Source: an uncultured Gammaproteobacteria bacterium (GTDB lineage: Bacteria; Patescibacteriota; Patescibacteriia; Patescibacteriales; GWE2-39-37). From it: a DNA stretch of 46,824 nt. A program made the translations under genes and the position numbers. Numbering within the stretch: position 1 is the stretch's first letter; each line of letters begins with the position of its first letter. The stretch is taken from assembly GCA_964443495.1 (NCBI GenBank), contig CAYUCS010000001.1:535496-582319 (forward strand). The letters run 5' to 3'. Below are positions 1 to 46,824 of this stretch, piece by piece. The notes under the pieces were generated by a model. It was given only the letters and a program-made list of their open reading frames with translations. It had not been told where the DNA came from and did no database searches.

Positions 1-912
1 GAAATGAAGAAGACTACAATCGAGATCACCAATAAAGAGGAAGAAATCAGGCGAGAGAAGGATCATGTCGGGACGGTCTTGAAATTGTTGTACAAGCGGG
101 ATCGAGCCAATGCCCTGGAAGTCTTGCTGCTCAATGATTCCTTTTCCGAATTCATGAACCAGGTCAAATATCTTGAAGACGTCAATCAAGAGTTGTCAGA
201 TAGCTTGGACGAACTCAAAAAGCTGCATGATGACCTGCAGTCAAAGAAAGCCGCCCTAGAAGAAAAGAGTAAAAAATTGGGCATTCTCAAGAAGGGTCTT
301 GATGACAAGCGCATCTCGCTCGAGAGCGAAAAAGAAGACAAGCGCTTCCTGGTCGATCAGACTGAGCAGTCGGAGCAGCAATTCCAGAAGCTGATCGCTC
401 AGGCGAAGCAGGAGCAGTCAGCCGCCGCCGCCGAAGTCGTCCAGCTCGAGCAGCTTATGCGCGAGAAGCTTTCGAAGAAGCAGCAGCAGAAGCTGGAGCA
501 GAACCCGGCTGGCATGATCTGGCCAGTGCCGAAGAATACGGTCACGACCTATTTTCACGATCCTGATTATCCGTTCAGATACATCTTCGAACATCCTGCG
601 ATCGATGTCCGCGCCAAGCAGGGAACGACCATCCGTGCCGCGGCCTCCGGCTATATCGCCCGGGCCAAGGATGCCGGCATGGGCTATAGCTACATCATGA
701 TCGTCCATGGCAATAACTTGGCCACCGTTTACGGCCATGTTTCCAAAATAATGGTCGAGGAAGACCAATACGTTGTCCAAGGACAGCCGATCGGCCTCTC
801 AGGCGGCATGCCAGGCACGCCAGGAGCCGGCAAATTGACCACTGGTCCGCATCTGCACTTCGAAGTTCGATTGAACGGCATTCCGGTCAACCCATTGGAA
901 TATTTGCCTTAA
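1..912 (+). CDS. M23 family peptidase with long N-terminal coiled coil (EnvC/NlpD-like murein hydrolase or activator), 5'-partial
   Basis: C-terminal M23 motifs HPAIDV, YGHVS and TGPHLHFEVRLNGIPVNPLEYL follow a heptad-rich coiled coil. The frame is open from base 1. Confidence 0.9.
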   Translation, partial: EMKKTTIEITNKEEEIRREKDHVGTVLKLLYKRDRANALEVLLLNDSFSEFMNQVKYLEDVNQELSDSLDELKKLHDDLQSKKAALEEKSKKLGILKKGLDDKRISLESEKEDKRFLVDQTEQSEQQFQKLIAQAKQEQSAAAAEVVQLEQLMREKLSKKQQQKLEQNPAGMIWPVPKNTVTTYFHDPDYPFRYIFEHPAIDVRAKQGTTIRAAASGYIARAKDAGMGYSYIMIVHGNNLATVYGHVSKIMVEEDQYVVQGQPIGLSGGMPGTPGAGKLTTGPHLHFEVRLNGIPVNPLEYLP

Positions 913-965
913 AATAAGCTTAAAACGGGCCGTCATCCAGCCTGTTTTATTGTGGCCTGCCGGCA

Positions 966-994
966 TTGACAAAAACAAGCATAAATGTTAATAT
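966..994 (+). promoter_or_regulatory. sigma70-type promoter for the PEP-CTERM gene
   Basis: TTGACA (966-971), 17-bp spacer, TGt-TAATAT extended -10 (986-994). Confidence 0.6.
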
Positions 995-1112
995 ATTGGC
1001 ATTTGGGAAACCAAAGCAAAATATCGAAAAAGGAGGATGCACTTTAAAATCTTGTTCAGACTTATCCGGAAGCACGACATATACACGCAGTTTACCAAGG
1101 AGGAGGGAAGAG

Positions 1113-1784
1113 ATGAAAAAAATCCTAGCGTCGGCAATCGTGTTGTTCATTTTGTCGGTAGGCAGCGCCTTTGCCCTGCCCATGACGCAAACGTTCGCTC
1201 AACTGTCGGTTGAGCCGTTCAACTTCGTTGAGGGTTTCATACTCAGCGGACAGCAGTTTTCGGCAGCATCGCCGGCAGAAGGCGTCAACTACAACGGAAT
1301 CGGTAATTTCACCAACCCTAACTGGCATGGGGATATGCCGAACAGCAACTACATCCGTGCCTGGGGGCCGAGTGAGAATTTCCTCTTCTGGGACGCTGCC
1401 TTTGACGGCCGAATGTTCAACGGGGTCCCGATGGACGTTGCGGTCTACTGGTTTTTTTATAACACCCCTACCACCGCGGTTCCGCCGCAAGGACAGCTCA
1501 ATCTGTTGACCTTCCAGACCAACTACAACCCCTATGCACCGGAAGGATTAAGGTGGAGCATGGTTTCAAGTATTCACCAGAATGACTTCGGGCCTATCTT
1601 CAACATGTATGATCCTTCAATGGCTGAGTTGACCCCTGACATATTTGCCCCGATTCGCGGCGAATGGACCGTGCCTGTCGATCCGTCGGCACCTGTCCCC
1701 GAACCGAGCACGGTCGTGCTTCTTGCCTCCGGCTTGCTCTCGCTCGCCGTCTTTGCCAAGAGGCGCCAGAAACAGGCCATCTGA
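1113..1784 (+). CDS. Secreted PEP-CTERM sorting-domain protein
   Basis: ATG 1113 follows the SD AAGGAGGAGG (1097-1106). Signal peptide MKKILASAIVLFILSVGSAFA. C-terminus VPEPSTVVLLASGLLSLAVFAKRR is PEP motif + TM helix + basic tail. The ORF-track start at 966 is an upstream TTG. Confidence 0.85.
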   Translation: MKKILASAIVLFILSVGSAFALPMTQTFAQLSVEPFNFVEGFILSGQQFSAASPAEGVNYNGIGNFTNPNWHGDMPNSNYIRAWGPSENFLFWDAAFDGRMFNGVPMDVAVYWFFYNTPTTAVPPQGQLNLLTFQTNYNPYAPEGLRWSMVSSIHQNDFGPIFNMYDPSMAELTPDIFAPIRGEWTVPVDPSAPVPEPSTVVLLASGLLSLAVFAKRRQKQAI

Positions 1785-1808
1785 ACAAGCACGTATTACA
1801 AAACAACA

Positions 1809-1834
1809 AAAGCCCGGCAGCAATGTCGGGCTTT
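1809..1834. terminator. Bidirectional intrinsic terminator between convergent PEP-CTERM and xer genes
   Basis: AAAGCCCGGCA-GCAA-TGTCGGGCTTT hairpin with GNRA loop and A/T-rich flanks. Confidence 0.75.
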
Positions 1835-1856
1835 CTTGCGTCTTAGCAGGGAAGAG

Positions 1857-2822
1857 CTAGTTCTTTAGCCGCTTGCCGGAGTGGAATTTTTGGTGGACAT
1901 CGCGGAGTTGCTTGTTGGTTACATGAGTATAGATTTGGGTGGTGGAGATGTTGGCGTGGCCTAAGAACTCCTGGACAAGCCTCAGGTCGACGCCTTGCGA
2001 TAGCAGGTCGGTCGCATAGGAGTGACGCAAAGTATGCGGGCTGGACATGATCGGTAGTCCGGAAATTTTGATGTATTTCTTGACGATATTTTCTATGGAA
2101 CGGACTGTCAGTCGGCGCGACTCGCTTTTCAGCTGGGCGGTCGTGAAATTGATGAACAGGGCAGGGTCCATATCGGAGCGCTTGGCCAGATATTTCGAAA
2201 GCCACTGCACTGTACGCTCGGAAAAATAAACCGTACGGACCTTACTGCCTTTGCCCGTGATACTGATTTCCAAAAAGGTGTTGCTCCCCGGCTTGATCTT
2301 CAGTTGGTCGCGGTCAAGCCGTGTCAGCTCGGCCACACGCAAGCCGGTTGAAAATAGGGTTTCGAGGATGGCACGGTCACGCAGGCCGCTGACCGAGTCG
2401 GTATCGGGCGCCAGAAGCAATTTTTCGATTTGGTCGATTTTCAGGAAGGTGACTTGCTTGTCAGATTTCTCTTTGGCCAATTTGATTTTGTCAGGCGGCA
2501 GGGAAGTGATGTCCTTTTCGACGAAGTAGGACAAAAGATTGCGCAGGGCGATAAGGTAGTAGTTTTGCGTGCTCTTCTTCAAGTTCGCCCTGCTCTGCTC
2601 GCTTTGATGGCGCGATAGGTGTAGGCGGTATTTCCAGATGTGATCGGCTGTCAGTTGGCTTGGTTTGAGTTCGGCCAGATCGGAATCCTCGAGCCAATCA
2701 AAAAATTTCTTTAAGAATCTGGAATAATTTTTTTGCGACTCGGAAGCCAGACCTTTTTCTATCTCTAGATAGTCCAGGAAGTCATAGAGGTAGTCGATTA
2801 TCGGTTTTTGTGACTTACTCAT
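1857..2822 (-). CDS. XerC/XerD-family site-specific tyrosine recombinase
   Basis: Catalytic set intact: TGLRVAEL (R), GKGSK (K), HTLRH (HxxR), LGHANISTTQIYTH (H, Y). N-terminal SAM-like domain present. ATG 2822 preferred over TTG 2834. Confidence 0.93.
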   Translation of the reverse strand: MSKSQKPIIDYLYDFLDYLEIEKGLASESQKNYSRFLKKFFDWLEDSDLAELKPSQLTADHIWKYRLHLSRHQSEQSRANLKKSTQNYYLIALRNLLSYFVEKDITSLPPDKIKLAKEKSDKQVTFLKIDQIEKLLLAPDTDSVSGLRDRAILETLFSTGLRVAELTRLDRDQLKIKPGSNTFLEISITGKGSKVRTVYFSERTVQWLSKYLAKRSDMDPALFINFTTAQLKSESRRLTVRSIENIVKKYIKISGLPIMSSPHTLRHSYATDLLSQGVDLRLVQEFLGHANISTTQIYTHVTNKQLRDVHQKFHSGKRLKN

Positions 2823-2878
2823 GGGGCGGGGCAATATTTTTTAGCTAAGGTTAGGTATAGTTATACCACCCCTATGCC

Positions 2879-2906
2879 ACTTCGCGTAATGTAGATTAAC
2901 CGAAAT
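2879..2906. other. Candidate dif-like Xer recombination site (11-6-11)
   Basis: ACTTCGCGTAA-TGTAGA-TTAACCGAAAT. Same layout as E. coli dif (GGTGCGCATAA-TGTATA-TTATGTTAAAT). Arms are inverted repeats at 8 of 11 positions. Lies 56 bp upstream of the xer ATG. Confidence 0.7.
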
Positions 2907-3022
2907 GAAGGGTGTATGATATAGCACCACAGTTAGGTTGCTGCGGTGCTGGGTAAATTCATGGACTTGGAATCGAGTTCGCTTCCTAGATCATCGGTGC
3001 GGCCAAAATCCGGTTCCTCGAG

Positions 3023-3169
3023 CTACGAGCTGGTCATTATTACGCCCATGATCTGGATGTGGTCGGTAAACAGCAATAGGAATTTTATCAGTAATACAAA
3101 GAAGCCGATTACGACTAGGCAGAAGATGAATATGCCTAAGGCGAATAGGAATTTGAATGCCGCTTCCAT
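3023..3169 (-). CDS. Small single-TM membrane protein (48 aa)
   Basis: MEAAFKFLFALGIFIFCLVVIGFFVLLIKFLLL... is strongly hydrophobic. The ATG at 3169 has an A-rich upstream region. Confidence 0.55.
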   Translation of the reverse strand: MEAAFKFLFALGIFIFCLVVIGFFVLLIKFLLLFTDHIQIMGVIMTSS

Positions 3170-3283
3170 TTTTTGAAAAATTAGGAGGGAACTACCGCTT
3201 CCCTTCGGGCTTAATAAATCGGCGGGCACTTGCGGCCCTCGCACTTCTCTTCCTTAATTTTAGCACAGGGAAGCCGCAGATTC

Positions 3284-3325
3284 AATAAACAAAAACGAGC
3301 TTTTGAAAGCTCGTTTTTGTTTATT
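3284..3325. terminator. Intrinsic terminator (20-bp perfect inverted repeat)
   Basis: AATAAACAAAAACGAGCTTT-TG-AAAGCTCGTTTTTGTTTATT, 8 bp after the stop of the cytochrome b5 gene. Confidence 0.85.
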
Positions 3326-3333
3326 GGAAGGTC

Positions 3334-4587
3334 TTAGTTGTCTGATTTTTTTTCTACGACCTTCTTCAGCTGCTCATTTTTCTTTTCTTCCCAGTTCTTG
3401 ATTTGTTCAGCCTTCTTTTCGGTTTGCTTCTTCAGCGCTTCCCTTTTCTTCTCGGCCTCTTTTTTCAGGGATTCTTTCTTTTTTTCGACTTCTTTCTTCA
3501 GCGCTTCCCTTTTCTTCTCAGCTTCTTTCTTGAGCTGCTCTTTCTGCTTCTCTAATTTTTTCTTCAGCTCCTCTTGGCGCTTTTCTGCTTGGCGTTGCTT
3601 CTCGGTCTTCCAGTATTTGACGCGCACCTTGATGACCTGCTCATAAGCTTTGCCATCCTTGGTTGAAAATACTAGCTTCGCAGTGGTCACGCTTGAAGTG
3701 GCCTTGTTGAATTCGGTCATTTGCTTGGCTCTGAACGAAGCGATGGCGTCGATCTTCTTGTCGCGGTTCAGGTCGCGCAGCACCAGCTGGACGGCGGAAG
3801 CGCCGGCAAATTTGATGGACTTCATGTCGATCTGCGTAGGATCAAGCGTCGCATCGCCGAAGATGTAGATCTTGACCAGCTCGTTGGAGCGAATGTTGAT
3901 TACTTTGGTAAAATTGTCGATATTCCCCTTGAATTTGATGCGCTTCTTGGGGGTTGAAGTCGCAGTTGAGGTGGCGGTAGAAGTTCCTGCCGGAGTCGGC
4001 TGAGCGGTATTGATGGTCAATCCGGCCGAGCTGGTCGATGTGTTCCCTGCTGCATCAAATGCGGAAACGGAGTAGGTGTAGCTGGTGCTGGCCGCGAGTC
4101 CGGAATCAGCGTACTGCCTTTGCGATGTGGTCGCGATAGTGGAGGTGCCGCGCATGACATTGTATCCGACGACGGCGACGTTATCGGTTGCAGCATTCCA
4201 TGAGAGCAAGGCGCTGCTGGTAGTAACGATGGCACTGAGGCCGGTCGGAGTCGATGGCTTGGTCGTGTCTGCGACAGGAGCGACGGTCAGGTCTCCGAGA
4301 TAAAGGTTTCCTAACGCCGCATTGGCAGAGGCAGATGAACCGTGCTTAGCCGTAAAGGCGGCCGAGCCGTCAGTTCCGCAAAGGCCCGTGATGGCAGCAT
4401 TCCCTCCTGGGTGGGACGAGGATGCGATGTACGAAGTCAGGTTGTAAACCTTGCTGTTTACGATCGTCCAGCAGTCGGCTGCTGTGTTGTGCGTGGCCAC
4501 GTCTTGGGCGGTATAGGTTGCCGCCTGAACGTTGCCCGCGACCAGAAACGCAAGTAATGCGAAACTGGTGAGAGCGGTTTTTTTCAT
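3334..4587 (-). CDS. Secreted multidomain protein: cytochrome b5 heme-binding domain, FN3, Ig-like domain with Dx[DN]xD loop, Lys/Glu-rich coiled-coil tail
   Basis: Signal peptide. b5 signature YTAQDVATHN..DCWTIVNSKVYNLT..HPGG..DGSAAF..KHG. FN3 with LSWNAATDN...YTYSVSAFD. DLNRDKKID loop. Repeated EKKREALKK tail. Confidence 0.85.
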   Translation of the reverse strand: MKKTALTSFALLAFLVAGNVQAATYTAQDVATHNTAADCWTIVNSKVYNLTSYIASSSHPGGNAAITGLCGTDGSAAFTAKHGSSASANAALGNLYLGDLTVAPVADTTKPSTPTGLSAIVTTSSALLSWNAATDNVAVVGYNVMRGTSTIATTSQRQYADSGLAASTSYTYSVSAFDAAGNTSTSSAGLTINTAQPTPAGTSTATSTATSTPKKRIKFKGNIDNFTKVINIRSNELVKIYIFGDATLDPTQIDMKSIKFAGASAVQLVLRDLNRDKKIDAIASFRAKQMTEFNKATSSVTTAKLVFSTKDGKAYEQVIKVRVKYWKTEKQRQAEKRQEELKKKLEKQKEQLKKEAEKKREALKKEVEKKKESLKKEAEKKREALKKQTEKKAEQIKNWEEKKNEQLKKVVEKKSDN

Positions 4588-4652
4588 AGGTCGCTTTATT
4601 ATTAATTATATTAAATATTACAGTAAAACACCCCGGATGTTACGAAAATTAA

Positions 4653-4889
4653 TTAGCTAATATTAGCCAATGAATATAAAAAGGCCCGGACAACCTGAAT
4701 AATCGTGCGGATTATGACCAGAAGTATCATGATTCGCCACAGAAGGGCCCAGGCAACGCCCCAAAGCGAAGGGTCTTGAGCCATGAGCTGGCTTATTTTT
4801 TTAAGTCTCCAGCCGGTTTTATGATTTTGTGGCGGCAGCGTTTCTACCGGACGCTTGGCCTTGCCGCGAACGGCAATCTCCTTGGGCAT
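4653..4889 (-). CDS. Small hypothetical membrane protein
   Basis: 78-aa ORF starting 9 bp after the ftsQ stop, with one hydrophobic stretch (LWGVAWALLWRIMILLVII). Start codon uncertain. Confidence 0.4.
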   Translation of the reverse strand: MPKEIAVRGKAKRPVETLPPQNHKTGWRLKKISQLMAQDPSLWGVAWALLWRIMILLVIIRTIIQVVRAFLYSLANIS

Positions 4890-4898
4890 ACGCGTATG

Positions 4899-5759
4899 TT
4901 ATTGATAAAATAGCTTGTCACCGAAGCGGAGGTCGATATATTTCTTTTGCGCCAGCTCGGTTTTAAGCCCCTGGGTAATTGCCGCTTCGAATTTGCTGAT
5001 TTGCCGGTCAAGGTCTTCGCGCGAGTTGAAGATTATTTTAGGTCCGGCAGTCACCCCCATGAAGCCGGTGGCGTAGTCGTTGCTGATTTCGAATCCTCTG
5101 ATTCCGAGACGATCCGGTTTTTTTGCCAGCTTGGAGTTCGTGTCCAGGACAGCCGTGAGGCAGGTTTGGCCCTCGATCAGCTTGCCTTCGCTTATTTTCG
5201 GCTGGCCGGCATTATTGATAAGAGGCAGCTTCTTTTCGGCAATTTCCTGGTCAGTCGTTTCTATCGCCGTGTAGTCGTCGCGGCTGATCAAATATTTCTT
5301 GCCGTTTTCCTGCCAAGCGGCATGGTAAGGCTTTTCTTCAAGTTTGACAGACAGGCTGTGCGGCCATTTCTTTTCTATCGATAAGCCGCCCAGGACGTAG
5401 CGTTCACGCAAGACGCTCTCGAGCTTACGCGCGTCCGTAAAGATAAGATTGCGCTGCGGTATTACCAGCATGCGGTTGCCGTTTATTTGGTTCCAAATCA
5501 CGGTTTCGATCTCTTGGCGGCTGATTTTTGGCGGAACGGTGACTGATAGATTGACGATGTCAAACCATGGACTGTAGCAAACGGCCCAGACAGAGCCGCA
5601 AATCGCAGCCACGACAACCATGGCTACGCCGAAAGCTTTGAGAATCAGCCACTTGTCCTGCGGCTGGTGCTTCGCTTGGTTGTGTTTTTGGGAAAAAAAA
5701 GGATTCCGGTATTGTTTCCGGCTGTAGTCGATTTTTTTTGGTCGCTTTTCCCTCCTCAT
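4899..5759 (-). CDS. ftsQ: Cell division protein FtsQ/DivIB-like
   Basis: Basic N-terminus, single TM, POTRA-like region ending IEKKWPHSLSVKLEE, and C-terminal YIDLRFGDKLFYQ. Confidence 0.8.
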   Translation of the reverse strand: MRREKRPKKIDYSRKQYRNPFFSQKHNQAKHQPQDKWLILKAFGVAMVVVAAICGSVWAVCYSPWFDIVNLSVTVPPKISRQEIETVIWNQINGNRMLVIPQRNLIFTDARKLESVLRERYVLGGLSIEKKWPHSLSVKLEEKPYHAAWQENGKKYLISRDDYTAIETTDQEIAEKKLPLINNAGQPKISEGKLIEGQTCLTAVLDTNSKLAKKPDRLGIRGFEISNDYATGFMGVTAGPKIIFNSREDLDRQISKFEAAITQGLKTELAQKKYIDLRFGDKLFYQ

Positions 5760-5771
5760 TGGCGTAAGCGG

Positions 5772-7049
5772 TTAGGCTTTAGGCGTGATGGCCTTGATGC
5801 GGCCGGGCAGATATTTTTGCAAGACTTTAGGAATAACGATGGAGCCGTCGGCTTGCTGGTAGTTTTCCATGATGGCGATCATGGCCCGGGTGATGGCGAT
5901 AGCGGTGCCGTTTAACATGTGGACGAATTGGCGGTTGCCGCTCGCGTCTTTGTATTTGATGTTGAGTCCTCGGGATTGGTAGTCGGTACAATTGGATGTA
6001 GAGGTGATTTCGGCCCAGTCGCCGTTGACACCGGCCTGATTCGGCTTGCCTGGCATCCAAGCTTCAAGGTCATAAGTGCGGTAGGACGGCCCGCCAAGAT
6101 CGGCCGTGCAATGATCGACTACGCGGAACGGGATGTCGAGACCCTTGAAGATTTTTTCTTCGATTTTCAACAGCTCCTGATGGGTCTTTTCGCTCTGCTC
6201 GGGCGTGGTATAGACGAACATCTCTATCTTAGTGAATTGGTGCACGCGGAAGACGCCCTTGGAGAATTTGGAGTAGCTCCCTGCTTCGGTGCGGAAGCAG
6301 TGCGAGATCGCGACATATTTCTTAGGCAGCTCGGCTGCTTCGAAGACCTCGTCCTTATGGTAGCCGCCCATGGTGATTTCGGCGGTGCCGATCAAGCTGA
6401 GGTCGGTGTTTTCAATATTGTAAATCTGGGTGGATTCGCCTCGCGGATTGAAGCCTAGTCCCTCAAGCACTTCGCGCTTGGCCAGGTCGGGCGTGATTAC
6501 CGGGGTGAAGCCGTTTTTGGTGAGAATCTGCAGGGCGTACTGGATCAAGGCGAATTCAAGCAAGGCTAATTCATTTTTCAGATAGTAGAACTTCGCTCCG
6601 GTCACCTTGGTGGCGCGATCGAAATCGATCAAGTCGAGCTTGGCAGCCAATTCGACGTGGTCCTTGGGTTCGAAGCTGAACGAGGTCGGCTGCTTGAAAA
6701 TCGAGACCACTGGGTTGTCGTTCTCATTACTGCTGACTACGACTTTCGGATGGCTCAGGTTGGGAATCCTCAGAAGAAGTTCGCGCTGCTTGGCCTCGAG
6801 TTCGGCCAAGGCTTTTTCCAGGCCGGCGATTTCTTCGCCGACCGCCTTCATCTGCAGGATGATATCCTGGGTCGGTTTGGCTTTGGAGACCTTGTTGCGC
6901 TCGGCGCGCAGCTCGTCGATCTTAGCTTCGGTGGCGCGTCGTTCCTTGTCGATGCCCAAAAGCGCATCGACATCGACATCGACCAGCCTGTTCTTGGTAT
7001 TGGTCTTGACCAGCTCCGCGTTTTCGCGGATGAATTTGATATCTAACAT
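5772..7049 (-). CDS. serS: Seryl-tRNA synthetase
   Basis: MLDIKFIREN start, coiled-coil arm, LIGTAEIT, CFRTEAG..GVFRVHQFTKIEMF, EITSTSNCTDYQSR, HMLNGTAIA. Confidence 0.98.
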   Translation of the reverse strand: MLDIKFIRENAELVKTNTKNRLVDVDVDALLGIDKERRATEAKIDELRAERNKVSKAKPTQDIILQMKAVGEEIAGLEKALAELEAKQRELLLRIPNLSHPKVVVSSNENDNPVVSIFKQPTSFSFEPKDHVELAAKLDLIDFDRATKVTGAKFYYLKNELALLEFALIQYALQILTKNGFTPVITPDLAKREVLEGLGFNPRGESTQIYNIENTDLSLIGTAEITMGGYHKDEVFEAAELPKKYVAISHCFRTEAGSYSKFSKGVFRVHQFTKIEMFVYTTPEQSEKTHQELLKIEEKIFKGLDIPFRVVDHCTADLGGPSYRTYDLEAWMPGKPNQAGVNGDWAEITSTSNCTDYQSRGLNIKYKDASGNRQFVHMLNGTAIAITRAMIAIMENYQQADGSIVIPKVLQKYLPGRIKAITPKA

Positions 7050-7058
7050 CTTTATTAT

Positions 7059-7511
7059 TTAAAAGCTTAATTGCGTGATATTTCCGAGCTCGCCGTCAAG
7101 CACGATCGGCTTCATCCCCAGAAGCTCCTCTTTGTATGATATTTCCGGCAGCTGGTGAAGGAGCAATATCGGCTTATCGAGATGGAGCGCCAACCCCATT
7201 TCCATCAAGGTGTTGGCCCCGACATAACCGGGGATGCCGTTCTTTTCGTGATTCAGGACCAGGATGGCATCCGACCAAGCTACTTTGTCGAAATGCGTCT
7301 TCATCGCCCACTTCTTGCGTTCCCAGACCCAGTCGGCAGGCAGCTCGCTCTTGCGCAAGGCGTAGTAGTCTTGGACCGAGATGATGTTGCCCTGGTCGTC
7401 ATGGAGCTTTGATGGCGGCAGGTCGACTTCATGGCCGAGCGCCTCCAGTGCCGCCTTGGCTCGTTCCATTTCTTCGAAAAAAGCGATGCTGCCGCAGATG
7501 GTGATTTTCAT
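7059..7511 (-). CDS. Hypothetical protein with Rossmann-like fold (nucleoside 2-deoxyribosyltransferase-like)
   Basis: MKITICGS start, HFDKVAWSDAILVLN..GYVGANTLMEMGLA..KPILLL resembles NDT-like proteins. Function not established. Confidence 0.6.
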   Translation of the reverse strand: MKITICGSIAFFEEMERAKAALEALGHEVDLPPSKLHDDQGNIISVQDYYALRKSELPADWVWERKKWAMKTHFDKVAWSDAILVLNHEKNGIPGYVGANTLMEMGLALHLDKPILLLHQLPEISYKEELLGMKPIVLDGELGNITQLSF

Positions 7512-7512
7512 A

Positions 7513-7635
7513 TCAGTCCCAGAAGATGATTTCCTTAGTTACGATTATCATGAAGCCGGAAACAATAAACATCGCCAGGTATCCGCCGATAGCTGAAAGG
7601 GATGGCAGGTCTATGATTTGCAGTAATATTTCCAT
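7513..7635 (-). CDS. Small membrane protein (40 aa), absent from ORF track
   Basis: Hand translation MEILLQIIDLPSLSAIGGYLAMFIVSGFMIIVTKEIIFWD*. The stop lies 1 bp before the next ATG, consistent with translational coupling. Confidence 0.6.
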   Translation of the reverse strand: MEILLQIIDLPSLSAIGGYLAMFIVSGFMIIVTKEIIFWD

Positions 7636-7851
7636 TTTAATCACAAAAATTTTCAAGCAGGACATGCCCGCTTGAGAGAGGGTGCTTAATCGGCAATAAA
7701 TAGGTTAGTCTTAATATTTTAGGCTATTTTAGGCCCAAAGTCAAAGAATTTTTACAGAAGGCCTGAGGCTTTTTGCGCGGTGGGGCGCCCGAATTGCCTG
7801 GCTGTAAAACGGTAAAAAATATAGCTTTTCACTGTGGCGATTATGTGAAAA

Positions 7852-7879
7852 AAATGACCCGGATAGTTCCGGGTCATTT
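7852..7879 (-). terminator. Intrinsic terminator after greA
   Basis: AAATGACCCGGA-TAGT-TCCGGGTCATTT 12-bp inverted repeat, with a U tract on the minus strand. Confidence 0.8.
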
Positions 7880-7897
7880 ATATCGCCTTATATCAGG

Positions 7898-8356
7898 TTA
7901 TTTGATTTCAACGATTTCGTACTTGGCCTCGCCCTTGGGCGTCTTGACCATAACGGCTTCGCCTGGGCGCTTGCGCAATAGGGCGCGGCCAAGAGGCGAT
8001 TCATTCGAGATTTTGCCTTCCAGGGGATCGGCTTCGTTAAAGCTGACAATGGTGTATTCCTTGGTCTTGCCGTCGATTTTCGCGATGACTACGGAGCCGA
8101 GGCTGACCTCTTCTCTGCTCTCATGGCTGTCCATGACGGTCACATTCTTCAGTGTGGCATCAAGTTCAGCGATTCGTCCCTCGTTGAAGGCCTGGGCTTC
8201 CTTGGCGTCAGCGTACTCGGCGTTTTCACTCAGGTCGCCCATGTCTTTGGCGGTCTGGATGCGGCGGGCGATTTCCGGGCGCTTGATCTTGATCAGGGTT
8301 TCGAGTTCGTTTTTCAGTTTGTCATACCCTTCTTGAGAGATGATTTGTTCGTTCAT
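7898..8356 (-). CDS. greA: Transcription elongation factor GreA
   Basis: GDLSENAEYADAK, and DPLEGKISNESPLGRALL..G..VMVKTPKG. Confidence 0.97.
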   Translation of the reverse strand: MNEQIISQEGYDKLKNELETLIKIKRPEIARRIQTAKDMGDLSENAEYADAKEAQAFNEGRIAELDATLKNVTVMDSHESREEVSLGSVVIAKIDGKTKEYTIVSFNEADPLEGKISNESPLGRALLRKRPGEAVMVKTPKGEAKYEIVEIK

Positions 8357-8428
8357 AGAGTAGCCTTTCTTTTAATTTTATAAATCATAATATACCTCAT
8401 TACCCGCCATTAAGCAAGCGCAATGAAT

Positions 8429-9967
8429 CTAGTCCTGATCGATCAGCGCGGCGGCGACGAGGACTAGGCCGATGCCGAGCGGGTGGTTGAGGTAAGGCGT
8501 GAAGACGTGCACTGAGGCCAAGATGATTATGGCGATAGCAAAGCTGCCGTTCGGCAGACCGTATCTGTCTGGGGTGCGCCAATCTTCCCGACCTATCTTA
8601 TACAATAAATAAAGATAAGACAATAGTCCAAAAATACCTAATTTTAGCCAAATATCAAGCCAGCCCCATTCGAAGGCACTGGTCGTATAGTTGCCATCGG
8701 GACTGATTTTGAGGACCCGTGGATCCTGTGATTTGTAGGTGACTTCGGCACCGAAGCCCTTGCCCGAAATCGGGCTCGATTTGATCTGTTCCCAGAGCTT
8801 AGGCAAGAGCGCCCAGCGTGATCCGATTGCGGATTCATTGGCCTCGGTCAGCCTTTCAGAGAATAGATCGGTCGCGTTGAAGCCGCCAGTCGGGCGAGGC
8901 CAAGGCAATGCGATCGTAGTGCCGATGACTGCAACGGACAAGACGATGGCAATGGCCGAGGCGGCTAGCAGTGTTCGTACAGGACTAAGCAAGTTTTTGA
9001 AAAACGAGCCCCCGCTTTTAGCTGCTTTGACGACCAACCAAAGTCCGAACATGCCGAAGCCGGCGGCGGCACCGACCCAAAAGCTGCGCGAGAAGCTCAG
9101 GAGTATGGTTGTCAAATTAAGGGAAAGAAGCACCAGGGCAATTTTTGTTTCTTTTTTCCTGAAATATTCAATGAGCTTCTGACCGGAGACATTGGCAGTC
9201 AGCCAGCATGCGGCAAAGAAAAAGGCGAAAAGATTGTATATCTGCGATTGGATGAAAACACGGTAGAAGCCGCCCTCGATCTGGGTGATTTCGCCGATGC
9301 CGGTATCGCGCACCCAGTGATAGAGCGAGAATATCAGAAGCGTCTGGCCGTGCGAGAAGATATAGAGCAAGAAGAGCGTCTTGATCGAGAGCCAGGTGGT
9401 CGCCGCCCAGAAGACTGACCAGAGCATGTGCGGCAGCTGTGCGTTTTTCCGTACCCAGTATAGCGGGAAGACAAGACCGAAATAGATCCAGGCGTTGGCA
9501 TCAAGGAAGACATTCTTGGAATCGCTTTGCGTCAGCGAGCCGTTGAGCAGCCCCCAGGCAACCAGTAAGAACAAGACGGAAAAGGCGAGTCCGAAGCGGG
9601 CGGCTCTTATTTTATCAACCCAAGCTTTGAGCGTGCGTTCCCGCCAAAATGCCAGCGCGAATTTGCCCAACCAGACCAGCATCAAAAGCGACCAGATGGC
9701 GATGCGGATCGACAGCTTGAAGCTGCCTAGCTCAATGAAATAGAGATAGCCCTTTGAGCCGATGAATAGTTCGGCCAGGACGATCAAGACGGCGGCTTCA
9801 AGCCGCCAGATGGCTATGCCGAAAAAGGCCGCTATCAATAGCCAGAAAACGCCCTGGTTCATTTGAGGGATGGAGTAGCTGAAGTATGAAAAAAGTTCGG
9901 CCAGGAAAAAAGCGGCTAAAGCTTTCTTGTAGGTGGGATAATTACTGAGCATAGTGGTAAACGACAT
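8429..9967 (-). CDS. O-antigen ligase/polymerase-like (Wzy_C/WaaL/PglL-like) polytopic membrane protein
   Basis: About 12 TM segments, SFSRSFWVG motif, periplasmic loop SIGSRWALL..PISGKGFGA. True start may be ATG 9952. Confidence 0.8.
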   Translation of the reverse strand: MSFTTMLSNYPTYKKALAAFFLAELFSYFSYSIPQMNQGVFWLLIAAFFGIAIWRLEAAVLIVLAELFIGSKGYLYFIELGSFKLSIRIAIWSLLMLVWLGKFALAFWRERTLKAWVDKIRAARFGLAFSVLFLLVAWGLLNGSLTQSDSKNVFLDANAWIYFGLVFPLYWVRKNAQLPHMLWSVFWAATTWLSIKTLFLLYIFSHGQTLLIFSLYHWVRDTGIGEITQIEGGFYRVFIQSQIYNLFAFFFAACWLTANVSGQKLIEYFRKKETKIALVLLSLNLTTILLSFSRSFWVGAAAGFGMFGLWLVVKAAKSGGSFFKNLLSPVRTLLAASAIAIVLSVAVIGTTIALPWPRPTGGFNATDLFSERLTEANESAIGSRWALLPKLWEQIKSSPISGKGFGAEVTYKSQDPRVLKISPDGNYTTSAFEWGWLDIWLKLGIFGLLSYLYLLYKIGREDWRTPDRYGLPNGSFAIAIIILASVHVFTPYLNHPLGIGLVLVAAALIDQD

Positions 9968-10391
9968 TTGCGCCTGCGGTTATCTTGTTTTTTTCCGCCC
10001 AGCCAGCAGGCACTTCGAGGACGTAATTGGCCGGTTCATCGGATTGATAAGTCTTCTGAGGGCTATCGCCTTCGGGCGGCAGGTTCGGCGAAATCTTGAT
10101 GACAGTATTGTCTTTGATCCAGATGATGTCTATCGGGAATAGCATATTTTTCATCCAGAATGATCTTGGGGTCAGCTCGCTGAAAATAAAAAGCATGCCC
10201 TGGTTTTTCCCTAGAGGCTTGTGGCCGGACAGCCCCTTGATCTGTTCCGCTTGCGTCCTGGCTAATTCGATTTCGACTTTTCGGCCGTTGATTTCGACGT
10301 ACGGCTTGGCTTCGTCCTTCCCTGTCCCGGCACAACCGGTGAGGAGGAGAGTGGAAAGCGCAATAATGGCGAACTTGGCTTTGGCGTTCAT
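9942..10391 (-). CDS. DUF192 family lipoprotein
   Basis: Lipobox LTGC, then GLSG...GMLFIF....FWMKNMLFPIDIIWI and YVLEVPAG. Confidence 0.9.
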   Translation of the reverse strand: MNAKAKFAIIALSTLLLTGCAGTGKDEAKPYVEINGRKVEIELARTQAEQIKGLSGHKPLGKNQGMLFIFSELTPRSFWMKNMLFPIDIIWIKDNTVIKISPNLPPEGDSPQKTYQSDEPANYVLEVPAGWAEKNKITAGANVVYHYAQ

Positions 10392-11371
10392 TTTTTTTCT
10401 TTGAATATTTTCCTGATCACTTCGTCGATATCGACCTCGTCGATCAGGATGTCATCGACCGGCAGGTCCGAGGAAAGGATCCTGGTCGCTGCCTGCTTGA
10501 CCTGATCGCGCTCCACCTCGATCCAGGCCTCGTAGCGGTTGAATTTTTGGATCTGGCCGAACGGCTCGACCTGCTCCTTGGACACGCCCTGGTCGTTGAA
10601 AGTGATTTTCAGGGTCTTGTAAGGCGCGTATTGCTTGATCAGGTCGTCAAGCAAGCCGTCGTAACCGATTTCGCCATGGTCGATGATGACCACCCTTTTG
10701 CAAAGCTCCTTGATGTCGTCCATGTAGTGCGACGTCAGGATGATGGTCGTCTTCTTCTCGCGGTTGTACTTCTTGATGAAGTCGCGGATATTCTTCTGCG
10801 CTACGACGTCGAGGCCGATGGTCGGCTCGTCGAGAAACAGGATCCGCGGCTGGTGCAGCAAGGCGGCGACCAGTTCGCACTTCATGCGCTGACCCAAGGA
10901 AAGCTTGCGGACTTGGACGTCAAGAATATCCTTGATTTCCAGGAGCGTGGTCAATTCTTCCAGATTCTTCTCGAACTCGGCATCGGTCACTTCATAGATT
11001 TCTTTGTTGAGGATGAAGCTGTCCATGGCGGGCAAGTCCCACCAAAGCTGGTTCTTTTGGCCCATAACCAGGGCAAACTGCTTCTGGTACTCTTTCTGAC
11101 GCTTGTGCGGCGTGAAGCCGAGCACTTTCGCCTCGCCGGCCGATGGGTGGAGGATGCCGGATAGCATCTTCAAGGTAGTCGTCTTCCCCGCTCCGTTCGG
11201 TCCGAGGAAGCCGATGAGTTCGCCCTCTTCGATAGAAAGGCTGATATCCTTGACGGCTTCAGTGATCAGTTTCTCGCGTTTGAACAGGCCCTTGATCGAG
11301 GCTGCGAGCCCAGGCTGCTTCTTGTAGTATTCGTAGGTCTTGGAAAGACCCTTTACTTCGATGATAGGCAT
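10388..11371 (-). CDS. ABC transporter ATP-binding protein (DrrA/ABC-2 exporter type)
   Basis: Walker A GPNGAGKTT, signature LSLGQ, Walker B LFLDEPT, H-loop TSHYM. Confidence 0.95.
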   Translation of the reverse strand: MPIIEVKGLSKTYEYYKKQPGLAASIKGLFKREKLITEAVKDISLSIEEGELIGFLGPNGAGKTTTLKMLSGILHPSAGEAKVLGFTPHKRQKEYQKQFALVMGQKNQLWWDLPAMDSFILNKEIYEVTDAEFEKNLEELTTLLEIKDILDVQVRKLSLGQRMKCELVAALLHQPRILFLDEPTIGLDVVAQKNIRDFIKKYNREKKTTIILTSHYMDDIKELCKRVVIIDHGEIGYDGLLDDLIKQYAPYKTLKITFNDQGVSKEQVEPFGQIQKFNRYEAWIEVERDQVKQAATRILSSDLPVDDILIDEVDIDEVIRKIFKEKK

Positions 11372-11395
11372 AATAGTATTTTAGGTGAATTGTTA

Positions 11396-12193
11396 TCAAA
11401 TGCCAACTCCTTCATATTTTCTCAGGCCGAAATGCCAGATCGTCTTGATGCCGGCGTAGAGGACGGCCAGCCAGACGAATTCCGTAGCCAAGCCATAAAG
11501 ACCTTGCATTGGCGTGATCTTGCCCAAGTAGAGCTGTATCGGAATAAAGAAGGTGTAAATAAAAGGAAAGAACATGCTTGCTTTAAGGAATGCGGCCGGC
11601 AGGAGCCCCATGGGAAAGTAGGCGCCGGAGAGGAATTTGCTGATGATGTTCAAGGAAAAATAGGTGCCGGAAATCTCGACGATCCAGAATGCGAGCAAGC
11701 CGATAATAACCGAGAAGAATAGCCTGATGAAATAGGCTGTGGCGATCATCGCCAGAAGCAGCAGAAGGATAAGCGGTTGCGTGTTTAAGATGAGGTGGTC
11801 GCGCATCAGCCAGATCAGCGCGGTTTCAATGCCGACAACGACTACGAAGGCGAAGACGATGCGACCGATCGAGACCGAGGCCATGTAACGCAAATAGCTG
11901 ATCGGTTTGGTAATGAAGTTCGATAGCGTTCCCTGGTGGATGTCTTTGGCGATCTTTTCCTCGAAACCGTAATTCGAGGTAGCGAAGAGGATGAACCAGC
12001 CGATGACCACATAGGTGATCATCTCGTCATACGAATACCCCTTGATCAATTCGGCGTTCTGGAAGATGACCGTCCAAACGACTACTTGCGAAACCACCTC
12101 GAAAATGTGCCCTACGCTATAGCTGGCGATGTTGGCGCGATATGCTAGGTGGCGCTGGAATTCGTTCTTGAGGATTAGTAAGTATTTTTTCAT
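11396..12193 (-). CDS. ABC-2 family permease (paralog 1)
   Basis: About 6 TMs, IAKDIHQGTLSNFITKPISY, LSGAYFP, ends YEGVGI. Confidence 0.88.
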   Translation of the reverse strand: MKKYLLILKNEFQRHLAYRANIASYSVGHIFEVVSQVVVWTVIFQNAELIKGYSYDEMITYVVIGWFILFATSNYGFEEKIAKDIHQGTLSNFITKPISYLRYMASVSIGRIVFAFVVVVGIETALIWLMRDHLILNTQPLILLLLLAMIATAYFIRLFFSVIIGLLAFWIVEISGTYFSLNIISKFLSGAYFPMGLLPAAFLKASMFFPFIYTFFIPIQLYLGKITPMQGLYGLATEFVWLAVLYAGIKTIWHFGLRKYEGVGI

Positions 12194-12197
12194 ATGT

Positions 12198-12995
12198 TTA
12201 GGCGCCTACGCCTTCATAGTTTCTAAGCCCGCGCTTCCAGATGATTTTTATCAGCAAGTACAGCGCGGCCAACCAGGCGATTTCAATGGCGAGGCCGTAA
12301 AGGCCGTCGCTTAGACTGGCCTTGCCCAGGTAGAGCTGGGCTGGAAAAAAGATTATGTAGGCGAACGGAAAGGCCATGCAAACCTGGTAGAATGCGGTCG
12401 GCAAAATGTTCAGCGGAGCATACCCGCCGGAGAGAAAACGGATCAACACATTGAAGAAGCTGTTGAGGCCGGCATTTTCCGTGACCCAGAACGAAAGCAT
12501 GCCGATCAGCACCGAGATGAACAGCCTGATAAAATAGCCGATAACGACAATCAGGATGATGAGCGCAATAACGGCCAGGCCTGGAGGCGGAATGATTAGG
12601 CGGTGGAAAGCGGCGATCAAGGCGATCTGCACGACGACGCCGGAAAAGAGCGCCAGCGACGCTCGGCCGATAGACATCGTGACCATGTATTTGAGATAGC
12701 TGATCGGCTTGGTCAGGAAGTTGTTCAAGGTGCCGTCGCGGATGTCGCGGTTGACGATCGTTTCCAGTCCGAAGTTCGCGGTAAGAAAGGAAAAAAGCCA
12801 GCTGACGATGATATAGGTGGTCATCTCGGGGAAAGTATAGCCGTTGATTTTAAGGCTAGTTTGGAAGACGGCATACCAAATCGCCATCTGGAACAAGATG
12901 TCGAAAAGATTGGCCAGGCGGTAACCCAGGATGTCGGTGCGGTAGGCGAATTGCCGCAGCCAGGCAGTCTTGATGATGGCGATATATTTCTTCAT
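12198..12995 (-). CDS. ABC-2 family permease (paralog 2)
   Basis: VNRDIRDGTLNNFLTKPISY, LSGGYAP, ends YEGVGA. Confidence 0.88.
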   Translation of the reverse strand: MKKYIAIIKTAWLRQFAYRTDILGYRLANLFDILFQMAIWYAVFQTSLKINGYTFPEMTTYIIVSWLFSFLTANFGLETIVNRDIRDGTLNNFLTKPISYLKYMVTMSIGRASLALFSGVVVQIALIAAFHRLIIPPPGLAVIALIILIVVIGYFIRLFISVLIGMLSFWVTENAGLNSFFNVLIRFLSGGYAPLNILPTAFYQVCMAFPFAYIIFFPAQLYLGKASLSDGLYGLAIEIAWLAALYLLIKIIWKRGLRNYEGVGA

Positions 12996-12996
12996 A

Positions 12997-13803
12997 TTAG
13001 CTTGAGGCGCTGGAATAAACCTTGAGTCCTGCCCTGAAAACGGCTCTGGCGGCGATAAAGAAGGCCAAGGCCACTCCGGTTGCAGTCAAAAGCAACGGAT
13101 AATTCGGTCCGAAAGCCAAGACCTTGGCTGGCACGGTTGCTACGAAGGCGATCGGGAAGATAGATGAAAAGAATACCTTGATGAACTTGCCGTAGAGAAT
13201 GTCGGTCGGGTATTGGGCCATGCGCAGAAAGTTCTCGAACATGATGTTGATGCTGCTGATTTCCGCGTACCAGAAAAAGAGCGAATTGATGGCCAAGGAC
13301 AAGGAATAATAAACGATATAGCCGTCAATAATCAGTGCGGCATAGATCCAGCCGCGCGCCAGCAGTTCGGTTGACGATAGCCCCAGGTGGCCGATGGTGA
13401 CAGCGAAGATGTAGCCGGCTATGACCAGGCGCGTCAGGTCTTCCGGATCGACGCGCCAAGTGGAAACGGAAAAGAGCGTGTTCACGGGCTGTATCAGGAA
13501 TCGATCGAACGTGCCCATCAGCACATTCTTGCGGATACCCGCCATGAAAGCGTTGGTCGTCCACATCAGACCCTCGACGATCAGGAAGGAAGCCAGCACT
13601 AGCATCGCCTGGTCATAGCTCCAGCCGGAGATGTCGCTGGCGTATTTATAGATGACTTTAATGAAGACGATCGAAAGGATGCCTTGGGCGATAGCTGAAA
13701 GAGCCAGAATGAAAAAATTCAAAGGATAGGCCATCCTAGTCATGACCGAAGCCCGCATGCGGATAAGATATATCCTGATGTATCTAGATGCCGTAGCCTT
13801 CAT
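12997..13803 (-). CDS. ABC-2 family permease (second subtype)
   Basis: GTFDRFLIQPVN, AQYPTDI, FVATVPA, ends YSSASS. ATG 13803 preferred over 13842. Confidence 0.88.
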   Translation of the reverse strand: MKATASRYIRIYLIRMRASVMTRMAYPLNFFILALSAIAQGILSIVFIKVIYKYASDISGWSYDQAMLVLASFLIVEGLMWTTNAFMAGIRKNVLMGTFDRFLIQPVNTLFSVSTWRVDPEDLTRLVIAGYIFAVTIGHLGLSSTELLARGWIYAALIIDGYIVYYSLSLAINSLFFWYAEISSINIMFENFLRMAQYPTDILYGKFIKVFFSSIFPIAFVATVPAKVLAFGPNYPLLLTATGVALAFFIAARAVFRAGLKVYSSASS

Positions 13804-14620
13804 ATCGTTTGATTCCATGATTAAAAAGCAGCCTGCCGCCATACCAGAGCAGTATTACCCAGGCAAAGCCGAAAGCAAGCTCGACGACTGAATCGGCTAT
13901 TGTCATGCGCCCGGTGATTATGGATAGAGGGATGAAGAGGACGTATTTGAACGGTAGGAAATCCGCCAAATGCTGCAAAGCACTTGGCAATAAGTCGATC
14001 GGTACGACTCGCCCGGAAAATATTCCAGTCACGGTCCAGGACAAGAAGATGATGCCGTATATATTTTCTGAATAGAAGGTCAGCATACCGATCAGGTAAT
14101 TGAAGAAAAAGTCCATGCAGGAGGCGATCAGGATAGCAAGCAGGAATAAAGCGATCCGTGAGGCAGTAAATGATAGCTGGTCGCGGAAATAGTAGGCCAA
14201 AGGAATCGCAATCGGCAGCGTGTAGATGCTGGCGATGATGATTTCGCCGACGTTTTGGAAAAACAGCTTCTTGGCGTAGCTGATCGGTTTCAAAAGGAAA
14301 TTGACCAGCCGTCCTTGGCTGATATCATCGTTGATCTGGCGGACCATGTCATCGGACATGACGGTCATGCCGATGACGCGGCTGACGGCGAAGTAACACA
14401 AAAGCGTAGCGAGCGAGTAGCTCCCCACCTGGTTGCCTTGCCTGTAGATCGAGAGCCAAAGATAGGCCATAACCAAAAAGCCCAGCCCTTCGACCAGGAA
14501 CCAGGCGAAAAAATTAAGGCGGTAGACCATGACTTTCTGCATGCCATTCTGGCAGACGATCCAGTATTTTTTTCCGCCCCAGGCGGGCCAGCTTCGAGCT
14601 GGGGTAGCTGAACTTGTCAT
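13784..14620 (-). CDS. ABC-2 family permease (paralog 3)
   Basis: INDDISQGRLVNFLLKPISY, FSGRVVP, ends YEGYGI. Confidence 0.88.
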   Translation of the reverse strand: MTSSATPARSWPAWGGKKYWIVCQNGMQKVMVYRLNFFAWFLVEGLGFLVMAYLWLSIYRQGNQVGSYSLATLLCYFAVSRVIGMTVMSDDMVRQINDDISQGRLVNFLLKPISYAKKLFFQNVGEIIIASIYTLPIAIPLAYYFRDQLSFTASRIALFLLAILIASCMDFFFNYLIGMLTFYSENIYGIIFLSWTVTGIFSGRVVPIDLLPSALQHLADFLPFKYVLFIPLSIITGRMTIADSVVELAFGFAWVILLWYGGRLLFNHGIKRYEGYGI

Positions 14621-15321
14621 GCTAAATGATGTTTGCGTTTGATATTAGCGACTGCCGATTTATATTTCTTTACTTGGGGCAAAAACGGCAGTAGCTTGTA
14701 GGCGAAGGACGGCAGCCAGCTGGAGATGGTGCCGCCAGGGCTGACGACGAACAGCACTTGATCGATCCACTGGCCCTTGTGCCCTGCCTCGAGCATGGTC
14801 AGCCACAAGTCCCAGTCCTGCAGTTTCTTGACCGACTCATCCCAGCCGCTGGCCGGATAAGCGGCGCGCCGGACCAAGGACATGGTATGGATGAATGGCG
14901 CTGATTTGAGGCGCTCTTCGCTGAACGGTCCGATCTTGAAAAGCTTCGAACCCCAGAGGAATGAGCTGTACGCGTAGCTCTTGTCTGGGTGAGCTTCAAG
15001 TTCGGCCTTCATGATCTTCAGCGCCTCCGGCTTGAGTACGGCGTCGGCGTCGCAAAAGAAAAGGTATTCTCCGGAGCTGGCAGCGAGGCCGCGGTTCCGG
15101 GCGGCTGGAGCGCCTTTGTTTTCCTGGCTGAAAAATCGATAAGGCATGCCAGCTTGCTTGAACTTTTCTTGGTAGGCAGCCAGGGTCGGTTCGATCGCGT
15201 CCTTGGAGCCATCGTTGACTACGATCACCTCAAGCTCGCTTTCCTGCTGGGCAAGCAAGGAGTCGAGGGTTTTACCGATCTTATCGGCTTGATTGAATAC
15301 GGGTATAATGACGGAAATCAT
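14617..15321 (-). CDS. Glycosyltransferase family 2
   Basis: ISVIIPVFN, VNDGSKD, GAPAARNRG, FCDAD (DxD), DWDLW. Confidence 0.92.
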   Translation of the reverse strand: MISVIIPVFNQADKIGKTLDSLLAQQESELEVIVVNDGSKDAIEPTLAAYQEKFKQAGMPYRFFSQENKGAPAARNRGLAASSGEYLFFCDADAVLKPEALKIMKAELEAHPDKSYAYSSFLWGSKLFKIGPFSEERLKSAPFIHTMSLVRRAAYPASGWDESVKKLQDWDLWLTMLEAGHKGQWIDQVLFVVSPGGTISSWLPSFAYKLLPFLPQVKKYKSAVANIKRKHHLA

Positions 15322-15329
15322 AGGGGCTT

Positions 15330-16430
15330 TTAGATTTTGTTATTTGGAAATAATACGGCGTAGAATTGGCGGGCTTTCTCGCTCCAGGAAAAATGACGCA
15401 GGGCGCGTTCGCGTCCCTGACTGCCGAGCTTTTCGGCGTAGACCGGATCAAGGATCAGGGTTTGGATGGCTTGTCTGATCTCGTTGGTGTCTTCAGGGTT
15501 AACCAGCAAGCCGTTGTGGTCGCTGACCACGGCGTCAGGCGAGCCGCCGGAGCGCCCTGCGATCACCGGTTTGCCCATCTGATTAGCTTCCAGGAAAACG
15601 ATGCCGAAGCCTTCGAAGTCGCCGTCGATATCGCGCGCCGGCATTATGAATAGGCGGCAAAGCGACATCCATGACCACTTTTCCGCGTCGGTTACTTGTC
15701 CTGTAAAGATGATGCGGCTTTGGCAATCCGCCGGCAAGGCCGATACCAGTCCTTTGAGATAATTTTCGTCAGGGCCGGTGCCGGCGATGACGTAGATCAG
15801 GTTGGAATCTTGCGAGAAAAGTTCCGGCAACGACCGGATGACCATATCCATTCCCTTGCGTTTGACTAGCCGAGAGATGGAAAAGATGATGGCCTTGCCG
15901 TCGAGGGCGTATTTGGCAACTAGAGAATTAGTGACTAATGGGTCGACGGCCGGCATTTCACCGATGCCTGGATTGACGACCGCGATATTAGTGACATCCT
16001 GGAGCAGCGGCTTCGCCAGTTCGGCAACGTAACTGTTGGAGCAGATCACCTTCTCAGCTCCTTGAAGTATGCGTTTGGCCAGCCAGCGTTTGCGCGCGCT
16101 TCGCATGGCGAAAGGCAAATCCATGCCGTGGAGCACGACGCTGTAAGTACAGCCAAGGCTCTTTGCCCGCAACCAGGCTACGGTGCCGAGCGGCAACAGC
16201 TGCCCGACGATAATGTGGCTTGTGCCATGCTCTTTGACGGCGCGCGAGAGTTCTTTGAATGCCGGGCGCCACTTGAAAAAGCGCAGCTTGCTGTCGATGA
16301 GCTTTTCGCCGGCATTGTCGAGGACGTCTAGCCGTTCGCTGCCAGGCCAGTATTTCACGAGCTGCTCGTAGTAGTTGGCGACACCGCCGACTTGAGGCGG
16401 ATATTCGATTGTGAATAGCAGTGTTTTCAT
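15330..16430 (-). CDS. Glycosyltransferase family 4 (PimB-like)
   Basis: YPPQVGGVANY, SRLVKRKG, EGFGIVFLEA..GKPVIAGRSGG. Confidence 0.93.
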   Translation of the reverse strand: MKTLLFTIEYPPQVGGVANYYEQLVKYWPGSERLDVLDNAGEKLIDSKLRFFKWRPAFKELSRAVKEHGTSHIIVGQLLPLGTVAWLRAKSLGCTYSVVLHGMDLPFAMRSARKRWLAKRILQGAEKVICSNSYVAELAKPLLQDVTNIAVVNPGIGEMPAVDPLVTNSLVAKYALDGKAIIFSISRLVKRKGMDMVIRSLPELFSQDSNLIYVIAGTGPDENYLKGLVSALPADCQSRIIFTGQVTDAEKWSWMSLCRLFIMPARDIDGDFEGFGIVFLEANQMGKPVIAGRSGGSPDAVVSDHNGLLVNPEDTNEIRQAIQTLILDPVYAEKLGSQGRERALRHFSWSEKARQFYAVLFPNNKI

Positions 16431-17887
16431 GAGTTTGTTTCCTGGTTGCCGCCGCGCTTGAATGAAGCGGCGATGCTCAATATATCTTCTTTGCGAAAGG
16501 CGCGGACAATGAACAGAAGGGCGAAATATGCCGCTCCGGAGATCGCCACGACTAAGAAGACGTTTAAATAATTTTTCAATAGAGTCGAAAGTCCGCCCAT
16601 TACCGCCGAGGCCAAGAGCACCTTCCCTGCCATCGTGGCGACCTTGCGGCGATTGTAATCGGTAATGGCCGGAATCAGCCGCATGCCGAGGACAAACATC
16701 ATGAAGTTGGTGGCCAGGACGGCGACCGAGGCGCCGACCGCTTGGTATTTCGGTATCAGCGCAAGATTAAGCGCGGCGCTCGTCAAGGTGACGATGACCA
16801 TGTTGCGGGTGTTGGCCTTTTGCTGGTCGCAGGCGTTGAGCAAAGCGCCTAAGGCGAAGTTGAGGAAAAGGAAGACCAGGGCGGCGATATTCAGGCGCAG
16901 CGGCCAAAGCGCGTTGGCATAGCTGTCGGTAAATAGGAGCAGGATCTTGTCGGCGATCGAGATGATGCCGATGCTGATCGGCATGGCGATAATCAGAAGA
17001 TAATTCATCGCGCGCTCAAAGGTGATGGCCAGTTGCGAGCGGTTGTTTTGCCAGTACGAAGCGAAGGCCGGGTAAAGCGATGCCGAAAAGGCCGCGGGCA
17101 GGAATTGCAAGGCAAAGATGATTTTGAAAGCGACCTGGTAGATTCCGACCGCTTCATCGCCGGCTAGTCGTGACAACAGGACAGTGTCGAAGTAGGTGTA
17201 AAAACGCTGAGCGATGCCGAAAGTGGCGAACGGCAAGCTGATAATGATAAGCTTCTTGGCCAGTTCGCGATCGATGATCGGTCGGATCCTGATTTTCCAT
17301 TTTCGCGTGACGATGAAGTAGGCATAGATCGTATTGAGCAGGCTGGCAACGACCAGCGCGCCCATCTGCCACTCGACCCCGTAACCGAGCTTGAGTGTCA
17401 GAAGACCCAAGCCAAGTACGGTCAATTGATACGAAACCGAGGCGATGCTTTCGAAAGACAGATTGTGGAAGCCGCGGCTCAAGGAAAAAAAAGTCAGGGT
17501 AAAGGAATCGAAGATCATGCAAGCCGAAGCGAGATAGACAAGGAATTTGGTCAAGTCAGGATAGCCCATCAGGTTGACCGAAAGCACTAAGCCGAGCCAG
17601 ACCAGCAAGGTCAGCGGCAGCTTCAAGCCGAGGACGTTGTTCAGATACTGCCCTGCCCGCTCAGGATCTTTGGCGGTCTCGCGGGTCGAGACGTTGGAAA
17701 AACCGAGGTCGATGAAGACGGCGAAGATCGTGGTGAAAGACAGGGCGAAGTAGTACTTGCCTAAATCCTCCGGACCGAGAGCCCTGGCGATGATGACGAA
17801 ATAGGTAAAAGAAACCACCTTCTGCAAGATCAATGCTAAGGTGTAATAAGAAGTGTTTTTCGCGATATTAACGACTTTTTGAGCCAT
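16427..17887 (-). CDS. Wzx-type polysaccharide flippase (MOP superfamily)
   Basis: IAKNTSYY, LGPEDLGKYYFALS, DLGFS, DTVLLSRLAGDEAVGIYQVAFK, about 14 TMs. Confidence 0.9.
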   Translation of the reverse strand: MAQKVVNIAKNTSYYTLALILQKVVSFTYFVIIARALGPEDLGKYYFALSFTTIFAVFIDLGFSNVSTRETAKDPERAGQYLNNVLGLKLPLTLLVWLGLVLSVNLMGYPDLTKFLVYLASACMIFDSFTLTFFSLSRGFHNLSFESIASVSYQLTVLGLGLLTLKLGYGVEWQMGALVVASLLNTIYAYFIVTRKWKIRIRPIIDRELAKKLIIISLPFATFGIAQRFYTYFDTVLLSRLAGDEAVGIYQVAFKIIFALQFLPAAFSASLYPAFASYWQNNRSQLAITFERAMNYLLIIAMPISIGIISIADKILLLFTDSYANALWPLRLNIAALVFLFLNFALGALLNACDQQKANTRNMVIVTLTSAALNLALIPKYQAVGASVAVLATNFMMFVLGMRLIPAITDYNRRKVATMAGKVLLASAVMGGLSTLLKNYLNVFLVVAISGAAYFALLFIVRAFRKEDILSIAASFKRGGNQETNS

Positions 17888-17957
17888 ATGTTCATCAAAA
17901 AGCCCTGTCCGGGCCTAGGTTTATTATACCTTATTTAAGCTAAAAATCCAGCCTAAA

Positions 17958-17992
17958 AACAAACAACCTCCGATAATCGGAGGTTGTTTGTT
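17958..17992. terminator. Intrinsic terminator after rpsI
   Basis: AACAAACAACCTCCGAT-A-ATCGGAGGTTGTTTGTT 17-bp inverted repeat. Confidence 0.85.
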
Positions 17993-18022
17993 GGTATATA
18001 CAAAGAGGTGTATACTGATTGT

Positions 18023-18490
18023 TTAGCGCTTGGCCCACTGCGGAGCTTTGCGAGCTTTCTTCAAACCTGGCTTTTTGCGTTCCTTGACGCGTGAATCGCG
18101 GGTCAGGAGGCCTTTAGCCTTCAAGGTCGGGCGCAGAGCTTCTTCCAGGGCGATCAGGGTGCGGGAAATGCCGTGGCGGATCGCGTCAGCCTGGCCCTTT
18201 TTGCCGCCGCCGGTGACCAGGACGGAGAAATTCAAATCCTTGGTGTGGCTGGTCAATTTCAAAGGGACCAGTGAAATATTGGAAAAAGTCGGTGTCAGGT
18301 ATTCCTCGAGAGACATGCCGTTGACAGTGATGATGCCTTCGCCCTTCTGGTACAGACGGACGCGAGCAATCGCCGCTTTGCGCTTGCCTACGGCTTCGAT
18401 ATATCGGCCCTTGAACTGGGTGGCCGGAGCAGCAGCCTTCTTGGTTTCCTTTTTGGCTTCGGTTTTTTTCTTTGGTTCGGTCATAGTCAA
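18023..18490 (-). CDS. rpsI: 30S ribosomal protein S9
   Basis: GKRKAAIARVRL, GGGKKGQADAIRHGISR, LLTRDSRVKERKKPGLKKARKAPQWAKR. Confidence 0.98.
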   Translation of the reverse strand: MTMTEPKKKTEAKKETKKAAAPATQFKGRYIEAVGKRKAAIARVRLYQKGEGIITVNGMSLEEYLTPTFSNISLVPLKLTSHTKDLNFSVLVTGGGKKGQADAIRHGISRTLIALEEALRPTLKAKGLLTRDSRVKERKKPGLKKARKAPQWAKR

Positions 18491-18497
18491 GGAGTGA

Positions 18498-18860
18498 TTA
18501 GCGAATTATTAAGCGACGCATTAGGTCTGGGCGCTTCTTGATCGGCGGCAACATCTCGCGGACTGCCCGCTTCAGGATATCGGCCGGATTATTTTTCTTC
18601 AAATCCTTCATCTGAGTGACCTTCAAGCCGCCTGGATGCTGGGAATGGCGATAATATAATTTCTGGTCGACTTTCTTGCCGGTGAATGACAGCTGGTCGA
18701 TGTTCTTGACTTCGACGATGTCGCCCAGGTCAAGGTGCGGCTGGAATTCTGGCTTGTGCTTGCCGCGAAGCAGCATGGCAATCTGGGTTGCCAAACGTCC
18801 TACGGCTTGGCCGGCGGCGTCGATATTATGGATTTTTCGTTCTACTTTTGGTGTGGCCAT
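18498..18860 (-). CDS. rplM: 50S ribosomal protein L13 (short, 120 aa)
   Basis: IDAAGQAVGRLATQIA..LRGKHKP.F.PH.D.GD, YYRHSQHPGGLK, AVREMLP. ATG 18860. The track start at 18926 overlaps rplQ. Confidence 0.96.
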   Translation of the reverse strand: MATPKVERKIHNIDAAGQAVGRLATQIAMLLRGKHKPEFQPHLDLGDIVEVKNIDQLSFTGKKVDQKLYYRHSQHPGGLKVTQMKDLKKNNPADILKRAVREMLPPIKKRPDLMRRLIIR

Positions 18861-18873
18861 ATGAATGATGATT

Positions 18874-19224
18874 TTAAACCAGTTCGATCTGAACCATTTC
18901 CGCGCCATCGCCTTGGCGAGCGCCAAGCTTTACGATGCGGCTGTATCCGCCTGGACGTTCCTTGTAGCGGTCGCCCAACACTTCCATAGCCTTCTTGACT
19001 GCCAAAGTCTGCGGCAAAGTTGCCAGCAAGCGTCGGCGTGCGGCCAAATCGCCTGTCTTCGCTACGGTGATCATGCGATCAAGCAACGGCCTGACGGCTT
19101 TGGCTTTGGCTTCAGTGGTCTTGACTTTCTCGTAGATAATAATGCTAGAGGCCAGGTTGCGCAACATAAGCTCACGTGGTGCCTTAGCTCTGTCAAGTAT
19201 TACATTTTTGTTTCGATGCCTCAT
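18874..19224 (-). CDS. rplQ: 50S ribosomal protein L17
   Basis: MRHR start, IIYEKVKTTEAKAK, RYKERPGGYSRIVK...RQGDGAEM. Confidence 0.98.
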   Translation of the reverse strand: MRHRNKNVILDRAKAPRELMLRNLASSIIIYEKVKTTEAKAKAVRPLLDRMITVAKTGDLAARRRLLATLPQTLAVKKAMEVLGDRYKERPGGYSRIVKLGARQGDGAEMVQIELV

Positions 19225-19252
19225 AGTAGTGCATTAATAACTAGCGAAAGGC

Positions 19253-20071
19253 TTAGCCCTTCTTTGGTCGTCCGCGCTTCTTTTTCGATTCTTGCTCGTC
19301 ACCATCTTCGTCTTCCGACTCTTCTTCCGCTTCATCTTCGGTCGCTTCCTCTTCGGAAGCGGCTTCCTCTGACTTCTTTGCGGCTGGTGCGGCCAATAAA
19401 GCGCCGAACTGTTCGATTAAAATATTTACAGAATCAGTAAATGCCTGTTCGGTGGTGATGGTGCCATCAGTGGTGATGGTCATTACCAGCTTGTCCCAGT
19501 TGGTCATCTTACCGACACGGACGTTATCGACCTGCAGGCCGACGTTCATGACCGGCGAGTAAGCGGAGTCGATCTCGATGTAGCCGATCTCGTGCTTGAC
19601 CTTCTCGCGGCTTTCGATAGTCTCATAACCGCGGCCGGCCTGGACGGAAATTTCCATCTGCAGGTTGCCAGCCATGTCGGTGATATTGGCGATAACTAGG
19701 TCCTTGTTGATGATCTCGACCTGGCTGTTAGCTTCGATGTCGGCGGCAGTGACAATCTTTTCGCCGTGGACGTTCAATTCCAGCTTGATGACCTGGTCGC
19801 TATGGACCTTGAGGCGAAGCTGCTTCAGGTTCATGATGATTTCCAGGACGTCTTCTTTGACGTGCGGGACGGTCATGAATTCATGGTCAGCACCTTCGAT
19901 TTTTACGCCGATAACTGCTGCGCCCGGAAGCGAAGACAGGAGCACGCGACGCAAGGAATTGCCCAAAGTGATACCGTAACCCGGAAAGCAAGGCTCGATC
20001 GTAACGACCTCCTGGTTAGGTTGCTCACCCTTCTCGATTTTGATTTTTTGTGGCAAGGCAATTTTTTCCAT
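19253..20071 (-). CDS. rpoA: RNA polymerase alpha subunit lacking the canonical alpha-CTD
   Basis: EPCFPGYGITLGNSLRRVLLSSLPGAA, HEF..VPHVKEDVLEIIMNLK, IDSAYSPV.NV...V...RVG. Ends in an acidic tail plus KKKRGRPKKG. Confidence 0.97.
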   Translation of the reverse strand: MEKIALPQKIKIEKGEQPNQEVVTIEPCFPGYGITLGNSLRRVLLSSLPGAAVIGVKIEGADHEFMTVPHVKEDVLEIIMNLKQLRLKVHSDQVIKLELNVHGEKIVTAADIEANSQVEIINKDLVIANITDMAGNLQMEISVQAGRGYETIESREKVKHEIGYIEIDSAYSPVMNVGLQVDNVRVGKMTNWDKLVMTITTDGTITTEQAFTDSVNILIEQFGALLAAPAAKKSEEAASEEEATEDEAEEESEDEDGDEQESKKKRGRPKKG

Positions 20072-20096
20072 AGTTGCTTTTTATATAATTTATGTT

Positions 20097-20726
20097 TTAG
20101 CGTGAATAGAACTCGACAATCATTTGCGGATTCAGATTCAGTGCTAAATCATCTTTCTTCGGCAGATTCAAGACTTTGCCGGACAAGGCGGCTGCATCAA
20201 GGTTCAACCATCCAGGGATGGACTGCTTCTTGATCTTCTCGCTCAGATTGGCAAAGACTTTGGCTTTCTTGCTAGACCCCTTGATGGCTACGATGTCACC
20301 GACCTTGACGATAAATGACGGGATGGTGACTGTCTTGCCATTGACGGTGAAATGGCCGTGGTTGACCAGCTGGCGGGCCTTGTCGCGGGATTCGGTGAAG
20401 GCCAGGCGGTAAACGACGTTGTCCAAGCGGCTTTCAAGCAAACGCAGGAAGTTCTCGCCGGTATCGCCGGACTGGTCCTGAGCTTTTTCGAAAGTTAGAT
20501 GGAATTGCTTCTCGAGCATACGGTATTCCTTCATAGCTTTCTGCTTTTCAGCGAGCTGCAGGCCGTATTCAGTCTGGCGGGTGCGGCCCTTCGAGCCGTG
20601 GACTCCAGGCGGGAAATTCCGCTTGACGATTCCGCACTTAGCGCTATTGCAACGTTCACCCTTCAGGAAAAGCTTATCTCCCAAGCGGCGGCACTGCTTA
20701 CATTTTGGATCTAGATTTCTTGCCAT
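20097..20726 (-). CDS. rpsD: 30S ribosomal protein S4 (Zn-binding type)
   Basis: CKQCRR..KLFLKGERC...KC, LESRLDNVVYRL, ARQLVNHGH, IVEFYSR. Confidence 0.98.
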   Translation of the reverse strand: MARNLDPKCKQCRRLGDKLFLKGERCNSAKCGIVKRNFPPGVHGSKGRTRQTEYGLQLAEKQKAMKEYRMLEKQFHLTFEKAQDQSGDTGENFLRLLESRLDNVVYRLAFTESRDKARQLVNHGHFTVNGKTVTIPSFIVKVGDIVAIKGSSKKAKVFANLSEKIKKQSIPGWLNLDAAALSGKVLNLPKKDDLALNLNPQMIVEFYSR

Positions 20727-20749
20727 ATTTATTCAAGTAAGTTCATTGA

Positions 20750-21358
20750 TTAAACGCGTCTCGGTTTCTTAGCGCGGCAGCCGTTGTGCGGGATCGGGGT
20801 GATGTCGCGGATATAGCTGACAGTCAGACCACTGGCGTTCAATGCGCGGATAGCGGACTCGCGGCCGGTGCCTACGCCCTTGACGTAAACGCCGACTTCC
20901 TCGAGGCCGTATTCCTTGGCACGCTCGACAGCGATGCGGGTGATGATCGAAGCGGCATAAGGAGTCGATTTCTTCGGGCCCTTGAAACCTGCCACGCCGG
21001 CGCTTGCCCAGCTGATGACGTTTCCGGTATTGTCAGCCAATGTGATGATAGTATTGTTATAGGTGGCCTTGATGAAAGCTTTGCCGACGCTGACCTTCTT
21101 GTCGATCTTCTTTTTCTTGCCTTTTTTCTTGGCACCTTTGCCTTCAGCCTTCTCTTTGCGCTTTTCCAAAATCTTCTTGACGCTCTCTGGCAGCTCCTCG
21201 GCCTGGCCGTGGACTACGCGCACAACTTTGTCATTCGACTTGTCGTCACGGAATGAGAAAATTTCACCCGCTGCATTGTCATTCTGGGTGTCGTCGGTTG
21301 CTGGCGTTACTGGAGTTTCGTCAGCGGTTTCTTGATTGTTAGTCTTCTCTTCAGACAT
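20750..21358 (-). CDS. rpsK: 30S ribosomal protein S11 with long N-terminal extension
   Basis: [49 protein letters not shown]. About 80-aa acidic then Lys-rich N-extension. ATG 21358. Confidence 0.97.
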
Positions 21359-21382
21359 AAAATAATTCGTAGTTAACAAAGA

Positions 21383-21775
21383 TTAGGTCTTTTGTGCTGC
21401 CTTGGCGCGGCCGGAACCCATGGTCTTGCGGGCGTTGCCGCGAGTGGTCCGATTATTGGTCTTGGTGCGCTGTCCGCGCAGTGGCAAGCCCTTGGCGTGG
21501 CGGGAGCCGCGGTAAGAAGCGATATCCTTAAGGCGCTTGATGTTGCTCAAGACTTCGCGTCGCAAATCGCCTTCTACCTTGTTCTGCTTTTCAATCAGGT
21601 TGCGGATCTTGTTCACCTGTTCATCGGTCAAGTCCTTGACGCGGACGTCAGGGCTGACGCTGGTCTGGCCCAGGATCTTCTGCGACTTGGTCAAGCCGAT
21701 ACCGTAGATGTAGGTCAATGCGACCTCTACTCGTTTATCATTAGGAATTGTGACTCCGGCGATTCTAACTGCCAT
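21383..21775 (-). CDS. rpsM: 30S ribosomal protein S13
   Basis: [38 protein letters not shown]. Confidence 0.98.
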
Positions 21776-21800
21776 AAATTCTTAGGTAATAAATAAATAA

Positions 21801-21914
21801 CTACCCCTGTCGCTGTTTGTGCTTGGGGTTCTTGCAGACAACGCACACTCTGCCCTTGCGGCGGATAGTTTTGCAGTCTTTGCAGATTTTTTTAACTGAT
21901 GCTCGTACTTTCAT
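21801..21914 (-). CDS. rpmJ: 50S ribosomal protein L36 (37 aa, Zn-binding), absent from ORF track
   Basis: Hand translation [37 protein letters not shown], between infA and rpsM. Confidence 0.97.
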
Positions 21915-21926
21915 AAATGGGGATAA

Positions 21927-22175
21927 TTATAAACGGTAGGTGATCCGACCCTTGGTCAGATCGTAAGGGCTCATTTCAAGCTTGACCCTGTCTCCTGGCA
22001 ATAGGCGGATCTTGTTCATCCGCATCTTGCCCGAAAGGTGGGCTAGGACTTCATGGCCGTTGGCCAGCGCGATCTTGAAGGTGGCGGCTGGCAATAGCTC
22101 CAATACCTCACCTTCGGTTTCGATGAAATCCTTGGAGCTGTTCTGCTCTGGCTGTACTCTGTCTCTATGTCTCAT
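21927..22175 (-). CDS. infA: Translation initiation factor IF-1
   Basis: [12 protein letters not shown]...F...[40 protein letters not shown]. Confidence 0.98.
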
Positions 22176-22273
22176 TTAATAAACAAAAAATTTTGGTAAA
22201 ATTGCATCTTACCAAAAATTGGTAGATTGGATTAAGCTAAAAATATTGATCTAATCTAATCAATTGCAAAATA

Positions 22274-22302
22274 ATTATATATGCAATGTTCCGGTATGTC
22301 AA
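22274..22302 (-). promoter_or_regulatory. Consensus sigma70 promoter of the infA-rpsI operon with AT-rich upstream tract
   Basis: Minus strand TTGACA (22302-22297), 17-bp spacer, TATAAT (22279-22274). Very AT-rich sequence at about 22311-22365 upstream. Confidence 0.8.
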
Positions 22303-22453
22303 GGATATTGGCTAAAAATTAAATAAAATTAATAATTTGCTAATTTTAGTAATTTTTAAACAAAACTAACGGGTCATTAATCCCCTATTCAAGTCTTTTC
22401 CTTCAACTGCCTGAGCGGCAGCAGCGGAATTATTAACATATTTCGATCCCCGG

Positions 22454-24313
22454 TTATTCCAATACCGCTTTGATACGGCGTACACCGGAGGACGAACTTT
22501 CTTCCTTCTGTATCTTAAATTTACCTAAAATTCCAGTTCTGTCAACATGCGGCCCGCCGCAGATCTCCCGGCTGGCGATATTATCACCTTCACCAGCGGT
22601 ATAAACCTTCACTTTTTCGCCGTATTTTGACTCGAATACGCCGGTCGCCCCGATGGCCTTAGCTTCCTCGAGGGTCATTTCCTGGTAAGCGACTGGCAGG
22701 TCGTCGGCGATATTCTTGTTGACGATAGCTTCGACTTGGCTGATTTGCTCCGGGGTCATTTTTTCCGCATGTGAGAAATCGAAGCGCAGGCGCTCGGCGG
22801 TAATATTGGAACCCTTTTGCTGTACGTGGTCGCCCAGGACCTGGCGCAAGGCGGCCAGCATCAAGTGGGCGGCGGTGTGCAGTTTCTTGGTTTCGTCCGA
22901 AGCGTCAGCCAACCCGCCCTTGAACATGCCGGCTGAAGCCGTGCGCGACAGCTCCTGGTGCTTCTCCAATTCCTGATTGAAGGAGGCTTCGTCTATGGTC
23001 AGGCCGGCTTCGGCGGCCAATTCTTTGGTGATTTCCAGCGGAAAACCGTAAGTCTGGTATAAATTGAAGGCATCGACGCCATCGATCAGCCTCTCGGCGA
23101 TCTGGGTTTTATTCTTAAGCTTCTCGAATTCTTTCAAGCCGTTTTCCAGGGTCTTGCTGAATTTTTCCTCTTCCTCGTTCAATTGGGCCAGGACGAAGCC
23201 CTGGTTCTTAGCCAATTCCGGGTAAATCTCGGCAAAATCAGCGATGATTACCTTGGCGACTTCACTGATCCAGGTCTGATTGACCAGGCCGAGCTGGCGG
23301 CCGTAGCGCATGGCGCGCCTCAGAAGACGCCGCACGACGTAGCCGTGAGCGTTATTCGAGGGGGTGACGCCTTTGTTGTCGCCGATGATGAAGGTCGAGG
23401 CCTTGAGATGGTCGGCTATGACGCGCATGGCTTTGTCATCTTTCTCATTCGCGCCATAGGTTTTGCCGGTAAGGGCCTCGAGCTTATTGAAAATCGATCT
23501 GAAAATGTCGGTTTCGAAGACGCTCTGCTTGCCGGTCAGGACGGTGATGGTACGTTCCAGCCCCATGCCGGTATCGACGTTCTTCTGTGACAGCTTCTCG
23601 AATTTGCCTGGCGCGACCTTGTTGAATTCCATGAAGACGTCGTTCCAGATTTCCATGATGCGGAAGCGATCGACTTCCTCGTCGAAAGTCAGCGCAAGCG
23701 GGCCTTCTTCCGGGCGGACATCATAAAACATCTCAGAGCATGGGCCGCATGGGCCGGTTTCGCCGGCCGGCCCCCACCAGTTGTCTTTGGCGGGCAAGGT
23801 GAAAATGCGATAAGCAGTATTGCCGTTGATTTTGTCTCCATAAGGGCAAACTTCGGCCTTGATGCCGAATTTGGCGTATTGCTCTTGCCAGACTGCGATC
23901 GATTCTTCGTCGATCGGAGAATCATCGTTGCCCATGAAGACGGTGACGTAAAGGCGGTTCGGATCTAGTCCGAGCCATTCTTTGGAAGTCAGGAATTCCC
24001 AGCTCCAGCTGATAGCCTCTTTCTTGAAGTAGTCGCCGAACGACCAATTGCCCAACATCTCGAAAAAGGTCAGGTGGCGGTTGTCGCCGACATCGTCGAT
24101 ATCGCCAGTGCGGATACACTTCTGCACATCCGCGACGCGGGTGCCGCCCGGGTGGTTCTCGCCCATCAGATAAGGCACCAACGGGTGCATGCCGGCGGTT
24201 GTAAAGAGGACGGTCGGGTCATTTTCCGGCATCAAAGAAGCGCTCGGAATGATCGAGTGGCCTTTGGATTTGAAGAAATCGAGATATTTCTGCCTGAGTT
24301 CGTTGGCGGTCAT
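22454..24313 (-). CDS. alaS: Alanyl-tRNA synthetase lacking the C-Ala domain
   Basis: DPTVLFTTAGMHP, RHLTFFEMLGNWSFGDYFK, VDTGMGLER, editing HTAAH and CGGPH. Stops right after SSSGVRRIKAVLE. Confidence 0.97.
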   Translation of the reverse strand: MTANELRQKYLDFFKSKGHSIIPSASLMPENDPTVLFTTAGMHPLVPYLMGENHPGGTRVADVQKCIRTGDIDDVGDNRHLTFFEMLGNWSFGDYFKKEAISWSWEFLTSKEWLGLDPNRLYVTVFMGNDDSPIDEESIAVWQEQYAKFGIKAEVCPYGDKINGNTAYRIFTLPAKDNWWGPAGETGPCGPCSEMFYDVRPEEGPLALTFDEEVDRFRIMEIWNDVFMEFNKVAPGKFEKLSQKNVDTGMGLERTITVLTGKQSVFETDIFRSIFNKLEALTGKTYGANEKDDKAMRVIADHLKASTFIIGDNKGVTPSNNAHGYVVRRLLRRAMRYGRQLGLVNQTWISEVAKVIIADFAEIYPELAKNQGFVLAQLNEEEEKFSKTLENGLKEFEKLKNKTQIAERLIDGVDAFNLYQTYGFPLEITKELAAEAGLTIDEASFNQELEKHQELSRTASAGMFKGGLADASDETKKLHTAAHLMLAALRQVLGDHVQQKGSNITAERLRFDFSHAEKMTPEQISQVEAIVNKNIADDLPVAYQEMTLEEAKAIGATGVFESKYGEKVKVYTAGEGDNIASREICGGPHVDRTGILGKFKIQKEESSSSGVRRIKAVLE

Positions 24314-24406
24314 ATTTTTTATTTGGTAATAAGAATAAATTAATTATACTGATTTTCGCATTTTTTTCAAGGATTTAGTCGTTACGCGTGCTGGGTGATT
24401 TAAAAC

Positions 24407-24477
24407 GCTCAGTCTTAGGATAGTTTTACTGCTTAGACGAGTACGTATGCGCATTAAAAACTATCCTAAGACTGAGC
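24407..24477. repeat. Intergenic hairpin element copy A
   Basis: 21-bp perfect inverted repeat GCTCAGTCTTAGGATAGTTTT around core ACTGCTTAGACGAGTACGTATGCGCATTA. Confidence 0.9.
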
Positions 24478-24513
24478 TGATGTTGGATATTATAAATTAA
24501 AAGAATGATTATT

Positions 24514-24559
24514 AAAAAGAGAGGCCGGTCGATCATCCTCTCGGTAGAATCGCCGGCCT
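24514..24559 (-). terminator. Terminator-like hairpin after the micro-ORF pair
   Basis: AGGCCGG/CCGGCCT stem with an alternative GAGAGG/CCTCTC pairing, followed on the minus strand by TTTTT. Confidence 0.55.
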
Positions 24560-24563
24560 GTAG

Positions 24564-24614
24564 TCAGCAGCCTTCTTTGCAGTGGTTTACCCCTGCGATA
24601 TTCAGTTTCCTCAT
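24564..24614 (-). CDS. Candidate 16-aa micro-ORF
   Basis: MRKLNIAGVNHCKEGC*, preceded by AAAGGAGGTGATCC (24630-24617), 14 nt complementary to the canonical 16S 3' tail. Confidence 0.4.
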   Translation of the reverse strand: MRKLNIAGVNHCKEGC

Positions 24615-24648
24615 TAGGATCACCTCCTTTCGTGGTTTCGGTGCCGGT

Positions 24649-24795
24649 TCAAGGGTTGCCGCCGTTGTGCGTCGGGCCATGGACCTGGCAGGTGTGATGG
24701 ATTAGCTCGCTTTTCTTGCGGTAGGTGCCGCAAGTGCAAGGCGCTTTCTTGACCGTAACGATCGGTGTGTGGTTGGAAAACGGACTTTTCGGCAT
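24649..24795 (-). CDS. Candidate 48-aa Cys/His-rich small protein
   Basis: MPKSPFSNHTPIVTVKKAPCTCGTYRKKSELIHHTCQVHGPTHNGGNP*. SD AAAGGAGG at 24807-24800. Starts 16 bp after the mnmA stop. Confidence 0.5.
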   Translation of the reverse strand: MPKSPFSNHTPIVTVKKAPCTCGTYRKKSELIHHTCQVHGPTHNGGNP

Positions 24796-24811
24796 TTCCC
24801 CTCCTTTGCTA

Positions 24812-25885
24812 TCAGGATATGATACCGCCGCCTATTACGGCGTCATCTTGGTAGAAGACTACGCTTTGCCCTGGCGTGATGGCGCGCTGGGGCGTTTTGA
24901 AATGAACATTATATGAATTCCCTGTCCGGTCAATCGTGACTTCGCAGGGTTTGTGGCGGTAACGGATAACGGCTTGGCAGTCGAATGGCACGGCCGGCTG
25001 CTCTCCGCTCCAGGAAATCTCGTTCACTTGGAGTCGGTCGCGGTAGAGCTCCGGGCCTTCGCCGTTGCTGGTAACATACAGTATATTTTTCGGATAATCA
25101 AATCCGGCGACATAAAAGGGGCCGATGCCGCCGATTTCCACGCCTTTGCGCTGACCAATGGTATAAAGCGGCAAGCCCTTGTGTTCGCCGACCGTCTGGC
25201 CCTCCAGGGTGATGATGGGCCCGGATTGGAGGTCGAGGTGGCGCTTCAAGAAGTCGTTATGGTCGTTCGAGCCGACGAAGCAAATCTCCTGGCTCTCCGG
25301 TTTGGAAGCAGTGGTCAGGCCGAAGCGCTCAGCCAGTTCCCTGACCTCGGGCTTGGTCAAGTTGGCCAAAGGAAAGATGATTCGCTTGAGCTTGTCTTCG
25401 GTCAAGGTGTAAAGGAAGTAGGTTTGATCCTTGTTCAGGTCTGTCGGACGGGCGAGTTGCAGATGTCCGTCGCGCTCGACGATGCGGGCGTAATGGCCCG
25501 TGGCGACGGCGTCGAAACCGAGTTCTTCTGCCTTCTTCAGGATCGCGTCGAACTTGATGTATTTGTTGCAGGCAACGCAAGGATTCGGCGTATTGCCCCG
25601 TTGATATTCAAGCAGGAATTCATCGACGATCTGCCGTTTGAATTGATCGTCGAGGTTGAGGGTATATAAAGGAAACCCCAGCTGGTTGGCGACTCGGCGG
25701 GCGTCATTGAATGATTCGACGGAGCAGCATTTGTTGGTTTGGGCTTGATTGAGGCTCTCCTCGGCCCAGAAATGCATGAAAATACCCATGAGCTCATGCC
25801 CCTGTTCCTTAAGCAAAGCGGCGGCGACCGAAGAATCCACGCCGCCGGACATCGCGATTATGATTTTTTTACCCTCATTTTGCAT
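24812..25885 (-). CDS. mnmA: tRNA 2-thiouridine(34) synthase
   Basis: AMSGGVDSSVAA PP-loop, TPNPCVACN..IKF, ATGHYAR, KDQTYFL, ESQEICF, GLPLYTIGQR, RAITPGQSVVFY. Confidence 0.98.
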   Translation of the reverse strand: MQNEGKKIIIAMSGGVDSSVAAALLKEQGHELMGIFMHFWAEESLNQAQTNKCCSVESFNDARRVANQLGFPLYTLNLDDQFKRQIVDEFLLEYQRGNTPNPCVACNKYIKFDAILKKAEELGFDAVATGHYARIVERDGHLQLARPTDLNKDQTYFLYTLTEDKLKRIIFPLANLTKPEVRELAERFGLTTASKPESQEICFVGSNDHNDFLKRHLDLQSGPIITLEGQTVGEHKGLPLYTIGQRKGVEIGGIGPFYVAGFDYPKNILYVTSNGEGPELYRDRLQVNEISWSGEQPAVPFDCQAVIRYRHKPCEVTIDRTGNSYNVHFKTPQRAITPGQSVVFYQDDAVIGGGIIS

Positions 25886-25913
25886 AAATGCTTTATACTA
25901 CATTATCCTATTC

Positions 25914-25941
25914 TTGACAAATCCTAGGATAATGTCATAAT
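25914..25941 (+). promoter_or_regulatory. sigma70-type promoter with no downstream ORF
   Basis: TTGACA (25914-25919), 16-bp spacer, TGt-CATAAT (25933-25941). Confidence 0.55.
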
Positions 25942-25946
25942 AGCAT

Positions 25947-26041
25947 TGCCGTAAACTTTGCTTTGCAAAAACCCGCTCCTTCCACCGCGAAGCAAAAAAC
26001 CCTCCTAGGGGTGCAGTCACCAGCTGCACCCCATTTTTTTT
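25947..26041 (+). ncRNA. Candidate ~90-nt small RNA
   Basis: Bounded by the promoter above and a GC-rich terminator GGGGTGCAG/CTGCACCCC + T8 (26008-26041). Internal stem TTTGCTT/AAGCAAA. C-rich loop. No ORF. Confidence 0.5.
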
Positions 26042-26044
26042 CAA

Positions 26045-26078
26045 AAACAAAAGCGACCCGTCTGGGTCGCTTTTGTTT
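26045..26078. terminator. Intrinsic terminator of the CAP-domain gene
   Basis: AAACAAAAGCGACCC-GTCT-GGGTCGCTTTTGTTT 15-bp inverted repeat. Confidence 0.85.
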
Positions 26079-26087
26079 GGTGTAATT

Positions 26088-27614
26088 TTAGAGAAGTATC
26101 AGTAAGGCTATCAGGCTCATGAAGCCGACGGTGCTGGCGATCAAGCGCGGGTGCTGCTTGTTGAAGGCGACAAAGATATTGAAGGTCAGTGCGACCATGG
26201 CCAGGAGCAAGAGCACGAGGTAATAAGATGACGTGAAGGAGAAAATCGAGGAAGTGACGCCCGGCTGGTGATTCTTGGCGTATTGGTACTGCTTGACGTA
26301 AGTGGTGGCGGTCGGCTTCAGATTGCTGGCGTTGATATCGGTATTGGTCTTATTGCCATCCTTGTCCCAGACCGTGAGCACGGCGGGTACGACCGCGTCA
26401 GCTGGGTTCGGCTTTTCGGTATAGATCAGCTGATTGGTGCCCCAGAGGCCGGAGTTGGGATTGATCAACTCAAGGTCGATGATGCGGCCGTTGACCGTGA
26501 TCTGAGCCTTGGTCGTTTCTTTTGGCACGAAGGCTTCGCTTTGGATCAGCAATTTGCCGGTCTGCGGCTGATTGATGAATAAGCTGACTTTCGGCTGGCC
26601 GTCGGCGGTAAGCTGCGGCTCTGCCGGCACGGCCGGCGTCGGAGCGATTTCAGTCTCTTTGACTCCGAGAACCTGCTCGGTCGGTTCGATATTGGCAATG
26701 ACAGGATTCAATTTTTGAGGATTAGCGGCGGCGGCCACGACCTTGCCCATCAGCTTCTTGGTTCTTATGGCAGGAGAATCGTTTTTGGCGATGACGCTCG
26801 GATCCGGTTTGGCGAAGAACTGGGCGACAAAGGTGGTGTCGGTGCCGTCATAGGCGCCGGCTACGCTCGAAACGCCGATTTCTTGGAATTCAGGATCGAC
26901 CAGGTTGGCGTAATGGGTCGGGCTTTGGCGCCAGCCCAGCATGACGTCGGCAGCGCTGGTGAAGCCCATGGCCAAGTTCTCGCCGGCGACGGCGTAAGGA
27001 TATTCAGCCATGGCGAGCCAATTGGAGAGGCCGACTTTTTCCGGGCTGATATGGGCAAAATACTGCTTGATGAGCATGTCCTGGGCCTTAAGGTAAGACG
27101 CCTGGCTTAGTCGTTGGCTGACCTTGAGCTCGTTCAGGTTGGCCTCGCGGCGGATTTGGTTGGTGAATTTGATGATCTGCTGGTTCTGGGCAGTCAGCTC
27201 TTCCGGAGCTAGCCAAGCTTCGACTGGGAAGCTGACCAGGATCAGGAGGGTGACGATCTTGATGACTACGGCCGAAGTGGCGTGGAAAGCCAAGCGCTGC
27301 GGATGCAGAGCGTGCGGATGGTAGCCGTTGCCCTCGTGCGGAATGAATAAGTCTTTTATCTTACCGGTCTTGGCATGAGGCTTGCCGACGGTAGCGTGCA
27401 GCTTCGAAGCTGGCGCTTTTTCGGCTGGAGCCTTGAGGTTGGCCAATGACAAAGCAGTCGGCACTGATGGTGCGACGGGAGCTTTGATGACCGGTTCGGT
27501 TGCGGTGAGATCTGCGAAGATGTCTTGCTTGGCGCTCGGCTCTTTGGTGAAAGTATCGAGCTTATTTTTTTCCAGCAAGAATTCCGCGAATGATAGAAAT
27601 TCTTTTTGTGACAT
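26088..27614 (-). CDS. Membrane-anchored CAP/SCP-domain protein
   Basis: FIPHEGNGYHPHALH then a TM helix. CAP motifs TNQIRREANL, KAQDM..KQYFAH, AGENLA, GWRQSPTHYANL...FQEIGV. Two C-terminal TMs. Confidence 0.88.
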   Translation of the reverse strand: MSQKEFLSFAEFLLEKNKLDTFTKEPSAKQDIFADLTATEPVIKAPVAPSVPTALSLANLKAPAEKAPASKLHATVGKPHAKTGKIKDLFIPHEGNGYHPHALHPQRLAFHATSAVVIKIVTLLILVSFPVEAWLAPEELTAQNQQIIKFTNQIRREANLNELKVSQRLSQASYLKAQDMLIKQYFAHISPEKVGLSNWLAMAEYPYAVAGENLAMGFTSAADVMLGWRQSPTHYANLVDPEFQEIGVSSVAGAYDGTDTTFVAQFFAKPDPSVIAKNDSPAIRTKKLMGKVVAAAANPQKLNPVIANIEPTEQVLGVKETEIAPTPAVPAEPQLTADGQPKVSLFINQPQTGKLLIQSEAFVPKETTKAQITVNGRIIDLELINPNSGLWGTNQLIYTEKPNPADAVVPAVLTVWDKDGNKTNTDINASNLKPTATTYVKQYQYAKNHQPGVTSSIFSFTSSYYLVLLLLAMVALTFNIFVAFNKQHPRLIASTVGFMSLIALLILL

Positions 27615-27753
27615 GTTGATATTATAGCAACTTTCGGCAAACCAGGCAAAGTCCGATAAACAAAAGGTTTGAAGCCGCTAATCGGCGAGGTTTTTCGTTG
27701 AAAAACAAGGGGTGTTGATATCTTATACTAAAAAATTTGTCGGAGGGTAATAA

Positions 27754-27834
27754 TTTTCCAGCTTATGGAATTGATTTTTCCTGCTTAGGACGAGTACGTA
27801 TGCGCGATAAAAATAAATTCCATAAGCTGGAAAA
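27754..27834. repeat. Intergenic hairpin element copy B
   Basis: 26-bp inverted repeat (1 mismatch) TTTTCCAGCTTATGGAATTGATTTTT around core CCTGCTTAGGACGAGTACGTATGCGCGAT. Confidence 0.9.
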
Positions 27835-27845
27835 AGCACCTTTCC

Positions 27846-28976
27846 TTACAAAGCACCCGATGCGATATCTTGGCGCACGCGTTCCATTAAGCGGATATAG
27901 AACTCGACGTTGTTCAAGGTGGCTAGGCGCAGGCCGAGGGGTTCGTTGATCTTGTATAGATAATTCAAGTAGCCGAGGGTGTACTTGCGCAGCGCCGGGA
28001 TTTTCGAGTCCGGGTTGATGGGGCGTTTGTCGCTGGCGAATTTGCTGTTGGTGATATTGATAGTGTCGTAGAAATTCTTACTTGAAAGGCTCTTGCCCTT
28101 GGCGAACTGGAAGAGGCGGCCGTGGCGGCCTTCGCGCGTTGGGATGACGCAGTCAAACATGTCTATTCCCTGCTTGACGGCGTGGACGATCTGCTCCGGG
28201 TAGCCGACACCCATGAGGTAACGCGGCTTGTCGGCCGGCAAGAGCGGCGTCAGCTCGGATAGCATGGCGTCCATCTGCTCACTGGTCTCGCCAACGGCCA
28301 GGCCGCCGATGTTGTAGCCGTCGAAGTCGAGCGCAGCCAGTTCGGCCAAGCTCTGCTTGCGCAAGTCGATATCGAGGCCGCCTTGGATGACGGCGTGGAC
28401 TAGCGGCTTATTCTTGATTTTCTTCAATTCCTTCTTGGTGCGCTCGGCCCACTTGGTAGTGATTTCGACCGAGCGCTTAAGCTTCTTCTCGTCGGCCGGC
28501 AAGGCGACGCATTGGTCGAGGCAGACGGCGATGTCCACGCCGAGTTCGGCCTGGATGCGCAAAGCGCGCTCCGGGGTCAGCAAGTGCTTAGAGCCGTCGA
28601 CGTAGGAACGGAACTCGACGCCGTTGTCGGTAATTTTGACTAATCCCTCTCCCGTGCGTTTCTTGGTGCCGGCCAAGGAAAAGACCTGGAAGCCGCCCGA
28701 GTCGGTCAGGATGCTGCCCTGCCAGTCGACGAAGGTGTGCAGCCCGCCCATCTTCTTGACGTGCGCCGAACCAGGTCGGAGCATCAAGTGGTAGGTGTTG
28801 GAGAGGATGATCTGCGAACCGAGCTGGCGGATTTCCTCGGTGGTGACGTGCTTCAACACGCCCTGCGTCGCCACCGGCATGAAAAACGGCGTATTTAAAA
28901 CGCCATGAGCGGTCTTGTATTTGCCCACGCGCGCTTTTGATTTTTTGGAAGTTTTAGCGACGGAGAATGGTTTCAT
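27846..28976 (-). CDS. tgt: tRNA-guanine transglycosylase
   Basis: TPFFMPVAT.G, ILSNTYHL..RPG, ILTDSGGFQVFSL, PRYLMGVGYP, GIDMFDCVIPTREGRHG. Confidence 0.97.
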   Translation of the reverse strand: MKPFSVAKTSKKSKARVGKYKTAHGVLNTPFFMPVATQGVLKHVTTEEIRQLGSQIILSNTYHLMLRPGSAHVKKMGGLHTFVDWQGSILTDSGGFQVFSLAGTKKRTGEGLVKITDNGVEFRSYVDGSKHLLTPERALRIQAELGVDIAVCLDQCVALPADEKKLKRSVEITTKWAERTKKELKKIKNKPLVHAVIQGGLDIDLRKQSLAELAALDFDGYNIGGLAVGETSEQMDAMLSELTPLLPADKPRYLMGVGYPEQIVHAVKQGIDMFDCVIPTREGRHGRLFQFAKGKSLSSKNFYDTINITNSKFASDKRPINPDSKIPALRKYTLGYLNYLYKINEPLGLRLATLNNVEFYIRLMERVRQDIASGAL

Positions 28977-28991
28977 GTTTGTTTATGGAAG

Positions 28992-29019
28992 TTGACAACC
29001 TGCGGGTATTTGTTAGTAT
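28992..29019 (+). promoter_or_regulatory. sigma70-type promoter of the pilin-like gene
   Basis: TTGACA (28992-28997), 16-bp spacer, TGt-TAGTAT. Confidence 0.5.
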
Positions 29020-29068
29020 TTGACGACACTGAAATCGTGTCAAATTTCTTTCGAAGGAGGAGGAAGCA

Positions 29069-29371
29069 ATGTTGAGGAAAAATAATGGTTTCACGCTCGT
29101 TGAACTTTTGATCTCCATGGTGTTCGTCGGAATAATCGTTGGATGGTTCCTGTGCTATCTCGTCTTGGGTAAGGGCAATTTCTGGTACACCGAAGAAGGT
29201 GTCCTGAAAGAGCTTCGGGTGACCAGGCCGAACGTGACAGAGATCGTCAAGACCCAACGGAATGTCTTTTCCAAGTCCGTGATAACGGTCAAAGAGGATG
29301 GGGCAATCCGCGACTTTTGCCTCGACAGCGACATCTTCTGGAATTACGAATTCTCTGACTGCTCAAAGTAA
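29069..29371 (+). CDS. Type IV pilin/pseudopilin-like protein with prepilin N-terminal motif
   Basis: MLRKNNG|FTLVELLISMVFVGIIVG is a class III signal peptide with Glu at +5. C-terminal Cys pair. SD AAGGAGGAGG at 29054-29063. Confidence 0.75.
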   Translation: MLRKNNGFTLVELLISMVFVGIIVGWFLCYLVLGKGNFWYTEEGVLKELRVTRPNVTEIVKTQRNVFSKSVITVKEDGAIRDFCLDSDIFWNYEFSDCSK

Positions 29372-29392
29372 GCCAGTCGGCGATTTTCGGCG

Positions 29393-29421
29393 CCCCGGGT
29401 GAAATATCCCGGGGTATTTTT
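29393..29421 (+). terminator. Intrinsic terminator after the pilin-like gene
   Basis: CCCCGGG-TGAAATAT-CCCGGGG followed by TATTTTT. Confidence 0.75.
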
Positions 29422-29656
29422 ATTTGCGGCTTTGCTTGAGCATTATGGCGCTTAGGATGAAAGCCGTCAAGAAGAAGAGCGCGCCGTAGAAGCATGGGGT
29501 AAAGACCGGATTGACCACCTGCCCTGCCGTGCAGGAAAACTGGCACGGCTTCTGGTTGAGGTAGTTGTATGTTTCCAATCCAAGATTAGTCCAAGCAAAA
29601 ATCGTGCCGAGCAGCAGGACGATGAATTGGGTGAAAACTAATTTTTTACTAGGCAT
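29420..29656 (-). CDS. Small two-TM membrane protein with three Cys in the loop region
   Basis: TM1, loop PCQFSC, then TPCFYGALFFL and TM2. Possibly DsbB/VKOR-like but unproven. Confidence 0.6.
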   Translation of the reverse strand: MPSKKLVFTQFIVLLLGTIFAWTNLGLETYNYLNQKPCQFSCTAGQVVNPVFTPCFYGALFFLTAFILSAIMLKQSRK

Positions 29657-29660
29657 AGAT

Positions 29661-30566
29661 TTAATTAAAAGGAAGTCTGATTTGTATTGCAGCGCTTCTG
29701 TGCTCCAAGACGTCTATTATCGCATATTCTGTTTTTATGGATCCATTATAAAGCGATTGCCTCATTTTTGCCCTTACTTTAAGTAAGTCATCCTTTGCAA
29801 AAACTGTTTCATTTTGTTGGACTTTTAGGTTGAATTCCTCATCAAGAATATCTGCATAAAAAGTTGCGTTTCCATCACTAAATCTCCACTTACCGTCTCT
29901 TTGAAAAGAAATATTAACAATCTGCAAGTTCATTTCAACTTCTTTTTCATCAATTACCTCTTCTTCAATTTCTGGCGCCTTGAAATATTCAATTTGTTCT
30001 TTTCTAATCTGTGTAGTTGCATTATTTTCTCCCTCGGATATAAATTCAATCTTTTCAACCCCTTCGTTATTTAAGGGCTTAACGATAGCTTCTATTTTTT
30101 TTCTTATGCACAGTGAACTGAACAGCGTTATTTCTTTTTCATTAGTGTATCTTATTTCACCATCCTCCGCTTCAATTTTGAAATCACTTCCTTCAATTCT
30201 GCTGACAGACTTTATTTTTCTATTTCTAACCCAAGCAATTAGACCAATAAGTCCACCACCACCTCCTAAGCCTAGCATGACTAAAAGCTCCTTTGCGTTA
30301 ACTATGGCAGTTGCAGTGTCGGAACTGAAAAGTGTTCGTGCTACTTCGATGGCGTTTTGAATAACGGATAAATCAATATTGAGGGACCCTGGATGGGTCG
30401 CTTTTATGTTTACTACTACTTTTACCTTTTCGCCATTAATTATTTTATTTGTTTCTTCAAGAAGTTCTCCTAATGAAAGAAGTGCTGGCGCCAAATCTTT
30501 GACATCCATTTCATTATTACTGAGCGCCGGACCATCATAAGAAATTTTAAAATTTTCTCTGCTCAT
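29661..30566 (-). CDS. AT-rich, probably horizontally acquired uncharacterised protein
   Basis: 301-aa ORF, visibly AT-richer than its neighbours. N-terminus YDGPALSNNEMDVKDLAPALL. Confidence 0.8.
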   Translation of the reverse strand: MSRENFKISYDGPALSNNEMDVKDLAPALLSLGELLEETNKIINGEKVKVVVNIKATHPGSLNIDLSVIQNAIEVARTLFSSDTATAIVNAKELLVMLGLGGGGGLIGLIAWVRNRKIKSVSRIEGSDFKIEAEDGEIRYTNEKEITLFSSLCIRKKIEAIVKPLNNEGVEKIEFISEGENNATTQIRKEQIEYFKAPEIEEEVIDEKEVEMNLQIVNISFQRDGKWRFSDGNATFYADILDEEFNLKVQQNETVFAKDDLLKVRAKMRQSLYNGSIKTEYAIIDVLEHRSAAIQIRLPFN

Positions 30567-30589
30567 AATTTCACTGTATAATTTGTATT

Positions 30590-32578
30590 TTATTGCACCC
30601 TCCCATCATCCGTCACCGCGTCGTCATCTTCGAGTTTGGTGGTTTTGGCTTTGGTGGTCTTGTTGATACGGGTCTGAGTTGTCGTGTCGATGGCTTCGAT
30701 GGTCGAGCCAGGCAGCAGCACCAGCATCTTGTTTTTGTCCTCATCGCTCGGGGCGATGGTGATGCTGAACTCGGCTTCGGCTTTGTAAACCGAGATCGGC
30801 AAGCGGCCGATCTGCCAGGTGATGTTCCCTGTCGCCTGGTCGTAGCTGACCGAGCCGACGTCGGAGCGGTTGCGTCCGTCCCATTTGACGTAAGGCGGCA
30901 GCTTGGTGGTGATCTTGAGGTCGTTCAATTCGTTCAGGTTGTTCGACAAGTGCCAATAGACGCGGTAACTCGTGGCTTCGCCGACTTTCGGCGGCAGCGG
31001 GCCGGAGCCGACTGCGATGTTGTCGTCGTTGAAGTAGCGTATCTCCTCTTTCAAGGAAAGATCCGAGTTGATCTTGTTGGTGATGGCGTTGCTGCGGTCG
31101 CTCGTCTCCTCGGTGGAGGTGGCGTCGGTCGAAGTCGAAGCGCCGATCTGGAAGCGGGCGTAGCTCTTGATCTGATAGTTCTTGGTCGGGTCGATTTCGC
31201 CGGCCGGCTTGACCTTGATCGAGAAGTCGATCGTGCCCTCGTTGCCCGGCGCCAAGTCGGCCAAGCCCGGGATCTGGGCGCTGCTCCAGGTGATGCGCTG
31301 GTTGCCGGCCTGGCCCTGGTTCTTGTCGGCGAGGCTCGACCAGTCGAGGAAGTCGCTCTCGAGCGAGGCCATGATGACCACCTCTTTCATATTGGCTTCG
31401 CCCTTGTTGGCGTAGGTGATGGTGTAGTTCATCGTCTGGCCGAAGTCCACGCCTTGGTCGTTCTGCGAGCCGTTGATGATGAGGTTCAGGTTCAGGTTCT
31501 TGGTGATGACGTTGAACGGCAGCGGTTTCTTCAGGAAGGTGATGTATTTCTGCCCGTCTGGCGAGTAGTCGAAGACCAAGTTGATTTCCTGCTTGTCGGT
31601 CGTCTTTTGTTTGAATTTGAATTTAATAGCTAAGCTCTTCTCTTCGACGGTGGTGCTGGCGATTTGCCAGGAGGTGGTAGAGGCCGAGCCGGTGGCGGCG
31701 CCGATGATCTCGATGTTGTCGGCTGGCTCGATGCTCAGCCGGTAATCGGACATGAAGGATTTTTCCTGCGCTTTGTATTTGACGGTGATGGCGTTGGTTT
31801 CGCCAACCAGGACGTTGGCCGGGTAATCGAAATTGAAGTCGAGGCCGAGGCCGGAGATTTTCGAGTTGAAGCTGGCCTCTTTGGAAAATTCCGAAGAGAA
31901 GTTGGCTGGCTGGTAGGACATGCTGGCCAGGAAGATGGCGCTCTGATCGACTTCGCCGACGATGCGGCCTTTGATGGTGATTTGGTCGGAGCGCTTGCTG
32001 CCGAGGAGGTCGAAGTGCCAGGTCGTGCCGGTGGCCGCTTGCGGCTGCATTTCGGTGACGATGAAGTTCTCGGGCAGCGTCGCCTTGATGTTGATATTCT
32101 TCATATCAACCTGGTCGAGATTCTTGTAGCTGATGACGTAGGTCTTCTCTTCGCCCAAAAGCGTCTCGGCGTCGCCCGTAATCGTGAGGCTGACCGAGCT
32201 GTTTTCCTGGACCTGCTTGGTCAGGTAGAAACGGTAGGCGCTCCAACCGGCGCCGCCGATCAGCGCCAAGGTCAGAAGCATGATGAAGCCGCGGTAGATG
32301 AGGCCGTGTCCTTTTTTCATAACCATTGTTTTAACGTCAACCATATTGCCGTCTTCGTCGTGGTAGATTTCTTCGAGGCCGGCATCGATCTGGCTCTGGC
32401 GGACTTCGTTCTGAACGAATTCCTCGAACTCTTCGGTCTCGGTGGTGTTCGGCAGGTTGCGTTCGACGAATTCGCTCACTGCCGACTGCTCGTTCTTAAG
32501 CACGACGTCTTTCTCCTCCGCGGCTGGAGGTGCGGGGGCTGGCGCGATGTTTTTGCCTGTCTTTTTTGGTTTTGGCAT
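30590..32578 (-). CDS. Membrane-anchored multi beta-sandwich (DUF11/Ig-like) surface protein
   Basis: Acidic N-terminus, single TM, repeated beta-rich domains (YVISYKNL, YTITYANKG, YRVYWHLSNN). Confidence 0.75.
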   Translation of the reverse strand: MPKPKKTGKNIAPAPAPPAAEEKDVVLKNEQSAVSEFVERNLPNTTETEEFEEFVQNEVRQSQIDAGLEEIYHDEDGNMVDVKTMVMKKGHGLIYRGFIMLLTLALIGGAGWSAYRFYLTKQVQENSSVSLTITGDAETLLGEEKTYVISYKNLDQVDMKNINIKATLPENFIVTEMQPQAATGTTWHFDLLGSKRSDQITIKGRIVGEVDQSAIFLASMSYQPANFSSEFSKEASFNSKISGLGLDFNFDYPANVLVGETNAITVKYKAQEKSFMSDYRLSIEPADNIEIIGAATGSASTTSWQIASTTVEEKSLAIKFKFKQKTTDKQEINLVFDYSPDGQKYITFLKKPLPFNVITKNLNLNLIINGSQNDQGVDFGQTMNYTITYANKGEANMKEVVIMASLESDFLDWSSLADKNQGQAGNQRITWSSAQIPGLADLAPGNEGTIDFSIKVKPAGEIDPTKNYQIKSYARFQIGASTSTDATSTEETSDRSNAITNKINSDLSLKEEIRYFNDDNIAVGSGPLPPKVGEATSYRVYWHLSNNLNELNDLKITTKLPPYVKWDGRNRSDVGSVSYDQATGNITWQIGRLPISVYKAEAEFSITIAPSDEDKNKMLVLLPGSTIEAIDTTTQTRINKTTKAKTTKLEDDDAVTDDGRVQ

Positions 32579-32626
32579 ATGGTATTTGAGATTTTTAATT
32601 GCGTATCAATTGTCAGCTTCAGTGCC

Positions 32627-32695
32627 GGCTTTTGGAAATATTTTTTACTGCTTAGGGCGTGTACGCATGCGCGATAAAAAACATTTCCAAAAGCC
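32627..32695. repeat. Intergenic hairpin element copy C
   Basis: 20-bp inverted repeat (1 mismatch) GGCTTTTGGAAATATTTTTT around variant core ACTGCTTAGGGCGTGTACGCATGCGCGAT. Confidence 0.9.
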
Positions 32696-32706
32696 TCGCG
32701 TGGATA

Positions 32707-32780
32707 TACATCTTTTGAGAGTTGATTTTCCTGCTTAGACGAGTACGTATGCGCGATAAAATCAACTCTCAAAAGATGTA
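32707..32780. repeat. Intergenic hairpin element copy D (tandem with C)
   Basis: 23-bp perfect inverted repeat TACATCTTTTGAGAGTTGATTTT around core CCTGCTTAGACGAGTACGTATGCGCGAT. Confidence 0.9.
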
Positions 32781-32792
32781 CTTCAAGTATTG

Positions 32793-35318
32793 TTAATAAT
32801 CAGTCAAAAAAGCTGCTTGATAATAATCGGTGTCGAGCGATTGCTGGGCTTGCCAGCCGATGGTCGTCTGGCCGCTGGATTTCGGCTGGGTCTGAGCCAC
32901 CTTGAGCTTCGGACGGCCGGCGGTCGGCGATTGTATCTCGAATTTGCTGATCAGCGTGGTGTTAAGCGAACCGGACTGCTTCTGCACTAGCAACGAATAA
33001 GGGTAATAGTTGGCATTGGTCCAGCCCATTAAGGCGTCCAGCTTGTCCTGCCAGGTCTCGGTCCTGACTGCCGGCTTGATGGTGAACGGCAGGCGGTAGC
33101 GCAGGGTGATTTCTTCGGTTTCGCCAGGGTCGATCATGCTCCAATTGGCAAAGACGGTCTTGTCCGCCTCTTCATAGATCTTGGTGTTGCTCAGCGGGTC
33201 GACCTTGGCTTGCTCTTCCGCGGCCAAGTCCGGATCGCGTTGCCACGTTTCGTCGGGTTTGTCGAAGAAGCTGCTTGACGGCGTATCGAACCCGGTCGCC
33301 TCGATGAGCTGACTGCCCCGCGGCACATAGACGCGCATCCAATCGACGTTGCGTACGCCGGTAAAAGGTTCCTTGTTGCCGGCCGTGTGTTCGCGTTTGA
33401 TACGGACTTCGTCGATGATGGTGCCGTCCGGCTGCAGCACGGCGTTGTGGGTGAAGGTCTGCCTGATGCGGCGGTCGCTCTTGCCGCCGGCGATATTCGA
33501 ATTGATGACCGAAAGATAGTCCCAGTTGGTCGATTTCATCTTTCCATCCCAGCCGAAGCGCTCGACGGTGTTCTCGAGTTCGTCGTTGAAAAAGTAAAGC
33601 AGGACTTGGCGTTCGGACAGCTCTTTGTCGGCCAAGGCCAGGAGTTTGAGCGAGGTCTCTTTGTTCAGCCGTTTCGGGATTTCGGCCAAGAGCTGGTTCA
33701 TCAGGTCGCCGACAATTTTCTTCGGTGTCTTGGTCACGTCCGGTTTCTGCTCGGAAAATTGCTGGGTCACGTCCCAGAAGTTGTCAGCATTGATGGTGAC
33801 GCCGTATTGCGCGGTCATATCGATCGGGCCGACGATGCGCAGAAGGTCTTCCATGACGGTCGGGGTGAAGCTGATTACGCCGTCAACGGAAGGGCCGCTC
33901 GATTTCTCGTAGAACCAGGCGATTTTCCTGGCCGATGTCGGCCAATTCGGCCACCAGTTGGAATCCCAAAAATGCCATTGAGCATTGACCAGCTGCAGCG
34001 GTTCGGGCGCAATGATATGGTCGCGCAGGCCGGCATCGGTATCGTAGCTGCCGCCTCCAGGAGTCTCGATTTTCTTGATCTTGCCTTTGCTGAAGTCGAT
34101 CAAGGCGAAACTGCCGAAAAAGCCGCCGGTCGCTCGCGCTTCGGCGTTGTTCTGGAAGATGAGGAGGTAGCGGCGGTCCTGTTTCAGGCCGAGGAAGAGA
34201 TTGGCCGCGTCGGACAGGTGCGACAGTTCTTCAAGGCTTTGGTAGAGGTCGTTGGATTTGTTGCGGATGAAGAGAAATTGGTTCTGCAGGCCGTCTGGAA
34301 CGGCTTGGATGTCGATATCGTTGAGCGCTTGCGAGAGGTCGCGCGAGTTGGCGGCCGCGGCATTCGCTTGTTGGTTGATGAGTTCGAGCTTGGCGGTCAG
34401 GTCGGTCGTGCTGCCAAGATCGGAAGTGAAATAGGAGATGGCCAGGGTCAGGTTCTGCCCCAGCGATGCGGCGGACTCGGCCGCGGCCAGGATGGCTTTG
34501 CTGTTGCCGGCCAGCTTGAGTTCCGGACTCGGGGCGGCGCCGGCTAATTTCAACAATACGTCGTTGATGGATGATAATTCCTGCTGCGCGCCGACGAAGC
34601 CTTCTTTGGCTTGCGACAGCGATCGGGTGGCATTCAGGAAATCCTTGCCTGCCGCCGCCTTGCTGGCGCAGGCCAAGCTAGAAAAGCTCGCGGCGATATT
34701 GCGTACGACTTTATCCTTGGTCTGGGTGACAGCCGCGAACAGTACCGTGCCTTTGAGCAGCGCGGCGAGCAGCAGCAGAGTGAGGGTGAACATCATGGCC
34801 GAGCGCACGGGCGAGAGCCTGATGATCGGCGAGGGCGGCGGTGTCGGCAAGGCCGGTGCCGGCTCGACCTTCACTTCTTTCTTGGTTTCTTTTTTGGCTG
34901 CTTTGACGGGTTTGGCTTCAGCCTTGATCATTGCCGGCTTTGTCTTGGCCGTCATGATTTTTCGAACCAAGGCGACGGGGGCGAAATATATCTTGCCTAG
35001 CGCGAAGATGGTCCGCCCCAGCATGACGCAGAGTTGGTAAAAATACTGCCACGGATCGAGCTTTAAATGGAAGTTGAGGGCGGGGGTTTTGAGCTGCGCT
35101 TTCGGCAGTTTGGCAACGATGCGCTCTTTGATCGGTTTGGCAGCCGGTTTCGGGGTCTCAGGCGCCTTGTCGATGATCTGCACCGGCTTAGCCATGATGC
35201 GGCTCCATTGCTTTGCCGTGCTCGCGTCAGCCGAAATTCCCTGGCGTTTGGCCAGTTCGTCTTTCAAATCGACTACATGCTGCGATTTCGGCAGCGGTTT
35301 GTAATTTATCTTAGGCAT
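32793..35318 (-). CDS. DUF4012-domain membrane-anchored protein
   Basis: YLLIFQNNAEARATGGFFGSFALI, HFWDSNWWPNWPTSA, VDGVISFTP, NIAGGKSD. Basic N-terminus, TM, helical region. Confidence 0.85.
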   Translation of the reverse strand: MPKINYKPLPKSQHVVDLKDELAKRQGISADASTAKQWSRIMAKPVQIIDKAPETPKPAAKPIKERIVAKLPKAQLKTPALNFHLKLDPWQYFYQLCVMLGRTIFALGKIYFAPVALVRKIMTAKTKPAMIKAEAKPVKAAKKETKKEVKVEPAPALPTPPPSPIIRLSPVRSAMMFTLTLLLLAALLKGTVLFAAVTQTKDKVVRNIAASFSSLACASKAAAGKDFLNATRSLSQAKEGFVGAQQELSSINDVLLKLAGAAPSPELKLAGNSKAILAAAESAASLGQNLTLAISYFTSDLGSTTDLTAKLELINQQANAAAANSRDLSQALNDIDIQAVPDGLQNQFLFIRNKSNDLYQSLEELSHLSDAANLFLGLKQDRRYLLIFQNNAEARATGGFFGSFALIDFSKGKIKKIETPGGGSYDTDAGLRDHIIAPEPLQLVNAQWHFWDSNWWPNWPTSARKIAWFYEKSSGPSVDGVISFTPTVMEDLLRIVGPIDMTAQYGVTINADNFWDVTQQFSEQKPDVTKTPKKIVGDLMNQLLAEIPKRLNKETSLKLLALADKELSERQVLLYFFNDELENTVERFGWDGKMKSTNWDYLSVINSNIAGGKSDRRIRQTFTHNAVLQPDGTIIDEVRIKREHTAGNKEPFTGVRNVDWMRVYVPRGSQLIEATGFDTPSSSFFDKPDETWQRDPDLAAEEQAKVDPLSNTKIYEEADKTVFANWSMIDPGETEEITLRYRLPFTIKPAVRTETWQDKLDALMGWTNANYYPYSLLVQKQSGSLNTTLISKFEIQSPTAGRPKLKVAQTQPKSSGQTTIGWQAQQSLDTDYYQAAFLTDY

Positions 35319-36684
35319 TTTGTTGCGAAAGCATTAAGGCGACGTCGATCAGCTTGCCCTGGTCTAGGATCTGTTTGGCATCGAAGCCGGCGGTATCGAC
35401 CCACTCGGGAGCCGGGGTGGAATTCGTAGTATTGAAAAGGTTGGCCATGACGGTTTCGGCGGGCAATGTTCCATCCAAGAAAAAAGACAAGGCTACTCCC
35501 TTGCCACTGGATCGGCAGACGATATTTTTGGGATGAATCCTTCCGGGCAGCAGCTGCTTGCGTTCGGGTATAAGCTCCTTGATGAAATTGACTTCAAAGC
35601 CGTTGAATATGCCGTCACGCTCAAAGAAGCGGCGATAGACGAGCTTGTCAGCGGTTTCAGGGCTAAAGGTCCAAGGCAGCTGCTCGTCGGTTATGCCGTT
35701 GGTTTCAGCCATCTCGCTCAGGTTGGCGTTGAAGATATAGGCCCCATAAGCGAAAAGCCACTGCCTCGCCAAGTGCTTGATCTGGATGATGGCACCGGCG
35801 TAATCGGAGGGATGCTCGTGAAGATATCTTATCACAGCCAGTTCGTTGGCGAAAGTTACTGGCAAGACGGAAAAAATCTTGTCGAGCTTCTCGAAATTGG
35901 GAAAACCGGATTGGGCTACCTCGCGCAGCCTGGTGATCAGCAGCTCCTCGGCCGGGCTGGTTTGGCACAGGAAATCCTTGACCGCTTCTTCAAAATTCTC
36001 GGCAAGGACGAGTTTGCCTAAAAGATGCGAATTATGGCGGCGGCCGAAACGTTTGGTTGGGAAATAGTTGAGTACGCCGTATTTGGCTAAGATATCGGTT
36101 TTCAGTCCTAAAACCTCATTTTCGAAAGCCTCCTTGGTCCGCAAGAGCATGGTGTGGGTGCCGCCTTTCAGCATCGACGGTGCGATCGCCTCATCGGCAA
36201 AGGTTGTCCCGGTAATAATGATCTTGTATTCTGTCGGCGGCTGCAGGCTGGCAAGCCTTTCGGCGGAAGCGGCTGGAATGCTGAAGAACTGGCTCGTAAT
36301 CAAGCCTGGTTCTTTGCTGCTGGCGTAGCCGATGTCTTTGACTTCGAGTGCCAAGGACTGCCGCAGCCAATTGATTACCGCTGGCGTACCGGCCGCAGTG
36401 ACGGCTTGCAACACGATATAGTCCCCTGACCTGCCTGAGCCTTCCAGCTTGGAGTTGATTTCGGCGACGCGACCATCGCGCAAGTGTTCCTCGATGCAGT
36501 AGTCAGAAAAACTTAGCGGCCAATAAGCCAAAAAGCGGTTTTCGGTTATGTCGGAGATGCCGATTCCCTTCTCGAAAGTCGAGAGGTTGGAAGCGGCTGT
36601 TGAGTGGGCTAATTCAGGGTTGGTGGTAAGATAATGCTGGCGGTTGCGCAGCTCTTCCTCCCAGTAGTTTGGTTGGTCGTTCAT
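35311..36684 (-). CDS. Divergent TruD (tRNA pseudouridine-13 synthase) homolog with degenerate active site
   Basis: GYASSKE..ITSQ (vs FAGxKD..VTxQ), LKGGTHTMLLR (vs LxGNxFxxxLR), GVLNYFPTKRFG (vs GVPNYFGxQRFG). Confidence 0.75.
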   Translation of the reverse strand: MNDQPNYWEEELRNRQHYLTTNPELAHSTAASNLSTFEKGIGISDITENRFLAYWPLSFSDYCIEEHLRDGRVAEINSKLEGSGRSGDYIVLQAVTAAGTPAVINWLRQSLALEVKDIGYASSKEPGLITSQFFSIPAASAERLASLQPPTEYKIIITGTTFADEAIAPSMLKGGTHTMLLRTKEAFENEVLGLKTDILAKYGVLNYFPTKRFGRRHNSHLLGKLVLAENFEEAVKDFLCQTSPAEELLITRLREVAQSGFPNFEKLDKIFSVLPVTFANELAVIRYLHEHPSDYAGAIIQIKHLARQWLFAYGAYIFNANLSEMAETNGITDEQLPWTFSPETADKLVYRRFFERDGIFNGFEVNFIKELIPERKQLLPGRIHPKNIVCRSSGKGVALSFFLDGTLPAETVMANLFNTTNSTPAPEWVDTAGFDAKQILDQGKLIDVALMLSQQNA

Positions 36685-36770
36685 GGTGATTATTATACCA
36701 CGAACAGCATAGAAAATCCAAAGGATTCTTGTACGGTCGGTAATTCATCTTCCTCGGCTAAAAAGGCGTA

Positions 36771-37961
36771 TTATTGCCCGAGATTCGCCTTGTATACTTT
36801 GAGGGTTTGCTCGGCGCAGGCAATCCAGCTGTACTTTTTGACCTGGTCGAAGCCTTTATTAACAAGCTCTTGGCGCAGCGCCGCATTGTCAAGCAAGGCG
36901 TTGATCTTCACCTGCATGTCGGCTGGATCGCGCGGATCGAAATAGATCGCGGCATCGCCCAGTACCTCGGGCATGCTTGTCGTGCTGGAGCTGGCGACGG
37001 GCAAACCTTTAGCCATGGCCTCGAGCGGCGGCAAGCCGAAACCTTCATAAAAGGAGGCGAAGACATAGAGAGTGGCATGGGAATAGAGATCGGCCAGCTC
37101 TTGGTCGCTGACGTAATCCGTAAAGATGACCGGGCTGCTCTTCCCCGGGATGGTGAGCTGCAGCTCACGGGCCTGCTGCTTGATCTTGGCGTAGAAGTGA
37201 TCTTCTTTGCCGACAAGGACTAATTGCAGGTTCGGCCGTTCTTTGAGCAGCGAGTTGTAAACGTCAAGCAGCTGTTCCAGATTCTTGTGCGGGTAAGCGT
37301 TGCCGACATAAAGGATGTATGGACGGTTGATGCGGTGCTTGATCAGCGTCGCGTTCTGTCCTGCGTCATCCGAGGCGGCGTTCGTGTCAGTCTTGGCGAA
37401 ATCGGCTACGCCTTCGTAGGTGACGACGATCTTGTCCGGCCTGACGCCGAAGTGCTCGACGATGTCATCCTTAGTGAATTGCGACACTGCGATGACGGCC
37501 TTGGCCCGCATCAGGGCAAGGCGGATGGTCAGACGGTAGCCGAGATTCTTGATGAAATAAGCCAGCGGCCCCAAGGTGGTCGCTTTCTTGGTCGGAAAGT
37601 TGATGAGGATGAGGTCGTGGATGGTCACCACCATCTTGGTTAGGCACAGAATCGGAACGTTGAAATGCGGAAAATGGACCAGATCGAGCTTTTCCCTGCG
37701 GATCAGCCAGGGCATGATAATCTGCTCAGCCAAGGTGTACCAGCGTACCTCGGCCAAGACTTTCTTGACGTGAGGCAGGTTGTCGGTCTTGAGCTCGTCG
37801 AAGTTGTCGCGGCGCAAGAAGATAACGTATTCGTTTTTCCGGTCTAACCGTATGATATTATCGACGACTTCCTGCGTGTAGCGTCCGAGGCCTTTGCCGA
37901 TCGGGCCGTAGAATCTGGCATCGATGCCGATGCGTTTCGGTGCGAAATTAGTATTTGGCAT
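36771..37961 (-). CDS. Glycosyltransferase family 4 (mannosyltransferase-like)
   Basis: IGIDAR, TIHDL, YVGNAYPHKN, YEGFGLPPLEAMA.G.PV. Confidence 0.93.
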   Translation of the reverse strand: MPNTNFAPKRIGIDARFYGPIGKGLGRYTQEVVDNIIRLDRKNEYVIFLRRDNFDELKTDNLPHVKKVLAEVRWYTLAEQIIMPWLIRREKLDLVHFPHFNVPILCLTKMVVTIHDLILINFPTKKATTLGPLAYFIKNLGYRLTIRLALMRAKAVIAVSQFTKDDIVEHFGVRPDKIVVTYEGVADFAKTDTNAASDDAGQNATLIKHRINRPYILYVGNAYPHKNLEQLLDVYNSLLKERPNLQLVLVGKEDHFYAKIKQQARELQLTIPGKSSPVIFTDYVSDQELADLYSHATLYVFASFYEGFGLPPLEAMAKGLPVASSSTTSMPEVLGDAAIYFDPRDPADMQVKINALLDNAALRQELVNKGFDQVKKYSWIACAEQTLKVYKANLGQ

Positions 37962-39660
37962 ATGATTGTTTAGCTGATTCGAGTTTATACAATGTAAAGG
38001 TCGGATTCATGGTGCGAACTTTTTTTATCGACAGGCCGGATTTTGCCAGCTTGTTGCGGTTCAGATAATCCAGGGCTTTCGGCGGAAAAGTGAAATTGTA
38101 GTAATAGGTCGGTGCCAGCTTGACCAGCTTGGCGTAAGTGCGGTTCATGTTGTCGTCATCGAATAGGCCGTAAACCACCTTGCGTTCAGGATAGAAAAGC
38201 TTGTCGTGGTATTTGGTAATGATGACAGCATCGTCTTCTGTCGCGGCCAGGATCTGCCTCCATTCCTCTTGGCTTGAGCGCTGCTTGTAATACGATTCGA
38301 TCAAGCCCTCGTCTTTGCCGGTCAATGAAAAAGTAGCTCCCCAAAGCATGAAGATGCCGACAGTCAGCAGCCTTGCAGCGTGTCGAAGATTCTGGTTCTT
38401 CAGGAGGCGGCTTAAACGATTGATGCCCAAGGCAGCAAGAATGATCGAACCGAGATAGACAGGCAGCCAGTAGCGGGTGTAGGAGTTGCCGAGTGTTGCC
38501 TTGGTCGGGTCAGGGTTATCGTAAAATTCCCAGCTCCCGTAATAAAACAGCAGGATGATACTGAGCATGGCGAAGCTGAAAACGAACAAGAGCTGGCGCT
38601 TCCTGATTTTGCGGAATTGGACCATGAAGATGACGGCGCCGAGGATCGCGCCCCAGAAAAGCCAGCCGAACATGGCGAAAAAGTAGTTGTAGGTCATTTT
38701 AGCGGTCTGTTTCGGGTTGAAACCGAAGTAAAATATCAGGTCTCGGATTTTCTGCCACAGGCTGGTTTCGGTTATGCCGCTAGTGATCAGCTGCGTGCCG
38801 GTCTGTCCTAGTTGCGACAAAGAGCTGTTCATCTGGGGGTAGCCGGTAGCGATGGGCGAGCCGTGCAGGATCTGGCTGTAATAGGCCGCTGGCAGCATGC
38901 CGATCGCAAGGAATGCTAGCAGTACTAAAAGCTTCACGACACCGGTGTTCTTGATATTCAGAAGCCATAAGATCGCCATGGTCGGCCCGAGCCAGAGCAA
39001 TTCGGAAGTGCGGGTAATCGCGGCTAGGCCCAGGAATAGGCCGGCAAGAGCTGGGTAAAGGAATTTTCGTACCCATGGATATTTCGCTTTCTGATTCATG
39101 GCTACGGCGAAGAGCATTCCTGTCAGGGCAAAGACGGTGAACGGTATGTTGTGGAACATGCTTCGGCTCGAGTAGTAGAAATAGGGCGGAAAGAAAGCGA
39201 GCAGGCAGGCGGCCAGCAAGGCGGTGCGTCGATCGAAAAGCCGGCTGGTCAGAAGATAGAATATGACTAGGCCGATAGCGCCGATCAGCGGCGTCAAGAA
39301 CGGTATGACGGCAACATCGGTCCATTGGGCAGCCTTGCCATACAGGATGATAATGCCAAGAAAGCTCATCGGCTTAAGCTCGTCACCCTGGACCATCATG
39401 CTGCGCGGGTGGACGATGCCGTCAACTTCCGGGTTGAGCGGCTCCTTGATCGTCATCTGCCCGGTCAGGGCGAAATTCTTGGCAAAGGCGTAGTTGGCGG
39501 TCTCGTCAGGCGAAAGCCATTTTGTGAATTTGGGCGATTGGGTGCTGAAGTTGAACAAGCTGGCAGCCACGAAAAAAACTGACGCCAAAAAGAATATGAA
39601 ATATTCCTGTTTGCGTCCGCTTGGGCGGGTCTTTCGGTTGTCGGCTTGCTCAATTTCCAT
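37948..39660 (-). CDS. GT-C fold (ArnT/PMT-like) membrane glycosyltransferase
   Basis: SPDETANY acidic motif in the first loop, many TMs, LFLGLAAITR, soluble C-terminal domain. Confidence 0.7.
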   Translation of the reverse strand: MEIEQADNRKTRPSGRKQEYFIFFLASVFFVAASLFNFSTQSPKFTKWLSPDETANYAFAKNFALTGQMTIKEPLNPEVDGIVHPRSMMVQGDELKPMSFLGIIILYGKAAQWTDVAVIPFLTPLIGAIGLVIFYLLTSRLFDRRTALLAACLLAFFPPYFYYSSRSMFHNIPFTVFALTGMLFAVAMNQKAKYPWVRKFLYPALAGLFLGLAAITRTSELLWLGPTMAILWLLNIKNTGVVKLLVLLAFLAIGMLPAAYYSQILHGSPIATGYPQMNSSLSQLGQTGTQLITSGITETSLWQKIRDLIFYFGFNPKQTAKMTYNYFFAMFGWLFWGAILGAVIFMVQFRKIRKRQLLFVFSFAMLSIILLFYYGSWEFYDNPDPTKATLGNSYTRYWLPVYLGSIILAALGINRLSRLLKNQNLRHAARLLTVGIFMLWGATFSLTGKDEGLIESYYKQRSSQEEWRQILAATEDDAVIITKYHDKLFYPERKVVYGLFDDDNMNRTYAKLVKLAPTYYYNFTFPPKALDYLNRNKLAKSGLSIKKVRTMNPTFTLYKLESAKQSYAKY

Positions 39661-39683
39661 TTATTAAACTACAATAACTATAT

Positions 39684-41597
39684 ATGCAGATAAGATTGCT
39701 TAATTGTATTCGATTGCGCCCGTTTTTGCTGCTATTGGGCACGATTTCGCTTATTAGCGGGCTGGTTTACCGTTTCTATGCCCTTGATCGGGCCGGAGTG
39801 GCCTTATCTTTGGCGATTACGGCATTGTTCTTCATTATTTTATGGTATTTTGGCCAAAAATTCAATCTCGGACTGCAGGGGCTATTTTTGGCTGAAACTG
39901 ACGTTTCACGTCCGTCTGCGCCACGCTTCGTTGCTTTGGCAGCGGCATATTTCTTGTTCTGGCTGGCCGCTTCGCTCGTTTTGCTGCGTTCGGGCACGAT
40001 AGCTTCGATCGTTTCCCCTTGGCAGGCCGTGCCGCTGTGGGTGCTGGGTCTTTATTTCGTAGGCTGTGCCATCTTGCTTGCGTATTTCAGCAAAGGTGGA
40101 CGATGGCGGCCGGCACTCCTATCCTTGCATTATATTTTATCTTTTTCAGTGATTATCTTCGTCTATCGCTTGGGATATGGCTACGATTTTTTCATCCATC
40201 AAGCTACGCTCGAATTGATCGATAAGGCCGGCTTCGTTTTGCCGAAAGCCGATTACTATCTCGGGCAGTACGGTCTCGTCATGGTGCTCCATCGCTTGTC
40301 GCAGCTGCCTGTATATTGGCTGCATCTGCTGCTGGTGCCTTGCCTTTCTGCCCTGCTGCTGCCGCCCGTCCTATTGAGATGGATTGAAAAGATGGAACTG
40401 GAATCTGACCATTACTCCTTGGTACTGATGCTTCTGGCCTTGCCTTACGGTTTTTTGGCTTTTACAACGCCGCAAAATCTGGGATACCTTTTCTTGATCG
40501 TCGTCGTGGCGCTGACATGGAAGCCTGACCGATCCGATCTGCTTATCGCCGGCATGCTATCCTTAGCTGCCCTGGTAACCCAGCCGATTGCCGGTCTTCC
40601 GGCCGTTCTGCTGACGATTTGGCGCATTACTCAACTTCCTGGCGTCAAGAACGCGAGAATGCTGCGCGGTGCTCTGATCATGGCCGCAACCATCGGCTTG
40701 CCGCTCGCTTTTGCCGCCCTGGAGAAGCTCGACCTCAAGGCTATGCGCTTCGCTTGGCCCGATTGGCTGCCAAGCACTCTGCCGTCACTGCCCAGCCAAG
40801 AGCTGATCGGTTGGAACGCGCTGTATTTTTTCGGCCACAACTGGTATTGGATCGTCCTGTCGCTTGTCATAGCCGGTTTCGCTTGGCGCAAGCAAACAAG
40901 CTCGTTCGCGCAAGAGCAGCAGGCCGCAACGGCCTTGGCCGCCGGCTTCTTGCTGGCGCACTGGCTAACCAAGCTCCTGCCGTTCGGCTATTTGATCGGT
41001 TATGAGCGCAATGACTACGCCGCCCGTTTGCTTTTTGTAGCCTTGATTTTGGCCTTGCCCTTGATTATCGTGGCTTTCGATCGCCTCCTTGCCGGAATCG
41101 CCTCGGCTGGCGCAGGCGTGCGTCTGCCTTGGTTCGCCTTTCTAGCTTTTTGCCTTACCGCCTCCTTCTATCTCAGTTATCCGCGTCTCGACCGCTATGC
41201 CAACAGCCGCGGTTATTCCGTGGGCAGATATGATGTCGAGGCGGCCGAATGGATCGACAAGGATGCGGATAAGCCATATGTCGTGCTGGCCAACCAGCAG
41301 GTCAGCGCCGCAGCCTTGAAGAGATTCGGCTTCGCCCATTATTACAACGGTTTGTTCTACTATCCGGTTCCGACGGCCAGCCCGCTATATCAGTCATATC
41401 TCAAAATGGTTTACGAACATCCAGACGAGGAAACGGCGCGTGAGGCGGCGGAGCTTGCCGGAGTTCGGACGGTTTATTTCGTCTTGAACAAATATTGGCA
41501 CGCTTTCCCTAAGGTGAAAGACGAGGCTGAATTCGCGGCCGACGGCTGGCACCGCCTGGGCGACAACGAGGTCCTTATCTTCAAATACGAGTTATAG
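39684..41597 (+). CDS. Large polytopic membrane protein, possibly GT-C-like
   Basis: 637 aa, more than 12 hydrophobic segments, GYDFFIHQA loop, soluble C-terminal domain. Divergent from the upstream GT-C gene. Confidence 0.65.
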   Translation: MQIRLLNCIRLRPFLLLLGTISLISGLVYRFYALDRAGVALSLAITALFFIILWYFGQKFNLGLQGLFLAETDVSRPSAPRFVALAAAYFLFWLAASLVLLRSGTIASIVSPWQAVPLWVLGLYFVGCAILLAYFSKGGRWRPALLSLHYILSFSVIIFVYRLGYGYDFFIHQATLELIDKAGFVLPKADYYLGQYGLVMVLHRLSQLPVYWLHLLLVPCLSALLLPPVLLRWIEKMELESDHYSLVLMLLALPYGFLAFTTPQNLGYLFLIVVVALTWKPDRSDLLIAGMLSLAALVTQPIAGLPAVLLTIWRITQLPGVKNARMLRGALIMAATIGLPLAFAALEKLDLKAMRFAWPDWLPSTLPSLPSQELIGWNALYFFGHNWYWIVLSLVIAGFAWRKQTSSFAQEQQAATALAAGFLLAHWLTKLLPFGYLIGYERNDYAARLLFVALILALPLIIVAFDRLLAGIASAGAGVRLPWFAFLAFCLTASFYLSYPRLDRYANSRGYSVGRYDVEAAEWIDKDADKPYVVLANQQVSAAALKRFGFAHYYNGLFYYPVPTASPLYQSYLKMVYEHPDEETAREAAELAGVRTVYFVLNKYWHAFPKVKDEAEFAADGWHRLGDNEVLIFKYEL

Positions 41598-41606
41598 CAT
41601 AAATCA

Positions 41607-41633
41607 CAAAAGCCCTCTTCTAGAGGGCTTTTG
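41607..41633. terminator. Bidirectional terminator between convergent genes
   Basis: CAAAAGCCCTCT-TCT-AGAGGGCTTTTG. The GT4 stop codon (41620-41622) lies within the hairpin. Confidence 0.8.
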
Positions 41634-42753
41634 TTTTATCTAATAGTATTTCTACATATCGTTCGGCCGACAAAACTTTATCGTCTGGCAGCTTTTGGGT
41701 GCGCTCATGGGTCTTTGACAGCGCGCTGGCCAATGATCGCGCATCGCCGGGCTTGAAGAGATTCTGGCGGCTAGTGATCAGTTCCGGAATGCCGCCGATA
41801 TCCGCAGCGATGACAGGCAGCAGTTTGGCCATCGCCTCATAGATGACTGTCGGCGAATTCTCATAGCACAGGGACGGCACGACAAGCACAGAGCTTCGTT
41901 CCATTTCGGAGGCGACCTGTCCGGGGCTTAGCCGGCCGAGGAATATAATGCGATGATCCTTTTCCGAGGCTTCGGCAACCAAGCGTTCAAGCGAACCGCT
42001 GCCAGCCACCTTGAGGCGGTAGTTATCAGGAAGCAGGTCCATGGCTTCGAGGAGCAGTTTGATGCCTTTATGCGGCTCAAGCTGGCCGACGTAAAGGCAT
42101 TCGGCAACAGGAGCAAGCTGCGGCGCAACCGCGGCCCGGCTGAAGCTGACCGGATTAGGGATGACCGCATTGGAGCAGTCTTTGAAAAAGCCTCGCTTCA
42201 AGTGAAGGTCGAGCAGCCATTGCGAAGGTGAAATGACAAGAGAGGCGTTTGAGAAGATTGAGCGGTTGAGCTTCTGGTAGCAGCGGGCTGAAGCGCTGTC
42301 TATGATCCCCTCCTTTCCCCACATCAGGAGGCCTGAGGGGTGGAGCAGTTGGATGTCGTGCAGGACGTGAACATGCCCGATCCCGCTCGACTTGATCGCT
42401 CGCATCGACGACAAGCCGATGCCGATCAAGTTATTGGTTATGATCAGGTCGGGCGAAAAACCTTTTATGATTTTCTTGGTTTGCCGGCACGCTGAAACGT
42501 CGAGGTAGCCCAAAAGATGATAGATGAGGCGCGATGGCTTGGGCAGCTTGCCAAGGTTGTAAAACAACGAGGGCAAGCCGGATATATAAGCGACGTCCGA
42601 CGCCTCGGTTCGCTTGCCGCCTCTTGGCAGGGTCGTGGCGACCAGGACTTCGTTCCCTTGCGTCTTGAGTCCGTTCGCGATCGTTTCAACCACCCTCTCT
42701 GCCCCGCCCTTGGAAAACGGACGGTATAGATTGTTGAGTATTAATATCTTCAT
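41620..42753 (-). CDS. Glycosyltransferase family 4
   Basis: GGAERVV, YVGQLEPHKG, CYENSPTVIYEAMA..LPVIAADIGGIPE. Confidence 0.92.
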   Translation of the reverse strand: MKILILNNLYRPFSKGGAERVVETIANGLKTQGNEVLVATTLPRGGKRTEASDVAYISGLPSLFYNLGKLPKPSRLIYHLLGYLDVSACRQTKKIIKGFSPDLIITNNLIGIGLSSMRAIKSSGIGHVHVLHDIQLLHPSGLLMWGKEGIIDSASARCYQKLNRSIFSNASLVISPSQWLLDLHLKRGFFKDCSNAVIPNPVSFSRAAVAPQLAPVAECLYVGQLEPHKGIKLLLEAMDLLPDNYRLKVAGSGSLERLVAEASEKDHRIIFLGRLSPGQVASEMERSSVLVVPSLCYENSPTVIYEAMAKLLPVIAADIGGIPELITSRQNLFKPGDARSLASALSKTHERTQKLPDDKVLSAERYVEILLDKTKAL

Positions 42754-42757
42754 TGTG

Positions 42758-43885
42758 CTAACGGTATGATTTTTCCAAAAGGTCGCCCACCTTGCTCCAG
42801 CGATAGTCGGTTTCCGCGCGGTTTCTCGCTTTCTGGCTCATCGAGGCTGCCATGCTTTCGTCGCTGAAAAGCAGCTGAATCTTGTCCGCCAGGTCGTCGG
42901 CATCGCCTGGCTTGGCTGACAACCCTTCGATCCCGTCGGCAAAGACTCCGCGTACTCCCGGCAGGTCGCTCGCGATTACCGGGCGGCCCGAGGACATCGC
43001 TTCAAGCAAGACTAGCCCGAAGGCTTCCCCTTGATTGATTGATGGCAGCACCAGGACTGATGAACGGCGGTAATGCTCAACCAGCTCCTGGTCTGAGCAA
43101 TTGCCGGCGAAGCTGACATCTTGCTCGATTCCAAGTTCTCGGGCGCGAGCGGCGTAGCTCGGCTGCAAATCGCCTGAACCGACCAAGGTCAGGCGGCAGT
43201 CGAGCTCGTTCTCGATCCTTAATTTATGGAAAGCATCGAGCAAGACGGAGACGCCTTTGAAATAATGGGCTTTGTCCAGGCCGCCGACAAATAGGATATT
43301 CTTCGGTCCGCTTGCAGGCAAGGGGGTGAAGTTGAAGCGCTCGGTATCGACGCCGAACGGCACTTGGCGGAATTTCTCCGGCCGTTTAGCGTATGAGCCG
43401 GCGATCTGCGAGTGGCTGACGTAATCGAGCGAGGCGGCTGTAATCAAGTCGCAGGCTTTGAATGCGACCGGCCAGACGAGCAGCCGATTGAGCCGGAAGA
43501 TCAGTCCGCGCAAACCGTCAGCCAAGCTGTCCATGTGGTAATGAATGATCAGTTTGCAGCCTTTTTTCTTGAAAATCGAGGCAGCCAGAACCGGCAGTAC
43601 GGCACCGTAAAAAGGATAGTGCAGGTGTACGATGTCGTAACCGCGAAGCTTCCAGGCGAGCTGCGGCAGGCAGGCGGCATTGCCGATGGCAAAAAAAGGC
43701 TTTAAGCGCAGCACTTCATATGTTGAGTCGATTTCAGCCGAAAAAAAATCAGCCTGACCGTAATCAGGCGTAATGATGGTTACTTGGTGGCCCTTTTGGG
43801 CTAGTACGCTGGCGAAATTCGCTGCGGTGTTGCCCATGCCGCCTTTGTAGGGCCTGAAAACGCAGATTATGTGGGCGATTTTCAT
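42758..43885 (-). CDS. Glycosyltransferase family 4
   Basis: MKIAHII..PYKGGM, FVGGL..AHYFKG, EAFGLVLLEAMSSGRPVIASDLPGV. ATG 43885. Confidence 0.93.
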   Translation of the reverse strand: MKIAHIICVFRPYKGGMGNTAANFASVLAQKGHQVTIITPDYGQADFFSAEIDSTYEVLRLKPFFAIGNAACLPQLAWKLRGYDIVHLHYPFYGAVLPVLAASIFKKKGCKLIIHYHMDSLADGLRGLIFRLNRLLVWPVAFKACDLITAASLDYVSHSQIAGSYAKRPEKFRQVPFGVDTERFNFTPLPASGPKNILFVGGLDKAHYFKGVSVLLDAFHKLRIENELDCRLTLVGSGDLQPSYAARARELGIEQDVSFAGNCSDQELVEHYRRSSVLVLPSINQGEAFGLVLLEAMSSGRPVIASDLPGVRGVFADGIEGLSAKPGDADDLADKIQLLFSDESMAASMSQKARNRAETDYRWSKVGDLLEKSYR

Positions 43886-43886
43886 A

Positions 43887-44300
43887 TTATTCGACACGAT
43901 GGCTGAAGAGCGTCTTATTCCAGAGGTAAAGGATGACGAAAGCAAGGCCTGCCTGGATGAAGTCGATGGCGGTATATTCCCTGCCTGACAGCATGACGAT
44001 GACGCTGATGGACATCGGCAAAAGGAAAGTCAGGACCTCGGTGGTGAATTTATCGAAAAAGCTCAGGCGTAACAGGACTTCGGTGTTGCCCTCTTCCTTT
44101 TTCTTCTTGTATTCCTTGCTCAGCCAGCGAAGCTTGATCATCAAGAAGCCGGCAAAGAAAAAGACCGGCGCCATGGCCTTGATGAAAGTGGAGAAGGTCT
44201 TGAAGAAATTGGGGTTAAGAAATAGGAATAAAGCGCCCAAGATTATGATCAGGACGATCGTATAGTAAATGAAATCCAGCACCATGTCCTTGGCATTCAT
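43887..44300 (-). CDS. Hypothetical membrane protein (about 4 TM)
   Basis: 137-aa hydrophobic ORF tightly packed in the operon. Confidence 0.7.
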   Translation of the reverse strand: MNAKDMVLDFIYYTIVLIIILGALFLFLNPNFFKTFSTFIKAMAPVFFFAGFLMIKLRWLSKEYKKKKEEGNTEVLLRLSFFDKFTTEVLTFLLPMSISVIVMLSGREYTAIDFIQAGLAFVILYLWNKTLFSHRVE

Positions 44301-44302
44301 AG

Positions 44303-44632
44303 CTATTTTTGCTTATTGATTAATGCGACCTGCTTGACCATCTCGGTGATGTCACGCTCAGCTTTGGCCAGGCGCAAGCGCAGGCGGAAAATAAAATAGA
44401 AAAGTATCGTAACCGATAGGTATAGCAAGACTTCGATGCCGCTGCCGGAAAAGCCGATCTGGGCCACTAGGCGATCGATCCATTTGAGCCCGATGATAAG
44501 TGCGGCGGCTAATAGCCAAAATGAAAGCCAGAACCAGAATTCTCCTGGTGCAAGTCGCTGGCGGCGGCGCTGGCCGAACAGCCTGGTGATGAAAAATAGT
44601 ATTATCGCCAATGCGATGATTTGCTGAGTCAT
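44303..44632 (-). CDS. DUF2304 family membrane protein
   Basis: 3 TMs, FWFWLSFW, G...G.EVLLYL, C-terminal helix AERDITEMVKQVAL. Sits next to a GT2, the usual context. Confidence 0.85.
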   Translation of the reverse strand: MTQQIIALAIILFFITRLFGQRRRQRLAPGEFWFWLSFWLLAAALIIGLKWIDRLVAQIGFSGSGIEVLLYLSVTILFYFIFRLRLRLAKAERDITEMVKQVALINKQK

Positions 44633-44634
44633 GG

Positions 44635-45306
44635 TTATCTGATTAGTTTGCCAAAAAATAAATCTTTAAGAATCTTGAGGCCGCCGGAAAATTTCTGGCC
44701 GTATTGATGGTAGATGACGGTGATGGGAACCTCCTTGACCGGCAGGCCGGATGCTGCGCTTAAGGCCAGGATTTCCGAAGCGTGGGCCATGCCGTCCTGT
44801 TGCCAGGCGATTTTCTCGTAGGCTCTGCTGGAAAATGCGCGGAAACCGCTCTGCGGATCGGTCAGATTGACGCCCAGGAACAACCTATTGACCAGCCTGG
44901 CAAGCGGCATGATGAGACGTCTTTTAATAAACGGCATCTTGGTGGTGTTGTCAAGAAAGCGCGATCCGAAAACGATTTCGGCTTGTCCTTTGATGATCGG
45001 CTCGGTCACCGTGCCTATATCCTTATTGAGGAATTGGCCGTCGGCGTCGAAATGGACGATGATGTCCGCCCCTCGGCTGATCGCGTATTCCGTGCCGGTC
45101 CGCAGGGCCGCACCTTGGCCTCGATTGATCTCGTGCCTAAGCACGATGGCGCCTGCGTTTCGGGCCAGGTCGCCAGTGCCGTCACGTGAGCCGTCATCAA
45201 CGACGATAACCGAATCGACGCAAGGGATGACTCCGCTAACGACGCCGCCGATGTTCGCTTTTTCATTCAGCGCTGGGATGATGCAGAAGATGCTTGGGGA
45301 TGTCAT
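44635..45306 (-). CDS. Glycosyltransferase family 2 (polyprenol-phosphate glycosyltransferase-like)
   Basis: IIPALNE, VVDDGSRD, HEINRGQGAALRTG, HFDADGQF, GSRFL, TDPQSGFRAF. Confidence 0.92.
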   Translation of the reverse strand: MTSPSIFCIIPALNEKANIGGVVSGVIPCVDSVIVVDDGSRDGTGDLARNAGAIVLRHEINRGQGAALRTGTEYAISRGADIIVHFDADGQFLNKDIGTVTEPIIKGQAEIVFGSRFLDNTTKMPFIKRRLIMPLARLVNRLFLGVNLTDPQSGFRAFSSRAYEKIAWQQDGMAHASEILALSAASGLPVKEVPITVIYHQYGQKFSGGLKILKDLFFGKLIR

Positions 45307-46322
45307 CAGCGTGGTATCCGGACAAGTCCCTTGCTTGCCCGCAATTCGTATATGGTTTTTTCTAAGCCTTTTTCAAGGGTGATGATCGGCAGCCAGCCTA
45401 GCTCATTCAATGCCTTGCTGATATCCGGCACCGGCAGCTGGGTCATGAACATGATTTCCGGCTGGTGGACGATTTTAGATTTGGCGCCGACCATGTCGAT
45501 TACTTTCTGAGCCAGTACGGCTAACGTCACTAAGGTGTCCGAGCCGATGTTGATAACGCCGCCGCCATCCTTTTCCATGAACTTCAGCGTCGCGTCGACG
45601 ACATCGGAGATGTAGCAGAACGATGAGCTGAATTTTTCGTCGCCGTAAATCACGATGTCTTGGTTATCCAAAGCATTGCTCACGAAATCCGGTATCATCT
45701 GGTCGTCATCGAGTTTCATCCGGGGACCGTAGGTGCGGAAAAGCCGGATAATCTTCGTGTCGAGCTGGTAGACTTCGTGATATGTATTGACGATGGTCTC
45801 GGCAAAACGTTTGCCTTCGTCATAACAGGCACGCGGGGAGAGGATATCTACAGCGCCGATCATTTCTTCTTTGATCTTGGCATTGTCAGCCGATCTCGGG
45901 CCATAGACTACTGATGATGAAAAGTGCATGAACTTGGCGTGGTATTTCACGGCAAGGTCAAGCGAGTTCATGACACCGACTGAGTTGGCCATGAGGTTGC
46001 TGATTCTCAAATTTTCGAAGTGCTTGGGCGAGGTCGGACAGGCTAGGTTATAAATTTCTTGGATTCCCTGGAACGGGACCTTGAAATTTTCCAGCTCTGG
46101 CATCGTCTCAAGATCGATTTTCTGAGAAATGTCGTGGCGGATGAATTTGAAATTCGGATCGGATAGCAAGTGGTCGATGTTCTTCTCTTCGCCCGTGGAA
46201 AAATTATCGATGCAGATCACTTTGGCGTATTTGACCAGCTCGTCGCAAAGATGGGAGCCGATAAAGCCGGCGCCGCCGATTACCAGAACGTTCTTCTTTT
46301 CGAAAATTGATTGGGTCGCCAT
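45306..46322 (-). CDS. NAD-dependent epimerase/dehydratase, UDP-glucuronate decarboxylase (UXS)-like
   Basis: GGAGFIGSHLC, IDNFSTG, IYNLACPTSP, RACYDEGKRFAET, RLFRTYGPRM. Confidence 0.88.
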   Translation of the reverse strand: MATQSIFEKKNVLVIGGAGFIGSHLCDELVKYAKVICIDNFSTGEEKNIDHLLSDPNFKFIRHDISQKIDLETMPELENFKVPFQGIQEIYNLACPTSPKHFENLRISNLMANSVGVMNSLDLAVKYHAKFMHFSSSVVYGPRSADNAKIKEEMIGAVDILSPRACYDEGKRFAETIVNTYHEVYQLDTKIIRLFRTYGPRMKLDDDQMIPDFVSNALDNQDIVIYGDEKFSSSFCYISDVVDATLKFMEKDGGGVINIGSDTLVTLAVLAQKVIDMVGAKSKIVHQPEIMFMTQLPVPDISKALNELGWLPIITLEKGLEKTIYELRASKGLVRIPR

Positions 46323-46372
46323 ATATTTTTTGTTGATTACGTTTTTATTTTAGCAATTTTTCAGGAAACGGG

Positions 46373-46824
46373 CTACCTCTGCGACCTGATGGCCGTAATT
46401 CTTACCCCGGTTTTAATGTCGCTAGGATAAGCGTAAAAAGAGTCAACCAGACGGCCTTTGTAGGTAAATGTCCTGACGTGCGGGCCGCCGCCTGGGCCGG
46501 CTCCGACGATTATTTCGGCAAGACCGTCCTGGTTGGTGTCCGCGCTCGTAAGATTGACTCCCTTGTCGAAATTAGGGGCAAAGGCCAGGAATCGGCTCAA
46601 AAGCTTGGCATGGTCGGTATAAATCCTGACTTCGGCTGGCAGTCCGGGTCCAGGACTGGTGATGATTTCTGAGCGACGGTTGATGGTGCCGCCGTCGATG
46701 TCGGCTACAGCGACGCTGACTCCGCCGCGGAATGAGCCGGCATAGGCCATGAATTGGCCCTTGATCTGGCCTCGGCCGTTGATGATCTTCACGTGCGGGC
46801 CGCCGCCTGGGCCGGCTCCGACGA
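46373..46824 (-). CDS. C-terminal part of an FG-GAP/VCBS-like repeat surface protein, 5'-partial
   Basis: Repeats GVSVAVADIDG..EIITSPGPG and ADTNQDGLAEIIVGAGPGGGPHV. The frame is open to the window end. Confidence 0.8.
   Translation of the reverse strand, partial: VGAGPGGGPHVKIINGRGQIKGQFMAYAGSFRGGVSVAVADIDGGTINRRSEIITSPGPGLPAEVRIYTDHAKLLSRFLAFAPNFDKGVNLTSADTNQDGLAEIIVGAGPGGGPHVRTFTYKGRLVDSFYAYPSDIKTGVRITAIRSQR

Follow-up and report, generated by a model that had tools for sequence, protein, structure and literature searches.

Near the left end of the window, by which is meant the whole stretch of 46,824 nucleotides analysed here, lies a gene for a Xer-family tyrosine recombinase (xer) preceded by an intergenic 28-bp element with the layout of a dif recombination site, 56 bp upstream of the xer ATG at position 2822 (Table 1). 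The two genes to the left of this site are encoded on the + strand and almost all genes to its right on the - strand. The strand switch itself falls strictly at the 3' end of xer (~1800-1857), so that the gene convergence reported in the preliminary description is present but is centred 1 kb from the site.

Table 1. Features of the xer locus, with positions counted from the first letter of the window.
Feature	Position	Strand	Description
M23 peptidase gene	4..912	+	5' end cut by window edge; Pfam Peptidase_M23 1.2e-24
PEP-CTERM-anchored protein gene	1113..1784	+	First gene of the opposing block
GC-rich hairpin AGCCCG-N10-CGGGCT	1811..1832	.	Separates the stop codon of the PEP-CTERM gene from that of xer; read from the sequence
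xer, Xer-family tyrosine recombinase, 321 aa	1857..2822	-	ORF; reads away from the site
Imperfect 12-bp palindrome GCTAAGGTTAGG	2844..2855	.	Between core site and xer; full form GCTAAnnTTAGC
Flanking inverted segment ATACCACCCCT	2863-2873		Common to window and 96%-identical relative
dif-like core site	2879..2906	.	11-6-11 layout, 28 bp; ACTTCGCGTAATGTAGATTAACCGAAAT
Strong arm ACTTCGCGTAA	2879-2889		Part of core site
Central region TGTAGA	2890-2895		Part of core site
Weak arm TTAACCGAAAT	2896-2906		Part of core site
Flanking inverted segment AGGGTGTAT	2909-2917		Common to window and 96%-identical relative
Hairpin-forming inverted repeat AGCACCACAG / CTGCGGTGCT	2923..2950	.	Between small upstream ORF and site
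Small hydrophobic ORF (MEAAFKFLFALGIFIF...)	3023..3169	-	Directly upstream of site, on the xer strand
Promoter-like site	3285-3257		

The GC-rich hairpin beyond the 3' end of xer is a probable two-way terminator where the gene blocks converge, and was omitted by the terminator scan because its loop exceeds the limit of that scan. The PEP-CTERM neighbour also occurs in loci L082 and L083, and the M23 peptidase is the kept neighbour on the far side of xer in L082, L084-L089 and most clade-A loci (family 2). On the other side, the small hydrophobic ORF, to which Pfam assigned no family, aligns with the upstream ORFs of L002-L005, L016, L017, L019, L026, L027, L031 and L032; small genes are called at its place in L082, L084 and L088, and the ORF is kept in the window's clade. 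Relatives carry a hairpin of other sequence at the place of the inverted repeat that separates this ORF from the site. Counted from the site start, the GCTAAnnTTAGC element occupies the same offset, +51 to +61, in L020, L100, L102, L112 and L117; the window copy, with one mismatch, is a weak candidate for an accessory or operator element. Scans for Rfam families and tRNAs had no match anywhere in the window.

The xer product contains a Pfam Phage_integrase domain (1.1e-36) and SAM-like N-terminal domains. Phage_integrase is matched by xer alone, and there is no second tyrosine recombinase in the window. Searches placed the xer product on a single further contig, of 4.8 kb, and gave no record for the epimerase encoded at the far end of the window. 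The NCBIfam scores of the product were 224.9 bits for XerD (cut-off 329.6), 221.4 for XerC (335.15), 183.1 for XerA (220) and 115.3 for XerS (267), all under the respective cut-off, and equivalog status as XerC or XerD is not reached, the two scores being nearly equal. The product likewise falls outside the XerS and XerH families (115.3 bits on the XerS model; XerH chain at E 2.8e-15). Among solved structures, the nearest is XerD of E. coli (1A0P, E 1e-37), with which the catalytic R, K, HxxR, H and Y all align; XerA (PDB 4A8E) matches at 6e-31 and XerH (PDB 5JJV) at 3e-15, with no Cre chain among PDB matches of E 1e-5 or better. The motif by which XerD contacts FtsK, RQ..QQ (PMC5357621), reads RD..QK in the xer product.

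The sequence of the site, previously described as an 11-6-11 dif-like element upstream of the recombinase gene, was confirmed, as was the count of 8/11 matches between its left arm and the reverse complement of its right arm (ATTTCGGTTAA). Arm symmetry reaches 10/11 in the family consensus, compared with 6/11 in XerCD dif sites. The family strong arm, ACTTCGCATAA, is almost invariant and the opposite arm is looser, with 32 and 131 departures, respectively, over 41 distinct sites, and arm position 8 is a fixed asymmetry (a mismatch) in 40 of these. The first four bases of the central region, TGTA, are the same in E. coli dif and loxP. The 28-mer therefore has the layout of a dif-type site (~28-31 bp, imperfect inverted arms, a 6-8 bp centre, non-coding). 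Divergent recombinases are accompanied by divergent sites in which the layout is unchanged and the changes are symmetric in both arms, for example ATGTCGC...GCGACAT in L135 and AGTGAGT...ACTCAGT in L146.

Palindromes of 11-6-11 layout with a TAA-N6-TTA core and arms at least 8/11 symmetric occur twice in the window, against ~0.18 expected, one being the site at 2879 and the other lying within AT-rich spacer DNA at 22312, indicating that the shape by itself is only mildly unusual. The family consensus, which was built from other genomes, has one window match with up to three mismatches and none in 100 shuffles. A chance palindrome is ruled out by conservation and not by shape. The imperfect inverted segments flanking the site, which had also been reported, do exist in the window and its 96%-identical relative, but they are absent from the 82% and 78% relatives and are not a feature of the family; they were rejected as part of the site, since their conservation stops at the closest relative and information is at background beyond 28 bp.

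The upstream regions of 60 orthologous xer loci have the 28-bp motif as their sole common motif, with 1.2-2.0 bits of information at most of positions 1-28 and ~0.1-0.9 bits outside; the conserved block is exactly 28 bp, and as the loci are phylogenetically related, locus counts here and below are counts of non-independent events. When 541 kb was searched with the site model R1, the window and 49 Patescibacteria loci each gave exactly one strong match (E 1e-5 or better), always upstream of the xer orthologue, the single window match scoring 32.4 bits (E 3.5e-8). Most loci with more distant Xer genes had no strong R1 match. A scan of reference genomes by DNA pattern only found at least 119 stretches; among the 119 matches listed, 99 have a Xer homologue beginning no more than 1.5 kb from the site and reading away from it, and the matches listed include 80 assemblies, all different, with one site match each. 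Conservation of the 28-mer upstream of orthologous xer genes, on which the preliminary description had made its reading depend, is therefore very clear and extends over ~100 genomes.

The site is present once in the 46.8-kb window and once per 20-kb relative locus. On long records its location is ~430.5 kb in CP179889.1 (complete, 647,540 bp), ~627.6 kb in JAXGYM010000001.1 (1,064,049 bp) and ~265.7 kb in JAAXUA010000001.1 (338.5 kb), the last from a close relative of the window. No second full site was found within 10 kb in any host locus, which led to rejection of a two-site invertible switch. The site is retained down to 54% Xer identity, and its distance to xer is 5-330 bp in most loci and up to 1.1 kb where an insert is present. 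Its orientation relative to xer differs between clades, and the flanking genes vary while the site is kept, with at least two flank contexts and many different immediate neighbours. The same module occurs in Oscillospiraceae and in one Sumerlaeota genome, indicating that it is not restricted to the candidate phyla radiation.

Copies of the site were also found on eight tailed-phage contigs, where they adjoin terminase genes and have 26-27/28 identity to host sites. Seven of these contigs have no recombinase within the examined stretch, and L168 has its own integrase beside the site. Exact GCTAAnnTTAGC copies lie 25-75 bp from the site in four of the eight. An apparent inversion of the central region in phage sites relative to host sites was dropped, as host sites with similar centres exist. 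In several bacterial genomes, an insert of 0.4-1.1 kb with small opposite-strand ORFs separates the full site from xer, and a half-site, ACTTCGCATAATATTRTATACT, remains next to xer; Pfam detected no mobile-element domains in the small ORFs between site and xer.

The position of the module was compared with the polarity of the surrounding chromosome. In the relatives, coding sequence to the left of the site amounts to 121,212 bp on the + strand and 993 bp on the - strand, and beyond xer to 115,686 bp on the - strand; genes converge at the module in every relative with sequence on both sides, and this convergence is retained although the flanking gene families differ between clades. GC skew is positive to the left and negative to the right of the site in 30 of 33 relative loci, which is the polarity of a terminus, and in 23 of the 33 the cumulative skew peaks no more than 1.5 kb from the site. 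At 4-fold degenerate sites, 28 of 34 genomes have a lower coding-strand GC skew in xer than in the upstream block (p 2e-5), placing the skew flip upstream of xer. Control loci of other phyla have no such pattern. Convergence is confounded with the skew flip at most loci, since almost every gene is co-oriented with the local leading strand, and the separation of the two depends on xer and ~20 other opposite-strand genes; the idea that the flip is a mere by-product of gene orientation is partly rejected by these genes and the 4-fold sites, the two effects being not fully separable.

The window's own lineage departs from this pattern, with no change of skew sign across the site from -13 kb to +44 kb. 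The window itself covers the 44 kb of this same-sign skew, and L082, the 96%-identical relative, covers the other side, where it continues for 10 kb past xer (~13 kb from the site). The assignment of this locus to the terminus region in the preliminary description thus agrees with the relatives, by convergence and skew, and is unproven for the window's genome, in which no flip is seen; if skew marks the terminus, the site of the window lies at least 44 kb from it. In L088, a full-length ParB gene is located 10 kb from the site. ParB genes are usually found near the origin. A nearby origin of replication was discounted, as none of the loci has a DnaA Walker-A motif within 10 kb of the site.

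The 28-mer is probably the dif-type recombination site of the adjacent Xer, and its conservation in ~100 related uncultured bacteria makes it probably the site at which their chromosome dimers are unlinked. Its biological role would be dimer resolution at the terminus, with Xer binding and cutting at the 28-mer. The symmetry of the arms and the linkage of gene and site suggest that a single Xer acts as a homodimer on each site. In the proposed mechanism, two Xer monomers would bind the two inverted 11-bp arms, the ACTTCGCATAA arm tightly and the looser arm more weakly, and two sites on a dimeric chromosome would be brought together. Xer would then cleave at the edges of the 6-bp central region and strands would be exchanged in two steps via a Holliday junction, the one added crossover converting the chromosome dimer into two monomers. 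The asymmetric TGTAGA centre and unequal arms would give the site direction and probably determine which strands are exchanged first, in the manner of XerH/difH and XerS/difSL. The process is presumably coupled to division, for example by FtsK. As the site lies within the promoter or leader region of xer, autoregulation of xer is a likely second role.

The site could instead be a Xer target whose main role differs, either as a docking or integration site for phages or cassettes or as the remnant of a domesticated integrative element (integrase and att site). The arrangement of gene and site is that of an integration module, as has been remarked for difSL (PMC1914069), and this proposal would also account for the near-identical sites on phage contigs, the integrase beside the site in L168, the inserts with the half-site beside xer and one assembly that is broken at the site on two contigs. 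It is nevertheless unlikely, given that the module is present in one copy per locus and has been conserved by vertical descent, protein identity following the clades, that housekeeping genes flank it with no second full site nearby, and that a dimer-resolution site would be expected where the module is found, at the convergence and skew switch. Known mobile elements with dif as their integration target take advantage of a site already present for dimer resolution (PMC9765430, PMC5357621), so phage use is no argument against dimer resolution. Somewhat less probable still is a regulatory operator or part of the xer promoter, bound by Xer or another protein with no strand exchange. The site is always in the xer upstream region, mostly within a few hundred base pairs of the start codon; CATAAT, a sequence like a -10 box, is present in one arm; a promoter-like TTGACA-N16/17-TAAAAT sequence, identified by eye just upstream in clade B, places the site in the leader; and the second palindrome, GCTAAnnTTAGC, adjoins it in some genomes. 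An operator would, however, have no need of the 11-6-11 layout, TAA-N6-TTA core and dif/loxP-like TGTA centre over such deep divergence, and would not be expected to flip its orientation to xer between clades, to lie up to 1.1 kb away with genes between, or to adjoin phage terminase genes where there is no xer to regulate.

An RNA or single-stranded DNA hairpin, acting as a leader structure or as the terminator of the upstream small gene rather than as a protein-bound duplex, is very improbable. Pairing of the arms is possible (-13.3 kcal/mol with the consensus, -10.3 with the xer-sense strand of the window), and divergent variants contain a few symmetric double changes. Conservation of sequence nevertheless goes beyond pairing and includes the TGTA of the 'loop', the mismatch at arm position 8 is retained, one arm has four times the variation of the other with no compensating changes, the direction of the site relative to transcription differs between clades and no Rfam family matches.

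Beyond dimer resolution, it is conceivable, though rather doubtful, that the site also serves as a hub of host-Xer-dependent exchange in ultra-small bacteria, involving phage use, cassette insertion and Cre/lox descent. Phages with a near-perfect site, often accompanied by GCTAAnnTTAGC, and with no recombinase of their own would use the host Xer, which might circularise incoming phage DNA, as P1 does with Cre/lox, or integrate the phage at the host site. Small gene cassettes would have been inserted between site and half-site in some hosts, and the likeness to loxP would reflect descent of Cre/lox-type phage systems from single-Xer modules.

A large part of bacterial diversity belongs to the Patescibacteria (the candidate phyla radiation), yet cultures exist for almost none of them and genomes are the only source from which their chromosome biology is deduced. 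A dimer-resolution site of this kind would provide a one-line sequence marker of the probable terminus in fragmented metagenome-assembled genomes, which would aid coverage-based growth-rate estimates, assembly checks and replichore analysis. The site copies on phage contigs tie these contigs to hosts and thereby offer a handle on phages of Patescibacteria. The module is also a predicted one-protein, one-site recombination system that is testable in E. coli, and a candidate marker-excision tool of natural origin for the few members that can be cultivated. Its presence in Oscillospiraceae and its likeness to loxP bear on the relations among single- and double-recombinase Xer systems and phage lox systems.

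The module shares with XerCD/dif the 28-bp 11-6-11 layout, TAA-N6-TTA core and TGTA centre, and its protein is nearest to XerD, with the same catalytic residues. In sequence, E. coli dif agrees with the consensus at 20/28 positions and with the window at 19/28 (left arm 7/11, spacer 5/6, right arm 7/11), in keeping with the likeness of left arm and spacer noted earlier, and B. subtilis dif at 19/28 and 17/28, respectively. XerCD consists of two paralogous recombinases acting on two distinct arms (6/11), with genes far from dif, whereas the present module has a single linked gene, arms with 8-10/11 symmetry and a protein below the equivalog cut-offs of both XerC and XerD. The inner 28 bp of loxP (ACTTCGTATAATGTATGCTATACGAAGT) agrees with the consensus at 22/28 positions, has the same ACTTCG-N16-CGAAGT spacing and 10/11 arms, and is part of a system in which one recombinase, Cre, serves both arms. 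The arms of loxP are 13 bp long (13-8-13), whereas conservation here ends at 28 bp and the protein is not Cre-like; with this 28-bp limit and no Cre chain among its structural matches, the module lies outside Cre/loxP, and the likeness may reflect convergence or old common descent. loxP/Cre is reported to be able to replace dif functionally (Leslie and Sherratt 1995, as cited in PMC1914069).

A 'Cand' subgroup of simple tyrosine recombinases, related to Xer and named for 'Candidate' phyla, has been described (Smyshlyaev et al. 2021, PMC8138268), with the suggestion that class-specific simple recombinases may stand in for Xer. Compared by description only, the Patescibacteria host and Xer-like two-domain architecture of the present protein fit this subgroup; no recombination site, gene-site linkage or genome position for 'Cand' was found in the searched text of PMC8138268. 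The literature search returned no described dif in candidate phyla, nor in Clostridia with a linked xer. The Xer/dif module thus appears to have gone undescribed in Patescibacteria so far, in that 'Cand' recombinases have been named and a description of their site was not found.

Among single-recombinase systems, XerL/dif of Legionellales was also found by genomics and has a palindromic dif, of which the Coxiella copy adjoins xerL, and the mobile element LME-1 carries a mimic of the XerL dif site (PMC9765430). XerL differs in belonging to a distant Xer branch with an unrelated site sequence, and Legionella xerL is not reported beside the chromosomal site. Archaeal XerA/dif likewise combines one recombinase with a conserved 28-bp dif (PMC2958812, PMC5357621), and XerA gives the next-best scores (183 bits), but the xer product is below the XerA cut-off of 220. 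XerA also works without FtsK, whereas ftsK is present in at least one candidate-phyla bacterium, TM7x (PMC10768705). Linkage of gene and site is given as a hallmark of XerS and XerH only, and is not reported for XerA, in a review (PMC5357621).

XerH/difH of Helicobacter and Campylobacter resembles the module as proposed here in its single recombinase, a site near the gene and arms of unequal strength (PMC5357621, PMC5241119), and differs in its difH arms (AGTTATGAAAA / AAAAGTTTGA) and in a protein of 354-362 aa that is distant from the xer product (5JJV at 3e-15, compared with XerD at 1e-37). In XerS/difSL of streptococci and lactococci, the site is directly upstream of the gene, and the arms are near-symmetric, as here; one half-site is preferred, as proposed here, and the module sits at the GC-skew shift (PMC1914069, PMC5357621). 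difSL is 31 bp long with an 11-bp centre, in contrast to 28 bp and a 6-bp centre here, and XerS is a distinct family of 356 aa, compared with a 321-aa product that reaches only 115 bits against a XerS cut-off of 267 and is nearer to XerD and XerC. The adjacency of gene and site suggests that the module belongs with the single-gene Xer/dif modules of the XerS/difSL and XerH/difH kind, and it would probably work in the manner of XerS and XerH while being a member of neither family.

The site lies upstream of the start codon of the recombinase gene xer (ATG at 2822), from which it is separated by 56 bp, and the sequence confirmed both the 11-6-11 layout and the inverted match between its arms (8/11 positions) given in the preliminary description. 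The window begins with genes for an M23 peptidase (+) and a PEP-CTERM protein (+), followed by a hairpin, xer (-) and the site (see table). NCBIfam bit scores of the window Xer were similar for XerD (224.9) and XerC (221.4), lower for XerA (183.1) and lowest for XerS (115.3), all four being below the curated cut-off. The nearest solved structure was E. coli XerD (1A0P, E 1e-37), and all catalytic residues (R, K, HxxR, H, Y) were aligned. To the right of a small hydrophobic ORF lie 44 kb of genes, nearly all on the minus strand, including those for an FtsQ-like protein, SerRS, GreA, an ABC-2 transporter, glycosyltransferases, ribosomal proteins S9, L13, S4, S11 and S13, RpoA, AlaRS, MnmA, TGT and TruD. 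No dnaA, ftsK or second recombinase gene was found in the 46,824-nt window. Within the long block, third-position GC is 0.28 in a 301-aa gene without a Pfam match and 0.6-0.8 in the genes around it, and window GC falls to 0.44 at this point; this segment is probably recently acquired DNA.

The bare shape of the site is mildly unusual, with two such palindromes (11-6-11, TAA-N6-TTA core) in the window against about 0.18 expected, and it was the comparative evidence, not the shape, that decided that the site exceeds chance. Orthologues were sampled by a protein-guided scan at one genome per species, and about 55 of the best 80 loci belonged to Patescibacteria (Xer identity 54-82%). Alignment of the 360 bases 5' of the orthologues revealed only one conserved block (consensus ACTTCGCnTAATnTAnATTAnGCGAAGT), with an information content across 41 instances of 1.2-2.0 bits at most of its 28 positions and already about 0.1-0.9 bits one base beyond either edge. 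A sequence-only search with a model of the site (R1) against the window and the 80 loci (541 kb, both strands) gave exactly one strong match per locus in 49 Patescibacteria loci and likewise one in the window, the match lying 5' of xer in every case; loci of other phyla gave no strong match. Each locus still held a single site when flanks were widened to 10 kb, and the family consensus matched the window once at three or fewer mismatches, compared with no match in 100 shuffles.

In the reverse direction, the DNA pattern alone, without protein information, was run against all reference genomes and found at least 119 stretches with one match each, the 80 listed assemblies all being distinct. Among the matches listed, 99 of 119 stretches have a Xer homologue that begins no more than 1.5 kb from the site and points away from it, and most of the remainder are truncated at the stretch end. 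The protein-guided scan and the reverse test together establish gene-site linkage in both directions, bearing out the earlier proposal of a self-contained Xer-plus-dif module whose 28-mer is kept upstream of orthologous xer genes; as judged from sequence comparison, this reading of the gene-site pair is well supported. Many contigs (L005-L009, L014, L017, L018, L021, L025, L028 and others) are titled 'uncultured Gammaproteobacteria', 'Saccharibacteria', 'Nanoarchaeia archaeon' or 'Omnitrophota' and contain clear Patescibacteria-type xer loci; the taxonomic assignment of these assemblies appears unreliable. In a single assembly, two contigs both stop at the site (L244, the end of CAYNAR010000005.1, and L051/L136, the end of CAYNAR010000006.1), a sign that the population concerned may have a repeat or a structural variant there.

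Coordinates of the site, xer and associated features in the window and in compared loci (L-numbers)
Locus	Feature	Coordinates	Strand	Remarks
Window	GC-rich hairpin	1811-1832		between PEP-CTERM gene and xer
Window	xer	1857-2822	-	321 aa; Pfam Phage_integrase (1.1e-36) and SAM-like N-terminal domains
Window	imperfect copy of GCTAAnnTTAGC	2844-2855		between site and xer
Window	site	2879-2906		ACTTCGCGTAA-TGTAGA-TTAACCGAAAT
Window	hairpin	2923-2950		between site and small hydrophobic ORF
Window	small hydrophobic ORF	3023-3169	-	beyond the 2923-2950 hairpin
Window	second palindrome	22312		inside AT-rich spacer
Window	301-aa gene	29661-30566
Window	true opposite-strand gene	39684-41597
L087/L088	DNA polymerase III alpha and full-length ParB genes	16573-20963		6-10 kb from site
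L135 (complete Nealsonbacteria genome)	site	9911-9938		ATGTCGCACAA-TGATGG-TAAAGCGACAT
L146	site	about 9930		AGTGAGTATAA-TAACCC-TTACACTCAGT
L153 (Sumerlaeota)	site	5982-6009		ACTTCGTTTAG-TGTATA-CTAAACGAAGT; upstream of 32%-identical xer
L166 (phage)	site; TerL	1803-1830; 2119-3669
L169 (phage)	two direct site copies	1867-1894; 2799-2826
L171 (phage)	site; TerL	1156-1183; 1354-2937
L173 (phage)	site; TerL	9754-9781; 9912-11372
L097	site-xer insert	130-1264
L111	site-xer insert	9400-10001
L136	site-xer insert	26-627
L138	full site and half-site, no cargo	9905-9975
L094, L096, L099	site-xer insert
L176, L187, L194, L195, L207, L213, L217, L222, L226, L231, L239, L241, L243, L245, L260-L264, L272, L282	site			Oscillospiraceae and other Clostridiales

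The two arms of the site are unequal, the left arm (ACTTCGCATAA) being near-invariant and the right arm (TTAAGCGAAGT or TTTATCGAAGT) far looser, with 32 versus 131 departures from the ideal half-site in 41 distinct sites. Arm position 8 differs between the two half-sites (A versus T) in 40 of the 41, and TGTA, with which the centre opens, is conserved. The arms match at 10/11 positions in the consensus and at 6/11 in the dif sites of E. coli and B. subtilis. Relative to xer, the asymmetric core has opposite orientations in the two main clades, clade A (which includes the window) and clade B. Distant recombinases (L135, L146 and L153) have the same site layout with both arms altered symmetrically. 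The unequal arms and conserved asymmetric centre argue against a plain RNA hairpin; although thermodynamically possible at the site, a hairpin would not keep the same mismatch inside its stem, conserve its loop or vary on one side only.

The terminus was tested by local signatures across many loci, each oriented with xer on the plus strand. Coding sequence left of the site amounted to 121,212 bp on the plus strand and 993 bp on the minus strand, and on the right xer (+) is followed by 115,686 bp of coding sequence on the minus strand, a pattern unchanged with 10-kb flanks. The gene convergence reported in the preliminary description held in every locus with sequence on both sides, the meeting point being the 3' end of xer, about 1 kb from the site. 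The order in clade A is SerRS and the FtsQ-like gene, the site, and xer facing the M23 peptidase gene; the flanks in clade B are other gene families, and convergence is retained in both. Both flanks were long enough for a GC skew comparison in 33 loci. Skew was positive on the left and negative on the right in 30 of them and higher on the left in all 33, and in 23 the cumulative maximum was no more than 1.5 kb away from the site. The complete Nealsonbacteria genome had +0.105 and -0.109. Loci of other phyla from the same search had no consistent pattern.

Since gene strand and skew are confounded, 4-fold degenerate sites were analysed. Mean coding-strand GC skew at these sites was -0.108 in genes left of the site (+), -0.058 in genes right of xer (-), -0.264 in xer and about -0.27 in some 20 other plus-strand genes on the right, with xer below the left block in 28/34 genomes (p 2e-5) and below the right block in 31/34 (p 9e-7). 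These values indicate a strand-wide bias that in most genomes flips between the upstream block and xer, i.e. at the site, which is the polarity expected of a terminus. The chromosomal position of the module in most relatives is well supported. Two observations call for caution. ParB genes usually lie near the origin, and a full-length ParB with the GERRLRA motif is encoded 10 kb from the site in L088; in L087/L088 a DNA polymerase III alpha gene accompanies the ParB gene. On two long records the site falls at 66% of the length in one (647.5 kb) and at 59% in the other (1,064 kb), which are record positions and not distances from the origin. In L160 and L161 (Clostridia and Lachnospiraceae; Xer 29-31% identical), convergence and a change of skew from positive to negative also occur within a few kb of xer; a position of xer close to the terminus is thus possible in some Firmicutes as well.

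The terminus proposal, which local signatures support in most relatives, was not matched by the raw skew of the window lineage, which has no sign change over the sequence covered, unlike that of 30 of 33 relatives. Coding-strand 4-fold skew was -0.32 in the long block of the window (36 genes) and -0.24 in xer, and 13 genes beyond xer in L082, a 96%-identical relative, had -0.08; these values make the plus strand of the window G-rich to the left and to the right of the site, over at least 13 kb in one direction and 44 kb in the opposite one. In a true opposite-strand gene of the block, third-position skew was about 0, and in the genes next to it about -0.25. The coding strand of the 44-kb block (within 2907-46824) is C-rich at synonymous sites (about -0.3) and that of the opposing block is not, so that by composition the long block with its ribosomal-protein genes looks as if replicated head-on. 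A few other clade-A genomes are intermediate. The fork-meeting point is possibly displaced in the window lineage, and a terminus location in the window genome is putative. In Legionella, dif lies up to 79 kb away from the skew inflection (PMC9765430).

The most interesting lead comes from phages that have copies of the site. When viral contigs (IMG/VR) were scanned for the pattern, eight had the site (L166-L173), and PHROGs matches to terminase large subunits, a tape-measure protein and, weakly, head-tail adaptors identify the site-bearing contigs as tailed phages. Phage and host sites are identical at 26-27 of 28 positions. In four contigs no more than about 320 bp separates the site from the terminase-large gene; in L170 the distance is about 670 bp, with a small ORF between. 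Within the stretches analysed, only one contig (L168) has its own integrase, which adjoins the site. The two direct copies in L169, 932 bp apart, have identical arms and different centres (TCACTA versus CAACCA); the first directly follows a tRNA-like 3' end, and two small opposite-strand ORFs lie between them. Integration or circularisation of these phages may rely on the host Xer. Four of the eight contigs (L166, L167, L170, L172) have an exact copy of a 12-bp palindrome, GCTAAnnTTAGC, at a distance of 25-75 bp from the site, against a roughly estimated 0.01 exact copies by chance. In a subset of hosts (L020, L100, L102, L112 and L117) the palindrome lies at a fixed offset of +51 to +61 from the site, between site and xer, and the window has an imperfect copy there; the palindrome may act as an operator or as an accessory site.

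In several hosts, 0.4-1.1 kb with small opposite-strand ORFs separates the full site from xer, and a half-site (ACTTCGCATAATATTRTATACT) is left adjoining xer. The insert ORFs of L097 and L111 are mutually homologous, and Pfam searches of the small insert ORFs gave no informative match and no mobile-element domain. The half-site in L138 lies 18 bp from the full site, without cargo. Mobile elements exploit dif in Vibrio, Legionella and gokushovirus hosts (PMC5357621, PMC9765430, PMC7062461), and the phage copies and inserts fit a true recombination site exploited in this way, short of proof.

The XerD motif contacting FtsK is RQ..QQ (PMC5357621), and its position in the window Xer reads RD..QK, which says little either way; ftsK is present in at least one member of the candidate phyla radiation, TM7x (PMC10768705). 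Among Xer-related recombinases, Smyshlyaev et al. 2021 (PMC8138268) name a 'Cand' subgroup found in candidate phyla, and they suggest class-specific simple recombinases as possible stand-ins for Xer; their passages on this subgroup give no recombination site. A near-identical site, ACTTCGCATAA-TATCAA-TTTAACGAAGT, is present in at least about 21 genomes of Oscillospiraceae and other Clostridiales. It lies 100-400 bp upstream of a xer gene whose product shares only 30-34% identity with the window Xer. With the Sumerlaeota variant, these genomes show that the module is not specific to candidate phyla. The literature searched, covering part of the journals, described no dif in Patescibacteria and no such module in Clostridia.

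The family consensus is identical to E. coli dif at 20/28 positions and to B. subtilis dif at 19/28. For loxP of phage P1, the inner 28 bp agree with the consensus at 22/28 positions and with the window site at 20/28; none of 200,000 random 28-mers reached 21/28 or better against loxP. The ACTTCG-N16-CGAAGT spacing is common to loxP and the family site, whereas structure comparison found the window recombinase not to be Cre-like. Single-recombinase systems described in reviews and primary papers are XerS/difSL, XerH/difH, XerA and XerL (PMC5357621, PMC9765430), and the family site resembles those of XerS/difSL and XerH/difH in its strong arm, weak arm and conserved asymmetric centre (PMC5357621). 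We infer that a single recombinase serves the putative dif site and functions in dimer resolution. On sequence grounds, the module joins the known single-gene Xer/dif modules, with a canonical 28-bp, loxP-like site and a recombinase nearest to XerD.

Follow-up and report, generated by a model that had tools for sequence, protein, structure and literature searches.

The window considered here, by which is meant the entire stretch of 46,824 nucleotides that was analyzed, contains four palindromic elements, referred to as A through D. The host lineage of the family to which they belong is that of uncultured, Falkowbacteria-like Patescibacteria. All four elements lie on the same (+) strand and at the positions assigned to them in the initial annotation (Table 1). 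Element A is flanked on one side by a canonical terminator (~24513-24560) and on the other by the AlaRS promoter (24343-24370), both of which belong to the minus strand. Counted in the gene direction, element B lies 11 nt after the TGT stop codon (27846), and element D is found 12 nt past the stop codon of the DUF4012 gene (32793), in keeping with the 11-12 bp originally noted for these two copies. Element C is positioned 49 nt upstream of the start codon of the DUF11 gene and is separated from D by 11 bp.

Table 1 Coordinates of the four elements, their arms and apices, and their orthologues in related contigs
Element	Position (strand)	Arms	Arm length (nt)	Arm complementarity	Between arms (nt)	Apex	Apex sequence or hairpin	Arm mismatch	Orthologues
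A	24407-24477 (+)	24407-24427 / 24457-24477	21	100%	29	24428-24456	ACTGCTTAGACGAGTACGTATGCGCATTA		L005:536-613; L075:14872-14949
B	27754-27834 (+)	27754-27779 / 27809-27834	26	96%	29	27780-27808	CCTGCTTAGGACGAGTACGTATGCGCGAT	one G·A	L002:129-206
C	32627-32695 (+)	32627-32647 / 32675-32695	21	95%	27	32648-32674	GCG-TGTA-CGC	one A·C	L008:4920-4998 (one arm decayed)
D	32707-32780 (+)	32707-32729 / 32758-32780	23	100%	28	32730-32757	CCTGCTTAGACGAGTACGTATGCGCGAT		L008:4838-4915; L075:7256-7333

The arm coordinates were taken from an inverted-repeat search of the window, where the elements account for four of the top five short-range inverted repeats by length. Each is a palindrome of ~70-80 bp for which a long hairpin is possible once one strand is free. 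The arms measure 21-26 bp and the core 27-29 nt, the values first given being 20-26 bp and 28-29 nt. The stem bases of the four elements are GCTCAG, TTTTCC, GGCTTT, and ACATCT. With up to three mismatches allowed, the core, CTGCTTAG(G)RCGNGTACGYATGCGC, matches only A through D in the window, and it has no match in 100 dinucleotide-preserving shuffles. A covariance-model scan of the window conducted without filters added no copies to these four. The core divides as 9 + 10 + 9, and the apex takes the form of a small bulged hairpin with a 3-bp apical stem and an NNTA tetraloop, the conserved blocks CTGCTTAG and ATGCGC facing each other. The replacement of ACG/CGT by GCG/CGC in copy C, pointed out in the initial annotation as compensatory, is real. 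The folding energies of the elements fall far below those of shuffled sequences on both strands, with z-scores of -4.5 to -9.5 for RNA and -5.2 to -10.7 for DNA.

Distribution and genomic context of the family

Fourteen copies could be aligned from seven sites in three related genomes, namely those of the window, the JGI Ga0209749 population, and NCBI GCA_013336275.1. An eighth site holds a single divergent copy (L006) in which the core is intact with GCG/CGC and the arms, 10 bp in length, are unrelated. The family first described from the window is therefore real. The density of the elements is ~1 per 13 kb. Searches of Rfam, of records of phages and plasmids, of viral contigs, of the GTDB species representatives, and of published work yielded no match to the family.

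A comparison of orthologous intergenic regions reveals that close relatives differ in which copies they carry. Both B and C are absent from GCA_013336275.1, L076 is without B, C, and D, and L009 is without A and B. Viewed by site, element B is missing at its spot in L075, L076, L009, and L010, and element C is missing in L075 and L076. The insertion boundaries are imprecise. As had been noted at the outset, no target-site duplication is present at the elements. Indeed, no direct repeats flank the hairpins, the only candidate being a possible ATTAA microhomology around a larger segment of 135-200 nt at the C/D site. Among the aligned copies, no two from different sites share similar arms. Given the lack of both a target-site duplication and similar arms, recent movement of the whole unit is no more than a possibility.

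The initial annotation also reported that no U tract accompanies the elements. This is correct for B, C, and D, which are not followed by a T run on either strand, and must be amended for A, where a weak U tract, UUUUAAAU, follows in the gene-sense strand. A Rho-independent terminator is a G+C-rich, short-loop hairpin with an immediate U tract; the loop of the elements is 27-29 nt, and a terminator scan makes no call on them. The ordinary terminators of the window, such as those at 26045-26078 and 3283-3326, look different from the elements. At five or six of the eight sites the element lies 11-26 nt after a stop codon, which is the usual place of an mRNA 3' hairpin; those with such a start are B, D, and the TrpRS, L001, and L006 copies. 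Copy A and the L007 copy each follow a canonical terminator, consisting of a hairpin and a T run, and precede the next promoter.

The common orientation of the elements between co-directional genes, as described in the initial annotation, is a property of the window only. When the related contigs are included, the asymmetric core runs in the gene-sense direction at three sites (behind TrpRS, ahead of tRNA-Pro, and behind a NUDIX gene) and antisense to the genes at five (A through D and L007). Of the two strands, the CTGCTTAG-bearing one is richer in G in four regions (window/L075, L078, L001, and L007), as judged from the coding-strand GC skew at four-fold sites with genes on the two strands compared. 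This pattern provides a lead toward an orientation set by the replication strand, one drawn from few genes with a per-gene standard deviation of 0.10-0.14 and confounded by the codon bias of highly expressed genes.

The placement of B, D, and the TrpRS, L001, and L006 copies behind stop codons is consistent with a cis-acting mRNA element, that is, a 3'-end hairpin transcribed with the upstream gene and functioning as a terminator, an exonuclease barrier, or an RNase III site, with an RNA-binding protein on its loop. A perfect duplex of 20-26 bp is a good RNase III substrate, and those relatives without B contain either an ordinary terminator or nothing at its position. Additionally, the structure covaries, and the transition-type arm mismatches in copy C, L003, and L075-D are all G·U in the gene-sense RNA, whereas the two mismatches of L006 run in the opposite direction. 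The asymmetric loop, however, is read as its reverse complement at three of the eight sites, such that one RNA-binding protein could not recognize all of the copies. The occurrence of the core in both orientations, together with the location of A and L007 behind canonical terminators, argues against a sequence-specific mRNA processing or stabilizing site and thereby weakens one of the functions originally proposed. Elements B, C, and D are also without a U tract and are passed over by the terminator scan, and the perfection of the arms exceeds what RNA folding would need. An mRNA element is accordingly regarded as unlikely.

Conserved apices and compensated arms

The layout first described, with a conserved apex on variable, self-complementary arms, is borne out by the aligned copies. 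In nine orthologous comparisons the apices differ at 0-1 of 28 columns. In the flanking genes, divergence at four-fold degenerate sites amounts to 30-36% between the window and Ga0209749, and to 31-56% between the window and GCA_013336275.1. Judged from these alignments, the apex is under purifying selection at each locus. Site-specific variants of the core are kept across species, namely GCGCATT at site A and GGGCGTGTACGC at site C, and because these variants persist, homogenization among the copies does not explain the conservation of the apex. The apical pair covaries, being A-U in 11 copies, G-C in two, and G·U in one. The tetraloop occurs as AGTA, GGTA, TGTA, or ATTA, and a 1-nt G insertion is observed in the predicted internal loop of B, C, and the L007 copy. 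Note that the apex contains two conserved G·T positions which pair well only in core-plus RNA.

The arms are unrelated between sites, and most contain CTT at 13-17 nt from the core. Between orthologues, 0-76% of the arm positions have changed, nearly always on both sides. The orthologous arm pairs display 51 two-sided changes, transversions included, and 10 one-sided changes, five of which belong to a single decaying copy. Across the 13 intact copies, which together comprise ~286 arm pairs, only five mismatches are found. The covariation suggested by the window copies holds for the family as a whole: 21 of 32 pairs have changed on both sides, and 93% of the cells are paired versus 72% in shuffles. 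A 22-bp stem tolerates single mismatches energetically, and the perfection of the arms at near-neutral divergence thus points to correction rather than to selection on each pair. Conversion within the hairpin, one of two explanations put forward in the initial annotation for the matched arms, fits these data better than the other, selection on pairing. The arms appear to drift at rates that reach roughly the neutral level, and pairing alone is probably all that is required of them.

The elements might instead be purely selfish MITE-like or REP-like repeats without function at the loci where they reside, with the conservation of the apex arising only from recent spread or copy-to-copy conversion. 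They are dispersed, intergenic, lineage-restricted, and variably present in close relatives, as such repeats would be. Nevertheless, the orthologous apices have been kept while the arms and the neighboring four-fold sites have diverged by 30-50%, and the inheritance of site-specific apex variants speaks against homogenization. Near-identical copies, conserved ends, and target-site duplications are all lacking as well, and a purely selfish origin of the pattern is considered improbable.

Comparison with known repeat and RNA families

The family matches no described RNA or repeat family. A search against Rfam 15 yielded no matches at gathering thresholds over the whole window, and the elements do not match a REP family either. 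In E-value mode only generic long-hairpin matches were obtained, such as miRNA precursors and RNA-OUT (23.9 bits versus a cut-off of 41).

Like the REPs and REPINs, the elements are short extragenic hairpin repeats that are dispersed, vertically inherited, and lineage-restricted. In both cases the form that is read is presumed to be folded single-stranded DNA, and both can affect mRNA 3' ends. In REPs, however, the conserved parts are the stem and a GTAG or CGTC tag on one terminus (PMC3733652), whereas the elements vary at their ends and stems and conserve the loop. The 20-40 bp palindrome of shared stem with a GTAG/CGTC end is not seen here, CGTC occurring only within the apex on the minus strand. 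Moreover, the density of the elements is below that of typical REP-rich genomes, and no RAYT (Y1 HUH) gene was identified among the Pfam-scanned open reading frames of the 47-kb window.

Correia/NEMIS and other MITEs are also intergenic, ~70-150 bp in length, and endowed with long inverted repeats that fold once transcribed; RNase III cleaves the hairpins of Correia elements. MITEs are distinguished by terminal inverted repeats conserved from copy to copy and by target-site duplications. The elements have neither, their arms differing even between orthologues to the extent given above.

The attC sites are likewise imperfect palindromes that fold from one DNA strand and are recognized by structure. 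They conserve the base (R''/R', GTT...AAC) and vary the apex, which is the opposite of the arrangement observed here. Neither R''/R' boxes (RYYYAAC...GTTRRRY) nor cassette arrays are present, the neighbors being housekeeping genes, and the recombinase encoded in the window scores 93 bits against an integron-integrase cut-off of 265 bits. In the origin hairpins, namely the nick sites of HUH Rep proteins and ssoA, a conserved loop is likewise carried on a variable stem in single-stranded DNA with an orientation relative to replication. These are single plasmid or viral sites next to a rep gene, whereas the elements occur as many chromosomal copies with no rep gene. The elements contain neither the nonanucleotide nor CS-6 (TAGCGT), the latter being located in the loop of the ssoA single-strand origins.

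In the stem-loop TIGR units of CPR bacteria, the palindromic stems vary except beside the loop and contain a CUU motif, and a secondary hairpin separates the two spacers (PMC12045711; bioRxiv 10.64898/2026.09.09.750476). The elements, from the same phylum, similarly have palindromic stems that surround each unit and vary except beside the loop, a loop in which a small hairpin separates two segments, and CUU in the stem. On the basis of this architecture, the 9 + 10 + 9 split of the core, and the CTT in most arms, the elements could be independent core-plus small RNAs acting as snoRNA-like or tigRNA-like fixed guides, with a Nop-domain or other protein encoded elsewhere. The G·U pairs within the apex, which work only in the core-plus strand, and an orientation independent of the neighboring genes would suit such separate genes. 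TIGR units, however, are arrayed beside a Nop-domain tas gene, whereas the elements are dispersed among housekeeping genes. No open reading frame in the window has a PF01798/Nop match, and two proteins of 301 and 637 amino acids without significant Pfam matches show no sequence match to solved Tas structures. The "spacers", which in TIGR arrays vary from unit to unit, are invariant in all 14 copies, and no composite 18-bp target with two or fewer mismatches exists in the window. A TIGR unit requires box C (CNA/CUU), a spacer of 8-10 nt, and box D (YG), each twice; two such 14-nt intervals with 9-nt spacers and a loop between them cannot be accommodated in 28 nt, and box motifs in register are found on neither strand of the apex. 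The symmetry of the apex is that of a dyad rather than of a direct repeat, and the core-plus strand has neither a shared upstream promoter nor a downstream terminator. Guide RNAs of this type are therefore quite unlikely.

A further explanation is a protein-binding site in duplex DNA to which the arms are incidental, for example an operator, a transcription or replication roadblock, or a Xer-type site of 11 + 6 + 11 bp. The 28-bp core displays partial dyad symmetry (GC..A..ACG-NNNN-CGT.T..GC), such a site would work in either orientation to the genes, and a XerC/D-like recombinase is encoded in the window. The dif site is present in a single copy per replicon, and its 11-bp XerC and XerD arms (the latter ~TTATGTTAAAT) surround a 6-bp center. 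Only the reverse-strand GCGCATA resembles the XerC arm of Escherichia coli dif; the other arm is unlike the conserved XerD arm, and four copies occur within 8.4 kb. The 1-bp insertion in one half-site at three of the sites and the covariation of the apical stem are ill-suited to a rigid duplex, and the perfect complementarity of the 20-26 bp arms would be left unexplained. A duplex-DNA site is thus deemed very doubtful. Finally, an assembly artefact, for instance in the form of chimeric fold-back contigs, has a negligible probability and is already refuted: although a Logan contig breaks off within one of the elements, the same elements were recovered at the same loci, with diverged arms, in independent JGI, NCBI, and Logan assemblies.

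Proposed nature of the elements

The reading that we tentatively favor is that the elements are REP-like DNA palindromes whose folded apex would be read by a protein in single-stranded nucleic acid, more probably DNA, and whose arms would be kept matched by templated correction. The apex may serve as a sequence-specific module for this putative trans-acting protein. A change in one arm would be copied to the other, or reverted, in the folded palindrome during replication; template switching at quasi-palindromes is an established mutational mechanism. Such correction would imply genuine hairpin formation in single-stranded DNA. As the form that is recognized, a folded single strand of DNA on one replication template seems likelier than mRNA, given the asymmetry of the apex, its occurrence in either orientation with respect to the neighboring genes, and its ability to sit outside transcription units.

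No transposase, RAYT/HUH, reverse transcriptase, Cas, or Nop-domain gene was identified by Pfam among the open reading frames of the 47-kb window, and its sole recombinase, the XerC/D-like protein, is encoded 22 kb from the elements. The HUH-type mobilized unit also put forward in the initial annotation may still apply. Close relatives have gained or lost copies, presumably through some form of mobility, and any influence of the elements at mRNA 3' ends, whether as hairpin barriers or as substrates of RNase III, would be a side effect. The elements are thus best read as a lineage-restricted family of non-coding palindromic repeats whose lifestyle may resemble that of the REPs and REPINs.

The Hairpin Family in the Window and in Related Genomes

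All four hairpins proposed in the initial annotation, designated A through D, are present at the positions claimed. In a mechanical search, the window's five longest short-range inverted repeats include all four, and 27-29 nt separate the two arms of each. Elements C and D lie 11 bp apart, and B and D sit 11 and 12 nt past stop codons, as had been described. When up to three mismatches are allowed, the core, CTGCTTAG(G)RCGNGTACGYATGCGC, matches the window only at these four elements and has no matches in 100 shuffles. A filter-free scan of the window with a covariance model revealed no extra or degenerate copy. Relative to shuffled controls, the folding z-scores range from -4.5 to -9.5 for RNA and from -5.2 to -10.7 for DNA, on both strands. 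The hairpin family is real.

Coordinates and attributes of the hairpin elements, their genomic sites, and neighboring features
Feature	Locus	Coordinates (strand)	Attributes
Element A	window	24407-24477	arms 21 nt, 100% complementary
Element B	window	27754-27834	arms 26 nt, 96% complementary
Element C	window	32627-32695	arms 21 nt, 95% complementary
Element D	window	32707-32780	arms 23 nt, 100% complementary
Orthologue of C	L008 (Ga0209749)	4920-4998	one arm and ~60 nt of flank strongly diverged, core and other arm identical to window; a copy in decay or the site of a local recombination breakpoint
Site after TrpRS	L003, L078, L079
Truncated element, TrpRS site	L079	2451-2495	Logan contig stops mid-element
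Site between small membrane-protein gene and tRNA-Pro	L001, L004
tRNA-Pro(CGG) gene	L001	1462-1533 (-)	24 nt downstream of the element; 405-aa ORF begins right after the tRNA
Further site	L007
Further site	L006
Ordinary bidirectional terminator-like palindromes	window	3283-3326; 17958-17992; 26045-26078; 41606-41634	arms ≤21 bp, loops 1-4 nt, flanking A and T runs; 3283-3326 reaches 24 bits under the element model, solely through being a hairpin
XerC/D-like tyrosine recombinase	window	1857-2834	one in window
MnmA-AlaRS gap	window	24478-24811 (-)	48-aa Cys-rich ORF; strong Shine-Dalgarno with 16-aa ORF MRKLNIAGVNHCKEGC (L009 counterpart MLRKRYMLRAVAHCSNGC, common HCxxGC end); could hold a leader peptide or small-peptide gene
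Long terminator-like hairpin	window	24513-24584	conserved, 82% identity to L009
Segment with small ORFs	window	28984-29422	~440 bp; ORFs of 94 and 85 aa, no family matches; not in the otherwise collinear Ga0209749 contig L002
301-aa gene, between B and C/D	window	29661-30566 (-)	no significant Pfam match; NCBIfam NF053583 "LAPAL motif-containing putative phage structural protein" (8e-76); PADLOC candidate defence gene PDC-S42 (1e-94)
Insertion exactly at the spot of B	L075 (GCA_013336275.1)	11132-11740	~490 nt; 115-aa ORF on opposite strand (no family matches), G+C-rich hairpin

The window is chromosomal, lies on a contig of 772,278 nt, and contains housekeeping genes (ribosomal proteins, RpoA, IF-1, SerRS, AlaRS, MnmA, TGT, and TruD) together with glycosyltransferases and an ABC-2 transporter, nearly all on the minus strand. 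Its nearest public relatives bear the label Candidatus Falkowbacteria (Patescibacteria). No transposase, RAYT/HUH, reverse transcriptase, Cas, or Nop-domain gene was found among the window genes.

Exact matching of the degenerate core against JGI metagenome contigs yielded eight contigs. Protein-guided retrieval of syntenic loci added the NCBI assembly GCA_013336275.1, the TGT of which is 94% identical to that of the window, and two relatives with TGT identities of 88% (L076) and 85% (L009). The covariance model, built from 11 copies, recovers 14 full copies and one weak, divergent copy in L006 (24 bits), and the copies group into eight genomic sites. The carriers are the window genome, the Ga0209749 population, GCA_013336275.1, and the L006 organism, and L076 and L009 are close relatives that lack the motif. 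Extrapolation from seven copies in 89 kb, comprising three long stretches, would put the number per genome at some tens. These palindromes break short-read assemblies, and thus copy numbers in MAGs will be underestimated.

The annotation had proposed searching related Patescibacteria for the core; copies are present in close relatives, and the covariance model found no members in ~640 kb of loci around TGT from other Patescibacteria. Likewise, 827 kb of viral loci contained none. The exact degenerate core has no matches in IMG/VR or in the GTDB species representatives, a set without the carrier GCA_013336275.1. When IMG/VR was scanned more loosely with half-cores, 87 loci came up, and the covariance model accepted none of them as a true match. 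A match to a known Rfam family had been named as a refutation, and nothing specific to the elements emerged from Rfam at gathering or E-value thresholds. Searches of phage and plasmid records with blastn returned either nothing or chance matches, and literal sequence strings of the element had no match in 8 million papers.

Copies turn over between relatives. GCA_013336275.1 has A and D, lacks C, and carries a different insertion in place of B, which marks the 3' side of TGT as an insertion hotspot. Elements B, C, and D are missing from L076, in which the TGT-CAP spacer is 118 nt versus 231 nt in the window and the DUF4012-DUF11 spacer is 15 nt versus 214 nt. L009 lacks A and B, with ordinary terminators at both spots. 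The extra DNA is always longer than the hairpin, with 10-45 nt of unrelated sequence added per side, and, in agreement with the initial annotation, no target-site duplication surrounds the hairpins. The sole repeat is an ATTAA microhomology on either side of the complete C/D segment, and a deletion in L076 could account for it equally well. The 301-aa gene is missing from the syntenic DUF11-TGT spot in L009, L075, and L076, and is thus an accessory insertion in the window.

Conservation of the Apex and Matching of the Arms

In an alignment guided by the model, standard pairs occupy 93% of the cells, versus 72% in shuffles and 30-51% with the partners slid, and 21 of the 32 pairs have changed on both sides; these counts lean toward structure because the alignment was fitted to the model. 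The raw sequences show the same paired pattern, and the covarying structure originally described is thus upheld. The apex blocks CTGCTTAG and ATGCGC are invariant. A pair of the 3-bp apical stem is A-U in 11 copies, G-C in two (one orthologous pair), and G.U in one, and the apical stem of L006 has G-C as well. The tetraloop occurs as AGTA, GGTA, TGTA, or ATTA, and the predicted internal loop contains a 1-nt G insertion in B, C, and L007. A folded strand would accommodate such an indel, along with the covariation, more readily than would a rigid binding site in duplex form.

Four-fold degenerate sites of the flanking genes, employed as a neutral yardstick, are 30-36% different between the window and the Ga0209749 population and 31-56% different between the window and GCA_013336275.1. 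Over the 28 columns of the apex, nine orthologous comparisons show zero or one difference. Variants specific to a site are inherited, namely GCGCATT at site A (three of three genomes) and GCG-TGTA-CGC at site C. These patterns indicate locus-by-locus purifying selection on the apex, rather than recent insertion or copy-to-copy homogenisation.

Arm pairs at site A have changed at 9 of 21, 13 of 22, and 16 of 21 positions, with every change two-sided. The corresponding values are 5 of 22 at site B, 0-3 of 22 at site D, and 3 of 22 at the TrpRS site. The totals are 51 two-sided versus 10 one-sided changes, with five of the latter contributed by the apparently decaying C copy of L008. The two-sided changes include transversions, and the 13 intact copies contain five mismatches in ~286 arm pairs. 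A single mismatch in a 22-bp helix costs little stability, and thus selection for folding alone should leave many mismatches and hold arm divergence far below the neutral level. The combination of near-neutral arm divergence, near-perfect pairing, and double changes by transversion points to a process in which one arm serves as the template for its partner. An established process of this type is template switching, which takes place within quasi-palindromes as they are replicated. We infer that it keeps the arms matched in these elements, which would require the hairpin to form in DNA. The orthologous copies in three genomes provide an unusually clean natural experiment on how DNA palindromes stay perfect.

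Orientation and Strand Composition

The single orientation initially reported holds within the window, where the cores are antisense to all flanking genes, and fails outside of it. The core is sense after TrpRS (L003, L078), upstream of tRNA-Pro (L001), and after a NUDIX gene (L006), and is antisense in L007. The apex is asymmetric, and this asymmetry is invariant. Given that it occurs in both orientations, a sequence-specific mRNA reader could not serve all sites. This bears upon the main rival explanation, namely that the elements function as 3' hairpins of mRNAs. Five or six of the eight sites are positioned 11-26 nt past stop codons, which is the place for such a hairpin. As an indicator of the transcribed strand, G.U wobble at arm mismatches is divided, with three copies favoring the gene-sense strand and L006 the opposite one. 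Copies A and L007 are placed differently. A conserved hairpin-plus-T5 terminator precedes copy A, which is followed by a near-consensus AlaRS promoter (TTGAAA-16-TATAAT). In L007, a canonical terminator with a terminal run of eight T stands upstream, 20 nt from the copy. From their positions, both copies are probably outside of the main transcription units. The ordinary palindromes listed in the table display the look of normal 3' hairpins in this genome. Their loops are short, their stems are rich in G+C, and runs of A and T flank them, which distinguishes them from the elements. A role as 3' mRNA hairpins is considered unlikely.

The core-plus strand (that carrying CTGCTTAG) is the G-richer strand wherever strand and coding effects can be separated. 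Coding-strand GC skews at four-fold sites are -0.33 and -0.16 for the minus- and plus-strand genes of the window, -0.21 and -0.38 for the plus- and minus-strand genes of L078, -0.07 for L001, and -0.32 for L007. The plus-strand genes of L075, from the same genome as L078, have a skew of -0.45, which differs significantly from that of the L078 plus-strand genes (Mann-Whitney p = 0.0002). A tie between the core-plus strand and replication strand composition is suggestive only, because values scatter widely from gene to gene and the ribosomal genes carry a bias. Nearly all of the window genes, including those for ribosomal proteins and RpoA, are on the C-rich strand. The four-fold-site comparison suggests that these genes may belong to the lagging strand, an unusual placement; alternatively, codon bias dominates the skew.

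Relation to Known Systems and Possible Role

Dispersed palindromic repeats are common in bacteria, and to our knowledge the stems or ends are the conserved part in every described family. REP/REPIN elements and MITEs have a lifestyle in common with the elements but conserve their stems or ends, and the tags, terminal repeats, and duplications by which they are recognized are lacking here. Whereas attC sites conserve the base of the hairpin, the elements conserve the apex. A dif-like site is ruled out by copy number, the XerD arm, and the indel. Arms serving as paired convergent terminators that insulate the core were rejected by inspection, since an internal hairpin precedes a T run only in B, L001, and L002. 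A short peptide from the ATG of ATGCGC was likewise rejected by inspection: there is no Shine-Dalgarno sequence, and neither frames nor lengths are conserved. No described family accounts for the elements.

The preferred reading is that of a REP-like family of DNA palindromes, in which the folded apex would be the selected recognition module and the arms would stay matched via templated correction within the palindrome. The form recognized would more likely be single-stranded DNA than mRNA. We favor this account tentatively, as a distinct possibility. A broader proposal, which we judge unlikely, is an undescribed CPR system in which either a protein reads the asymmetric 28-nt apex on an arbitrary-stem hairpin in the single-stranded DNA of one replication template, or the elements encode fixed-guide RNAs related to tigRNAs or snoRNAs; either way, palindrome-templated correction would keep the arms perfect.

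That the elements are such guide RNAs is, taken by itself, quite improbable. The stem-loop TIGR arrays of CPR bacteria resemble them in their variable palindromic stems, the secondary hairpin between two 9-nt segments, and the CUU in the stem. Membership in TIGR-Tas was rejected, however: a Nop-domain gene is missing from the neighborhood, the "spacers" do not vary, two box C-spacer-box D intervals would neither fit nor fall in register, the apex shows dyad and not direct symmetry, and the window holds no composite target. No common -35/-10 promoter for a core-plus small RNA lies upstream of the copies.

If the elements are merely 3' hairpins, they extend the range of known bacterial repeats only modestly. 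Reading of the apex in single-stranded DNA, if true, would represent a new REP/RAYT-like, recombinase, or replication-associated system. The logic is inverted relative to described families: strong purifying selection constrains the loop at every locus, and the stems may change freely provided that they remain paired. CPR bacteria have tiny genomes and cannot be grown alone. If the apex is a protein-recognition module in these organisms, it points to an unknown nucleic-acid-binding activity and would offer a simple motif for tracing the partner protein by co-occurrence.

Follow-up and report, generated by a model that had tools for sequence, protein, structure and literature searches.

Small RNAs (sRNAs) with C/U-rich sequences that imitate the anti-Shine-Dalgarno (anti-SD) tail of 16S rRNA have been described in several bacterial groups. 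The "Cuckoo" or alpha-r14-type sRNAs of alphaproteobacteria, of which a genome usually has several copies, carry CCUCCUCCC loops, with the motif present in two or three loops of each RNA. RsaE/RoxS (RF01820), about 100 nt in length, carries a C-rich motif twice, and both copies pair with G-rich Shine-Dalgarno (SD) regions and block initiation complexes in an Hfq-independent manner; its first motif is located in a hairpin loop, and its second is unpaired between two stems (PMC6158497). The csRNAs of streptococci form two stem-loops with an unpaired anti-SD between them, and a block of translation initiation has been proposed for them. An anti-start codon CAU is present in 53 of 61 csRNAs, and the group is further marked by a conserved nonamer and by CiaR-dependent promoters (PMC3091779).

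In the current study, we examined a candidate sRNA gene in a 46,824-nucleotide stretch of DNA (hereafter called the window; C1:535496-582319) from a genome of 1.41 Mb with 52% G+C. The host is an uncultivated Falkowbacteria-like (CPR/Patescibacteria) bacterium, as judged from near-identical MnmA proteins of its relatives, which NCBI lists under "Candidatus Falkowbacteria bacterium". CPR/Patescibacteria lack Hfq and ProQ and are mostly not cultivable alone. To our knowledge, and judging from a literature search, their regulatory RNAs have hardly been described. Neither Hfq nor ProQ was found in the genome that carries the candidate. We conclude that the locus probably holds a real sRNA gene. 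For the fuller statement, that this is a genus-restricted gene whose RNA masks SD sequences, mechanism included, we consider the case to be evenly balanced.

The candidate is similar to RsaE/RoxS in that a loop motif (GCUCCUUC), a linker motif (CCCUCCU), and a terminator are arranged in the same layout, and the genome lacks Hfq. However, we observed no sequence or covariance-model similarity to RsaE/RoxS, either at the gathering score in the window or at E <= 10 over positions 25850-26110. Moreover, the candidate's motifs are of the CUCCU type and hold the exact core of the 16S anti-SD, whereas those of RsaE are of the C-rich type. The two also differ in distribution, as RsaE is conserved across Firmicutes, whereas the candidate occurs in part of one genus of CPR bacteria, in a host where about 10% of genes have SDs. 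Because the layout is RsaE-like without a match to the family model, we propose a functional likeness and not membership in the family.

Like the csRNAs, the candidate has its anti-SD in an unpaired region between two stem-loops. Unlike the csRNAs, its linker (25997-26007; AAAAAACCCUCCUA) contains no CAU, its promoter follows the plain sigma-70 consensus and lies within a palindrome, and it has no Rfam match. It shares with the "Cuckoo" RNAs an anti-SD-like C/U-rich motif in a hairpin loop, a short length, and its own promoter and terminator. It differs from them in being single copy, in having one loop motif and one linker motif, and in matching no Rfam model. Since C/U-rich RNAs that mask SDs are a well-known kind, the value of the candidate would be that of a new lineage-specific member rather than of a new principle. 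A compact and conserved sRNA that imitates the anti-SD, set in a genome with SDs on only about one-tenth of its genes, would provide a simple, testable model of how reduced cells could regulate one class of mRNAs jointly.

Anatomy of the candidate sRNA gene

The candidate is located in a 202-bp spacer between two minus-strand genes: mnmA (24812-25885; tRNA_Me_trans domains, E = 1e-80) and a gene for a CAP-domain protein of 508 amino acids (26088-27614). Its plus-strand promoter, TTGACA-16-TGtCATAAT, has 11 of 12 matches to consensus plus an extended -10 element, and is the top match in a 3.3-kb scan. The -35 hexamer TTGACA spans 25914-25919, and the extended -10 element spans 25933-25941 (TG at 25933-25934, CATAAT at 25936-25941). 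Transcription is predicted to start at 25947-25949, 6 to 8 nt past the -10, by analogy with the mirrored promoter of mnmA (see below). An intrinsic terminator at 26008-26041 has a 10-bp stem (7 G-C) with a 5-nt loop at 26008-26032, followed by an A and a run of eight T residues at 26034-26041. The terminator of the CAP gene is a separate hairpin on the minus strand (26045-26078). The predicted transcript unit excludes this terminator as well as the mnmA start, and is intergenic and antisense to no gene.

A first-pass annotation of the window had described a stand-alone, noncoding unit on the plus strand: a TTGACA/extended -10 promoter, about 90 nt without an open reading frame (ORF), and a strong terminator with T8 that is distinct from the CAP-gene terminator, all running opposite to the neighboring genes. 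Every part of this description is supported by our analysis; as for the ORF, none is conserved on either strand across the four copies of the unit that we describe below.

We also determined how often such an arrangement arises in the genome. It carries 37 promoters that have the TG and match the consensus at 11 or more of 12 positions, as well as 176 strong terminators. Among these, only three promoter-to-terminator units of at most 250 nt occur, compared to about 0.5 expected from random placement. One of the three units encodes a 31-amino-acid ORF. Separately, we note a second sRNA candidate, located outside the window at G000:C1:474136-474276 on the plus strand. This unit is 108 nt long, has a longest ORF of 11 amino acids, and does not carry a CUCCU motif. 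It is the sole other ORF-less unit in the genome that combines an 11/12-plus-TG promoter with a strong terminator.

Conservation and distribution of the candidate

Relatives were identified by a protein search with MnmA, which yielded sequences at identities of at least 90%, 82%, 81%, and 78%, and the corresponding contigs were then compared. The DNA runs underlying L119 and L122 are SRR28219347 and ERR15087771. The unit is present at the same mnmA/CAP locus in four copies: the window, L122, G002, and L119. All four have the identical -35 hexamer and a -10 element of the form TGnCATAAT. The copy in L122 (MnmA identity of at least 90%) is nearly identical to that in the window, from which it differs by the loss of 2 nt from the loop and by two terminator changes. 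The copy in L119 (MnmA identity of 82%) is clearly diverged. It has the promoter TTGACA-16-TGcCATAAT, the stem GUUGC[C]UUCA/UGAAGCAAC, GCUCCUUC in the loop, CCCUCCU in the linker, and a terminator formed by GGGGUACAGC/GCUGUGCCCC and followed by T8.

When the four copies are aligned, the stem arms, GCUCCUUC, CCCUCCU, and the terminator stand out as invariant blocks, and insertions, deletions, and other variation are seen in the 5' end, the flanks of the loop, and the spacers. Because the invariant blocks sit amid varying flanks, the constraint is likely to act on the RNA itself and to extend beyond the promoter alone. The first-pass annotation had made its proposal depend on conservation of the CUCCU motifs among homologs between mnmA and the CAP gene, and the motifs are indeed kept in all four copies.

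The strength of this constraint can be gauged by comparing the window with G002. Between these two genomes, mnmA and the CAP gene have 81% DNA identity, their third codon positions are 58% identical, and the region 3' of mnmA is 48% identical. Compensatory changes accompany the divergence of the CAP terminator, for which the identity over 26041-26087 is 66%. The sRNA terminator, on the other hand, is identical at 33 of 33 positions, and the promoter region (25886-25941) is identical at 49 of 56. Given a neutral identity of 0.58, we infer a probability of about 1e-8 for 33 identical positions of 33. Conservation in relatives is thus a stronger argument for a real unit than the chance count given above.

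These data bear on the possibility that the locus is a nonfunctional or decaying remnant, or a promoter-like site that lies next to a terminator by chance. A genome-wide expectation of about 0.5 such pairs and the patchy distribution of the unit within the genus are compatible with such an origin. However, the terminator is conserved far above the neutral level, and L119, with an mnmA identity of 82%, retains the architecture and shows compensatory changes. We therefore regard a remnant or a chance arrangement as very unlikely.

The unit is absent at the same locus in two other members of the genus, L120 (81%) and G001 (73%). In both of these genomes, as well as in three other genera of the family, a single terminator lies between mnmA and the CAP-like gene. 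The contig of L121 ends before the spacer and is uninformative. Since the sRNA is missing in L120 and G001, it is dispensable. The base of the genus is unresolved in the MnmA tree, and on these sequences a single gain followed by loss looks the same as a later gain.

We also searched for copies elsewhere. BLAST found no paralog in the same genome, and a BLAST search of 60 relatives with the unit returned G002 as the sole match. Two covariance models, R1 (two sequences) and R2 (four sequences), were searched against 301 genomes of the order and 401 genomes of the class and yielded no further homologs, only weak matches. Upon inspection, weak matches such as those in L127 and L129 proved to lie within coding sequence or to be generic terminators. 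When metagenomes were scanned with MnmA, no relative closer than 54% identity was found, and phage and plasmid collections contained no match to the sRNA. The sRNA is confined to part of one genus and is therefore not a general feature of these bacteria.

Predicted fold and motifs that resemble the anti-SD

The 97-nt RNA has a minimum free energy (MFE) of -31.5 kcal/mol, with z = -6.3 relative to shuffled sequences. When folded singly, the four copies adopt a common architecture of hairpin, linker, and terminator. In the MFE folds of the four copies, hairpin 1 (25957-25996) has a continuous 10-bp stem, in which 25957-25966 pairs with 25987-25996, and a 20-nt loop. The first-pass annotation had predicted a stem of TTTGCTT/AAGCAAA that encloses an inner CGC/GCG pairing. 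The outer stem stands as part of the continuous 10-bp helix, but the inner pairing is absent from the MFE fold and is not conserved in G002 and L119.

Motif 1 (GCUCCUUC, 25975-25982) is located in the loop of hairpin 1, resembles the anti-SD, and is invariant in the four copies. Motif 2 (CCCUCCU, 26000-26006) is located in the 11-nt single-stranded linker between hairpin 1 and the terminator, contains the 16S anti-SD core CCUCCU, and is likewise invariant in the four copies when gaps are set by eye. Because the 3' end of the 16S rRNA is GGAUCACCUCCUUUCU, the anti-SD of this organism is canonical, and the cores of the two motifs (CUCCUU and CCUCCU) match it exactly. Motif 2 is unpaired in all four MFE folds, in agreement with the single-stranded CCCTCCT that had been predicted ahead of the terminator. 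Motif 1 is unpaired in three of the four folds and partly paired in that of G002. The earlier claim of exposed CUCCU-type motifs thus holds for conserved, unpaired parts of the RNA in the four copies, with this one partial exception. The partial sequestration of motif 1 in the predicted G002 fold is a point against SD masking.

Several sequence changes among the copies are consistent with the proposed stems. In alignment A5, 96% of cells are paired, compared to 35-53% when the structure is slid by one to three columns. Pair 76-92 of the alignment, in the terminator, is A-U in L119 but G-C in the other three copies, and two further terminator pairs change on one side only. The pair at the base of hairpin 1 is U-A in both the window and L122, whereas G002 and L119 have G-C there; an alignment gap hides this pair from the formal count. 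In L119, the inner stem is kept by means of a one-base bulge shift, with a change from G-C to A-U. In a formal test with these four related sequences, a single pair counts as changed on both sides, and the covariation score is attained by 91 of 500 shuffles. The formal covariation is weak because there are only four sequences and they come from closely related genomes. The compensatory changes are thus supportive of the stems as read from the alignment, but not statistically strong.

Coding, minus-strand, and known-RNA readings of the locus

We considered whether the conserved sequence could encode a micro-protein or form a 5' leader on the minus strand. On that strand, the two motifs read AGGAGGG and GAAGGAGC, which resemble SDs, and a TTG or ATG follows within 7 nt in the window sequence. 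However, the four copies share no ORF on either strand, since no frame survives the indels, which are a 2-nt deletion in L122 and 1-nt changes in G002 and L119. Furthermore, the mnmA promoter is downstream of the motifs on the minus strand, 6 nt before the ATG, and the conserved promoter and U-tail are on the plus strand. A minus-strand leader or micro-ORF is rejected because no frame is conserved, and we judge any coding reading of this kind to be highly improbable.

A search of the whole window with Rfam models at the gathering score returned nothing. At E <= 10 over 25850-26110, the hits (Phe_leader, sraL, and SpF36) were terminator look-alikes, all of them on the CAP terminator. The first-pass annotation had seen no hallmarks of SRP RNA, 6S RNA, or tRNA and had proposed a comparison with Rfam; no Rfam family matched, in line with that assessment.

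One circumstance could nonetheless be taken to favor a diverged housekeeping RNA, either SRP RNA or 6S RNA: the models RF00169, RF01854, and RF00013 have no match anywhere in the genome. Against this, the same absence of SRP RNA extends to all 26 tested genomes of the order, whereas the sRNA occurs in part of one genus. Because the gap is seen across 26 genomes, it is a lineage-wide issue unrelated to an RNA of four genomes. The candidate also lacks a long closed hairpin and the SRP domain IV motif, and cmscan at E <= 10 placed neither SRP nor 6S families at the region. A housekeeping identity for the candidate is thus hardly credible. As a side observation, RF00169 (small SRP RNA) at E <= 1 had no match in this genome (G000) or in any of 25 relatives from the order, whereas it matched 13 of the 14 genomes used as controls, and neither RF01854 (large SRP RNA) nor RF00013 (6S RNA) matched G000. 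The SRP RNA of the order is either too diverged for the model or its first-look filter, or missing.

A mirror-image promoter that shares its -35 with mnmA

The sRNA -35 hexamer overlaps, on the opposite strand, the -35 hexamer of mnmA (TTGTCA, 25915-25920). As read from the sequence, the mnmA promoter and start codon span 25883-25920 on the minus strand and consist of TTGTCA, 17 nt, TATAAA, 6 nt, and ATG, an arrangement that would make the mnmA mRNA leaderless or nearly so. The same promoter layout is present in G001, which does not have the sRNA. An 11-bp perfect inverted repeat, ACATTATCCTA/TAGGATAATGT (25900-25910 and 25925-25935), flanks the shared -35 and forms the core of an imperfect palindrome of about 58 bp centered on TTGA/CAA (window 25889-25947). 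As a consequence of this symmetry, the sRNA promoter TTGACAAATCC-TAGGATAATGT-CATAATAGCATT mirrors the mnmA promoter TTGTCAAGAA-TAGGATAATGT-AGTATAAAGCATT. The palindrome arms change together between species: those of L119 differ from those of the window yet match each other, with TGGCA..ATAATG on both sides. We also observed that the two promoters have one common -35 (TTGACAA/TTGTCAA), that the inverted repeat sits in the two spacers, and that a similar sequence, ..ATAA.AGCATT, follows each -10 of the mirrored promoters.

From its sequence, the sRNA promoter may derive from an inverted duplication of the mnmA promoter. Another possibility is that the two arms of the palindrome are bound by a dimeric regulator. 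The mnmA and sRNA promoters, which share the -35, may also be in mutual competition. If the first of these proposals applies, the mirrored promoter would be a concrete example of a possible route to a new sRNA gene.

This arrangement raises the prospect that the function resides mainly in DNA or transcription and that the RNA is a by-product. The mirror promoter would then compete or be coregulated with that of mnmA, and the hairpin would serve as a second barrier to read-through from the CAP gene. On sequence conservation by itself, a function of the RNA cannot be distinguished from a role that the palindromic promoter region plays as DNA, and such a role is consistent with the shared -35, with the co-changing arms of the palindrome, and with the promoter and terminator being the most conserved parts of the unit. 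However, it leaves unexplained the invariant GCUCCUUC, CCCUCCU, and stem arms amid diverging flanks. In addition, G001 and L120 keep the mnmA promoter without a partner promoter. On the minus strand, the hairpin has no U-run in G002, so it does not qualify as a conserved terminator of read-through from the CAP gene. Overall, we find a role mainly in DNA or transcription to be unlikely.

SD usage and candidate target mRNAs

About 150 of roughly 1,300 genes in the genome (10-12%) have a positioned GGAGG, and this sequence is enriched about 5-fold at positions -20 to -5 of starts. The first-pass description of an "otherwise SD-less genome" is therefore roughly correct, with the qualification that these 10-12% of genes retain a positioned GGAGG. 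Upstream of first ATGs, TANWAT hexamers show a peak at a distance of exactly 6 nt (30 cases compared to about 9 in the background, genome-wide), which suggests leaderless mRNAs. Together, this peak and an SD usage of about 10% suggest that much of translation initiation in this organism is SD independent. Both neighbors of the sRNA candidate have such an arrangement, with TATAAT, 6 nt, and ATG for the CAP gene (27614-27626) and TATAAA, 6 nt, and ATG for mnmA (25883-25897), and both look leaderless.

Three mRNAs in the window that had been named in the first pass as SD led do have strong SDs: AAGGAGGAGGG before 1113, AAAGGAGGGG before 24795, and GAAGGAGGAGGAAG before 29069. Predicted duplexes of the sRNA motifs with these three leaders have energies of -14 to -16 kcal/mol, compared to -1 to -7 kcal/mol with the SD-less leaders of mnmA, CAP, tgt, and alaS. 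The conserved seeds are only 7-8 nt long and match SDs in general. Exact searches with the extended complements GGTGGAAGGAG, TAGGAGGG, and GAAGGAGCG gave nothing convincing at start codons, and no mRNA with longer, specific complementarity to the sRNA was found. Similarly, where AGGAGG occurs at SD positions, the next base is not biased toward the G that would be specific to the sRNA. The SD-led ORFs nearest to the candidate lie at 1.1-1.3 kb, which, given one SD-led gene per roughly 9 kb, is no closer than chance would allow. A genome-wide ranking of duplexes was uninformative because it is dominated by G-rich noise and false starts.

Proposed function

From these observations, we infer transcription of the sRNA, its action in trans, its action on SDs, and the identity of its target mRNAs. 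The proposed sequence of events is as follows. A strong sigma-70-type promoter, with its -35 back to back with the mnmA promoter, would drive an RNA of about 90 nt. Transcription would end at the intrinsic terminator, and the RNA would fold into one hairpin plus the terminator hairpin. The GCUCCUUC motif in the loop and CCCUCCU in the linker would both imitate the anti-SD tail of 16S rRNA, and the exposed motifs would pair with the GGAGG-type SDs of the mRNA minority (about 10%) that carries them. Pairing would block binding of the 30S subunit and may also lay the mRNA open to RNases. The RNA would act without a chaperone such as Hfq or ProQ, by means of G-C-rich seeds, as do RsaE/RoxS and the streptococcal csRNAs. 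In our assessment, the best reading of the sequence is an SD-masking sRNA that acts in trans, is young, and is specific to the genus, although this reading could equally well turn out to be right or wrong.

A real sRNA might also use its motifs for something other than SDs, for example, to bind or titrate a protein (such as one with KH, S1, or cold-shock domains) or another G-rich RNA. Consistent with such a role, no specific mRNA target for SD masking emerged, and the identity of the terminator between the window and G002 at all 33 positions, loop included, while the CAP terminator drifts, hints at a constraint beyond termination. Still, the terminator loop does differ in L119 and L122, and no candidate protein partner of the motifs was identified. 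Moreover, both motifs hold the 16S anti-SD core exactly, and their positions are those used by known SD-masking sRNAs. For these reasons, we consider an sRNA that is not directed at SDs to be improbable.

A more speculative and rather doubtful extension is that we are seeing a young riboregulator near its birth. In this scenario, mirror duplication of the leaderless mnmA promoter in one sub-lineage of the genus would have made a second, outward-facing promoter, and the resulting RNA of about 90 nt, in essence the anti-SD copied twice, would constitute a class-specific, chaperone-free translational brake in a genome where about 90% of genes are SD-less and many look leaderless. The brake would apply to the genes that do have SDs, such as small Cys/His ORFs and pilin-like genes, and would thereby govern how initiation is divided between the SD-dependent and the SD-independent mode.

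Conserved micro-ORFs and a hairpin element downstream of mnmA

The region 3' of mnmA contains two additional features. Micro-ORFs are present in the window at 24564-24807 on the minus strand, and also in L120 (3560-3860), L119 (2300-2540), and L022 (1340-1410). They are kept across the genus, including in genomes that do not have the sRNA, and G001 retains the second micro-ORF only. Their SDs are very strong, namely AAAGGAGGGG and AAAGGAGGUGAUCC, the latter being a 14-nt complement of the 16S tail. The encoded peptides have conserved Cys and His residues, as in ..HHTCP/QV.GPTHNGG.. and ..HCKEGC*. The SD-led micro-ORFs do not co-occur with the sRNA, as L120 and G001 keep ORFs without it.

Between the micro-ORFs and alaS, the window (24407-24477) and L119 (2630-2705) carry a long hairpin element. 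The corresponding spacer in L120 and G001 is without this element. In the two genomes that carry it, the hairpin combines a conserved core, TTTTAATGCGCATACGTACTCGTCTAAGCAG, with species-specific arms.
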